Positions 1 through 64,000 of a DNA stretch of 64,000 bases are shown in pieces. How positions within the stretch are numbered: the stretch's first letter is position 1; each line of letters starts with the position of its first letter. The stretch lies in contig CM082577.2 in the NCBI GenBank assembly GCA_040954595.2, positions 16,995,903-17,059,902 on the forward strand. The letters run 5' to 3'. This DNA is from Balanoglossus misakiensis (taxonomy: Eukaryota; Animalia; Hemichordata). The position numbers were made by a program, and so were the translations under genes. The notes beneath the pieces are model-generated. The model was given only the letters and a program-made list of their open reading frames with translations. It was not told the DNA's origin and ran no database searches.

Positions 1-469
1 ATAAAGAACTACCAAGGAAACTCATGTGACAATCGTCTTTCTCTTTTTGTACGCCAATTAAATTTTCGCTGTCGATGTATTTTCATTTTCAATTTCTAAA
101 TATGTTACAGGTCTTGTTGTAAAATAGTTGAAAAAAAACACCTGCAAAAATGTTGTGATTTTGTCCGGATTGTGTTCTGATAACACCAATTACTGTATAT
201 ACTCTACTTATATTCTATTTTTCATAAAATCAAACATACAATAAATATCAATACTGAAAATGTTATGGTATGAAAATATTTCAACAAGTGTGAATTCATC
301 CTTCACAAGAACAGAACTTTATGAAACATTAACACATTTTTTTTGTCAATCTTTTCAATTGTAATGAAATATTTCGACCATTTGTTGTTCTCAAATATGT
401 TCATTGTTCATTAAACTTGTTTAATAATTGAAGGAACATTTTGTCCTTTGCTACATCCAATTTTAATTT

Positions 470-658
470 TTATCTTCTTTCCTCCCTTTCCAATTCAAAC
501 CTCTCTCGCGCCAGACGAAGTTCTTCTTCTTTCAACTTTAATTCCTGTTCTCGAATTTTGGCCTCATTTCTCCCCTTCTCTTCGAGGACAGAAAGATAAT
601 CCTCAATCACACTAGATTTCTTTCTTCTCTTGGCTGGGTCTGCAAGTATTTTGCACAA
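470..658 (-). pseudogene. Coiled-coil C-terminal fragment, probably the accessory ORF of the adjacent Harbinger element
   Basis: E/K/R-rich helix (KIREQELKLKEEELRLARERFELEREERR) just downstream of and co-oriented with the Harbinger transposase; identity is inferred from context. Confidence 0.4.
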
Positions 659-936
659 TTAAATGATCATATTGGAAGTAGTATACAACTTTGTTAATTA
701 GAAAAATTACCCATTCAAGAGAAACAACAGTAATCACGATAATTGTTAGAAACCAATATAAACTCATAATAAATATCCACAATATTTTAGAAATTACCAC
801 ACCCTCCCTCTCCCTTGCTATCTATAACTCCCAATCTCTGTCTTCTTCCCTCGCATGAACTATTTAGCGAACTGCTAAATAGTCCCCCAAAACTAGAGGA
901 TCAATGCCAAAGTACAAACTAGTAATACTGCCATAC

Positions 937-2318
937 CATATGTATGAAAGCCCGTTAGGGACATTTCGTAAAGCAAAAAAAAATTTTTTGTCTCGTGAGC
1001 ACGAGATACTAAGTCGTGAGCACGAGATACTAAGTCGTGAGCACGAGATACTAAGTCGTGAGCACGACATACTAAGTCGTGAGCACGACATACTAAGTCG
1101 TGCGCACGAGATAATTATCTCGTGCTCACGAGATACTACTGTAAGTCGTGCGCACGAGATAATTATCTCGTGCTCACGAAATAGTTTTGCATGTTATTGC
1201 AATGAACCTAAGGTTACGTGGCCAGACAGTTTTATTATTATGTATGTCACATTCAATGTCACCAGAAAGTCACTGCTAAATATCAGACTAAGGGCTTTCC
1301 AGATCTGAGTCTCAAGCATTTCATCACAATGTTTTGAAGGGTGGGTAATAGTTCTAAATTTTGCTTTGCTTTGAGTTATACACTTATTAAACACTGAAAC
1401 GGGTATTGGCTACCTCGCCAAATTTAGAGTTGCAGCGAATCTTTTCGGAGCAAGAAATAGCAGCTTATCACTCGCTTAAACATAAAAGATCAAAACATAT
1501 GTATTCATGTCAGCGTTCCGGGCAATGTGTTTCACTCCACCGTTAATGTTTAAGAATAGCAAAATATACTAGAATTCCAGTGCTATATAATAACTGCTTA
1601 CGATCATAAGACCCCCAAACGTTTTTTGCTTGATTTGTAATGTGTAATACATTCCTGTATCAACTCACAGGAATACACCTTATTTTAATTCTGACAAAAT
1701 AATTTGAAATGTAGGATTGTCACTCCTTTGGATTTTTTGTGAAGAATGTGCTGGTTACGACGTCGCTAACGACATATTTTATTGATAGATATATGATGAA
1801 GTAGCTGGGCGCTTTCTTGGACAATTACAGGACCATGTTGAAGATATTTCATCCATCTGTATTTATGTATAGCCGACCGGTTGATAGCTTAGGTATGATA
1901 TGTCGTCGGTGGCATCTGACTGGTGTTTTCGTCTGTGCAATCCATTCTTGTACAATATTCTCTTTAAATTTCACAAGCTCAGAATAAATTCGTGATATTT
2001 GCTTTCAAAGCCAACATTTCACAGTAGTTGAAACCCATGTTGAAATATAAAGGAATGGCTTCTTTCCTTTCATAATGAAGTGAAAATCACCAAGCATCAG
2101 CAATAAAGTGTATGAAACTTCATAGTTAATAATGCCAGTGCTAATAATATACTATGAGGCAGTATCTCGTGAGCACAAGATAGTAAGTCGTGAGCACGAC
2201 TTAGTATGTCGTGCTCACGACTTAGTATCTCGTGCTCACGACTTAGTATCTCGTGCTCACGAGATAAAATTTTTTTTTTTGCTTTACGAAATGTCCCTAA
2301 CGGGCTTTCATACATATG
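937..2318. mobile_element. Non-autonomous TIR element bounded by CATATG, with subterminal 21-bp palindromic tandem repeats
   Basis: Left CATATGTATGAAAGCCCGTTAGGGACATTTCGTAAAGC matches the reverse complement at 2281-2318. Arrays of TCGTGAGCACGAGATACTAAG at ~992-1180 and inverted at ~2160-2265. Confidence 0.85.
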
Positions 2319-2503
2319 ATACTTTGCAACTGGTTGTAAAAATAATTTCTGGTTCTTCTTATAATCAAGAAAAGCAAAGTTGGTAATGATTTTGCCAAAC
2401 ATCCACTCAACACATTCCCGCACTGATGACATCCTACTGTTAAAATTTTCCTGGTCGTGTGTGATGACAGCTCCCCTAAAAGGTGCTTGCAGCTGTGGTT
2501 TAA

Positions 2504-3298
2504 GATGGGTCCCTAGGATCTTTTTGCCCGTTGCTATGGGCCTTTAAAGGACACTACACTCAATTTTGATCGAAACCGTTATAAACGTCCGACAAGGGGC
2601 TTGTAACTAGTTAAAAATACACACGATTGTGTGCACACCCCCTGTCTGAGTATGTTTACGGCAGCTACCGCCCGGCCATAGGCCGCCACGCTAATACGGC
2701 AAAGCAGCGGTCAGCGATAGCGTGCGCGTCCTGTAACCACAGTAACTGGATCGAACGCTAAAAATCCAATGTTTTGTACACAGAGATTTTGTACCGTTCA
2801 CGAAAATCCCTAAGGCTTTTTTCACAGGCGACGTAGGCCAGCCAAATTTGACCTGCTTGTTGAGAACGCACTTCCGCATAGTGTGACGGATCGTTTTTTC
2901 GGTTTTCGTCGTGCTAAGAAGCGATACCAGTGGAAGAGTGCGTCCAAAAACACCCAAAATCGATGACTTTTTCAGGTGTGGTACGGGTATGCTGAAATCG
3001 TAGGATACAACGATAATATTCGAAAACAAAATCCGTCACGATCTTCCCTGGTTCAAGCAACTAATGAATACGTATCAAGTTCGTTTTTGAGGTCACGGAA
3101 TAAAAAGCCTTAGGCTTTTGAAATTTGACCTAACTAATTTGCATATCAATGGCGTCAGGGGGCGCGCGCTCACAATCGTGCGTATTTTTAACTAGTTACC
3201 AGCCCCTTGTTAGACTCTGAAAACGGCTTAGTCCAAATCGGGGTGTAATGTCCTATAAAGGCCCATAGCAACGGGCAAAAAGATCCTAGGGACCCATC
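2504..3298. mobile_element. TTAA-targeting MITE (Kolobok-like)
   Basis: TTAA at 2500-2503 and 3299-3302; ~55-bp TIR GATGGGTCCCTAGGATCTTTTTGCCCGTTGCTATGGGCCTTTA; removal restores the Harbinger reading frame. Confidence 0.85.
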
Positions 3299-4364
3299 TT
3301 AATGGGGTAGGCTGGGTCACCGTAAACTCAACACGCAACGCCTGCAGGATTGGTTGGGAGGTTATCCAGTTTGGTCAGGAGACCACTTTCGTTTAATATC
3401 TCACAATCATGACGTCTTCCTTCGATTCGGCAAAACAGGTTTGCAATGAGGCCGTCCGGTGTTACCAGTGATTTGAACTTAATACTGTGTACTCGTTTGT
3501 GTCCGTTGTAACACATTCGCTGTATGTATTTTGGTCGACAAATAGGTCTAACAGTTCCATCGATAAAGCCAAAACAATTGGTGTACGGGGCACCCATCTC
3601 ATGTATTCCATTGGCGTACGTTTCCAGGCGCTGACCATCCAGCCATGGGTGGTCCAGGTCGATCAACAGGTGGCCAAATCTGTCATCAACCGTCTCGTTT
3701 ATCATGGTCGGAAGAACGGATTTGGGTCTACCGAACATGCTTTACAAATCAGAAAGTCTGTTCGGATATGAAAATCTTTGTAACATCATACACTGTACAT
3801 CTATATCAGAGGCGACACTTCTGTCAGGGAAAGTTATGCGTTCCGTAAAACCAAGAGCTGTTGCTAGTCTGGGAATATCCGCCTTTTCAAATCGAAAGTT
3901 GACTTTCGCTTGATCGTCGGTCATCTTATTCAGGTCGAAACGCTTTGCCAAGGTGGCATCGTACGTATTATACGACCTCCACCACCTTCTAACAGTGCAA
4001 GCGTAAAGAGGTCATAATCGCTGTTAAGCAGAGCTAAATCGGCGAGGGCGGCCATTATAAAATAGCAAATGCGCGTGCCACACAAACTGACGATTGACGT
4101 GAAGCCAAACGCTGTTCATGTGAACGTCTAACGCGAACGCGAACGTTGGTTCTACGCGTTCACGTTCACGTAAAACGTGTAGCCGAACTTGTCTATTGTG
4201 TCGTTAAAGATGTACGTTCAGTAAAATTGAAAGTATTGTCTTTTTTTTATTGTGGATTTTTTTTATTCTCCTTTGTATGTATAATGAAAATCCGTAATAA
4301 AATATAGGGGTCACCGCGCTTGTTTTTGAAATACAGAGCCATGAATTTGGTCGATAATTAGAGA

Positions 4365-4481
4365 TTATAAACGGCTAGCGAGGGTATTTGGTTGCGGATA
4401 TAAGACCAAATATGCTAATTTTCACCTGAGAGGTCTTATATCCGCAACCAAATACCCGAGCGCACCCCTTATAACCTCATT
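4365..4481. repeat. Hairpin flanked by TTATAA, probable Crypton terminal structure
   Basis: Arms GGGTATTTGGTTGCGGATATAAGACC / GGTCTTATATCCGCAACCAAATACCC around a 24-nt loop, downstream of the tyrosine recombinase ORF. Confidence 0.55.
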
Positions 4482-4889
4482 GTAATATGATTTCGTTTGA
4501 TAAAAGTCGATAAAATGATAATCTCGCCTGGATTCGAAGTTGAACAGCCATCATGTACGGGGATTGTCATGCCGGTTCAGGGGCCTCATCACACCTTCAA
4601 CGCATGTCATTCCGATCTCGCGCACACTAGCACTCGACTCAAAAAATAAAGTACAGCGATCCATTTCTATATTTCATAAACTTTGAAAACATTTATTTTT
4701 AAAAACGCTCAATGTGAATTAAAATTAAGTAAATAATGTTACTCTTAGTCTTAAATACATTAATAAAGTGGAACTATTAATAAATGCGCAAGAATATATT
4801 TACATGTCTGCGAAGTAGTCAGCAGAAACACCACGGGAGTATTACGTTTCCGATCAATCAACCATGCTCAACATTAGAAATGTACATCT

Positions 4890-5621
4890 TTAATTATGCT
4901 TGGAGGAATTATAGGTACTTGTATAAACATATACATTGCCCTGGAAGTTGCAGTTATTGAACATATTGGATGGTGTTATGGAATTTGAGGGGAGAGTTTG
5001 GCATGTGGATATATTTCTCTCGCACCGTTGTGGTGAGCAAGCAACCGCCAAAGACGTAGCAGACGGAGCTGGGGTCCCATCAGCTGTTATGATACCGGTA
5101 GGTTTATCGTGAATCGATGACATTAAAATGTCACTACACTGCCGTTTCTGTTCATTCGAACTGTCACGACAATAACTACGAATGCTTCCTTCGTTGCGAT
5201 GACCGCTGAGATTCATGATTATTCTCGTTGGGACCCCAGCGTCGTTCAGCGACTTAATGGTTGTTGCTCGCACACAGTGGTTTGTGTATATTACGCTCAA
5301 CTCTGCCGCTTTTGGTATTTTCTTCATCATTTCCCCTAGTGAATTGTGCCCAAGGGGGCTGTTTACATACCACGTGTTTTCACTGCCGGAGAAATTGGGA
5401 ATGGGACGCTGGAAAAACGCAGTACAGTTGGGATGGAGTTTACCGTTATATTTCAAAATGGCCGTAACTGGGCAGAGGGGAGAACCCGTTTTATACATCC
5501 GCTTCTCACTTTCAAAATTATCTTTCAAATCCCCGGGGTGGTTTTTAGTGGCTTCCAAGTAGGCCAACGTAATATATCGCCGACTACTGGGAGATAAAAT
5601 ATGTATCACAGTCAACTCCAT
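4890..5621 (-). pseudogene. Crypton tyrosine recombinase, C-terminal half (DUF3504/KCTD1-ZMYM-like), 5'-truncated
   Basis: KNHPG...CPV...FFQRP...WY...PLGHN...YTNHCVRAT...SGHRNEGSIRSY contains the H-x-x-R, H and Y catalytic residues; abuts the piggyBac fragment. Confidence 0.85.
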
Positions 5622-6754
5622 GGTTCAGAACAGTGTTTTCAAGGAACAGATTTCAGTTGCTATTGAAGTTTTTCCATATTGTCAACAACGAAGCACTTCC
5701 ACAACATGGAGATCCTGCATATGATCCCAGGAATAAATTTCAATCGCTTATTGACCACTGCAACCGACTATTCCGGTACTACTACACACCACGGCAACAA
5801 TTGTCCGTTGATGAATCCCTGGTTGGTAGCCGCAATAGAACCGATCTCATCCAGTATATGCCAGCAAAAAACCATCACAGATTTGGCATAAAATTGTGGG
5901 TAGCATGTGAAAGTCTGTCTGGATACATCTGTTCTTTATTGGCCTATGGAGGGGCAGTCAGAGAGAGAGGTGGTGAGAATGGCCTATCATATGATGTTGT
6001 CATGCGTGTTCTCCAAATAGCCCAGCTGCTGCAAAAAGGGTACCACGTCGTCGTAGACAACTTCTATACAGGCATGACACTTGCAAGAGATGTACTAGCT
6101 AACCAGACATACTTGACTGGAACTCTCCGCTCCAATCGCAGGGGAATACCTGCTATGATTCGGAATACCAAACCACCGGAATATGCCAGACAAGGGCATC
6201 TACTCTGCGCATCATTTCGAGAAAAAGTATCACGAAAACCAGTCATGCTTCTATCATCACAAATGTCTGCACAGGTTGATGAAGATCACCGACCCAAACC
6301 ACAAATTTGCACGTTTTACAACAAGTACATGTGTGGCGTTGACATGGCAGACATGATGTTGTATGTTTATAACGATGAGAGGAAGTCACTGAAATTTTGG
6401 AAAAAGATGGTCTTCAATCTTTTTCATCGTATGATGCTCAACGCTTACATCCTCTACAAACAAAACACAAACCATGACCATGTGTTCACCCGAGAATAGT
6501 TCTGCAAGGAAGTGATTGAGGGATTGGCAGGGGACCACATCACAAACACTGGAGGCCTCCAAGTGAACAACAACAACAACAACCATGTTCGTCATCAACC
6601 TCTCCGAAGACTCGCGGACAATCGTGAGAAAGATTGCTGTGTGTGTTCCGATCGAGCAGCTGGCATACGCCATAGATCCCGCACTGTTTGTGCGACATGC
6701 CAGCGAGGTCTTCATCGGGACTGCATGGAAAACCACCAGTGCCGGGGTTAGACA

Positions 6755-6756
<2 letters not shown>

Positions 6757-6790
<34 letters not shown>

Positions 6791-6872
6791 ATACATACAT
6801 ACATACATACATACATACATACATACATACATACATACATACATACATACATACATACATGATACATATATA
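6757..6872. repeat. (CA)n/(TACA)n microsatellite
   Basis: Directly visible. Confidence 0.95.
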
Positions 6873-6879
6873 CATTGTT

Positions 6880-7023
6880 CGGATATGCAGACAGTTCGGT
6901 TATTCGGATAACGATCATATACAACAGAACTGTTTGTGGGACATGACAGCAGTGCGGATAACCAAACAATTCGGATAATTGGAGTTCGGATAATTGGAGT
7001 TCAGATAATTGGAGTTTTACTGT
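6880..7023. mobile_element. Tc1/pogo-like MITE fragment
   Basis: Ends in ...TTCGGATAATTGGAG (x3) TTTTACTG; the reverse complement begins CAGTAAAACTCC, a typical pogo/Tigger terminus. Confidence 0.45.
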
Positions 7024-8992
7024 TTATATACGTACGTAGTACACCTATGACAACTACCATAACAAATTTTATTACAATTATATGCATTATTATGCATTGT
7101 TATTTGTGGTCTTCTTTATAAAGCTTTCACAGTCAACTTCATGTTTCAAATATTGAAAGTTGGATTTTGACTTTTGTATCACTGATAACAATTGTAGGTA
7201 CATAATACTATCTTACCCATAAGAAATGTTAATAAATTGAAAGATGAAATCAAATTACCTTTTAAAAGTACATTTGTATGTGTGCTACAACACATACTTC
7301 TTTTATTTCAAAAGAATGCCATGGCAATAAAGTTTCTCAAAGTGTTGATACTTACCATTGCACTTGATTGTAGTTTTTCAAGATGGCTGCCATTTTGCAT
7401 CAAATTTGCATATATTTTGCATATTTTTGGCAACCACATTTTGACATTTCTTGTATGAAGATATTATTGACTGTCCTGAATAAAGCATTTTATGTATTCA
7501 CGTATTTTTATATGTAGGATCCATAAAGTCATCAATATGGTCCACAGTCAATGTTGTTTTATGTGTTTATATTCACAGAACAGTTCACCTTCCTCCATAT
7601 TTTTCAAGTAAATTAGTGAAATTGTTCTATTTGTGTCACATAGCTGGAAGAGTAACACTCTTTGACTCTTTAGGTAATTTCTATAAACATATAAATGATC
7701 ACTTACTCATAATTTACTAAAAAAAAGTAATTTGTAAAGTATTTTGTATATGATTTGTATAACCAGAATGGTATGACATCATATCTCATTTACATATTCA
7801 TGAGCTAATTAGCATAAATTTGGGACTAAATAAAAGCCCATATCTAAAGCTTTGTAATGATATATAGGTGTACTGGGGTTCAACAACAATATTCAAAGTT
7901 ATTACATTATACTCCTAGGTATGTATCAGTTATTATGCTTATACCCTTTAACCTGTGGCATTTCTATGGTTTGCATGGGGCATTCAAAGAGTTAAACCAT
8001 GATCAGCTGTTAGTAATAACGGGCCCCGAAGGTTAAGTTTATCGCGCTATTTCTGAGTGAAATCAGACGAAATATGAGACACAAGAGGTATCACTTCACC
8101 TGACGATATTTTTGGTAGGTAAATATGGATGAAAACACTGATAACACGGCGAATTCAGAAAACTACGTGAACGTTACTTGGATTGACAGCGCGCGGCCCC
8201 ATTGTTTACAACGCCAGACATTTTATAACGGGTCGAACAACATTGACTTTTCGAATGGAAATTGCAAGCAGCATATGAATTTCAAAATGTTCAAATCATT
8301 GTTAAATATTTATATTGAAGACGTGTCAGTTTAAAATCTAAACTCAAACTTTTAATATCCACCACCTGATACACCTCTCTCTCTCTGCGTTTTTGGCTTC
8401 GGAAACGGAACAAAAAATATACTCGATGTTGGGTCAAGGTACCTTTCATCTGATTTACACGTCCCCCAGGCGCATCTCTTCACTATTCTGGCCGATATTT
8501 TAAGACCATTAAGTTCCTAAAACTGAAAAATAACTTCCAGTCTGTCTATCTCTAACTGAGGGTGTACTGTAGGCTGGGCCATGTTGTTGATTATATGTGG
8601 GACAAAATGGCGGTTGTGTGAACAGCATGACTTTTCTCGGCTCTGATTGGCTGAGGGTTCAGTGTGATTGACAGCTGTGGAACCATGAATCAAATGCAAA
8701 GTTTATTAGCTATTCTCCGTTCAGGGCCAAGTTGTGCTAGGTCATCTTGTTGAGAATATAAACCCTGGCTCCAGCCAATCAGCAAGCTAGATTCACACCA
8801 AGCATATTATAATTCCGGTTATCAAGTATAAATATCGTCCCGTTGCCAAGCACCCGTGGATCGCTCTCCATGGAACGTCGCAATCACGTCTGCTAAGGGG
8901 TTCTGAATAAAGTTAGCCTTGAAATCAGTTGGTAATGACAACAGATCATGCCATGGAGTTGGCAGTCTGTGGATATGTTTCTGATTGTGCAG

Positions 8993-10070
8993 TTTTTAGC
9001 TCTGCAGTCACTTGTGTCAGCTGAGCTGTAGCAGTAAGTTGATTAGTGTCCGTCCGTCGTCCGTCCGTCGTCTGTCGTCCGTCAACTTTTGGTATTTCAA
9101 CTTGGCATATTTAGCTGACATTTGGTTGGAATGTGTGTTATGGTGCCCTTACCTGATTTTGTTAATTTGGATTTGATGGGGTCATGAATATGCAAATTTG
9201 ATCTAAAAATAGAAGTTTGGGTAAAAATCTTCTTCTCCACAACTACATGTACGATGGAGCTGAAATTTGATAGGAATGTGTGTTATGGTGCCCCTACCTG
9301 ATTTTGTTAATTTGGATTTGATGGGGTCATGAATATACAAATTAGATCTAAAAATATAATTTTTGGTCAAAAATCTTCTTCTCCATAACTACATGTACGA
9401 TGGAGCTGAAATTTGGTAGGAATTTGTGTTATGGTGCCCCTACCTGATTTTGTAAATTTGGATTTGATGGGGTCATGAATATACAAATTAGATCTAAAAA
9501 TATAATTTTTGGTCAAAAATCTTCTTCTCCACAACTACATGTACAATCGAGCTGAAATTTGGTAGGAATGTGTGTTATAGTGCCCCTACCTGATTTTGTA
9601 AATTTGGATTTGATGGGGTCATGAATATGCAAATTAGATCTAGAAATAGAATTTTTGGTCAAAATTCTTCTTCTCCATAACTACATGTACGATGGAGCTG
9701 AAATTTGGTAGGAATGTGTGTTATGGTGCCCCTACCTGATTTTGTTAATTTGGATTTGATTGGGTCATGAATATACAAATTAGATCTAAAAATAGAATTT
9801 TTGGTCAAAAATCTTCTTCTCCATAACTACATGTACGATGGAGCTGAAATTTGGTAGGAATGTTTCTGATTGTGCAGTTTTTAGCTCTGCTGTCACTTGT
9901 GTCAGCTGAGCTGTAGCAGTAAGTTGATCAGTGTCCGTCCGTCGTCCGTCAACTTTTGGTATTTCAACTTGGCATATTTAGCTGACATTTGGTTGGAATG
10001 TGTGTTATGGTGCCCCTACCTGATTTTGTTAATTGGAATTTTGATGGGGTCATGAATATGCAAATTAGAA
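8993..10070 (+). mobile_element. Helentron-associated non-autonomous element (HINE/DINE-1-like) with 146-bp internal tandem repeats
   Basis: Head TTTTTAGCTC...GAGCT, (CCGT/CGT)n microsatellite, then ~5 copies of a 146-bp unit (anchor at 9255, 9401, 9547, 9693, 9839); second head at 9878. Confidence 0.7.
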
Positions 10071-10129
10071 CCTTGTTGCTTCGTTTCGATGTTGTTCTTT
10101 AGGATTCAATTCTTTCTTTCTTTCTTTAG

Positions 10130-13100
10130 CACAATGAATCAAGCTGAATTTGGATAAATACTTGTGATGTCTATGTTTGCTTTTGTTCAATATAATACAA
10201 TTGTTATGAATTAAAACCTAGGGTATTCAAATCATTGCCCAGGTTACACTGTTAAAGTCAGCAGAGCTCTTTTGACCGACAGTGCACTTGTTTGATGAAT
10301 AAAATGTAAATATCTTTTCTACAAAAATTACTGAAACAAATGGGTTCTAAATCTGTATGAGGGAGTGAAATATCAAATTGAATGGGTGTTATCTCCCCTG
10401 TATCATCATTGTTACTTGAAATGTAATGATCAAGTTGTGTTTTCCACTTTTGGGGGATAGAATCCCAAAGTAACTGAATTGTTCTGTGTAAAACTCTAAC
10501 AGAATTAACCGAAACATCTCTTTGCATTTCAAGGGTGGTTTACTTGCGTTTTTCACCAAAATTGAAAAGATCAAAAATTTTTACGACGCCCCCAACAATA
10601 AACTGCTTCAGATACAGGGGGCATTTCTGTGCAGGATGTAAAACCAGTGGGTTGTAAAATAAAGGCTCTGAAATAATATCAGTAACAGTAATCTGAATAT
10701 TGCATCGCTTCGTATCAAGCAGCAACCAAGTTTTCAGTAACTGGTACTAGAAGGGAGGAGCATGATCATTTATGTTAATAATATCTGATAAAATAAGAGC
10801 AAAAACATTAATTCTATAACTGAGTTTAACTATTTTGTTAAAGAAAAAGCTTGCATAGTGATGTAAACAGTAATCAGAGTTATCATACAGCAGTTTTCGT
10901 ATACGCATCATTCGAAAGCTGTTAATTTTACTTTGAATGTGAACAATGGCCTAACCTCCCTAATCAACCGGCAAGTACAGCAGTTCATGTGGAAGCCAAT
11001 GCCTTCCTTGCCAAAAGAAATTAACACAAAGAATTTGAACATTGGTAACAAGATCATCAGGGGGTGGTATGCAGAGAAACTTGTGCCAAGGTTTTGATGT
11101 CGCTAACTTATTAATTATAATAGCTCTACCACGGTAAGAAATGACTTTTGCATACAGTTTCCATCTTTTAAGCGTTGGCTCAACATAGTCCATCAGACCC
11201 TCCCAGTTTTTCTTAATGTACTCCGTATCATTGCCAAGGTAAACACCTAAAAATTTCAAACCTTGACTGTTCCATGACAGGTCTAAAGGACAGTCCCTTC
11301 TATAACGCCAACTTCCAGCCCAGAGACCTTTGAACTTCTGGAAATTAATTTTAGCGTTAGAAGCCTTTTCATACACATCAAGCCAATAAGAAAGCCCATC
11401 AAAATCCTGGTCACAAGTGACAAAAACATTTATATCATCGGCATAGCCAGAAAGAACTTTTTTTCTTGAATTTACGCCAGGTATTGAAAAACCACGCATA
11501 TTATTACTTGTCCGTAGTTTGTGTAATAATATTATAGATCAATAATATTATAGATCAGCCTGATGTAATAAATGAAACCTTCACCAGGCTTGTAAAGTGT
11601 TGAAAAGGTAGCTGTGATGCACTCGATCAAACGCTTTCTCTTGATCAAGTGAAACAATGGCCAGTGGACTTTGATATTTATTTGCATAATAAAGAGTGTC
11701 GCGAATACAGTGAATATTATTAAATATTGTCCTACCCGGAATACAATAACTTCTTGATTAACTATTTCGCCCAGAGCAAGTTTAAGTCTTAAAAAAAGGT
11801 CTTTGTGAAGATTTTGTAATCAGAACACAAACGTGAGACAGGCCTCCAGTTGTTAAGTAGGCTATTGTCGCCTTTCTTTGGTAACAAAGTGACCAAAGCT
11901 CGGCGACAAGACAGCGGTAGAATTCTAGTTTGGATCGACTCAAGTAAAACATCATAAACGTCTTGTCCAAAAACAGTCCAAAAGCATTTATGAAATTCTG
12001 ACGGAATGCCGTCAATTCCCGGAGATTTGTTATTGCGAAGTAACCGAACTGACTTGGTAAGTTCATCAAAGGTAATTTGTTGATCAAGAGAATGCTTTGT
12101 ATCATCCGACAATCTTGGAATATCTGTTAAAATCTCACTAAGACGTTCCAAATCAAATTCACCTGGAGTGTAGAGTGATCTATAGAACTCTCTTGCAGCT
12201 TTTCGAATGGTTGCTGGATCCCCAGTAACAAAATTGTTACCAATTTTGAGTTGTGTCATCATCTTTCGTGCAATTTTACGTTTTTCCAGATCAAAGAAAA
12301 ACCTCGTGGATTTGTCACTTTCAGTAATAAATTAAAATCTAGATCTAACCCACGCTCCCTTGACTTCAGTTATGAGAATATCATTCAGTCGCGCTATTTT
12401 CTGTCCATAATCTGCGTGATCAACATTATTAGAACACATATTATTTTCGATAACGGAAAGCTCTTTCAGAAGTTTTTCTTTCGTCGCTAGCTCATTTTGA
12501 CGTCGACCAACACTATACTGTTGTGATAACAATTTTATCTGAATTTTGCCCGCGTCCCACCAGTTTTGTATGCAATCAAATTCCGATCTCTTTGTTTTCC
12601 AGCCACACCAAAAATCACTGATCAGGGACTTATACGCCTCATCATCTAACAAAGAAGTATTTAAGGTCCAACAAGCATTTTTGTGAACAACGTGTTTTTG
12701 AGTGATCCGCATCTGCATAATGCAATGATCCGAAAAAGTAACTGGAACAATAATAGCAAAACAACCCTATTAGTAATAAATTTACTGACATATAAGCGAT
12801 CTAACCGCGCATGGGCATTATGACCGTGCCACGTGTAAGCGCGACTGGTAGGGTTGATTTGTCGCCAAGTATCAATAAGTTTAAACCTCTTGAGTAATTT
12901 ACAGAAGAACATAAAAGAAACATACAATCACAGCTTTGCTGTGTCTTCAAGGATTCTATAATAACACTGTAACGCTTTAACGCATCTCTACAACCACGAG
13001 TATTACAGGAGAGGATCGACAGATGAGCCAAGATTAATAAGTAGAGTGAAGAAATGAGATTCATTGTAGCAGAAGTATTAGACGACAACAGTCAAAACAA

Positions 13101-13500
13101 TGGTGACAATCCATTTTTTCTCATATCATTCCTTACTTTTTTCATTAGCTTACTTATTGACAGACCTTCCAGCAAATTATTTTGATTTGGGCAACATTCA
13201 CGACATCTATCTACATGATTTTTAAGAGACTATATATTTTCAAGAAAAATTGTTTTTCTTGTGTTGGTACAGTATGACATTGTGACAGGGGCGTTTGTTC
13301 GGTACTTTGTTCTTGAGATGAGTGTAGACTTTCGTCAGAAAGCCCTCTCCACTCTGTGACTGTGCTTAGCACACTAAGATGGCCCGAGTTAGGAATAATA
13401 TTTGCATCGACAAGGATATTTTCGTCCTCACTCATATTATCCAAATCCATCAGTAGGACTGTACTGATTTGTAGAGTATACCGAGGAAAGGTGTACATGC
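10130..13500 (-). mobile_element. Decayed Tx1/L1-clade non-LTR retrotransposon (ORF2 fragments)
   Basis: APE start (ILSCNTRG, ARLDRLYVS), WTLNTSLL, NKSPGIDGIPSEF, LLPKKGD..NWRPVS, GYADD and KFLGVYLG; many frameshifts and an internal deletion. Confidence 0.85.
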
Positions 13501-13937
13501 TGCATAAAGCGACAGTCAGTACAATGCATACTATCTACAGTACGTTACAGTGCACATTTGTTTCCAGTGACGGGTGGGCTCTATCGCTGTTTGCTGGCAA
13601 ACCATTTGTTCCAGTATTTGTTGTAATTCCTGGTAATATCTGACTCGTGTTCAATTGTGAAATATCGAAGTGATGGGTCAGGAACAATTACAACATTTCT
13701 GCAGATAACAAATTTCAGGTCAGTCTCTTGGATGTCGTCTGGATCTGGCCAAATAAAGTTGGATGAACTGCCTCGTTTGCGTGTCATGTATGAGATCAGC
13801 ACTTTGTTCAGATTCTCAACCTTCACAACGTGTCCAGGGTACCAATCATCCTCATTTGCTGTTATCACAGTATCTCCGGCCTTTACACTGATGGTCTCTG
13901 GTGAACTTTCTCTGCTGCCTTCTTCGTTGATACTTTT

Positions 13938-14062
13938 ATCATCATCACCATCATCATCATCATCATCATCGTTGTCGTCATCATCATCGTTGTCGTCATC
14001 ATCATCATCATCATCATCGTTGTCGTCATCTTCATCGTCGTTGCTGTCGTCATCATCATCAT
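13938..14062. repeat. (TCA/TCG)n trinucleotide repeat encoding a poly-Asp tract on the minus strand
   Basis: Directly visible inside ORF 13581-14906. Confidence 0.9.
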
Positions 14063-17000
14063 TTCTATCATTATCCTGGTCACTTTCACTGGTCATATCT
14101 TGACTTCTGTCTTCTGTGTCCCTCTCACCACATCTGTCTCCTGTATTTACACGACTGATGTGAGACAGCCTGGCATCCTCTCTCTGTTTTGCAAATTTTG
14201 CTTTGATCCGACTAATACCGTCTGTCAAAGTCTCAGGAGTACTGTCATGTGTGACTGGTCTATCAGTACAGTCTATATTCACTTCAGTAGGGTGGGCTTG
14301 TATGTTGTTTGTACTGATGTAGCCTAGTATGGTTATGAGGTTGGATTTAAGCTCATCCACACTGTAGACTTTCCCTTTACTGGAGAACATCAGGACTTCT
14401 CTGTCCATGTCTGAGGTGGGATAGGTGTCTTTAAGATAGCTGATATGGGTTTTCAATGCACTTAGCTGCCCTCCTTTGGTGTGGAACTGGTCTATATACG
14501 TGGTGACATCAGAATATGATGTACATGGACCGCCATGCTGCTCAATGAACAGCTTCCGTTCATCATGCTGTTTCTTCTTTTTTGCTGCCAACTTCTCATG
14601 CACTGATGCAGCCTGCTGCATGGCTTCTGCTTTAGTTTTGTTGTTGTCATCTTCTAACTTCTTATACACTGTTTCCCACTTTCTTCTCTCTTTTCTTGCT
14701 TTCTTTAGGATGTTCACATACTTCTCGTGATCCTTCTCAGAGAGAGCTAGGAGCCATGCTGCTGTATTGTTGCACTTGAACATCGTAGCTCCTTCAGCAG
14801 CTATCATTCCTAAGGATGGCTTGGCTTGCTTTAGAGACGCCCAGTACCCAAAGTCATTCTCACCACGCTTATTGGTCTTCTCCATGGTTTTTGTCTGCGC
14901 CCTCACATCTGCTGAGATATTGGTGCTGTACTTTCCATGCAGTTGGTCTGGACAGCGACGTTCAAAACTACAAGCAGACTACTGCATATAGTTTCCAGGG
15001 CTTGTTTTGTCATGGTGGCAAATTGCTGTGAGCTTTCTGCATACAGAGAATCAAACACTTCATCCTTTACTGGCACTATGTCACCACTTAGGGGCTGGAA
15101 CAGTGGTGGCATATTTACATCAAGCAAAGGTGATGAATCTCTGCTCCATTCATCCAATTTATTGTATGCGGTCTGTAGGTGTTGAGAAAGATCCATGATG
15201 TGCAGAGTTTGCATCTCAACCAAGCGCCAATATGGCTCAGTAAACTGCTCGTGTAGAATTCCCAGGGCACGAGCAGCTGCAAGCAAGGGTTCACTCTGCA
15301 CATCAGCCAGCACTGCACGCAAAAGCTTGTTGCCTGCTTTTGCATAGCCATCATTAAACATGTTGGCGACATGCTTCCTGTGGTAGTAGACACCAGCTGC
15401 ACATTCAAACAAGATATTAAATCTGTTTGCTCTGAATGGTTTCACCTCACAAGATTTGATGCCATTGATTTCTCGATAGGTCTTGAATTGTCCAATGGCT
15501 CCTGCCTGTTGGTTTCCTCCAGGTGAAACTGCTCCACACACTGTCCGAATCATACGCTGCGTAGCAGAATCTACATGTTTCCAACTGTACTCGCCGTTCC
15601 TGTCTTGAAATTCCCTCAATTTCTCTACTCCCAATTGTCCATACATCTTCCTCCATAGATTTTCAAGGTCTTTCAGAGCAGCATTACTGTATGTAGCACA
15701 ACCAATTAGTGTGTGAAGATTACAGTACAGATGGTTCATATGGGACATTTGCTGTTTAGATTCTTCATCCAATTCATGCCAGTTTTGGATGATATCGGGA
15801 AGTATGGTACGGCGATACATTTCAAGCTGGCGATTGAAACTTTTCTGGGTAGTAGCTTGATCTCCCATTGTATTTTTGATTTTGCCCACCAGCACTTTTG
15901 CTGTCTCGCTGGTATTTTCACCATCTAGGAGGTCAGCAACTTTATTGATTACAAAATGAAATGCCTTCATCTGTGTCTGTGCATCACCTGCATGTACTTC
16001 AATCAGCCCAGATGTCAAAGTATTACCAGCATCAACGTTGACTTCAAAGTCAATAACTTTTACTCCATCTCGACTGGTTCCATCACTATGTTGCGTGGCA
16101 TACTGTGTCTTCTGCAGCTCTACACCTACATGGATAGATGACACCAGATTTGCCTCTGCAGCAATACTTTTGCAGAATGTCTCGGATGGAAAATCACTTG
16201 GACCAACATTGAACTTTGCAATAACTCGCAGTACTGTTTCTGCAACCTTAGACATGTTCTTTGAGCTAACCCCGAGACTTCCCAGCGCCATATAACAGTG
16301 CCGTACATCACTTGTGTAAGTACTTGATTAGTGAGGGCCTTCTTTCATAACTAGCTTTCTTCCTTCTTTCATTTCTGTTTCTAGATTTTCTACCTGTGCT
16401 GCAAGTGTTGTTTGTTCTTTCTTCAGTCTCTTTATCTCAAGGTCTTTGTTTCGTAATTCGTCATCATGGTCTTCCCGCTTCTTTCCTTTTTTTGCTCTGT
16501 AATACTGCCTTGATTCTCTAAATTTATCTCTCTGTTGCTTGTATTTGGTGCTTTCTTCTTTGTATTTGTCTGCTGCATCACTTTCAGTTTGCAACAATTT
16601 TCCAACTCTGTCAGCTGCACTTTCAATGCTTCTATCTTCTTATCTCTATATGCCTCTCTCCGGTCGACATTGAAGGGATGATAGTGGACCAAGCGATCAC
16701 TCAGTATCTTTTCCTTTTCTTCAAGAACTTTCTCATGTTTTTGTATTTTTTGTTGTTCCTTGCGTTTTTGTTTTAGACAATTTTGTAGCTTGATTTCTGC
16801 CTGCCTGCATTCAACATACGCAGCACACAGGAGATCATCTTTATACTTCAGCTGTCTTTTCAAATTCCTTTTTTCGATCTCAGTAGATTGCCATTGCTCA
16901 GGAACTGGTTGAGATAATACACTGGACATTTTTTGTTTCTGACCAGGTAGGATGAAGGGGGAAGTTTTCATCTGCTGAATAACACCAATATCATTGTTAC

Positions 17001-17557
17001 GTACAGCTGTGTCTCTCTTCATTTTATTATGGCAGAATGAATATCTCCATGTATGTGGTAGAACAGCAGCACATCTGTCCTTTCCAAACAATCTTTCCAT
17101 CCACACCACGGCTTCTTTTCGACTTTTTCCATTTTTGTCTCTGAAAATTTCTATTTCCGCTATTACCATATCTGTGACCGTCTCATGTGTATATGTTGCT
17201 TTTCCTTCAAGTACTTCCTTCGTGATTCCTAATTTTTCACACTCCTCACCAACGAATAAAGGTGATCTTCTAGGTTTATAGATACTTTCAATTGGGTTGG
17301 TTAATTTCTGCTTTATCTCTTCATCAGTCTTACACTTCATGAGTTCCCTTTCTACCTTTCTCGTCAAATCAGATATTTTTTGGGGGAGGTTAATTTTTTC
17401 ATCAAGAATCATAAGAGCAGTGGGCAGATGCTCACTGACACTCATTTCTTCCTGGCAAATTATGTACTCTAAAGTTGACACCACACCATATGTTATTTTT
17501 GCTGCATCATCAAAGGAAACTGAAAGTGAGTGGGATCAAGAGAAATGAGAAATCAGG

Positions 17558-17589
<32 letters not shown>

Positions 17590-17615
17590 AGAATGAGAGA
17601 GAGAGAGGGAGAGAA
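17558..17615. repeat. (GA)n microsatellite
   Basis: Directly visible. Confidence 0.85.
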
Positions 17616-20600
17616 TGAAAATTTCATTCCACTTTTTAAAAAATAATCATGTACACAATTCTATTTGAATATTAATGAAAATTAGATTTAATAACAATAA
17701 ACAGAAAAAAAACAATACCATTTAGAAATAAAATTCAAATTAATTCTTGTTAATTCAGGGTTTCCCATAGCAAATTGTCATCACTTGAAAACTATATATC
17801 TGAAACAAAAAAATGATAAAGAACAATTAATAAACACCGCAAAAACACAGAAATAAAATCTCTACTGAAAATCTAAAGATATTTCAAAATGATAAAAATA
17901 TTATAATAATTGATAAAATCACTATGTTATTAGTAAAACTAAAACGAATCGAAGTATCCCGACCAGGACTCAAGTTTAACAGTGTGCACAGTTTTTATTC
18001 GTAATTACGGAATTTACTGGTTAGTAGCGGTCACTGAAGTTCTGAACATATCTGCGGCCGGTGATCGTATACCCGGAAGTTAACTGCGGCCGTTGGTGAT
18101 CGTATGCACGGCAAACCAAACCAATGAAAATGCCCCAGTTTGAAAATCAACGATTATCATAATTCTCACAGAAAATACATTTGAAACTTCAAAAAATAAC
18201 GAAAACAAACTCCATACCTGGACGTGAATGGTCCCGCAGCAGACAGCGGGCTCCGTCGAGCGTGAGCGGTGTTCCGTTGTCACCGAGAAGATCAACAAGT
18301 TTTTCCCTGAACTCGGCCATTTTTACTCTGCTACAGTGAATAGCTCGTTATTTCCGGACGTCGCATTCGCTTGTACTACGATGATTTATATATTAATAAA
18401 AAGACTAGATTCGAAATTTTCTTATCATAAAACTGTTTTTATTGTTGCATAGAGAAGATTTTTCAGTAAAATGCAGTTACACCATCGTGTAGATCGAATT
18501 TGGGGCTATTAATGAATGTATTATTCTGGCCCGATCGCCCTTCGGCGATCTCCGGAAAGCATTTGAAAAACCCGATTACTTGTTGTGGATAGCCACAATG
18601 GGCGGCCGCCGGTTGCCGCTATGCGAGTTTCTGTTGATTTTGGAGCACATGTATCGAATGTTAGAAGACGTTTAGAAACATGAAACTTAGTGAGTTTAGG
18701 CGGTTTTTCCTGATTATTAAAATGATTCATTTAGTTTACTTCATTTCTTAATATTGTTTATATTACGATCCCGAGAATTTTGCATGTCGTCCAGCGTGTA
18801 CAGTGTGCACACGCCACCCAAGAACAGGTTTTCCGTGACCTGTGACCCCCCTACTGTAAGTACAATGATGTGACAAGCAGAGATTTCAGGCCCTGTCAGA
18901 TTTCTGTGTCTACAGCACTCTATACAGCCATGTCATCATATCACTACACAATTATGTTATCACAGCATGTGATACAGACCTGTACACCAGCCTCACACAA
19001 CAATGATATCTTTACTGACACAGACTTGCACCCTTGTGTTATGTTAGGGTCTGTACAGGAGCTGTCACAGGGCCAATATGTTTTGCTGTGATATACAAAC
19101 ATGCCAAAATAAAGTCAATGTTTTATGTAAATCATATTGAATGAAGAAAGCCACAACACACATGCACAAAAATATTGATTCTAAATTTGTTCACATGTTT
19201 GCAGTATTTCATTTCTTTATAGTCTAATATACAGAGAAAAGATGAAAAGCCATGAGAACACCCAAGGCAGGTCTCTTTACATATCTCCAACACAAGCACG
19301 AGGTGGAAATTAAATACAAGCAGAATGCACTGGAAGTTGAGAGAAGACGGATTACCCTACAAGAGAGACAATTTTAATTCAAATGAAAATGTTAGAGCAG
19401 CTTAGCAAAAGAAATTAAAACAGTTTCTAATTTTGTTCCCAGTTTAATGTTGTTGTTTTCACAGAAATTAGTTGTATATTTCAACTTTAACAAAATAAAA
19501 TTATCATCACCATATAAACAATGTTGCCTTATAGTATATTGGGATAACATTTATTTGTGACAAAATGCCCAAAACATTTAAAAAACTCAGTACAGTTGGA
19601 AAGTTCTACTATTTTAGAAAAAGTCATATGAAAATGTAATGTCTCAGTGGAGTACATTTACTTCCATGTGTATTATTGAATGAGATCATGTTTTGTTTAT
19701 GAGGTTTTAAAGTGGGAAATGCTACGTGTTCATTGTATTTTGCATTTTCTCATGGTGGCAGCCATATTCCTTTGAGGCAAAGCTTTATAATGTATCTGTT
19801 TAAAACCTGCATATGCACTCACACTTGGGGTTTATAGTAGCCCAATGTAGGCGTACGGCGTGTGAAGCACCCGGGCGCGGCACTCGTACGATTGATCGAT
19901 GTTGTGTTGAAATCAGGCCAGTAATTGAGTTAAAACTTGGCTAATATGTTACCTTAGAGTGTTATACACTATCCAGTAACTTTTACTTGACAAGTGTCTT
20001 TTAGAAACCGTTTTCCCCACGATAAACGCGTCGTTTCACGAGCTACGCAACACTTCCGTATTTACAAGCCGAACATTGAGAGGTCAACGTAGGGCCTATA
20101 CTTCCGGGTCATATCGTCGAAGTACATCGATTATTTTTAAGCTGACCGTTACACAGGCATTTCGAATTAATTTCTTTTCAGGGATGTTGGGACCGATATT
20201 AGACCTATCTGTCACGAAAACTTGGTTAACTTCCGAGGTCGTCTTCAAATGATTTTTGGCACGTTTGTGGACGTCTCTTCCGAGGTCACCAACATACCAC
20301 CGAAAACACGTTAAAAACTACTACTATTACCGACAGATTCTCATAAAATTTACGTCTGCAGTGTAAAATGGGAATCACTTTTGTAATTTATCAAGCTAGC
20401 ATGGTATTTTATTGTATCACGGAGTGTAAAAATCAAGTTGAAAATCACCTTGAAAACTGGCCTATTTAACGGTCGCTGGCTTGACAAACTTTCATATGCA
20501 AATGAGCACCGTGCGATCTGACTGTCAAGGGAATAGACTAGAGCTGCCGGTTGCTTGAAATCAAGTGTATACAATATGTTTCAATTGTGTACTTACGCAA

Positions 20601-21626
20601 GTCAATTAAATGTGCATAAACTGTCAATCAAATAATTCAAACTACGTTAGATCCGTTGTATCGGCAATGATTGTTGAGTCCGATGAGAAGCGTTTCAGCG
20701 ATTTTGCAATATTATACGATAATCTACTGCGGTCTATTTTATGCATTTTGTGCGCAAGGCTTATACAAAGTAGGCTATGTTGAAATGAAACATTTTTATC
20801 TTTAAAATCTGAGAAATATCGCTCGTTAGTGACACTAATCCGTTGCATGTCCGCCATTATGAGAAGTCTCGCAAAGTCTCGCCCTTTTATACGGGAGTTG
20901 GGGGTTTAAGAAATGAAACAGTATTAACATGGCATATTTTTCGTGAAACAATTTCTTTTACAGGCAAGACGAAAATCCTGAGAAACTGATGAATAAAATG
21001 TCAACATACCAAGTGTTCAGATTTTTTCGTGTGTGTGATGAGTCTGACAGAAATGAATGAGTTGAGTGTTTGAAAAGTGAGATTTGAAGTGTTTGAACTC
21101 CAGTGTGCGCAAAACAAGTCATTGACAAAAATATAAATTAGAATGGTTAAATTTAACACGATATGTTTTATTTGATAAACATTTTAAAAATCAGAGTACA
21201 TGTATTTACAATTCAGAGGCCGGAGGGTAACTCACTCTGTGCGGATCAAATCAAGACAAAATGTGAATTCAAAGTAAAACGAAGAAAAGCTCAACAAAAA
21301 TCTAAAACGCAACTGTAACCTCTATCACTCATTTTCATTGTTAACTCATTTTCATCGTTGACTTGATAACACACAGATTTAGTTAAACAACACACACACA
21401 CATTTATTATAGTGTACTGTACTGGTCTTTTATTTTCATCACTCAGTCAGCTCAGTGAGATCCATCAAACTAGTACTCTAGTCTCCAACATTTACATAAA
21501 AGTCCATTTTCAGCATGTTTTGCATACTGGAAAGGAGCTTCTCTAGAGTATTTGATAAATCCAAACAAGAAGAGCATGCTTTAGCAGAAGGCAAGTTTCT
21601 GTTTGAACTAACAATTCTCCTTTGTT

Positions 21627-23108
21627 TCATACTACACCAAACCTGGAAAGCTCTCTGCCAAAATGGAAATCCTCAATGTTCCTCAGTGGTGGGGTTTCTA
21701 AGACAAGAGTCATTAAGTAGCTAACTGAAGAAACTTTGAGCCTTGCTCTTGAGTTTGTTTTGATTCTGTTATACCTGGAGAAGCCCCTTACACAGTCAGC
21801 AGTGTTGGTGGGAAGATTCAATGCAATTCTTACCAATCTTACAATATTTGGGTAGATTTCATCACACTTGTGCCTCATTAACACACTCCAGACATCCTGG
21901 AATGTCATTGCTCTGTAGTTGTCAGATAACACATGTTTCAACAAACAGCATTCATCATAGAGCTCCCTAGGATCTATGATTGCAGGATAAGTTTTACCAT
22001 TTACACATTAACTTCTCCATAGAAATTATATAGAATGGTGATTTCCTTTTCACCATATTCTTTGAATCCTGGGGAAGAGGCTAGTGGCATTTGGCAAGGG
22101 ACAAAAATACCAAAGGCTTTAATCAAGTCAGCCTGTTCAAATCTGCTCTCAAGATTTGCTATCAATTTATCAATGAACTGTCATCAATTTATCAATGAAC
22201 TGTCTCCTACTACTCTCAGAAATCTTTCGTTTTACTTGACTATCACAGATAATGATACCGTCTTCCCCTTCAGGTAATTCTACAACAAATTCATTCTGAA
22301 GGTTTTCAAAGATATTGTTACCAATATTCTTAATGTAAAACTTACTCTGACCCTCTGTGTATGGAATACTATCGAGAAACGCTTTCAGTCTGGCACCAGG
22401 ATTTTCTTTCATGTCTTTCAAGGTGTAATGTTGCCATAAATTTATAGTTAGACACTATTTTCAGCAGTCCTATTGCTGCTGACTCTCCATTGTCGGCATC
22501 ACTGGCCAAGCACAACATCATTGCCCTCAGATTAGCTATCACAGCCTCTACAGAGCCAGTCACTGACAGCCACCTTGTGTCACATGGTCTAACAAACAAT
22601 CTCGCTTGCTGGCCTAAAATTCCAAATATATTGTTCAGCCTAGCTCTGTGTTTCGTTGAATAATGGAAGTAATTAAAAATTTGAACAAGATGTTGTTCAA
22701 ATTTGTCAATTAATTTAACACTGCGGGCTGCTTGCAATGTGCAGAGGCAAGAGCTAATCTGTGGGCACTATACAATGGATGGCTATGAGATATGGATTTA
22801 CCTCATTCTTAAGACGAGTTGCTGCACCCTTGTGTTTCCCGGTCATTACAGACGCGCCATCTGCCCCAGCACTATACATGTTTTTTATATCCACCCTCTT
22901 GCTTTGCAATATATTAATGAGGGAATTAAAATATCATCTGATGTACAACCCTCAAGACCTACAACTTCGAACTACAACTTTAGCATTTACTAAATACCGC
23001 AAGTATATTATGATTGTCTTATCCATGCCAACATCCGACATTTCATCGATCAGGACTGCAAAGCAACATGAAACATTTACTTCATTTACTACTTGTTCAT
23101 CAACAATC
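21627..23108 (-). pseudogene. hAT transposase remnant (ZNF862-like)
   Basis: LIDEMSD, DGASVMTGKH, IHC, PCDTRWLS and the dimerisation motif LPTNTADCVRGFS..NRIKT..RARL; frameshifts. Confidence 0.85.
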
Positions 23109-23900
23109 TTAAATCCCAATTTCACGGGCTTCGCTGGCATATACTGTATCATTGGTGACCGACCGCTAAATTTGCACATGGCTTCGTCGATGGAAATTTC
23201 CTTGAAGGGCAAAAACTTCAGGGGAAACTTGGAACGAATTTGGTCGATTATCGGTCGAACTTTGTACAGACAATCTCTGTCGGGGTCTTGACGGTCAGGT
23301 TCAGCGGGAGGATCGTTCACATGAAAATATTAATTGAGCTTCATAAACCGGTTTCGCGGCATGACTTTCGCTACTCCCGCGACATGAAGGCGATCATCTG
23401 TTGACCTAGCTGCAATGATTGTAGCGGGTGCTGCTAGGTTGACTGGTGTGTTCGCAGTACCCGCTACAATTATTGCAGCTACTGTTGACCATGAGTCTCG
23501 TATCTCAGGTAATCGGTGAATACCCATTAAAACATAATAAGACCAATGTACGCCTTCATTTCATTTCTGTCTACCGGACTCCATTCGCTGTCGACTTTCT
23601 GTAACAGATCTTGTTTGAACTGCGCGTATTTGTTGGTTTCGCGAACAAGGTGGTCAAGAAAATCATCGGCCATGAACAGCTGAAAGAAATCAAGCTGATC
23701 GCCCGTACAGTCGAGATCGTGGAACGGCCCAGACACGTTGCCGTTAAAATTAAATATAGTTATATCTTCTTTGGAAGTTTCTGACCACTGCACATCGGCT
23801 ACGACAATATCGTCTGCGCGAAGGTCTTCCAACAGACGTTCAGCCAGCTCGGTCGGGTCGATACCGCTTCCATTCTGGCGCTGGTACTAGTGGTAGGCTT
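23109..23900 (-). pseudogene. piggyBac transposase N-terminal half
   Basis: FFQLF...LVRETNKYA, EMKAYIGL, MPRNRF, YKVRPII, ISIDEAM and QYMPAKPVKLGFKI; truncated at ~23110. Confidence 0.85.
23407..23481. mobile_element. 75-bp micro-MITE with 9-bp TSD
   Basis: TSD CTGTTGACC at 23398-23406 and 23482-23490; 28-bp TIR TAGCTGCAATGATTGTAGCGGGTGCTGC with 2 mismatches. Confidence 0.85.
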
Positions 23901-24723
23901 CACAGGCAATTTCCGTCCGTAGTTGCTGTTCCGTAATTGCTTCAGTCGTGAACCCTTCAAATTCATCGCCGGAGTCAGAATCCCCCAATAAAATGTCCCA
24001 AACATTGTTTCGTACTCACGGGGTTGACATTGCAAATCAAAACAAACTTTTAAATGAATATTCACACATGTAAATCCAGACGCGTCGACCGCGTCTGACG
24101 TGAAAGAAAGGTCAGGTCGGGGGGGGGGGGGGGGATTATTGATTATTCATGAGAGGGGCGGTAAAATGTATTCAATTCGGCATGACGTCGAAGGCAACAT
24201 GTTCACACGTGTCAGTGATTTATGTGTAGCTGTCACGGCTAGAATAAGCGATGTAATCACTTTGTGTGTACCCTTATGATCAATCTGATTAAAATCAGAT
24301 GTAGGGAACGGCGACGTGGTTTTTTTATGCTGTCGCCTCACACTACATCTGACCAACTCCCAATGGAGATCCCGCTGAACTCTCGCGTTCCGACCCGGCC
24401 AATCAGATTGCGTGTTATGCCGACTAAAGAATTGCACTGGGAGATGGGAGAAATGTTGTTGTTGACTTCGAGTATATTTACGTTTATTTCATTTCAGTAC
24501 TTGTGGCCAAACTATACAATACAGTGAAAACAGTTCTAATACTTGAAGTGAGTATTTATTGCATTACAAGGCCTCCGGCCCATATACAGTATAGTTCTCA
24601 GCATAAAAATTGGTGAGGTCATACAGGGCTCTTAAAGATGCTATTTTACAGAGAATGGTTTCTTTTGATAAATGCATAATGGACGTATTTACATAAATTG
24701 ATTAATAAATCAGGTTGAGTAGA

Positions 24724-25220
24724 TTACAAAAGTCTATGAAATTTAACATGGTTGGTATCGTTATAGAAATAAAAGGGAATGTGTTTTTGTCTTAGCTCTT
24801 TGTAAAATGGACAAATCAGCAGAAAATGAAATTCGTCTTCCAGAAGTCTGAGGTTACATAATAGGCAAAGTCTATCTGTTAAATCAATGTTGTGGTGTCT
24901 CCCTACTTCAATACCCAGTTGCATCACGGAGCATCGAAAACGGGCAAAAGCTCTTATGTACTTGGTGTTACAATTTAATGAAAGGTATTTCTCAGGTTCT
25001 AATAAACTCTTGAAACAAGCATAAGTGCGTAGTTTGGGTTTTTGGGTGATACCGTATTTCCACTGTTGTTTACAGATATCCGAAACTCGGGCAGTAAATT
25101 CAGAAATAAATAAATGTCTGTCGCCTACTTCCTGGAACAGCCAGGCATATCCAAAACCATAGGAAAATAAAATGTTTTTCAAAGACGTTGCCCAAGTCTG
25201 TCTGCCCGAGTATCGCACAG
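24724..25220 (-). mobile_element. 3' end of a non-LTR retrotransposon ORF2 (RTE-X/Crack-like)
   Basis: KLRTY..FK..LEPEKYL, RFRCS..LGIEVGR and CCHC motif RLCLLC...EDEFHFLLICPFY. Confidence 0.75.
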
Positions 25221-25429
25221 AATACGAAAGATTGGCTTTCTCTTGTGAACAATTACATGTAATCCCATGGTATCTTTCTTTGTTTGGCGTCATCGTATGC
25301 GAGTGGTTTTCGCAGAGCAGTGAAACGTCGAGCTGTAGCCATATACAAATGATGAACTGTCGTTGATCATTTATAAACTCTCCTAACAAGTCATGTTCGC
25401 CCTCGTAGTCATGCTGCCAGTCGGGAAAA

Positions 25430-25917
25430 TACGGTTGACCTTTTTGTCTCTCCTGAGGAACAACGTTGGATTTGACATAAAAATAACTCTGCGGCAGGTG
25501 TGTGTAAATCATGACGTCTGCTACATGTCGCTTGGCAAACAGCTGGTACCCGTCTTCCGATTTCAACTTGCGAAGGCGTTTACAGTCAAACTGACAAACG
25601 GAGCTCAAATAAACCAAAACGTCAACAAGTTGAGGTAAATTAAAAAGGCTACTACTCCAGTCCTTGCTTGGAATACCCCGAACATCGGGGAGTTCAAAGT
25701 CAACACTGTCGTCTGTTTTGATAGTTCGTCGCCGCTTCATCGATGTCTCCAAATCGTCAGGTTCGAAAATCACCGGCAAGTGTATAGTCGCCGCCTTCTC
25801 GGCTAAACCTATTAACTGTGGCTTATTTTGGTTGCCCACGGCAATTCCCCGTTCCTTTAAGTAAAGTTTCAACTCGTCGACTCTCATTTTTGCAAAAACT
25901 GTCACCATTGTGTACAA
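25430..25917 (-). pseudogene. N-terminal fragment of a transposon accessory ORF with SAP-like start; host of the large MULE insertion
   Basis: MRVDELKLYLKERGI..NKPQLI is SAP-like; KS.DGYQLF and KSNVVPQERQ..PY resemble N-termini of SWIM/YqaJ ORFs of ISL2EU-type elements; candidate end ATAGGGGACTTTCTAG (minus) at ~42946-42961. Confidence 0.45.
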
Positions 25918-26018
25918 GTGAGCAAGAGGTCAGGTCACTTTTATCGTCTGCATGTTAATTCAATGGCGCAACTTTGGGGGTTGTCCCACGCAGACGGTAG
26001 AAGTTGCAACTGGAAAAT

Positions 26019-26195
26019 GACCTGAGGGCAGCGCTGCCCTCAGGGCAGCAGCAAATGGGTACACAACATTCAATGACGTCACAAAAAATAGTCCCGCGTA
26101 AGAACCCATGCGGCGAGTGCCAAGTCCTGGCTGCCAGTGTCCTGCATGCTGCAGATTACACCTCGTGTGGGATCCTACCGTTGTTGAAGGTAAGT
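26019..26195 (+). promoter_or_regulatory. Candidate inward-facing TIR promoter and non-coding first exon (mirrored at 42667-42843)
   Basis: Two AP-2-like sites at 26019-26047, CRE palindrome TGACGTCA at 26074-26081 and a consensus donor AAG|GTAAGT at 26189/26190. Confidence 0.5.
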
Positions 26196-26578
26196 TAAAT
26201 TCCCGAAAGATATGTTGAAAATACATAATATATCAACACGTTCGTACTGACTACATTAGCAGAGTTGCATGGGCAATTAAATTTGCAAACGATGTTATTT
26301 TGTTAGTAATATCTAATGGTTCGCAGCTGACCAGGCCCTCATGATGCATGCACGAGACATATATATTAAACATGACAGAAAAATTACAACTTCTTTAGAA
26401 ATTCGTTGCATAGTGAATATCCGATAATACCTCCATGTGTATATCTATCAATCTGCTCTGATCGTAGCAATATTAAGAGGTTATAACTTATAAACGGCAA
26501 GCTAGGCTATTTGGTTTTGAATATGAGACCTCTGGGGTAAAAATTAGCATATTTGGCAGGCGGGAAATACTAGTAATC

Positions 26579-27806
26579 TGCCCTGAGGGCAACTCAGACA
26601 TTCATTTCATATGTTTATACATGTCATTGCATAGCATCTGCCCTGAGGGCAACACTATATCTGAGCTGCCCTCAGGGCAGACATACATTTCATATGTTTA
26701 TACATGTCATTGCATAGCATCTGCCCTGAGGGCAACACTATATCTGAGCTGCCCTCAGGGCAGACATACATTTCATATGTTTATACATGTCATTGCATAG
26801 CATCTGCCCTGAGGGCAACACTATATCTGAGCTGCCCTCAGGGCAGACATACATTTCATATGTTTGTACATGTCATTGCATAGCATCTGCCCTGAGGGCA
26901 ACACTATATCTGAGCTGCCCTCAGGGCAGACATACATTTCATATGTTTGTACATGTCATTGCATAGCATCTGCCCTGAGGGCAACACTATATCTGAGCTG
27001 CCCTCAGGGCAGACATACATTTCATATGTTTGTACATGTCATTGCATAGCATCTGCCCTGAGGGCAACACTATATCTGAGCTGCCCTCAGGGCAGACATT
27101 CATTTCATATGTTTATACACGTCATTGCATAGCATCTGCCCTGAGGGCAACACTATATCTGAGCTGCCCTCAGGGCAGACATACATTTCATATGTTTATA
27201 CACGTCATTGCATAGCATCTGCCCTGAGGGCAACACTATATCTGAGCTGCCCTCAGGGCAGACATACATTTCATATGTTTGTACATGTCATTGCATAGCA
27301 TCTGCCCTGAGGGCAACACTATATCTGAGCTGCCCTCAGGGCAGACATACATTTCATATGTTTGTACATGTCATTGCATAGCATCTGCCCTGAGGGCAAC
27401 ACTATATCTGAGCTGCCCTCAGGGCAGACATACATTTCATATGTACATGTATGTACATGTCATTGCATAGCATCTGCCCTGAGGGCAACACTATATCTGA
27501 GCTGCCCTCAGGGCAGACATACATTTCATATGTATGTACATGTCATTGCATAGCATCTGCCCTGAGGGCAACACTATATCTGAGCTGCCCTCAGGGCAGA
27601 CATACATTTCATATGTATATATACATGTCATTGCATAGCATCTGCCCTGAGGGCAACACTATATCTGAGCTGCCCTCAGGGCAGACATACATTTCATATG
27701 TATATATACATGTCATTGCATAGCATCTGCCCTGAGGGCAACACTATATCTGAGCTGCCCTCAGGGCAGACATTCATTTCATATGTACGTACATGTCATT
27801 GCATAG
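26579..27806 (+). repeat. 83-bp tandem array, ~14 units, each with two TGCCCTNAGGGCA palindromes
   Basis: Unit TGCCCTGAGGGCA-15 nt-TGCCCTCAGGGCA-42 nt. Confidence 0.95.
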
Positions 27807-28040
27807 TATATAGGCCAGGGTCATCATTTTACCCCTGTATACCCATTAACTCAATTGAGCACTAGTGTGTTTTAAAAACTTCAAGTACAAGTGACAAGAA
27901 CCAAGTTGTTTGTGAACAGTGATGTTTCTCTTCTTTTTAAACCTTATCAGGTACATAAATCTGTCATTGAATACACAATGTTGCTTATATTTTTTTTACT
28001 TATTTTAAAAGCTTTTCCAGATAAAGATATATACAACGAA

Positions 28041-31000
28041 ATGAATACCAAAGGTAAGTTTTTTCGCAGCCTGATGAATATTCCACTTCCTTAGTTGTGC
28101 TGTCAGTGATGCATATCTTGATATCAAAAAGTTGTTAATTTTAAACTTTTTCCAGTGCAAGCTTTTTTTAAAAGCAGTGGTTCAAAAGTATACACGTTCC
28201 TATAGTTATCTAATTCAGATTTGTTGTGATGGAGTATGCGATTTTTATATCATTAATATGAGGTTTATTACACAAATACTGCAAAGTATGCACGAGGACA
28301 TTTGCGCCAGTATCGCCCGATCGAAAAACCGCTCAGCTGAAACAGTGAGCAGCCATCTTTCTTTTTTGTTTACATGCGTTGGAGTGGGGGTGTCTTGAAA
28401 CCGTCCGCACAACAGCGTATTCCTGTACACGCTGAGTTGGGGAGCCTTGAAACTTAAGGCATATTTAACACGCGTTCCGTACGTACCGTTCCGTACGGCT
28501 TTGTTAGATTTTATGACATGGTAATTTACCTCACCCTTGTCGCTTCCATATACACACTCGGTCATTAATTTTTTTAGAAAAAATAGCAGTTTTCCTTTTA
28601 TTTTAGAAACAGTGCAGTGCCTATGGACATGTGAAGGAGGTGATAACACTATTCTTGGCAGTATTGGACCCCATACTATTACAGTGGGAACAATACGAAC
28701 TTTGAAACCTGGAAACTGGCTGGTAGATAACGTAAGTTGTGTTGTAAATTTTAAAAAAAAGATTGTCACTGTTTATTGGCGTAAATTGTCATACAGTTAT
28801 ACTGGTGGTATCACTGCGTGTTTCAGCATGCGCTCAAATGGATGTGGCCCATCATAACACATTACATAAGAATGCTGGTCATGACAATAGAACATTGTCA
28901 CAATTATTACATTGTATTTTTATTTTTTTATAGGCTGTTGATGCATATCTGTTCTTATTGCAAAAAGCCTTGCCACAGTCTTCAGTAAGTCATCACTATA
29001 ATATACTAATGCTCTTCACTGACTGTTTATATCTCTCACCTGGAGCGTGAATCGTCAGTGGTACAAACAAAACAATTGAAATATGCATGGACACATACAT
29101 GTATTCACTAGGCATTTAAGTTTCGTTTTTGTAAATCAACGCTGCTTAATAAATGATCAGACCTGACCTCCAGGTGTCACCATGAAAACAAACACTGCTT
29201 GCTAAACTCTGATGATATTGCCCCATGTGTGAAACTCTGATAACTGAATATTTTTATATAATATGCCCCCCCCTTCTATATATAAATAAATATATACACT
29301 GAATTCTCTCAACAGAATGCTGTTATACTACCCCATCACTTGTGTAGTGAAATAGTAATGGGAAAAAGGAAAACAGTTAAAAGGAAGAAAAAACTTGCGG
29401 TAGGATTTGCAGATCAAGTAGCCTTAGGTTACAAAATAACAAATTTTAGTAGTAGTTAGTAGTACCATCTCTTCTCACCAATAAAGGATATTTCGGGTTT
29501 CGGCAGCCTATTGTCTGTCAAGTGAAATAATTTGCTAAAGCTATTGTTAATTTGCAAAATAGGGTTGAGACACTGCCCATTGAATCATTTATCCTTGCTG
29601 CTAATCTGGGGTAATGGATCCGTAAGTGATTTGCTCAGATGATTTGAAAAGCAAAAAAAGAGCTCAGTTCGTTAAGATTTTCTCAGGTGTTTTCCTGACA
29701 TGCACTAGTATTCATGTACAGATAACTAACCTTCATTTTGAAGATTCTTGGTGAATTTTGATATTTTTTATTTACGATTCTTGTATTTTTAATTGTAGGA
29801 ACAAATAGCAGCAGCAGATAAAGTTGTAGGGGTTATTTACAACCCAGGCCACTGGACTGTCTTTGTAAGTGCGATGAATTTGTATTTACAGACTGGTAGG
29901 GTTCTGATTGAATTTTGTTTGACCAAAGTTTGCTTGGAGACAAATTTTAATTAAGATTTTAATGCAGTAATTATGCAATTGATATACATAAGTCACCTTT
30001 ACCTGTATCAATTCTAATTGAAATGATAACTCGGTTTCATTTGCTCTATCATTTTTACTTTTCATCAAATATGTCAATGTTTAGTGATGCGAAGAGGTTT
30101 TGATACACCCAATTCTTGATAATCACACATAAATCTATTGTATAAATATGTGCTCTGTGACCAAGAGGGTCATTGATGGCATTTTTGTTGTACTAATTGG
30201 TACTTGTTTTATGTACAGTGTGCTGATATGGTCAAGTGCACCTTTTGCCTCTTGGATCCATTACGTCAAGATAGGGACTTTAGACTTGAAATGAACAATT
30301 GGAGGTATGTACAGGAAATCATTTTTAGTCCTCATGGATGCAGTCTGGCGGGGACTTACAGATTGGGTCCTGTGAGTCTGTCTGTCAGCAGCTATTTCTC
30401 AGACACCCATGAACTGATTTTGTTAAAACCTGGCACATAGGCATTTTATTGTAGTGTCCGTGTGCATGTCAATTTATTTCAATTCAATCCAAGAAGGCTG
30501 CCAGGTGGCTATTTTGTTGTGAAATTTGGTTGCCTTTGGGCCGTAAATGAACTATCCCTAAACACATTTTGTTCAAAGTTGGTATAATAACATCTGGTGA
30601 GCACATCGCAAGGTACACTTAAAGCTTTAAAGAAAATATGAAAATGCATGTACTGCAAAAAGAATATGTCACAATTACACTTGATTGGCATAACTTTATT
30701 GTCATCTGTAATGGTTTTAACTTTCTTCAGTGAGTTTCTTGGCTATCTTGGACTGAAGAGGTCATGGAAGGCACTGAAGCTACCACATGACACTCAGCAA
30801 GATGGCTCATCATGTGGTGTGTATGCATTAGAGGTGAGTGTTTTGAATTGTATTTAGCTGCTCTGTTCACACAACAGTAGACTAACCCACTAGTCACTTG
30901 GCACTTTTTTGCCTGAAGATTCTTAACCAATTCTGTTGTTCTCTAATTATCTTACCATTTGTGTGGGGTTTCGTTACCTCTCACCAAGCCATCTCATAGC

Positions 31001-34000
31001 TTATATATTCACTAGTCACTCGCCATAATATCAACACGAAAAACACCTGAAATTTGCTTACTATACCATAGCATTATATAGCCAATACACTGGGAACAAG
31101 TGCCTGTCTTTCTTTTTATCTGTGTTCCATTAAACCCCCAGTAATACTGTCGTTAGGCTGTTTTCCACTAGTATTTTTTTCTGATAAGAACTGCCATGTT
31201 TTGATTATGGAGTCAATACACACTAGGACAAGTTTATTAGATATGTTTTAATGCAAATTATCTTTTTCTTTATGTGAAACCTGTGTTTAATTTTGGCAGC
31301 ACTAAATTGTGTGCACCAGCCTGATAATGAGTATCCATGTTTACAAATTTGTGCCGAGTATTGGGTGGAAATTTGTGACTTTCTTGTCGACAAATGATGT
31401 TTCAGAGAAAACATTCTGATGAATTCATTGAGTGTAGGAAAATTTACATGCAGGCCAGCTTTTAACGATGGAGTGAAAAGGCTATAATTATATTAGAAAT
31501 GTCATGGTATTTCCCTACAGTTTGCTGACCTTTTTCTGCAAGGGAAAAAGGTATTTAGTTTAGACAGACAAGACACACGATTGAAAATAGCAGTAAAGAT
31601 AGTAGCAGAGATCGGTAGGTGAAGCTCAGGGCTAGATAGTCTTTTGTACAATTACCAAGTGCATGTCGTGTTTTTATCTAATCAAAGGGACAATAGCGAT
31701 TTTTAGGTTATTTTTTTCAGTGTTTATGTAAAATTTGAAGGGGAAGTCTGGTCCAGCAGATTTCTACATAATTTTGTTGCTTTGAGATTACTCTTTCAGA
31801 AATAAAAACTTTTCGCATGAATACATCACACATTTTTTTACAATAACAAGGGAAAGTTGGCAGAATTTCCAATATGGTGTTTACTGTAATTTGAATCCTA
31901 GGGAAAACACGCCAAATCTAACTTCTGCCCAACATGATGTGGGTGATACCATTTTCCGATTGGTAAACAACTGCTCTTGATTGTTTATCAACTGCGCTGT
32001 AAAGTACAATCAGTTGCTATGCAAATACACCCAGACTGGCGTACACTGCAGTGACCTCAAAGCCAGCAAATTATGTAGAAATCAGCTGGACCGGACTTCC
32101 CTTTAAATTCACTGGTCAACATGACCAAGCTGATTGCACTTACACAAGCTGTGTTCAAAAGCTGTGTCATTCAAACATCTATTGTCTGAACTTATGATTC
32201 TAGGCTCACACTAATTATGATTTTTCCAGACTTATCTATTCAAATGTGTAGTTGACACAGAATTATAACTAACTCATGCAACTGCGATGTTATATTCACA
32301 ACCTACATTGTAATCTCTACTCTTTCTGTTCATAATCTCAACTACAGCAATTGATTGCACAATATAGTTTTGAAATTTTCATAAGAATCCTTTAAACATT
32401 AATATGTTTACCTTGTGTAAAAAATAGTATGGTTTTACTTTTAAGGCAGGAGACTGCCCAGTGTTATTACATTATTACCTTGTATGTTTTCTGTAGAATT
32501 TACATGCAGGTATAGGTATGGAAGAAACTATACTTCAAATGTTGTAAAATTGTTTCCGTACATACATTCTTCCCAACCCCACCACTTTTCCTTCACTGAG
32601 AATGCATTTATTAGGTTTGTGCATGTGATGCTGCATCTTTTTCCTACAAGTTAATATATGCCTGATCTTCTTTACACGCAGATTCCACCAAAAAAAGATG
32701 TCATGGATGTGGCAAGGGTAGCCCTAGGGTAAGCATCACTGAACTCCTAATGAAGTATCGGTAATAGTTTTGACTTTTTGGACATTGGTTTCATGGCTGC
32801 TGGCCATAGAGTGCATAGTCAGGAGAATCAACATCCAATGTTAAATACAAAAATGAATGCTTCAGAGTGACAAATTGCAGTTTTAGGGACATAATACGAC
32901 ATCTTACTAAATTGGGTCCATTTTATGACTGAGCTCACAAGCCAATGTGGTAAGCCTGCAGTGGCTTTGAATTGGTTAAATATCAAACTGGGGATAAAAT
33001 AATTGAGCATAACAATAAAATGCCATATACAAATATGTGAATGAGATTCATTTGTTATTTACATTTCAGATGTCATGTGTATCATGTGGCAGAAAGTACC
33101 ACACAAAGTGCCATAGGCAATTGAAATGCTTTATTTGTACAGTGACTTGTGGTAAGTAACTGCGATTTTTGGCTATTTGCAATATTTTTGTTCATGTTTC
33201 AAGTCCAGATACAGTTCTACTCGCTAATAGCATGACGAAATGCCCAGTTGTTAGAATATCAATGTAACATGTACCGTATATGGGTAATGGCCATTGTTAT
33301 TGTTGACAAATGAATTCAAGGCCAGACTAGAATTCAATTTTCAACAATAAAATTGCTGATTGTACACATAAAAGCTGTGTTGCAAAGCTAAATACTGGCA
33401 TTTATTCATGCTTTAGGCAGTCAAACAATAAATTGCAGTCCCTACCAGAAACAAAACATAACTTTCTATAGTTTTAGTTCATGTATTCTATAATGTTTCA
33501 ACATGGCTACGGGAGTAGACCAAATAACAATGGTTAAGACTCATGAATTGTGATCAAAAATCAACAAAACTTACAGCTGATGACCCTCAATTAAATGATT
33601 GCTCTCAAGTTCTTTCTCAGATATGATCTTGCATTATTTTTTGCTTTCGTTGATTCTGTCCAGTGGATACAGAAGACCGTTCTGGTGAAGAAGTTGCTGC
33701 CATCCAAAGTGTGGACAATCAAGCTGCCGATGGTAAGATCTTGTTAAATTTGTTTTGCTTATAACAGCGTTAAAACAATGTGGTCAGTAGTTGTACATAC
33801 TAGCTAACTTAAGTTGTGAACTATATCTAAAATTTCACACTTTCAGCCAATTTTTATATCTTTTGCCAATTTTGTTGGACTGTAACCAAGTTCTTTCTCA
33901 GATATGATCTTGCATTATTTTTTGCTTTCGTTGATTCTGTTCAGTGGATACAGAAGACCGTTCTGGTGAAGAAGTTGCTGCCATCCAAAGTGTGGACAAT

Positions 34001-36157
34001 CAAGCTGCCGATGGTAAGATCTTGTTAAATTTGTTTTGCTTATAACAGCATTAAAACAATGTGGTCTGTAGTTGTACATACTAGCTAACTTAAGTTGTGA
34101 ACTATATCTAAAATTTCACACTTTCAGCCAATTTTTACTTGCTGTTTACTTTCTGAAGAATGTTCCCATCAGTTGCATATTGTATCAACAACACTGTCCT
34201 GATCTCTACTGAAGGTGTGAAGAAAAAAAGAAGATGTATGTACGAAGTCCCCTCATTGTTGAAACTAGCGCATAACAAGAAGGCAAAAAGGTATGTAAGG
34301 CTAAAAGAAAAATATTGTTCCTCGTGTGATTTTTTTCGACAGAGGAACAGAAGCGGCAAGCAAAATGTTAATGTTGCTTTTTTGTTAAAAAAAAAAATCA
34401 AAATCAGAAAATGGATAAGCAGCAATCCCAAGGAACAATTCCATTTTTCTTCCTGGCCTAAGAATACTTTCACCACAATGACATGATTGCCAGGCAGGGT
34501 CTCCGTCTTTTATGATGACCTTATTCACCCTTGTTTGGTGGACGGAACATTTTGATATAGGCTTAACAAACTTTTTAAACTTTTCATGAATGCCACCTTA
34601 AAATATTGTCATAGATGATTTGTTTTAATTAAACATCACGCTGTTTCATTATTAATGTTTCAGGTATAATATTTCCGAAGATGAATTACTGAGAAGAACA
34701 GGGTCACCAGAAAAACTGTGCCCATATACAATAAATTCAATGATGAGATGCGCTAAGAGCAACATCAACAATTTAAAAGAAGATCTACGAGCCTGTGCCA
34801 TCCCTATTCATAAACAATCAACATTAACTTCCTCATTCACGAGGTTGTGTGAAGGTACGATTCACCTTGAAATAAAAACATTCAATGCTGCCTGTACCTA
34901 CATATGTTAACTAAGCCTAGATAGACGACTGTAAAACATGGTCTTATTTTAAGGGATGAGTTTGAATAGTATTATAATGTCATGCATTCACACATTTTCT
35001 ACTTAATAACCATTTAATACTTCTAAAAGTATATGTCTGCCCTAACATTATCATGCCGAGAAACGCAACCAAATGCTTGCATGCACTTCACTAAGTATTA
35101 TATCAGGGACCACACATCATGGGAGCTGCATGTATGTGTGTGTGTGTGTGAAAATTACTGCATATTGTCTTGTTGCTGCTGTTTACTTTTTTAGTAATGG
35201 GAACTTTCATTGTTTTCGTAATAGGTGAAGTTGAACACTTGTGTCAGGACTTTAAAAAAATGACTGGATCATTTATACATTTAGAAGAAACAGTTGAAGC
35301 CAACCAGGACAGACCAGAGGATAGCCTCAACAAAATGAATATGTTTAAGTGAGTATTAAAACATAAATAACAAACAATTATTCAATCTGAGATTCAGATG
35401 AAACGAGTGGGTAAAATTGGAAGGGAGAACCATACATTTGCCTCGTGACTTCAGAATTCCCAAGGGTAGAAAGCGCATCCCCACTTATGATCTTCCATTT
35501 TGTAATAATAATAAAAAAATATTTTTAACAGGGAGACCTTGAGTGACCTGTCCAAAAGGCTGATGGGTGCATGCCATGAGGCCGATTTGGTCACGCATGG
35601 CATGACCAGTGCAGTTGTGAGTACCGTTTCACAGTTGCTGTATGATGCTGCAGACTGTGAAAGGAAGGCATGTCTTGAAGTCCTGGTAAGTGTTAAGTTC
35701 ACATGTGATGTATTTAGTTTATTTTGCTGTGCTAAAATCTGTGGAATACTTGTGTCAATTTAGGGGTTAATTAAATTGAGCCATCCCTCTTTATGAGGAG
35801 TAGGATATACATTAGCTGAAGGATATATACAATATATACAGGCTTCGTTGCTCTAGACCTCTATGCCAGATGACACCCTGATCAATGTGTTCCACACCAA
35901 TACAAAATACACCTGTATTATGAGCATTTGAAAGTGTCACTTTTATCCACTGTGCAATAGAGAATAAGCTTGTTTTTGTTGTCTTTTAAGTGCGTATACA
36001 GTGCTTGGTGTAGTCGCAGCAATGCATTTTGGGATAATTGACAAATTACTATTAAAACTGACTAATTATTGTCACACTTTACATTCTGTAGACTTCCAAG
36101 AGAGGGAATGAAAGCGAAGGGTCAGCGGATCTAACTTCGCTGCCAGTAAAACAGTGA
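28041..36157 (+). CDS. Spliced Ulp1/C48 protease - PHD-like finger - AP-2 (TFAP2-like) domain fusion protein, ~513 aa
   Basis: Exons 28041-28053, 28607-28731, 28934-28984, 29316-29399, 29799-29864, 30219-30304, 30731-30833, 31521-31614, 32682-32728, 33070-33151, 33664-33732, 33945-34013, 34173-34290, 34664-34854, 35225-35348, 35532-35685, 36092-36157. All GT-AG and phase-compatible, 1542 nt, no stop. Motifs TLKPGNWLVDN, PGHW, LDPL, QQDGSSCGVY; C4HC3; AP-2-like C-terminus. AATAAA at ~36184 and ~36359. Confidence 0.85.
31739..32102. mobile_element. Kolobok-like MITE in an intron
   Basis: TIR AGGGGAAGTCTGGTCCAGCAGATTTCTACATAATTT versus its diverged reverse complement; flanks TTGA and TTAA. Confidence 0.65.
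33608..34137 (+). repeat. ~281-bp tandem duplication containing a 69-bp exon
   Basis: Identical exons at 33664-33732 and 33945-34013 with near-identical flanking intron. Confidence 0.9.
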
Positions 36158-36926
36158 TACTTGGAGCACCTGTTCAATCAAACAATAAAATATTGATTTT
36201 TTTTTCTATTGACAAAGGAAATGCACATGTTAATGTTCAACAGATTTGTCACATCAGTTGGTCAATTGCTTGTTCCCCCAATGTGTGACATTTGCAGTGC
36301 ATGCATACTATGATTTCCAAGACTTCAATTGTTATTATTCCTCAATATACTTTTCCTCAATAAAAGTAAAGTTTTTAAAAATGGTACAAATCATGGAGAA
36401 TTATGAGTAAAATATTTTATTGTGTACGCGTGAGCTAACAATATCTGCCAGGACAAAGTACTCAAGTAAGGCACACTTCACCAACATTAAAAAATAAAAC
36501 TTGTTTAATGACAAAACAGACTTCTGAAGCCCCAGCAGCTACTTCATACATTTCATGTTTAAACAATGTTCAGTTTTAATGGATACAGTCCAAATTACAC
36601 ACTAAACACTACATGACTAGTTTTATGTTATGGACCATAACAAGTAAAATCTTCAATTTGGTGAAGATAGCTAGGTGAAAACGTAATAGATCAACAATTC
36701 AACTGTTCCTGATATAGTGAACATTATGGAAAGTACATGCAGTTGCAAATGGGTGCTTAAAGTGACAATGCTCATCAGGAGACTAAACTGGCCAGTTTGT
36801 TTTCCTGATGAGTGAGTCCAGTGACTCACGAAACAACGTTGTAGAGATTATACCGCCTATCGTTTCTCCATGCAGCTACCCTTACTTTATATATTTATGT
36901 ATATATAAATACATACATACATGTGC

Positions 36927-39900
36927 TCAACGGTTTTTGCATGGTGTTATACGCCTTTTATTTGTCTTTACTTCATATTCTCTGTCTCCATCATGAGATG
37001 TGCATCTGATAGGTCTTTCAGAATTTCCACAAGATAAGTCATAGCTATGATCAGCTGAGTTTCTCTTTCTTTTAGTCCTATCAATATCTTTCCTATATGG
37101 ATGTAGTGGCTTTATGAGCTTTACCCTAGTTTGAACTTCAAATGTGGAAAAAGCTTCATTGTGAGCCTTTTCCAACAAACTCTTTAATGAAGGGGTATCC
37201 ACAAAATTCTCACTCAAACTCCAATTAAACAAATCCCTGATCATATCTGTTGAAGTCAGCTGGGCCTTGACATCACTACATATTGGTGGTTGCACTTGTT
37301 GACACAGATCGTCTGCTGCAGGTGCAACAAGTTCTGGCTCAGTGTCCTTGTTTCTATAGGCCCATGCTAGCATACACAAACACTTTTCACTGTAACTACT
37401 GGCAATACAGGAACAAGACATATGCTTAAGATCAATAACATTTAAATTGCCATTGTCATACACTGTAAATTGATCAGCCTCACACTTAAATGAGCCCGTT
37501 TGAATTATATTTTTCCCAATTTTGTCCCGCACGTTCAATATTTCAAAGCCAACATTTGATGAATGTAATTTAACAAACAACAGATGTTTACACAATTCTC
37601 CCTTTGAAAATGCCAGACATTCACATGTATACCTAATAAGGTCAACCTTATAGTGAAGGGATGCTGTCCTTTCAGATGGCACATCCCAAATACCATCTGT
37701 ATCTGTCATCTTCACACGCTTGTCATACCCTAATAGAAGCATTCTTTGTACACCCTCCTCGCTGCTTTTCTTCTTTATGGATAGTCTGCCAGCCAGATGC
37801 AACCCCTCAAGGTAACTAAAAGGTAAAACAAAGATTTTTACATACATTTACGAACATTTGGTCACACTCTCTTGGTGTTACATTTACATGATGTCAGTCA
37901 GCAAATTTCAGCAAAGTGGTTTCATATAAAATAAATGGCACTACCTGGAACATGGGGGAAATTTGGAATTGTGTGAAAAAAATGAATAAATATTGATAAA
38001 ATTATCAAATCGAGAAGAATACTAAGAAACAAATAGATGTAGCTTCACATGTGAGGGTCTGTGCATAGACAAATAGAGGGGGAAGACTCTACTGTCTATG
38101 GTCTGTGGTAATACACAACATTTTTGCTTACCTATAGTAGATTTCAACTTTTGTAGAAAGCAAGTTCAAGAGGTCATCAATTCTCCTATTTGCAATTCCC
38201 TTCAAAAACTGATACTTCATAGAATGGAAAAATCTGTAAAACAATGCCACAATTTAAATATCAATTCCATTTCTTCAAGCACATATATAATTATATCAAG
38301 TTCATGAAAACACTAGGTTAGTTTTGATCGAACTTTCAACATTGGACTTGATGTGATAAAAAAAACACATCCCGATCTCTCCTTTAGAATATTCTCTCAA
38401 AGATCTTCCAGAGAATGTTATGCTAGTGAGTAGTTCATAAATATACGCACTTCTGCAGCTAACTCATGAATATTCAAGGTAGATTCTCTGCATTTAGCAT
38501 TCCCAGTGTATACATATGTAAAAGCAGCGCATGATCATGTCAGAGATATATCTACATGGCTAATCAATTAAAAATCACAATTGACGGCCCTCTACTTTTT
38601 CCAAGAAGACTGAAATCATTCTTAACCTTTCTGCAATATTGTTGGTGTCTTGGCCTGCATGATAAATCCTCCGACCAAATTTGCTCCACATATGAGCCAC
38701 AGAAATCCACTGATCTGTTAAGTACTTTGAGACATGCTGACTCCCAATTTCTTTATCAATTGCACCAATAACAGCAAATGATGTCTTCTCAAAGTCTTCT
38801 TTCTGCAGAAAAAAAAGTGATATGGGTTTCTTAATAAGTAAATGTGAAACAAGCACCCTAGTGGCCAATCTTATTAGAACAGAAAAAGGGAGAACAGTGT
38901 CAGTTATAAATGAAAAAAATATGGAAAGTTTTGCTCCAAAATTTAGGCGAAAAAAATATGGCGGTCAAGTAATTCTTGAGCAGGTTTTAGAGAAGAAAAT
39001 TGCTGACGGACAGAAGGATGACAAGAGCCAATCAGCCCATATGATAACGTCCACGTCGCTGACAGCTGAGTGAAAAAATAGACAACTTTACTCATCCGAT
39101 TGGAAAGCTACCGGTATTTGTACTTACCGTAGTACATTCTTTCATTTTATACAAAGCATCAATGACGGTGTTCCTTTTCTCAAGATTTGACTGGCCTGAC
39201 AAACCACCTCCTGAAGTCTTCGTTAACCAACGATGAACTGCCTTTATTAATATAAAATTATATGGTAAAATATTAACAAATACCGTCAATGACAGTGTTG
39301 CTCATAATACCATCTTGATCAGGGGAAAAAAAAGATATTAACTCGATGAGTATTTTAAAACTTGCAGACTGAATAATTACATGAAAAAAACTTGAACATT
39401 GGTGTATGTTATCTGTTCATTTAATAAGTAACGTACTACGGAACTTTTATCTCTAAAACAACTTTAAGTTGTAGTGTCATTTTAGAGTCATATGCAGATC
39501 AGAGTGTATTAAATTCTGCTTGAACAAGTTGGCTAAACATTTCATAAATCTTGCAGTTGTCAGCATATTAAGACTGATAGCTGAAATCCATTGAGACCAA
39601 AAGTATCAGTGAGACAGTGACCAGAGAATTAAATCTAATGACCTACCTGCAATACATGGAACCAGCACAGTAGAATATCTGACTGTGGAAATACACTCTG
39701 TAGAGCTGCTATTTCTGTTGGGTCTTTATCAACCATAATCACTCTTTAAGAAATTAGAATTGTAATTGTTAATGCAACAAAACCCTTACCTTTTGGCATT
39801 TCTGTCACAGGGGTACTTGGATAGAACAGATATAAATTTGCTGAAATTGCATGTGTGTTCATTTGAATACAAGAGATCATAATATCAAAAAGCACAAATA

Positions 39901-41091
39901 CTTTGGAAGGTGCCATCACATAAACCTTACATGACTTCATAACATGGAAAAAGTAGCCTTTGGGTAAAAAAAACACTGTGTTATATGCAGCATAATTGTA
40001 ATAGCTAACAAAGGAAGTGAAGAACATATCCTGTAATACAGCTAACAAAACCCTGAGTATTGTGAAAATAAGAACAAATCAGCAACATTAGTTAATCACT
40101 GACTTTATAACAGCTTCAAAAGTACCATATCTGAATGATTTATTTAGCAGTAAAGAATATACCAATGAATTTACCTTGGACTGATTGTTGTAGCCTCATA
40201 CAATTTAGTGAAACATCGCTCCAGAACTGCTTTGTCTTCTCTGCTGATGATGATGAATGCAATAGGCACACCATGCCCAACACCATTCTTGACAATTACA
40301 GCATAGAATGCATAACCATACGCTGTTATTCCTCTGTATGTAGCATCTATAAATACCATACTTTTTCCGAATTTCAGATATTGGTCTTTCTGAAAGGGAC
40401 TCATGTAAACTATTTCTAATGGTTGGTTGGCAACTTTGGAGAATGGTTGATAGTGGATGATGTTTGCCTGTAGATCACTTTTCAATAGTTTATCTACGCT
40501 GATGGCATCATTTCGATCAAACCTGGTTTCAGCCAAGGCCTTGTTTCGTAGATATTTTACATCTGCTGGTGTGGGGTAGTACTGGCGGTTTTTCATGTCA
40601 AGCTCCCCTCTGTTTTGTGCCCACTGAGAGCACTTAACAATAATTTCACTGGTCTGCAAATTTTGTAAGGTCCAGAGCCTTATTAGTTCAGTCAGCTCAG
40701 GTGATATTTTGCTCACGCGATAGTCATCACTGTTAGACAGATCGTGTCCCACATGGTGACTTCGTAATCTAACAACACACACCTGATGGGTACCCACTTT
40801 GGTGAAACAAAAAGACGCGTATGAGTTGCAGCCATTAGCACGGGTCAGATTTGGAGCTCCAGAGGATTTACCCTTTGCTTTCCCTCCTCTTTCACACCTA
40901 AAATGATAGTTCCCATCTGTTTGCTTCCGCAAACTTGTGTATACCCCAAGACCTCTCTCAGAAAGGGAGGCAAGATGTGCGTTAACAAATTGTTCCTCTG
41001 ATCCACTCTCTACAACATGAAGTGAACGCTGAACTCCAGTTGGCTCCTTGCGTAACTTTGATTCCACAATGGACAGTACTGAAGAATTCAT
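36927..41091 (-). CDS. Spliced MULE transposase with SWIM zinc finger(s), ~764 aa
   Basis: Exons 41091-40175, 39743-39647, 39241-39128, 38802-38627, 38233-38132, 37815-36927; GT-AG and in phase, 2295 nt, no stop. VFIDATY (D), GVPIAF, VIMVDKD..E (D), LLCWFHVLQA (CxxH), DTNNIAER (E), SWIM CECLAFSKGELCKH. Confidence 0.9.
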
Positions 41092-41149
41092 CCTGTAAAA
41101 TATTAAATAATGGAAAAATAGGCATTGCTGAGTAAGTGTATGAAACAAA

Positions 41150-42873
41150 TGTCTGCCCTCAGATGCTATGCAATGACATGTATAAACATATGAAATGAAT
41201 GTCTGCCCTGAGGGCAGCTAAGATATAGTGTTGCCCTCAGGGCAGATGCTATGCAATGACATGTATAAACATATGAAATGAATGTCTGCCCTGAGGGCAG
41301 CTCAGATATAGTGTTGCCCTCAGGGCAGATGCTATGCAATGACATGTATAAACATATGAAATGTATGTCTGCCCTGAGGGCAGCTCAGATATAGTGTTGC
41401 CCTCAGGGCAGATGCTATGCAATGACATGTATAAACATATGAAATGAATGTCTGCCCTGAGGGCAGCTCAGATATAGTGTTGCCCTCAGGGCAGATGCTA
41501 TGCAATGACATGTATAAACATATGAAATGAATGTCTGCCCTGAGGGCAGCTAAGATACATGTATAGTGTTGCCCTCAGGGCAGATACTATGCAATGACAT
41601 GTATAAACATATGAAATGAATGTCTGCCCTGAGGGCAGCTAAGACATAGTGTTGCCCTCAGGGCAGATGCTATGCAATGACATGTATAAACATATGAAAT
41701 GTATGTCTGCCCTGAGGGCAGCTCAGATATAGTGTTGCCCTCAGGGCAGATGCTATGCAATGACATGTATAAACATATGAAATGAATGTCTGCCCTGAGG
41801 GCAGCTCAGATATAGTGTTGCCCTCAGGGCAGATGCTATGCAATGACATGTATAAACATATGAAATGTATGTCTGCCCTGAGGGCAGCTCAGATATAGTG
41901 TTGCCCTCAGGGCAGATGCTATGCAATGACATGTATAAACATATGAAATGTATGTCTGCCCTGAGGGCAGCTCAGATATAGTGTTGCCCTCAGGGCAGAT
42001 ACTATGCAATGACATGTACAAACATATGAAATGTATGTCTGCCCTGAGGGCAGCTCAGATATAGTGTTGCCCTCAGGGCAGATACTATGCAATGACATGT
42101 ACGTACATATGAAATGAATGTCTGCCCTGAGGGCAGCTCAGATGCTATGCAATGACATGTACAAACATATGAAATGTATGTCTGCCCTGAGGGCAGCTCA
42201 GATATAGTGTTGCCCTCAGGGCAGATGCTATGCAATGACATGTATAAACATATGAAATGAATGTCTGAGTTGCCCTCAGGGCAGATTACTAGTATTTCCC
42301 GCCTGCCAAATATGCTAATTTTTACCCCAGAGGTCTCATATTCAAAACCAAATAGCCTAGCTTGCCGTTTATAAGTTATAACCTCTTAATATTGCTACGA
42401 TCAGAGCAGATTGATAGATATACACATGGAGGTATTATCGGATATTCACTATGCAACGAATTTCTAAAGAAGTTGTAATTTTTCTGTCATGTTTAATATA
42501 TATGTCTCGTGCATGCATCATGAGGGCCTGGTCAGCTGCGAACCATTAGATATTACTAACAAAATAACATCGTTTGCAAATTTAATTGCCCATGCAACTC
42601 TGCTAATGTAGTCAGTACGAACGTGTTGATATATTATGTATTTTCAACATATCTTTCGGGAATTTAACTTACCTTCAACAACGGTAGGATCCCACACGAG
42701 GTGTAATCTGCAGCATGCAGGACACTGGCAGCCAGGACTTGGCACTCGCCGCATGGGTTCTTACGCGGGACTATTTTTTGTGACGTCATTGAATGTTGTG
42801 TACCCATTTGCTGCTGCCCTGAGGGCAGCGCTGCCCTCAGGTCATTTTCCAGTTGCAACTTCTACCGTCTGCG
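41150..42873 (-). repeat. Right long TIR with inverted 83-bp array (~13 units, 41150-42287)
   Basis: Reverse complement of the left TIR; array units vary by small indels. Confidence 0.95.
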
Positions 42874-43291
42874 TTGTCCCACCGAACGTCGATCATGAGG
42901 TACACAAGTGCGCCATCTTGTGGCAGTGATGCGAGAACTCCCTAACTAGAAAGTCCCCTATAACTGGTAATAATAATAGTAATAACAGTCTTTATTTCGA
43001 GAACCAGCTCATAAAATATATATACATATATATGCAACATCACACGCACAACATAGACATTAAAAAATACACTGTAATGCATAGCAAATGGGTTGATACG
43101 CAGCAATGAGAGAATTCTTACTTTTACACAACCTGAGAGAAAATTTAGAGCGTAAAGTACGCTGCTTACAATGAAATGTTAAATATTATTATGTACAAAG
43201 TTGTTAGAAATGCTAATCCTTCTATCAATACCAAACAATATCCTAAAACATATGCTATGCTATGTTTCTATTCTGTCACAATCAACATTAC

Positions 43292-43812
43292 CTGAGGTGC
43301 ATCAAAGGTAGACCTTGTACTTTTAGGGATTATGTACTCATCACAAAAGCTCAGCTTATTTAAAATCCACTGGCGCTTCTCTAATTGGCCTGCACTACTT
43401 CCGCTTTTTGGGCCACGGCGATGCCTGGCATACATTGTACGCAAATTCTTTATTTTCTTGTACACACTTGGTACTTAAATGAGAAACATTGTACAAATAT
43501 ATAAGTGTTACAACACAAGTTTGGATAAATTATTTGTACATTAAGATATACTGGAAATATTAGATACAGTCACTATGATTATATAATATTTATTCATTGT
43601 TACCTATTATATTACATTAAGTCATTGTTATCTCTAGGAAATAAACCTTAAACTTATTCACTTGACTTGTCAAGACTGACAGATATTTCTGTTATTAGTT
43701 TCTCCCTAATAACCCTGTCCTTATATTCTGCATGTGACACATCCCATAAGGGCTGACGTTCTCTATACATGTAGATTAGCTGATCAACCTGATCATCTGA
43801 CCAAGTATCCAT
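43292..43812 (-). CDS. MADF (Myb/SANT-like) domain gene fragment, two exons, typical Harbinger accessory ORF
   Basis: Exons 43812-43662 and 43473-43292 in phase: WSDDQVDQLIYMYRERQPLWD...YKDR...KKIKNLRTMY...KSGSSAG...W....LSF. Confidence 0.75.
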
Positions 43813-44922
43813 CTTGTGCAAAGCTATTAAGCAAAAACAACACGCTTAAAATGAAATTCAACTACCATCAAGCCTAACACCAAGGCTGGTGCTGCCGTGG
43901 ATGGCAAGAAATGGGAAAGTAGGTCAAAGGTGAACTGAGGTCACCCGAATTGAGGGCAAAGAATAGGAACCCAAATTTGATTGTGTCCAACAAAAAGCAA
44001 ATGTCAGCCCTATTGGTTAGCCGTAAAGTGGGTGTGCACAAAGTAATTTGTTAAGCAGGTGTCACAGATGATTGGTGAAGTTGGCATTGCATTAAGGTCC
44101 CATTTGTTTTAACACAAAGGCTCTACGTGCTGTGGATGCTGAGATATGGGGAAGTAGGTCAAGGTCTATATCCAACAGAAACCAAACGTTTAGCTCTATT
44201 GGTTAGTGTGCAATTAGGTATGCTCTTAAGAGTTGAGCAGGTGTCACATGTCACAGGTGACCGGGAAATGTTGCTGTTTATTTTGGTATCATGGTGTTCA
44301 CTGGCTGATAGACATGATGCAGTTGATGACCATTGGTGTTGTGTGGAATGATACTGTAAGGCGAGGCAAAACAGGCGAGAGTATGGTTCAAAAACATCCA
44401 CAAGAAAGCATGGAAGTAGCAAAATGTGAAATAATGGAACTTTAAAAATATAGAAAACAATAAGCAAAGTACTCGATCTTGGAAAAGATTTACATGAAAT
44501 AATGGAAATGGGAAATAATGGAACTGGGAAAATGTAGGAAAAAAAATAACAAAGTACGTCTTGATCTTCAAAGACATGAGTTGGAAATTGCGGAAGTAGC
44601 AAAATATAAAGAAATGGAAGTAACAGAGTAGTGGATCTACTAATCCTGCGGAATAGAGAAATTGGTTGGGGAAGACTAATAGGTGCAAGGCAATATTGTG
44701 ATTGGAAGATAGTGGTACTGGAGAGTAATGGTGGTCAGGTAAGTGGACGGAATGAATTAAGTGTGATGTTTATAGCTAGAGGAGTTGTAATGCACTGGAT
44801 TGGGGAGATGGTGATTGGATGAGTGGAAGCACTGAATGGGAATGGACAGTTGTGGAGAGGGTGGAGTAGAATGGTATTGGGGAATGAGTGAGAGGAATGT
44901 GAGATGTCGGGGGCAGTGGAGA

Positions 44923-47900
44923 TTAATGAAGGGGTTGGGGACTAGTGGTGGGTTGGCCTAAGATGGGGAATGGAGGAGGTGGTGATGGTGGAGTGGTTAT
45001 GGGATTGGCAGGTAGCTGAAGAGGAGGGTGGAGATGGAGGGGTCGTGGATTGCATGGTGGAAAGAGAGGTGGGAGGTGGTGGTGGAGTTGAGGTGGTTGT
45101 TGCGGGTATGTGGGCGAGGACCTGGTAGTCCACGACTTTGAAGGTGGTGGGCTGCATATCGAGGAGGAGTTCCTCGGTGATGTCAGTGAGGGCCAGAGGG
45201 TGCATGGGAAACATGTTGGAGAGGATGTGAGAGGGGATGTAATCTGGTTGGTGGATGTGGTAAGGGTGATGTGGGTTGTGACTGAAGGTGTTAACCTGGA
45301 GGTTTTCAGCCTTTTCTGGCAGCTTGGACATTTTACTGTTGTTATTTCTGTGGAGAACAGTGGGAGGGTTTTCCTACAGATGCATATGTATTTCTTGGTG
45401 GACATTGCTGACTCTATCTGTCCTGTGAGTGTTGTGGCAGGGTCTGCGTCATTGGTGATTTTCTCGATGTTGACAGTGGGGGCGATAACGGTGTCTGTGG
45501 TAATCGTGAGAGGTTTTTTTTGTTAAAAAAACGAACGGATAGGTTATTGAAGTGGTAGGTGTTGCCGACGTGAACTTGTTGGATATCTTGATACCAGAGG
45601 GCGAGTTTCATGGTGGCTGTGTGGTCGGCCATGTATATCATTTTTTTTCTGCAGTGTTGTTCCTGATGGCATGGTCTGGTGGGTGCTGTGGTCAGCGAGT
45701 TGTATTGCCTTGGCTGTAGTGTTGACCTGGAATTACATGTGCAAAGGATCGAGAATGATTTCAATCGAAAATGGATCTGAGCAAACAACACAGTTCGATG
45801 TACGTGACTGATGGAGACGAATCAGTACTCATCAAAGTTTGATCACAATAAAGTTTGGACGAAATTACAAATTTCACATCTATGAATAATAAAATATATA
45901 TTACCTCGCTGGCTACCTGTAAAGCCTTGGGATCAGGAAGTATCGAAATGCGAACGAAATTTCGAAAAGTACGAGGCGAGTGACGCGGGTGCACTTTGCT
46001 GTCCCATAGCGAAGTCGAAAGCACGAGGCAAAAAATGCGTAGTGATACGACAATCATAGATGAACTACTTGTGAAACTTTTGTGCGAAAAATGGTTTACT
46101 GATGTGTTCACAATGACCTTCAAAGGTACACATTGTGTCGCGACATCCGTCTCTGCGAAAATTAAGAGTCTACAATATCGAAGCTCGTAATAAAAAAGGG
46201 AACTATTTTTATCGAGTAAGGATTTGAAGCAACAAAACGTTCATGCATATCCCTCAATATCAAAACACGAAAATTACTTTGTTTTTTGTATGGCTTCACT
46301 CCCCCCTAAAATCACATTGATTTTACCTAATCGAAATACTGAAAACAATACTGAATACATCCAAGCTATTTCTCAGCTCTCCCCTGTGTCACTAAAAAAC
46401 AACTTACCATAGCATTTCTCAACTTCAGGATTTTCCCAACTATTAAACTGTTGCCTTATCTACTTTCTTACCTTGTTTCGAGAGGTTGGGATCACCCACA
46501 AGGATGGGTGGATGAGTGAGAAATTGGCCAAAATGATTGAGGGGTATCCAAGGTGTAGTGATTTGCGACGTTGTTACTCTGAAATGTACCAGTGGGATTG
46601 AAGGTGTGTGTGGGTATAGTTAATAAGTGCAACATGTACATTGAGGTGAATGCTGTATTGTATCAGTTGGCAGGGAGGTGGGTGGGTGGGTTTGTGTGTT
46701 GAATAAATATGGTGTATATGATGTGTAATGGGAGTTGTGGGACTGGGGGACAAGTGTGGCTGAAAGTTGCGCAGAAGTGCTGTGTTGCACGGGGAGATGT
46801 TTTGGAGGGTAGTGTATTTGGGCTTCATGTAGTGTTATGTAGGTGGGTCCACTGGATAGTTGGTGTGCAGTTGGGAGAGTTGTTTGTGGATATATTGTTG
46901 ATGGTAGTATTGGGTAATGTTATGTGGTTTTTAGTGAGTGGGCTGTATATGAGCATCTTATTGAGGGCTGAGAGCGCCTGTTTGTTGTGAATTGGAAATG
47001 TCATTAACTGGAAGGCTGGTGAGTTGTGGAAGGAGCTGAAGAATAAGTAGCATATTTGGTAGTGTGTGGGGGGAGATTTGTTGTGATTAAAAGTGGAATG
47101 TGATGAATGAGGAAAAAGTATACTTACGCGTTGGAAAGGGGGTGTATTGTCCATGATTTCTTTCAATGTTAACGTCTTGATTTCGATAGAGTTGCTTGCA
47201 GAGGTGGTGTCGTAACTGAATGGTAGGTGTCTGGCAATGGCAATGTATGATCTGGTATTGAGCTGGATGTCGTTCTTGGTTTGGTCACGGCGGGATTGGA
47301 CCTAGCGCGCGTTTTTTATTTTCACTGGCCTCCTGCAAGGAAATTGGAAGTTTATTACAAAAGTGTTTTAAAGGGTTGTGGTGTGTTTGGTAGTAGGAAG
47401 GTGGTAATTAATAGTATGAGGGGAGTTGAATGCAGAGTTGGGTGTGTTGAAAGTATGTGAAGACAGTGAGTGGTTTTGAACAGAGTGTTGGTAAGGAGTT
47501 TTGGAATCGGTAAGTGTTTATGTGGATACGTTTAGGTTAGTTTTAACATAGGGTGTGTACAAGGGGGATAGACGGTGTGTGTGGCTGAACATTGAGTCAG
47601 TACATATTTAAATGTAGAATTAACATAAATAGTGTCTTGTATCAGACAAAATTAATGAGGAATAGGCAATGACAGGGAGACTTTGTTTTGTGAATAATAC
47701 ATAATTGCTGCAGAGAAGTATGGTAGCCTTTGTGGGAAGGTGCAACATAGTGGCGAGTGGAGGATTGTTTACAATGGAACTTTATGAACAGAATATAGTG
47801 TCACGCAGAGGAAGTTTTTAAAGTAATTCAGTGAAGTGAGAGTCATGTGTTATTGCAGTATGCATTGTTTTTGAAGTACTGAAATTATTGACAGCAGTGG

Positions 47901-49280
47901 TGTTTGGTTATGTTTGGGCCATTGCAGTCACTAATAAGTGTTATTGTCATTTACTACAGGGGAAAACATGGAATGAGCAGAATGAAAAGCATTTGTGATA
48001 TTAAGTGAAGTTGACAGTGTGCATTCAGTTGGAGTGTATGGGTCTTTGAATGGAAATGAAGTTTGTGAAAGCATGGGAGTGGCGGGAGTGTGACATGTGT
48101 GTTGCTTGATGTATCTTTGTGAAGTATGTGTGCAGGTGGAGGTGAAGCAGGAAGGGTTTGTAGTGAAGGTGATGTGTGCTGTAAATGACAGATGCATTGC
48201 AAGGTGAAAAGAATACTGGTTGTGGAAATTGGGGATACTGAAATGGAGGTTGGGAGCAATTGGTTGGCCTTTTGTATGGTACCCTGTGTTCTGTGAGAGT
48301 AAAAAAGTGTAGGGCTCGACAATTTGTATTTGTGGGAAGAGAATAGGATTAAATGAACATAGATGTTGTTGTTGCTATGCTAATTGTTTGTTGCGGAATT
48401 GGAAAAGTTTGGGCAGAACAGTGGTAATTGGTGGTGTGAGGCCTGCAGTTTTCTATTTCATGCTTCTATTGTAGTCTTATAGGTCAAACGTGATTGTATG
48501 CCACAAGTGTATGTTGTGTGCCTGTGTACATTGTATTACAAGTGGGAGTAGTTTTGATTGAAAAGTGCAATTGGGACCTGCAGCGGTCATTGTATGGTTA
48601 TGTGGATGGTGGTTTGCGAAGGTAGAAATGTATTGGGAACAGTGTGGTTCTGTGTATTGCTGGTGTACAGCGAGGTTCCAGTACTATGTAAACAATGTTG
48701 GCGTCAGGTGGGAAGAAATGACGTCGGCAGGAAGTACTATGTAAACAAAAGTAGTGTTTCTCCGTTGTAAAGAGTGGTCCAGTTTTCCGACGAAAAAAAA
48801 ATGAAATATAAGGGTTTGAGGTGGTTAGGCAAAGGAATGTGGAGTTTGTAGGTCGTGCATGTGGGTTTTTTGTGGGATGGATGGGAGAGAGGCAGGTTGC
48901 AATGTGTGTGGAGTGGGAAGGCAGTACATGCACGAAGCGCACAATGGAAGGATGGTGATTTTAAGTTAACTACAGATACCTGTATTTGTTGTACGCTGCA
49001 CAATGGGTGGAACTGGACAATGTAGCACGTAGTAAAGCAAGAGAAGTTAATGTACGAAGGTGTGGAATTGTGTGTGTTGTGCGGAAAAGGTGTCAACTTA
49101 CCTTTGCTTTTGAGCGTTGTTGAATTGGTCGTTTTTGGCGACATCAAAGATGACCATATCGTTGTAGCCGGTTGGTTGCTGAAATCTGGCATTGAAATAT
49201 CGAACAGAAGATCTGACGGAGAGTTTCACAGGGGTGACATCGTGGATGTATCCCGTGATTTCACTTGTGGAGTCGGTCAT
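44923..49280 (-). pseudogene. Three-exon multi-OB-fold / zinc-ribbon (RPA70-like) pseudogene
   Basis: Exons 49280-49102, 47332-47128 and 45726-~45000 are phase-compatible. ITGYIHDVTPVK...YFNARFQ, MADHTATMKLALW..DI..V.VGNTY.F.NLSVR and CICRK...KCPSCQK. One in-frame stop and homopolymer frameshifts. Confidence 0.55.
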
Positions 49281-49748
49281 GGCGCAGAGAGTAGAAATGG
49301 TGCTAGAGCAAATTGCGAGCGATGAGGGAAAAAGTTGCAGATGATGCCTGAGTTGGGAAGAATGTAGGGCCATAAAAGTCGTTCTAGTTGTTGGCAGTTG
49401 GACATGCCGAGATATTGTATATGGAGACGATGATGCGTTAGGTGAAGGTGTTGATGGAAGGATGTATAGGGAAAGGTAGTACACATGAGTTAGCACTTAT
49501 TGATGGGGAAGTCTGTCAATTTTTGCGGAATTTTAGTGCTAGTGATGGTGTTAATGGGAAGTGAACGGTATGGGGTGAGTGTTTGTGCTTATGTTTCAGA
49601 AAATGTTCTTGGATATTTTATTACGATACTCTCTTTTGGAGGATGTAGTGACCCTGAAAAGGGCCGTTTGGAGGTGTCTACCACGTCCATTGGTCCTTGG
49701 CTTGGAATTGAAGGCCTTGAAGTCCGGATTATACTGAATCTGCTGCTT

Positions 49749-51239
49749 CTATTTGCTGTTGAGGGACACAATTGGTGGTTGCAGGTTTGTTAGAGCTGCC
49801 ACTACTCCCACAGTATGATCAAATAAATCAAACATATCTAATGGGAGTTCAGCTCTCATGATGTGAAAGTCCTTCATACGCCCAATGACCCTCTCCACAT
49901 GTATCCTTGCATTTGCCACTTGTTTAGTCTGCTTGTCTTCATAGGTTGTAAGCTGTTTCTTGCCTTTTAGGTTTGGTGAAATTACAAGTCTCACATGTTT
50001 GTATAAGAGAAGTTCCTGGATTTTAAATCCCCTGTCTGCAAGGACTGTGTCACCGGGATCAAAAGGTCAGCCAGTCCAGACTGTTTTACCAGCTCTTTGT
50101 GACTCATGGAACCCCCTGCTGCTTTGGAGAAAAATGACACACTACCTGCTGGAGTACATGCCACCAGTATTTTGGCAGTTGGCCGGCCTTTGTATGATGA
50201 ATAGATCTGGTTTTTTGCCTTTGCCAACGATGGTCGTTGGATTGGAACCTCAGTACAGTCTATGATTGCTCTTACATTCCTGTACTTTTTGAAACACTCT
50301 GGGTAGTAAAGGTGTAGGTCTTCTTGCCCAGGCCATTTAATCAACGGTTTCAGCTCAAGATCCAGCAGTGGTAGCCAAGTTGACAGTACCTGCGATACAG
50401 ATAATAGGCCAAATAACTCTCTGTTAAATTGAGTCTCAATTTCATGAGTGTCATCAACAATTCATTTTGGAAAGACAGAAGACGTTTAGGTCCTGGATTC
50501 ATACTTTTGTTCAGTTGGTAACCCTTTAAACTGTCAGATTGTGAACCCTTATAATATAATAATACATGCAAAAATAACAAAATTTTGTAAACCAGTATGA
50601 AGTTGAATTAATGAATCTGAATCTTTTATTTGATCAATATCATATCTTATTTTTGAGACACTATTAGATGTTTTCAAATTATCTTCAGATTTGTAATTTT
50701 TTCTATTTTTTATGCAAATCTTCATTCTCTTGTTTTAATTTCATTATTTCCCTCCCACATACATTACATTTTGTACATGTACATACGTCATTGTTAACGC
50801 AGGTAAAATCTTTTATTTCCTCAGTGACACAGTAATTGTGGTCTCTGGCTGGAAGGTTGTCTTTTCTTGGTGTTTTTTCTGCTGGTTCTGATCCACCATC
50901 CTTATTTTTCCTTTTAACTGTGCCTCGTCGTGTTGTCATGTAACTGGATGGGTTTGTATTCAGAGACCATTGCTGGAGAACTGGTTGGATATTGATATTC
51001 TCAACATGACTACACTTTCCTTCATAGCCTCTCATATAGGGTGTTGGATGGGGTTGTTCACCCATAGGTTTGCCAAGGACAAAGTGATTGCTGCATATAC
51101 GAGTGATATCCGTGATATGCAGCAAATCTTTTCTATGGATCAGTCGGAGCCACAAGGAGCGATAGTTTGCAGGGCAGGAATGCCACTTGAGCTCAGTGAC
51201 ATGATCCTTCTTTACAATTCTGTAACTAAAAAAATACAT
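49749..51239 (-). mobile_element. Decayed THAP + DDE_Tnp_4 (ISL2EU/Harbinger-like) transposase
   Basis: THAP-like W...I.R...RICSNHF..G.P; LSFQNELLMTLMKLRLNL; IIDCTEVPIQRP..YSSYK; VSFFS...GG; VANARIHVERVIGRMKDF; frameshifts. Confidence 0.85.
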
Positions 51240-52490
51240 TGATTATCAGTTCACTATCACTAAAAAAGTATGAATAATGCATCTGTAACCAATTTGAAGG
51301 AACCCCTAACACTACTGCAAGTATCTTTAAATAAATACAAAAAGAAGGCAGAAATGAAGGCCTTCTTATGTTTCAAGACAACTCTTTAATAAATATTACA
51401 TTTTTTGTGTTTAACCAGTGTCAACAGTGCAAAAATCCTAATGTAATAACAACAGCACTAAGTACGGTTAGGGTTGATGGCGCATTCCAAATTAGAGTTT
51501 CGTCTGCTGTCTGCTATCAACTGTTTTTCACTGCAAAGTAAAAAAACAACAACAATATTTCCAAAATGAACAACAGAGAGATAATTCAAATGGTATTTTG
51601 TGCAAAAAATACTTATAAATTTGAGAAAAATGGGGGGAAAAACTCGCCGCGCTGCTGAGTTCTTACATGTATGTTGAGTGTGTAACGTACGTGTTGTAGT
51701 AGTTCTGTTTACTTTTGACGTTTTGTTCTGGTGATACAAAAAGTATTAAAAACACTTACTTGCTTGGGTATCTTCTATCATTACTGGAATTAAAAACCAA
51801 CTATCAAGGAATTATTTAACTGAAACTGTTATTTAGAAACAATAATTACCCCGCGCTTCGCGGCCGGCAATCGTTCGCACAATAACAAACGGGACTCTGC
51901 ACTGTTGTATGTGTTGCACAGCAACACGACAGTGCAGTGCCCCGAATGCCCCACGCGCTTTAAAGATGGCGGTATCCGCGTCACGGACTATGCTTGAACA
52001 CGCCGCAAGTAAGTACATGTTTGCAATTGTACACCGCATGCTTTACCGATTTTTACATGCGATGTCTTGTTACCGTAATTTTGTCTTGCGTTGCAAACGT
52101 GACTTTTTCGCTCTTACATTCCAATTTTTTTCCGGAAAAATCAGTCAGAAGAGTATAGTCCTCATTATCAGACCACGTCTAATGATTGTTTGAGCTGCAT
52201 GGACGTGGACTATCGTCCCATACTGCGGCTTGTGATCAGACTGATGCCGACCGTGGTATAATGCGATCGATCATTCAACATGTAAAGTGTTTGCGAAAAT
52301 GTTAACAAAATAATTAACTTTGACACCTTTCCAGAACATCAGCCAATGTTTTACAAATTCGTTTAGGGAACCCTGGCTTCATATACACCACTGACGTTTT
52401 TACCTATACAAAAAATATCACTGAATAGTACGTAACCAATATGATAATTTTATTGATGGTGTCATTATCATAAAGTTATTATTTTCATAG

Positions 52491-53263
52491 GATTCAACAT
52501 CTGAAGAGGAAACTGCACATGATGTGCAGCCAACATCACAAAAAAGATATCGAGTTACACTGGAATTACCACAACCTGCGAAAGAACTAATGGAAGAAAA
52601 CAAAAGACAGATGAAGGTAAACAAAACAAATTGTTCTTATGGAACTTTCTTTGGATATTAATAAATACACAAAAGTGCATGGAAGAATTTTGACTAGTAT
52701 ATATTATTCATTTGCATCATTAAATATCATTTTCATTTCTCTTGATAGGAATTTGTGCAGGAAAAAACTGGGAAGAACTTGAAGCTTTGGCTATGGATTT
52801 ATTGTCAGTGACGGCAGCCTGGTACATGTGCCGACCTGCAGCAGCAGCAACAACACCAACAGCCTCAGCCAGTACCAAACCCTAATCCTGAAGTAAATCC
52901 ACGATGGTGCAAGTGTGGGCAGTGCCAGGATATGCCCACACAAAAGGAGAACAAATGTTGTGCAACTCGACAAAATCAAGGTTGTACAACTATGAAATAT
53001 TTATTCAATCATCTTGTCCTCGATGCCAACGTGTTGGATATTGCCATGCGTTGGTCAGCTGATACATATGCCGAGGAACCCCTATGAGACAATGCCAGCT
53101 TCCGGCATTATGCATACAAACAGTACATTTACTGGCAGCATGGACGATTGGGGACAGGAAATCGACGCGTTGTTCCCTCATGTTGTGTTTTAGCTATTCG
53201 GCAGCGTTTTCCTAGCCAAAATAATGTTTATGTTGGGTATCGAGACGGGGAAATGCAGGACTA
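52491..53263 (+). pseudogene. P2X7-cytoplasmic-domain-like (Cys-rich) ORF of the kind carried by Kolobok transposons
   Basis: WCKCGQCQDMPTQKENKCC...FRHYAYKQY..W..GRLGTGNRRVVPSCCVLAIRQRFPS...YVGY; premature TGA at 53085-53087; candidate terminus ...GGTAACT followed by TTAA at 53745-53748. Confidence 0.75.
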
Positions 53264-54515
53264 GGACAATTTTCATTTACTCCAACATTTTTTACATTTG
53301 ATTATACTGCTGATGTCATATGCTTTACACATATTCTTTTGGATTTTCTAATATTTATTTTCAGTGCAGTTTCTTGTTCTTTATGATTTTAGTCTTTGAA
53401 TTTTTGAAAGCTGCACTTCACAATTATTGTTACTTTGGATGCATACCATTTTCTCTAAAACTTCACATTTTGATAAGGAACTTCTAAGGTGATAACCAAC
53501 GAAAGTGTTAAAGGGTTATCACTTACATCAGCAATATTTATTTTAACCATTTTTCAACTTACTTGTCAATGGTCATTTTCATCCAGAGACAAAGCCAGGA
53601 CATGTGGCCAATGGCAATTTCCCGTGACAAGAAGATCTGCCTTTGAAGCTCACCAATATATTCATACTTCTTTGGTTCTAGCACAGGGGTCGGATAGAAT
53701 TTCTTTGACTGCTTGGAGTATATTACTTGCAGATACTGGTAACTTTAAAGCAATTAAGAAACATGACAGATTTATATAGCATATGCAAAGGCCTATTAAA
53801 AACCAAAATTTTGCAAACTGAAGTAAAGTTTAAGTGATCTTTTGTATACAAAGATCAACCTACAGTTCTGAGATGAAAATTAAGCTAAAATAGGAAATGA
53901 CCATTCTTTGCCACATCAAAAATATTACTGACTGGATTGTCTTTCTAGAGTAAACTCTTTAACAACATTACGGTCTGACATTATAATTGTTGACAACAGT
54001 TTTGAATGAACAATTTATTAAAATACCCAGCACCTAGCCAAAACAACGTCCGCATTGACAACCCATGTGCTATAATCCGCGATTTGATATTTGTATTTTG
54101 TTCAAAGTCACTGACAATATATATGGATCTTTGCCAAAAACAGAGAGAAAACATGCCCTACAATGTGCATAAAGTAAATAGTTCGGAAATAGCAAGCATT
54201 GCTGCTACCCAAATTTTCTTACAATTGTATATATGTTACTATATTTAAATGTACAAGAATGTACGTGGGGGCTAACAGTATGCATGATCACTTTTTGTTG
54301 CCCACTGCCCTAGTACAAGTACATCTCATACGACGAGTTTCTGCCTATGGCTTCGGAGGTGGCGAGGCAATAATGCTGGGTACCCGCCATAATCATACGT
54401 TGGTATATATAGACAGGTTTCTAGATTAGACAGGTTTCGGTTTAGACAGGTTTTACTGTATCAGCTTCCTCACAATACCAGAACAGTATAGATTAATAAA
54501 GGGAATATTCCTGTA

Positions 54516-54718
54516 ACATACATACATACATACATACATACATACATACATACATACATACATACATACATACATACATACATACATACAGACATACAGA
54601 CAGACAGACAGACAGACAGGCATACATACATACATACATACATACATACATACATACATACATACATACATACATACATACATACATACATACATACATA
54701 CATACATACATACATACA

Positions 54719-54748
<30 letters not shown>
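54516..54748. repeat. (TACA)n/(GACA)n microsatellite
   Basis: Directly visible. Confidence 0.95.
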
Positions 54749-54749
<1 letters not shown>

Positions 54750-55488
54750 GTAACCATGATATATGTTTGGGGGAATATATTCTATGTGTGACTATACAGT
54801 TGCCGCATATACTGTACATGTATATCTCCTATCTTTGAGTACCTGTTAGCGAGTGTGTATAGCGCCACCTGTGTTGACATTGAGTTACGTATGCAGTATA
54901 TACAGTCAACATCCCCTGGAAGGTGGCAGTGAAGATCAACAGGAGTTGCAGCCGAAGTTTTGCTGATATAGTGACACAAACTGCATATAATTGGACAAAT
55001 AGTACTAGTATTAACAACTTTAAAGGACCTTGATAAATAGTGACACTGAAGTACACATAGTGAATTTTTTCTACATACCACGTATCGAGAACAGAAAACA
55101 TGGATACTCCTCCACATACACCACCTGACTTTAGAGCCCAATTAGACTGCGTATATACAGGGTATTGACACTGATGCTACCTGTAAAGAATTGACTGATT
55201 TCCTGTCACGTGTTGGCACGGTGACTGACATTGTTTGGCCAGTTGATCCAGAGTCCGTGGGACGCAGTGACCATGCGTTCTGTCGGTTTATGTATCGGCC
55301 AGTTGCACAAGATGCCATTAGAATACTCAACGGACAGCGCTTCCGCGGCAAACAAGTGACGGTTGGGTAGGTGCCTGTGGCCCTGCGTGATAAGCTGAAC
55401 TATGAAATGACACCAGTCCACACTGTACGCCCTGACATGGTTCGTGGAAGCCCCGCCCAAACCGTGAGACCTGTGTTCACCCCAATAA

Positions 55489-56384
55489 GGGAGCCGTCAT
55501 TATTTACGGCCTGGGGGGGTCGGAGGAATTACACTAGAAACTCCAAAATTTTGAGAAACCCCCCCTGCCAAGCATGCAGATTTTGAGAAACCCCCCCCCC
55601 CCCTTCCAACACAGAAATTTCGACTGGCCCCCCCCCCTAAAACCGGAACAACTACATATCAATACATGTATCTGTATTGAACACCTATTGCCCGGCCATG
55701 AGGGCCATATGCTATTTCCCTCGGCCTGCGGCCTCGGGAAATAGCATATGATTCTGGTAACTCACAGCCCCTCGGGTGTAATAAAGGGCCGCTATGGCCC
55801 TCATGGCCAGGCAATAGGTGTTCACTATTACAGTAGTGTAGTAAAAGACCTTTCAACTCCAGGTTCACCCTGCTACATTGTAGGTGATCATCAGTTGCAT
55901 CATGATGGATTGAAAAGGGTGAAACAACAAAACAATCTCAAAGTCACAACTAAATAATGATTACCGTAAAAGCTCACCCATAACCAGTAACCATCAAGTA
56001 GCATTGTGTAATTTGGACAGGCATCGTTAAAAGTCAAAATGATTATCAAACTTTGTTGATATAATAAGGAGATATGTTTTTTATGCATGATCAGGCAAGC
56101 ATGCCAATCCTTTATCAGCAAATTTTGGGAAAAATACTTTGACAGTGCAGTGTGGACACTCTGGTGTTCCGCGACCTCCGGTCGCGGAGCGCTGCAGCAC
56201 TTGCACAGCACACAACTAAATCTTTCAGTTGAAAAACTTTGATACATTTCCCAAAAATGAGTGACCCCCCTCTTCATCTACAATTTTTGAGAACCCCCCC
56301 CCCTGCAGCCTTCCAATTTTTGAGTAACCCCCCCCCCCCCTTCATTCCTCCGACCCCCCCAGGCCATAAATAATGACGGCTCCC
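55489..56384. mobile_element. PIF/Harbinger-type MITE inserted in Gypsy gag
   Basis: TAA TSD at 55486-55488 and 56385-56387; ~40-bp TIR GGGAGCCGTCATTATTTAYGGCCTGGGGGGGTCGGAGGAAT. Confidence 0.85.
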
Positions 56385-58404
56385 TAAAGGCAGGCCCATG
56401 CCCAAAGTTGAATTTTGATGGCGAACTAGGCAACACTGGTGAAGTGAGTAAAGCAGAACTTGATCGCATGATTGACATCGTACGTAAATCCGGTCATGAT
56501 GTCAGCCCAGTGAGTCAACCAGTAGGGGTCACAAGCAGTCCGACAGTTTCATGTCGCATTACCCCCGACAAACACACTGTCATGTTACCAGCCGCACTGT
56601 TTCAGCCACCACGGATTACCACTTTCTCTGGTGATCCAAAGAGTAAAGGAGACTCAGACTTTGAAACATGGAAGTATGAAATTGAGTGTCTGCAGAAAGA
56701 TGGCACCCACAGCAGAGAAATACTTACCGCAGCTGTCCGTAAATCATTGCGTGGTGATGCAGCGAAGGTGGTAATGCATATGGGGGTGGATACATCTGTG
56801 GACGCTATTTTGACAAAACTTGGTGGCATATACGGCGTGGTTTAAACTGGTGCCAGCTTCTACAGCAGTTTTACAATAGCAAACAGGAAGACAAAGAGAC
56901 AGTAGCAGGATATGGGTGTTGTCTGGAGCTGGCCATTAATAAAGCAAAAGAAAGAGGTGGAATAGCAGCCACGGCAGTCGATGAAGCCCTCAGAACCGTA
57001 TTTTGGAAAGGTTTACGCGAAGAAAGAGTAAAAAATGTTGCACGACACCGCTATGACATGGCAAAGTCCTTTGATGAACTTCTTCGTATTGTCCGGTCAG
57101 CAGAACAGGAAGTGAAGGAGACATTTGGCGGTGGTAAACCATCACACTCCGGTGGTTCTTATCAGTCCATCGCTCGCAGTCAGACGGAGTCTGAGGATAT
57201 GGAAGGCAACCCTGTTATGAACGAAATATGACAGCACGTCCAGTCCTTAGCAGCTAGACTTGACAAGATGGAAAATAGAGGTGACAGTGCCAAGGCAACA
57301 CCGCAAGATGCGCCCGCACAACAAGGTCGGGGAAGGGGTAGGCCCAGGGAGAGAAGACCTTCCGATCAAGGGGCTAGTACAAGGAGACCGAGAGAGAAAA
57401 GTCCAGAAGGCACTGGTCGCATACCTGGACCCATACGCTGTTTTAGGTGTGGACAGGAAGGACATATAGCCAGAGGTTGCAGAAACCCAAGAGTAGACAA
57501 TACCAAAAATGAATCCACCGAGCCAGTTCAGTTAAACCCGGAGCTGCCTCCACCACAGTGGGGGAATCCTTCTACAGAAGTAACCTATCGTCCTGCCCAA
57601 TACACCCAATTGAAGAACTTTTGACAATTACTGGTGCACAGGGCCAAGAGGTTGAATTCCTTGGTTACATAGAGACACAAATTTCTTTCCCCAGCGATGT
57701 GTTCGGGTCCGACAGAGCCTTTGATGTATTAGTACTAGTGGTGCTGGACACGGCCTACAACCTTGAGGTGCCCTTATGTGTTGGTACCAATCTCATTAAT
57801 CAGTATCGTAGATGTAGTAGAACATATCATCAGGGAAGCAGGGCCGTCCAGACTATGCGTATATCAGCCACTGTCCGGGATGCCTACAACCATTTGAATA
57901 TGAGAGACAAATTTTGTGGAGAAAATGGTAATCTGGGGGTGGTGAGAGCTCAGTTGCGCCGCCCAGTGAGAGTCGACCCAAGTACTGTTGTCAACATTTC
58001 CGGCAAAGGTAAACCCGGCCCGAAGGGCGATGAATATATTGTTACGGTTGAACCAAAGAAGGGAAGAGACTTAGTTTAGTTTAGTTTAGTTTAGTTTGGT
58101 TAGGGACTAAATATCCTGAGATAATGATGTCCCATCAGAGTCTAGTTCGGAAGTACTGGTCAATAAATGAAAAGTCAATGATGCCCATAGATAAGAGTCC
58201 GGCAATGAGTTCCAATTCTCTAGTATAGTTCAGAGTTCAATATTCATGTAACTATCCGCCATGGTGTAATACACACTGTGACACATAAATAAATAAATGA
58301 TTCATCATTCTCACTAATAAATTCTCGAAATAAAGTCTCACAAAATAGTTCAATAGCAGGTTCTCTGACGCGAACAGGGAAACAGTTCACTCTGGTATAA
58401 TCCA

Positions 58405-61371
58405 TCAAATTCTGGTTTGGAAGTGATGGTCAATGTTATTTTTGAAATCGTTGACATCCTTAGATAGCACAACATCGTCCGGTAATGAGTTCCATTCTTT
58501 AACAACGCGAACAGGGAAACTGTTCTTTCTTATGTCCAATCTAGCAAAGCTCTGGTGTAGTTTGGCAGTGTGACCTCTTGTAGGTGCATATAAGCATCTC
58601 TGTAATGACAAATTGCAGCTGTCAATGTTATTGATAATTTTATACACCTGCAACATATCTCCACGGATCCGACGGGTTTCCAGTGTTGTTAAACGTAGAA
58701 TATGCAACCTTTCAGTGTATGGTTTATCCTGAAGTCCGTCTATGTATTTGGTAACTCTTCTTTGAACCTTTTCTAAAGCTATAATGTCCTTCTGTAACCA
58801 TGGTGACCAACCTTGTGAGGCGTATTCCAAGTGGGGTCTGATGAACTGTTTATACAAACGAAGAATGATGCCCTTGGAGCGTAGTGTGAATGACCTTTTT
58901 ATCATACCAAAGACTCGGTTGGCTTTTTTCACTGCCTCAGTACACTGTCTGCTGGGCTTAAGAGAATTATGGATTATTACACCAACATCCTTTTCTTCAT
59001 CAACTGCAGTCAGGGTGATATCCCTCATAGTATACTGCAACTTGGGATTCTTACAGCCCACATGCACAACTTTACATTTTGATACGTTGAATTCCATCAG
59101 CCATTTTTCAGACCACTCAACAAGATGATTCAAATCACTCTGCAGAAGTAAATGATCATTAGCATCATCAATTTTCCTGTAAATTTTAGTGTCGTCAGCA
59201 AATTTCTTGATATGTGAGTGGATTCCAATATCAATGTCATTGATGAACATTAGGAAAAGCACTGGGCCCAACACTGAACCTTGTGGTACCCCACTGGTTA
59301 CTGGTTTCCATGGAGAATAACTTCCCTTCACTACCACACGCTGTTGCCTATTAGATAGCCACTCTCTGATCCAGGCAGCTGTATCACCAACTATACCATG
59401 TTGTTGTACTTTGATTAGTAGCCTGTTATGGGGAACCTTATCAAAAGCTTTAGCAAAATCCAGATATATGACATCAACAGGGAATCCTTCATCTGTATAT
59501 GTTGTAACCTCATCAAGAAATTCTAGTAGGTTCGTTACGCAGGATTTCCCAGGTGTGAAGCCGTGTTGAGATGGAAGAATTAGCCGGTGCTCATTTAGAT
59601 GATTAACAATACTATCCCTCAGACATGACTCCATCAACTTGCATACAACAGATGTCAGGCTGACCGGTCTGTAGTTACTAGGTGCTGACTTCTTTCCTTT
59701 CTTAAAAATAGGACATACATTGGCCATTCTCCATTCCAATGGTACCGACTTCTCTTTTAGTGATCTATTAAAGAGTATTGTCAAGGGATATACTAATTCG
59801 TGTAAACATTCGTGGAGTACGCAAGCTGAAATTTGGTCGGGACCTGGCGCCTTGTGCACATTCAGTTTCCTGATCTTTGACTCAACAAGGCTCTGTTGTA
59901 TTGTCACCTCTGGCATTACTGGATTGGTATCTGATACGGTGTCTGGAGCACATGTGGGTTCCTCAGTGAAAACTGATGAGAAGAAGTCATTTAGGACTTC
60001 AGCAATGTGTACACTTGATGAGACTGGTTCTCCATTATCCTTGATCAGAGGACCTACAGATTCCTTAATTTTCTGTTTGGATCTAATGTATGAATAGAAA
60101 AGTCTGGGTTTGTCCTTCATATTTGTTACCAACATAGATTCAAAGCTCCGCTTTGCTTCTTTAATCTTCCTAGTAGTTAAGTTCCTGTGTTGTTTATACT
60201 TTAGGTAATCTGTTTCATCATTGGAAATGCAGAACCTCTTCCAGAGTTTGTGTTTCTTGCGTATAATATGCAGTGTTTCTCTAGCTAACCATTTGGGTTT
60301 ATTCTTCCTTGGTCTTTTCCTCATAGGAATACATTCTTTCATTAGATCAACAACTGAATTTCTGAAGAAGTCCCAGCAGTCATCAAGGGGAGCGGCAGTA
60401 TCAGCGAGATGTTCATTCCAGTCAATTAGTCTCAGTTCACATTTAAGTCTCTCATAATCAGCATTACGGATATCAGGAATAAGTACATCCTCCTGGCTGA
60501 TAACTGACTCAATCTGGATCTCAAATTCAATTATCACATGGTCACTGCAACCCAGATGACCCATCTGAGTACATTCACTGATCATGTTAGGCTCCGAAGA
60601 GAAAATCAAGTCTAAGCAGTTGTTAGCTCTAGTAGGAAAGTCCACGTTTTGTGTCAGGCAACAATCCTGTATACAATCCAAAAAAGCTTCTCCATGGCAG
60701 CCACTGCTAAGTTGGTTCCAGTCGATGTCCGGAAAATTAAAGTCACCAACAATAACCATGTGCTGCGAAGACATTTCCATTAACATCTTTAAAAGTTTGT
60801 CATTGTTTTCCTGAGTGCTGTTTGGAGACCTATATATTGTGCTAAAAACCAGTGGAGTTGAGCTCGGAGTTAGCTGTATTGTGCACCATACTGAGTTTGA
60901 AAACGGATTGTCCTCCAGAATGTGCAATTCGTTTGTATCTAGGCCATCTTTGACAAAAATCAGAACACCTCCACCCCTCCCTCCATGTGTGTCTTCTCTA
61001 TCCTGTCTTAATATTGTGCTGTATCCTGGAATGGTCAGTTCAGAGTTATTAATATCACTGTGTGTCCACGATTCTGTTAAAGCAACTATATCAAAATTCT
61101 TCTCTGCTAACACAGCTTCCAGTTCGTCTCGTTTATTCATAATACTCTGTACATTTGTGTACATACATTTTAATGTACTGTCTCTTCCCCTTGGTAAGCT
61201 TCCATTACTGTCACGGCTGAGTTTAGAAGTGCTTGTAGTATTAGTGGTATTTACAATGTTATCTGCACAGACACTCATGCTTGGATTTCTACTGGAATCG
61301 TCAGTTGTATATACAAGTCTCTTCTTCCTCTTTTCATTACTATTTACAGTTTGGCATCTGCCCATCTTCAT
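58405..61371 (-). CDS. LINE ORF2: AP endonuclease + reverse transcriptase, 988 aa
   Basis: YTNVQS, LTESW, GDFNFP, SDH; KAPGPD, NYRPVSLTS, YLDFAKAFDKVPH, SGVPQGSVLGP, FADD. Confidence 0.95.
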   Translation of the reverse strand: MKMGRCQTVNSNEKRKKRLVYTTDDSSRNPSMSVCADNIVNTTNTTSTSKLSRDSNGSLPRGRDSTLKCMYTNVQSIMNKRDELEAVLAEKNFDIVALTESWTHSDINNSELTIPGYSTILRQDREDTHGGRGGGVLIFVKDGLDTNELHILEDNPFSNSVWCTIQLTPSSTPLVFSTIYRSPNSTQENNDKLLKMLMEMSSQHMVIVGDFNFPDIDWNQLSSGCHGEAFLDCIQDCCLTQNVDFPTRANNCLDLIFSSEPNMISECTQMGHLGCSDHVIIEFEIQIESVISQEDVLIPDIRNADYERLKCELRLIDWNEHLADTAAPLDDCWDFFRNSVVDLMKECIPMRKRPRKNKPKWLARETLHIIRKKHKLWKRFCISNDETDYLKYKQHRNLTTRKIKEAKRSFESMLVTNMKDKPRLFYSYIRSKQKIKESVGPLIKDNGEPVSSSVHIAEVLNDFFSSVFTEEPTCAPDTVSDTNPVMPEVTIQQSLVESKIRKLNVHKAPGPDQISACVLHECLHELVYPLTILFNRSLKEKSVPLEWRMANVCPIFKKGKKSAPSNYRPVSLTSVVCKLMESCLRDSIVNHLNEHRLILPSQHGFTPGKSCVTNLLEFLDEVTTYTDEGFPVDVIYLDFAKAFDKVPHNRLLIKVQQHGIVGDTAAWIREWLSNRQQRVVVKGSYSPWKPVTSGVPQGSVLGPVLFLMFINDIDIGIHSHIKKFADDTKIYRKIDDANDHLLLQSDLNHLVEWSEKWLMEFNVSKCKVVHVGCKNPKLQYTMRDITLTAVDEEKDVGVIIHNSLKPSRQCTEAVKKANRVFGMIKRSFTLRSKGIILRLYKQFIRPHLEYASQGWSPWLQKDIIALEKVQRRVTKYIDGLQDKPYTERLHILRLTTLETRRIRGDMLQVYKIINNIDSCNLSLQRCLYAPTRGHTAKLHQSFARLDIRKNSFPVRVVKEWNSLPDDVVLSKDVNDFKNNIDHHFQTRI

Positions 61372-62243
61372 TACTTTTTTGCATCATGAGGTACTCTGGT
61401 AATTATCTTCCCTCTATAAATTTTTAATTTCTCTTCCCCGTTCTCTTTTCTTCTCTTTAGTTCTGCTCTGAGCTGTCTATTAATTTCTCGTTCATGTTTG
61501 GTAAAGTCTGGTGTAATGTACACTTTCTGGTACTCAATGTTCTTACTATCTTTCAAGTTTATGGCCTTCTGCAGCACTTTGGAGCGAAACTGCTGGTTCT
61601 GGAATTCCACTCTGATAGGTCTTGCATAATTACCATCGTCTTGTTGTTTTCCCAGTCTCTGTGTCTGAAATCCCTCTTCTACTGTTAGACCGATATCTCT
61701 AAAAATATCTTTCACCACATCTTCGTCATCTCTGTCGGTGTCCTCCTTGCAATTCTTTATAATGACGTTTGTTCGTCGCTTCACTTTCTCTAGCTCCTCG
61801 TGGACGCCATCTTGAATCATACTTGGGATCTTTTCGGTATTTTCTTTTAACTCTTCCACTGTAGTTTGCAAAGCCGTCACATCATTCTGCATATCATTTT
61901 GTCGCTGTTCCAAACTGGTAAGTTTAGCCATGATATTAGCCGCACAACTATTACACTTGTTGCAGTACCAGTGTATCGGACTTTGATCGTCATTGGCGTT
62001 AACACTTAGGAAATTGTATACTTCTCGTGTTAGACCCTCACAGCCAATATGGTGAAAGTACTTGCAAATTCCACATACTAGTGCAGCATCGCTTTCTTTA
62101 ATCTCCTTCTTACACGTACCGCATGCACAGTTCGCTACATCCTTGGTCCTTTCCGACCTTGACTTCGAAGATGCACTGCCACGCCTTGTCATCATGGGGG
62201 CCGCCATCTTGAATAGTGTTACGTTGTAGGTATCAGCGCTCAC
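61371..62243 (-). CDS. LINE ORF1: PHD finger + coiled coil + RNA-binding region
   Basis: CGTC...CGIC...H..C...WYCNKC, coiled coil, RRTNVII, RLGK..RPIRVEF, VYITPDFT..ER. Confidence 0.9.
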   Translation of the reverse strand: MSADTYNVTLFKMAAPMMTRRGSASSKSRSERTKDVANCACGTCKKEIKESDAALVCGICKYFHHIGCEGLTREVYNFLSVNANDDQSPIHWYCNKCNSCAANIMAKLTSLEQRQNDMQNDVTALQTTVEELKENTEKIPSMIQDGVHEELEKVKRRTNVIIKNCKEDTDRDDEDVVKDIFRDIGLTVEEGFQTQRLGKQQDDGNYARPIRVEFQNQQFRSKVLQKAINLKDSKNIEYQKVYITPDFTKHEREINRQLRAELKRRKENGEEKLKIYRGKIITRVPHDAKK

Positions 62244-62434
62244 ACACTAAATCGTGTCGGGAGGCCTCCAATGACCATAAAAACTGAAGCTACTTGTCCA
62301 GGGGCATCAGGAAACACCAGCAGACACTACCATAACATTACATGTGAGATTCTTCGATAGAACCCATGAATAACTCTCAAAAACATCGGAGCACGTAAAC
62401 AGCTTGACCAGCACAACCGCAGCGCCCTCACTTA

Positions 62435-64000
62435 CCTGGCAACCTTGTGGCCAGTCCTTCAGTGTTGACTATGAGGTGTACCGGAAAGAGGAGTAAATTG
62501 ACCGTACAGATGCACAATTTTTCCAATAAAAGTATGATCATCAGACCTGGAGACGTCCTTGGTGAGATACATGCCGTCACCTGGGTAGGGACACCTGTAG
62601 ATCACCAGGCAGGGATGCACCAAACAACTGTCACCAGTAGTGATGGTCCAGACGAAGACATATTTGACTCAGAAACTGAAATTGACTTAAGCCATTCATC
62701 TCTCGATCGTTCTCAGTGTGAATTAGCTCAAGAACTATTGAAGAGGAAATCAGATGTATTCTCTAAACACGAGAATGACCTCGGGTATTGTACAGCAGTG
62801 AAACACGAAATACCCCTAATCGACCCCCAGCCTATTCGTCAGAGACACCGCCGAATACCGCCTGCCATGTATGATGAAGTGAGGTCCCTCCTTCAAGGTA
62901 TGCTAGCCAGTGGAGCCATTCGCGAGTCCAGCAGTCCATGGGCATCACCCATCGTACTTGTTCGCAAAAAGGATGGCAGTATCCGCCTTTGCATAGACTA
63001 TAGAAAGCTGAACCCAAAAACCATCAAAGACTCCTATGCTATGCCCAGGATAGAAGAGAGCATGGACGCTTTGAAGGGAGCGAAGTGGTTTTCCACAATT
63101 GACTTGAAAAGTGGTTATTGGCAAATCGGCATGGCCGATGAGGACAGAGCCAAGACTGCATTTACTACACCCTTTGGATTTTATGAGTGCAACTGGATGC
63201 CATTTGGATTGACCAATGCGCCGAGCACATTTCAGAGGCTGATGGAGAGATGTATGGGGGACTATAACCTTAACATATGCCTTGTGTACCTTGATGACGT
63301 AATCATCCTTTCCCGCACTTTTGTAGAGCACCTCCATGGACTTGAGATTGTCCTTGATCGCCTCCAGGAGTATGGTCTGAAAGTGAAAGCATCGAAGTGC
63401 CAACTGTTCCGATCTGAAGTAAAATATCTGGGTCACGTGGTGTCGGCTGATGGCGTAAGGACCGACCCAGACAAAGTTGAGGCACTCAAGACATGGCCGG
63501 TCCCCAGGAATGTACATGAGGTGAAATCCTTTCTGGGCTTTGCAGGCTACTATCGGAGATTTGTTCCTGGCTTCTCAAAACTTGCAAAACCACTGAACGA
63601 CTTTACAGTTGGGCTCCCCACCAGACACAAGAATCGTAACAAAACATTAACTGCACAGAGCCGTGAGTTTGTTTGGACACACCAGTGCCAAGCTGCGTTC
63701 GAGGATATAATTGAAAAACTATCGAGTCCACCTGTGCTTGCATATGCCGACTACCACGCCGCATTCGAACTTCACACTGATGCCAGCCTAAATGGTCTTG
63801 GGGCCGCCCTATACCAAGAACAAGACGGCAAGAAACGAGTCGTTGCCTATGCGAGCAGGGGCTTATCACAAAGCGAAAGGAACTATCAAGCCCATAGACT
63901 CGAGTTTCTAGCCCTTAAATGGGCAGTCACTGACAAGTTCCATGACTATTTGTATGGGAATCCATTCAAGGTTGTCACTGATAACAACCCTCTGACCTAC
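62435..64000 (+). CDS. Gypsy pol (RT, RNase H), partial
   Basis: Canonical RT and RNase H motifs in a frame that appears open to the window edge. Confidence 0.85.

Follow-up and report, generated by a model that had tools for sequence, protein, structure and literature searches.

Mutator elements of Hydra, lancelet and plants have been described that carry a Ulp1-type protease, in some cases with a PHD finger after it, and Ginger1 elements combine Ulp1 and PHD (PMC2836005). In Arabidopsis, the VANDAL family of Mutator-like elements (MULEs) encodes the accessory protein VANC, which binds tandem arrays of its own short motif in the element's non-coding parts (PMC5735166); both this binding and the resulting demethylation are proven (PMC5735166, PMC6446971). 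The Spm protein TnpA, from another superfamily, is likewise a separate, sequence-specific regulator of its element's motif clusters, with a DNA-binding domain derived from a transposase (bioRxiv 10.64898/2026.08.24.746577). Muta1 of Aedes is a type 2 foldback MULE of 3.2 kb with 145-bp terminal inverted repeats (TIRs), an 8-9-bp target-site duplication (TSD), a terminal motif plus subterminal repeats, and a single gene for a DDE transposase with CxxH and W motifs; subterminal tandem repeats occur in 10 of 12 long-TIR Aedes MULE families (PMC5225508). The MULE-related animal Rehavkus elements have minisatellite repeats, TIRs of 26-400 bp and one ORF, with the PHD finger inside the transposase (PMC6446971).

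The element described here occupies positions 25989-42873 (17 kb, intact) of a 64-kb stretch of Balanoglossus misakiensis DNA, hereafter the window. Like the Ulp1/PHD transposons, it is a DDE transposon with a Ulp1-type protease and then a PHD-like finger, but here the two sit on a separate, convergent 17-exon gene (ORF2) with an AP-2-like domain attached, one that the account of these transposons in PMC2836005 does not describe. Ulp1 and PHD additions to Mutator elements are already known; the AP-2 fusion appears to be new. As in VANDAL, a MULE encodes an accessory protein and has a short motif repeated in tandem in its non-coding parts; unlike VANC, whose action is proven, the fusion protein is predicted from sequence, its DNA-binding domain belongs to a family of metazoan transcription factors and is fused to a protease, and the element has long TIRs. 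In contrast to that of TnpA, this domain resembles a host developmental factor. The element shares with Muta1 its TSD length, end layout and transposase motifs but not its size, TIR length or single gene, and membership in Rehavkus was rejected, the finger lying in the second gene rather than in the transposase. The literature yielded no AP-2-encoding transposon (Repbase and Dfam lay outside the search), and the preliminary description likewise knew of none; AP-2 mentions in a Crypton paper refer to KCTD1 and not to an AP-2 encoded by a transposon.

A Mutator/foldback element with long inverted repeats

The borders read TTGTCCCA + CGCAG...CTGCG + TTGTCCCA, so that the perfect TSD reported initially was recovered as 8 bp on both sides. 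With the window taken alone, duplications of 9 or 10 bp and inward-shifted ends are also compatible; we favored the 8-bp duplication and the original coordinates because a related family terminates at the same CGCA. All these lengths fall within the 8-11-bp range of MULEs (PMC6446971). In X2, the match of record 12 ends at 25989 and the record then continues, a hint at most of an empty-site allele.

Long TIRs, as in the MULE superfamily, had been estimated at ∼1.8 kb, and their arms proved to be 1.7-1.8 kb long and 96-99% identical (96% over 1740/1713 aligned bp, with 3 mismatches between left and right in the outer 740 bp). Each comprises a terminal part and subterminal tandem repeats, the arrangement that defines type 2 foldback elements as applied to Muta1 (PMC5225508). 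The CpG-rich unique part of the TIR, which contains TGACGTCA, is presumed to be a promoter, and because of the predicted donor of a non-coding first exon, each array would lie in intron 1 of its gene.

Table 1. Coordinates of the element's features within the window
Feature	Position	Strand	Remarks
Left TSD	25981..25988	.	TTGTCCCA; 8 bp (9-10 bp with ends read one base inward)
Left TIR	25989..27806	+	∼1.8 kb: CGCA tip, 590 bp unique, then array
AP-2-type site pair near tip	26018..26047	.	cores 31 and 48 bp from end; mirrored in right TIR
CRE-type palindrome	26074..26081	.	TGACGTCA; CpG-rich unique TIR part
Splice donor, non-coding first exon	26189..26195	+	predicted; mirror at 42673, minus strand
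Left array, 83-bp units	26576..27806	.	14.5 copies at 26595-27806; 29 palindromes, two per unit; 3 CpG in 1.2 kb
ORF2 exons 1-8, Ulp1/C48-type protease	28041..31614	+	motif level
ORF2 exons 1-4	28041-28053, 28607-28731, 28934-28984, 29316-29399	+	
ORF2 exons 5-8	29799-29864, 30219-30304, 30731-30833, 31521-31614	+	
ORF2 exons 9-10	32682-32728, 33070-33151	+	compact C4HC3 (PHD-like) finger
281-bp tandem duplication	33606..34137	+	two identical acidic linker exons
ORF2 exons 11-12	33664-33732, 33945-34013	+	acidic linker
ORF2 exons 13-14	34215-34290, 34664-34854	+	AP-2-like DNA-binding domain
ORF2 exons 15-17	35225-35348, 35532-35685, 36092-36157	+	last with stop; position of AP-2 dimerisation region
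MULE transposase	36927..41091	-	6 exons, 764 aa, open frame
Transposase exons	41091-40175, 39743-39647, 39241-39128, 38802-38627, 38233-38132, 37815-36927	-	
Right TIR	41160..42873	-	∼1.7 kb
Right array, 83-bp units	41160..42290	.	tandem copies at 41160-42267; 26 palindromes; 1 CpG
Right TSD	42874..42881	.	TTGTCCCA

Two convergent genes

The open, spliced MULE transposase seen in the preliminary description was upheld by both Pfam matches and catalytic residues. The protein has the residues of a MULE-type DDE transposase (D249, D311, CxxH at 332-335, W415, and E434) and a SWIM motif at 533-546 whose Pfam match lies above the cut-off. Exon 1 alone matches PF10551 with E 4.8e-5, the domain being split by an intron; from end to end, the transposase aligns collinearly with RefSeq proteins from two acorn worms (54-56% identity), and relatives at this identity match the same family with 61-62 bits, above the cut-off. 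Sequencing run X3 joins four of the predicted splice junctions, three in the transposase gene and one in ORF2 (exon 16-17); the run leaves out the Ulp1 exons, the AP-2 exons and transposase exons 1-2, and absence from it carries no weight. The element looks intact and transcribed.

ORF2, first described as a convergent open gene of 17 exons, was found to be just that: it encodes 499 aa, and 16 of 16 introns are GT-AG. Exons 1-8 are a manual gene model without support from a relative or transcript. They encode H109-W, D126, and Q164-x-D-G-x-x-C170-G, that is, a catalytic triad in His-Asp-Cys order with an oxyanion Gln, a pattern that we take to be that of Ulp1/SENP (C48) proteases. The Ulp1 protease claimed earlier therefore stands at the level of these motifs and not at that of the profile: scans of six of the eight exons singly (22-41 aa) gave no Peptidase_C48 match, and a PDB sequence search with two of them gave no match. 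From the motifs, the domain is predicted to remove SUMO, although specificity for NEDD8 or ubiquitin could be an alternative.

Downstream, ORF2 residues 208-379 are 49% identical to a Ptychodera protein (P0001), which conserves all eight ligands of the C4HC3 finger and likewise has the repeated acidic linker. Pfam scans of the finger exons, taken singly, and of P0001 gave no PHD match.

An AP-2-like domain at the end of ORF2

Exon 14, scanned singly rather than as part of the spliced domain, matches Pfam PF03299 (TF_AP-2) over 63 residues with E 1.2e-4 and 22.4 bits against a cut-off of 23.4. The resemblance of the C-terminal domain to AP-2, proposed at the outset, is thereby supported just under the cut-off. 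TF_AP-2 is the sole Pfam family matched by exon 14, and likewise by the Ptychodera relative (E 0.03). An ungapped residue map anchored on A-K-S, with numbering from PMC10450164, places the key DNA contacts R254, K257 and K226 at R350, K353 and R322 of ORF2. R236, R254, A256, K257 and S258 are kept; K226 is replaced by R and L249 by I. In TFAP2, loss of K257 or R254 nearly abolishes binding (PMC10450164). The base readers S222 and S247 are not retained: S247, one of three base readers, is Y343, and S222 maps to K318, where placement is uncertain; R255 is C. Compared with human TFAP2A/B, ORF2 thus shares the profile of the DNA-binding domain and the R254-x-A-K-S loop (PMC10450164) but has a protease and finger in place of the N-terminal region, the changes at S247 and R255, and a putative dimerisation region. 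Exons 15 and 16, scanned singly for the helix-span-helix region, gave no Pfam match.

Structure-based searches contributed little. AlphaFold models of exon 14 (pLDDT 61) and P0001 (pLDDT 38) were both too weak; Foldseek with these models returned 0 matches at E 0.001, and VIA gave a best Z of 3.0. Exons 14, 7, 2 and 15 had no match among PDB sequences, alignment A1 held chance rows only, and an ESM Atlas search gave no usable match. Of the profile and AlphaFold checks called for in the preliminary description, run here on single exons and on P0001, the profile scans gave the TF_AP-2 match of exon 14, just under the cut-off, and no Peptidase_C48 match, and the folding gave no usable model.

These null results, the score below the curated cut-off, and the absence of host TFAP2 among the three matches of a 1.8-billion-protein search would be expected if the Pfam match were due to chance and the domain unrelated to AP-2. 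We consider this very improbable: the E value holds over 63 residues (∼2e-3 after 14 queries), the relative matches the same single family with the two matches adjoining in the profile (positions 8-79), and the key residues agree.

Palindrome arrays in the inverted repeats

Within the window, all 57 copies of the palindrome TGCCCT(C/G)AGGGCA fall inside the TIRs (30 left, 27 right), in accord with the more than 50 counted initially, and most are spaced at 28/55 bp. In the pair near the tip, the first site has a mismatch. The palindrome equals the "correct consensus" of human TFAP2B published from SELEX in 13 of 13 letters (Table 1 of PMC5449588). Because the palindromes are copies of one unit, chance was assessed per 83-bp unit: in 20,000 dinucleotide shuffles, the 13-mer never arose, the 11-bp core GCCC-N3-GGGC arose in 16, and two AP-2-type sites at any spacing arose in 30.

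The arrays might instead be ordinary type 2 foldback transposase sites, with the AP-2 domain serving otherwise and the motif match a coincidence. MULEs without such cargo often have subterminal repeats (PMC5225508), TIR binding is described for the AtMu1 transposase, and a Mutator transposase can occupy and activate its TIRs with no accessory protein (bioRxiv 2026.08.24.746577); for the present transposase, an N-terminal zinc finger is predicted (C66, C88, H113, H116). This explanation, however, requires a chance 13/13 match to the TFAP2 consensus in the very element that encodes an AP-2 domain, when even the core is so rare among shuffles, and we give it little credence.

The position of the sites bears on what a bound fusion protein would do. 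Nearly all (55/57) are over 580 bp away from the tip, within the predicted first introns, which suits transcriptional control, and the PHD-like finger, a pointer to chromatin, hints in the same direction. Both observations speak against a role of the fusion as a transposition cofactor, in which AP-2 dimers would coat and pair the ends and the protease would target transposase or repair proteins. Such a role would fit the two sites 31 and 48 bp from the tip, of which the first recurs at its position in related elements, and has parallels in TnpA of maize, an accessory factor needed for transposition (bioRxiv 2026.08.24.746577), in MURB, needed for integration (PMC6446971), and in the suggested function of Ulp1 in transposition or repair (PMC2836005). 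We hold it to be unlikely, if the least unlikely of the alternatives.

Relatives and other array-bearing repeats

Relatives of the transposase and ORF2 proteins are present in two acorn worms, Ptychodera and Saccoglossus (XP_070551136.1, XP_070533937.1 and XP_077864593.1). The search of the representative library (1.8 billion proteins) with ORF2 returned P0001-P0003, of which P0002 and P0003 were dropped as repetitive proteins without AP-2 motifs; a full-length ORF2 relative was found in 0 of 20 candidates and 0 of 7993 scored, and viral and prokaryote contigs held no relative. The AP-2 domain and palindrome arrays were seen together in one element.

In two further repeat families, found on metagenome contigs, the same palindrome is arrayed in units of 25 bp and 28 bp. 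With both strands counted, GGGC follows a TGCCC half-site after three bases in 52/72 and 34/47 cases, and one family has the element's tip layout (shuffles reaching its score, 0/2000 and 1/2000). An AP-2-type core at position 31 from the tip also occurs in loci L003 and L009. Six of the 11 metagenome loci (L001, L002, and L004-L007) were rejected as arrays, since each holds the exact 13-mer as just one pair; of these, L001 is a bacterial-type gene. The recurrence of the palindrome across repeat families fits a conserved binding site.

That tblastn found neither a transposase nor an AP-2 match in the other array families would also agree with arrays that act as landing pads for host TFAP2, giving germline or embryonic expression, while the element's protein partners, deSUMOylates or competes with the host factor. 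The palindrome corresponds to a host-type factor's consensus, the element's own domain is altered at one base reader, and SUMOylation reduces transactivation by TFAP2A and TFAP2C (PMC3219183). On the other hand, human TFAP2 strongly favors three-base spacing, with a Kd of ∼18 nM as against weak binding at five bases (for TFAP2A/B, by calorimetry on a different 13-mer; PMC10450164), whereas the TIRs contain no three-base-spaced sites; an open AP-2 copy of the element's own would moreover be needless if the host factor sufficed. We judge this account improbable, marginally more so than a cofactor role.

Discussion

Since the element encodes an AP-2-like domain and has 57 AP-2-type sites in its ends, it likely docks its own protein there. 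In the model that we prefer, an intact, recently inserted Mutator/foldback transposon would start both genes from identical TIR promoters, with an array in intron 1 of each. The putative Ulp1 protease-PHD-AP-2 fusion would dimerise and bind the arrays of its own TIRs, a step that we regard as probable. The docked protease may then deSUMOylate silencing or transcription factors; piRNA silencing requires SUMO in Drosophila (bioRxiv 533091). The outcome would be activation or anti-silencing, such that the two presumed end promoters stay active. For the whole model, in which self-docking, deSUMOylation at the TIRs and continued activity of the element all hold, our confidence is slightly better than even. 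Counting against it are the exon 14 score, 1 bit under the Pfam cut-off, the null comparisons with solved structures, the changes at S247 and R255, the weak calorimetric binding of human TFAP2A/B to a five-base-spaced site, the frequency of subterminal repeats in MULEs, the ability of a Mutator transposase to act on its TIRs by itself, the null tblastn result for the other array families, and the searches that gave neither a Ulp1 profile match nor a full-length relative.

In the literature found, sequence-specific counter-silencing by transposon accessory proteins has been shown in plants only. If the model is true, the element would allow a direct test of the reason why Ulp1 domains are so frequent in transposons, because its arrays point to the expected site of the protease's action. 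As it looks intact and transcribed, it is testable in the laboratory. The usual direction, from transposon domain to host factor, would be reversed, and there would be a route for the spread of dense AP-2 site clusters in genomes. More tentatively, and with somewhat less than even confidence, we propose that a Mutator lineage of acorn worms, and probably of other animals, took up the AP-2 DNA-binding domain, joined it with a SUMO protease and acquired arrays of the matching sites in the element's ends; this would be a sequence-addressed anti-silencing device, an animal counterpart of VANC, that scatters AP-2 site clusters.

Element Anatomy and Transposase

Copies of TTGTCCCA flank the element on both sides, with window positions 25989–42873 between them. 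The outer 740 bp of its arms differ at 3 positions, and the arms align with one another over ∼1.7 kb at 96%, bearing out the target site duplication and ∼1.8-kb TIRs of the preliminary description. In each arm, the outer 590 bp are unique, and the remainder holds tandem copies of an 83-bp unit. All 57 TGCCCT(C/G)AGGGCA palindromes in the 64-kb window lie inside the arms (left, 30; right, 27), in keeping with the more than 50 described earlier. Because the palindromes are copies of one unit, chance was tested per unit: in 20,000 dinucleotide shuffles of the 83-bp unit, the 13-mer never arose, the 11-bp core (GCCC-N3-GGGC) arose in 16, and two AP-2–type sites of any spacing arose in 30. In the remainder of the window (564 stretches), the 13-mer occurred in none and the core in one. 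A 69-bp stretch far outside the element (4406–4474) is 80% like TIR positions 499–567, which have very high depth in the runs.

The transposase gene, as previously described, is open: six minus-strand exons yield a 764-aa frame. On exon 1, the Pfam families MULE and ZSWIM1-3_RNaseH-like both score just short of their cut-offs, and on exon 6 SWIM exceeds its cut-off. Among 2069 candidates, only two matched, RefSeq proteins of Ptychodera flava (56%) and Saccoglossus kowalevskii (54%), which align end to end with the transposase and both pass the Pfam MULE cut-off; these matches point to an acorn worm as the likely host. The transposase has D249, D311, CxxH, W415, and E434, which are MULE marks. 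Every feature tested places the element among MULEs with the type 2 foldback architecture; it is real, intact, and probably active. That the arrays are sites for this transposase, with a coincidental match to the AP-2 motif, seems quite improbable when set beside the shuffle counts.

A Second Gene Ending in an AP-2–Like Domain

The convergent 17-exon gene (ORF2, plus strand) was likewise recovered, with an open frame of 499 aa and GT-AG borders at all 16 introns. Its product carries H109, D126, Q164, and C170, a Ulp1-type motif; profile searches of single exons gave no match in the six of eight scanned. Beyond this putative protease follow a finger of C4HC3 type, an acidic linker whose exon is duplicated, and the AP-2–like domain. 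Exon 14 alone has TF_AP-2 as its sole Pfam match (E 1.2e-4; 22.4 bits, cut-off 23.4). Structure prediction did not confirm the fold. A search of 1.8 billion representatives returned three matches, one of them a genuine relative: a 213-aa Ptychodera protein (49% over 212 columns) that has the same finger, likewise repeats its linker, and covers the AP-2–like domain in its first half, with TF_AP-2 again as sole Pfam match (E 0.03). This protein and the Ptychodera transposase match are encoded on separate contigs. We consider it highly improbable that the C-terminal domain is something other than AP-2.

An ungapped map, using solely the residue numbers named in PMC10450164 (human TFAP2), shows R236, R254, A256, K257, and S258 kept and K226, L249, S247, and R255 replaced by R, I, Y, and C; S222 could not be placed. 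According to that source, R254A and K257A nearly abolish binding, human TFAP2A/B bind a five-base-spaced 13-mer of different centre weakly, and a cCC-N3-GGg variant is bound at ∼340 nM. In three-base register, the TIR site would read as cCC-N3-GGg. The palindrome is identical to TGCCCTGAGGGCA, the TFAP2B consensus in a SELEX-derived table (PMC5449588). Host TFAP2 as the main binder of the arrays would fit this identity, but the weak binding of the five-base-spaced 13-mer by the human proteins speaks against it; we regard it as improbable. Binding by the fusion itself appears likely.

Expression and Surroundings

Three sequencing runs, all from one sample and none registered as RNA, cover the window DNA. 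Contigs of run X3 end exactly at modelled exon borders, and its record 22 links 37815 to 38132 over a 316-bp GT-AG intron. In records 20, 22, and 23, the portions left unlisted exactly make up the bin depths of neighbouring exons (0.27, 1.41, and 0.37). Junctions between transposase exons 3/4, 4/5, and 5/6 and ORF2 exons 16/17 are thus supported: one is observed directly, and the other three follow from this arithmetic. The simplest view of X3 is that it is an RNA run, and an intronless DNA copy is a possible source of the same joins. Listed interior contigs of run X1 differ at 0–1 positions across stretches of up to 3.4 kb, with a depth of 98–128 (flank contigs, 52–59; TIR, 240), hinting at about two near-identical copies, depth being no copy number. 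Portions of AP-2 exons and introns (34788–35970) are also covered in X1 and X2 by diverged contigs with indels, which may stem from older relatives or from deleted copies within this genome.

The element sits among other mobile remains (1–25900 and 43000–64000; table). Diverged copies of the stretch with the 401-aa frame in the runs indicate that the element landed beside or in another repeat. The three adjacent long frames look like one decayed transposon gene. Short high-copy repeats lie inside element introns and the spacer (28294–28500, 31738–32090, 33276–33350, and 36790–36840); the combination of very high depth with joints between opposite strands points to miniature inverted-repeat elements.

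Features surrounding the element in the window
Feature	Position	Strand	Remarks
DDE_Tnp_4	3331–3741, 49994–50461
DUF3504/integrase	4893–5624		Crypton type
DDE_Tnp_1_7	5573–6496		piggyBac-type
Tandem array	9113–9863		146-bp unit, 5.2 copies, 94% matches
Three long adjacent frames	13581–17535	−	465, 474, 367 aa; one scanned, no Pfam match
Stop-to-stop frame	24727–25929	−	401 aa; ends 60 bp left of insertion; no Pfam match
Strong strand skew	44000–50000		GC skew 0.3–0.5 over 6 kb; frames low-complexity only
Endonuclease-reverse transcriptase frame	58408–61383		open, 992 aa

Related Ends in Metagenome Loci

Scanning metagenome contigs for two palindromes 10–40 bp apart gave 11 loci, five of them arrays with a 25-bp unit (L003, L008, and L009) or a 28-bp unit (L010 and L011), the latter equalling the spacing of the palindrome pair in the window. 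Spliced-looking genes and satellites suggest that the five are animal-like DNA. In a count over both strands of these arrays, GGGC completed 52 of 72 and 34 of 47 TGCCC half-sites; because the motif served to select the loci, the information lies solely in its recurrence across diverged units.

The sequence common to L003 and L009 ends at CGCA, and their tips mirror the window layout, with a terminal CGCA, the core of a palindrome at base 31, and farther in a spacer followed by the array. The window shares a second site at 48–50 with L003 and TGACGTCA at 75–86 with L009. The tip alignment score was matched in 0 of 2000 and 1 of 2000 shuffles and, within the loci themselves, by 1 of 4724 stretches (the tip itself) and by 10 of 890, which makes L009 the weaker case. 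Neither element protein was matched in any of the 11 loci, which look like decayed ends. L010 (1350–2894) and L011 (310–1760) hold a repeat family, whose ends were not found there, with 28-bp palindrome arrays beside unrelated short satellites and ATCATGAT palindromes.

A Possible Self-Targeting Device

The most economical reading joins three odd facts: an AP-2–like domain, dozens of AP-2 consensus sites, and a putative protease that must be brought to its place of action. In this reading, transcription of the two genes would run inward from TIR promoters of identical sequence, and a predicted donor at 26189, with its mirror at 42673, would place each array in intron 1. The arrays are nearly CpG-free (3 CpGs in one and 1 in the other), and methylation would thus be no obstacle there. 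As a dimer, the fusion would dock on the arrays and strip SUMO nearby. piRNA-guided silencing in Drosophila requires SUMO (bioRxiv 533091) and SUMO lowers TFAP2 activity (PMC3219183); SUMO removal would therefore favour expression. We lean slightly toward this full chain, from TIR promoters through array binding and SUMO removal to expression. A fusion bound at both ends could instead serve as an end-pairing cofactor, a role that we consider unlikely.

Mutator and Ginger elements with Ulp1 and PHD add-ons have been described before (PMC2836005). A search of openly accessible literature at the level of titles and abstract openings found no AP-2–encoding transposon, and the term AP-2 does not occur in the main text of PMC6446971, PMC6431247, PMC10027918, and a 2026 preprint. 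Plants have known regulators that target their own elements, namely VANC and TnpA. The element may represent an anti-silencing device of animals that is addressed by sequence and occurs in several hosts, a proposal that we regard as somewhat short of probable.
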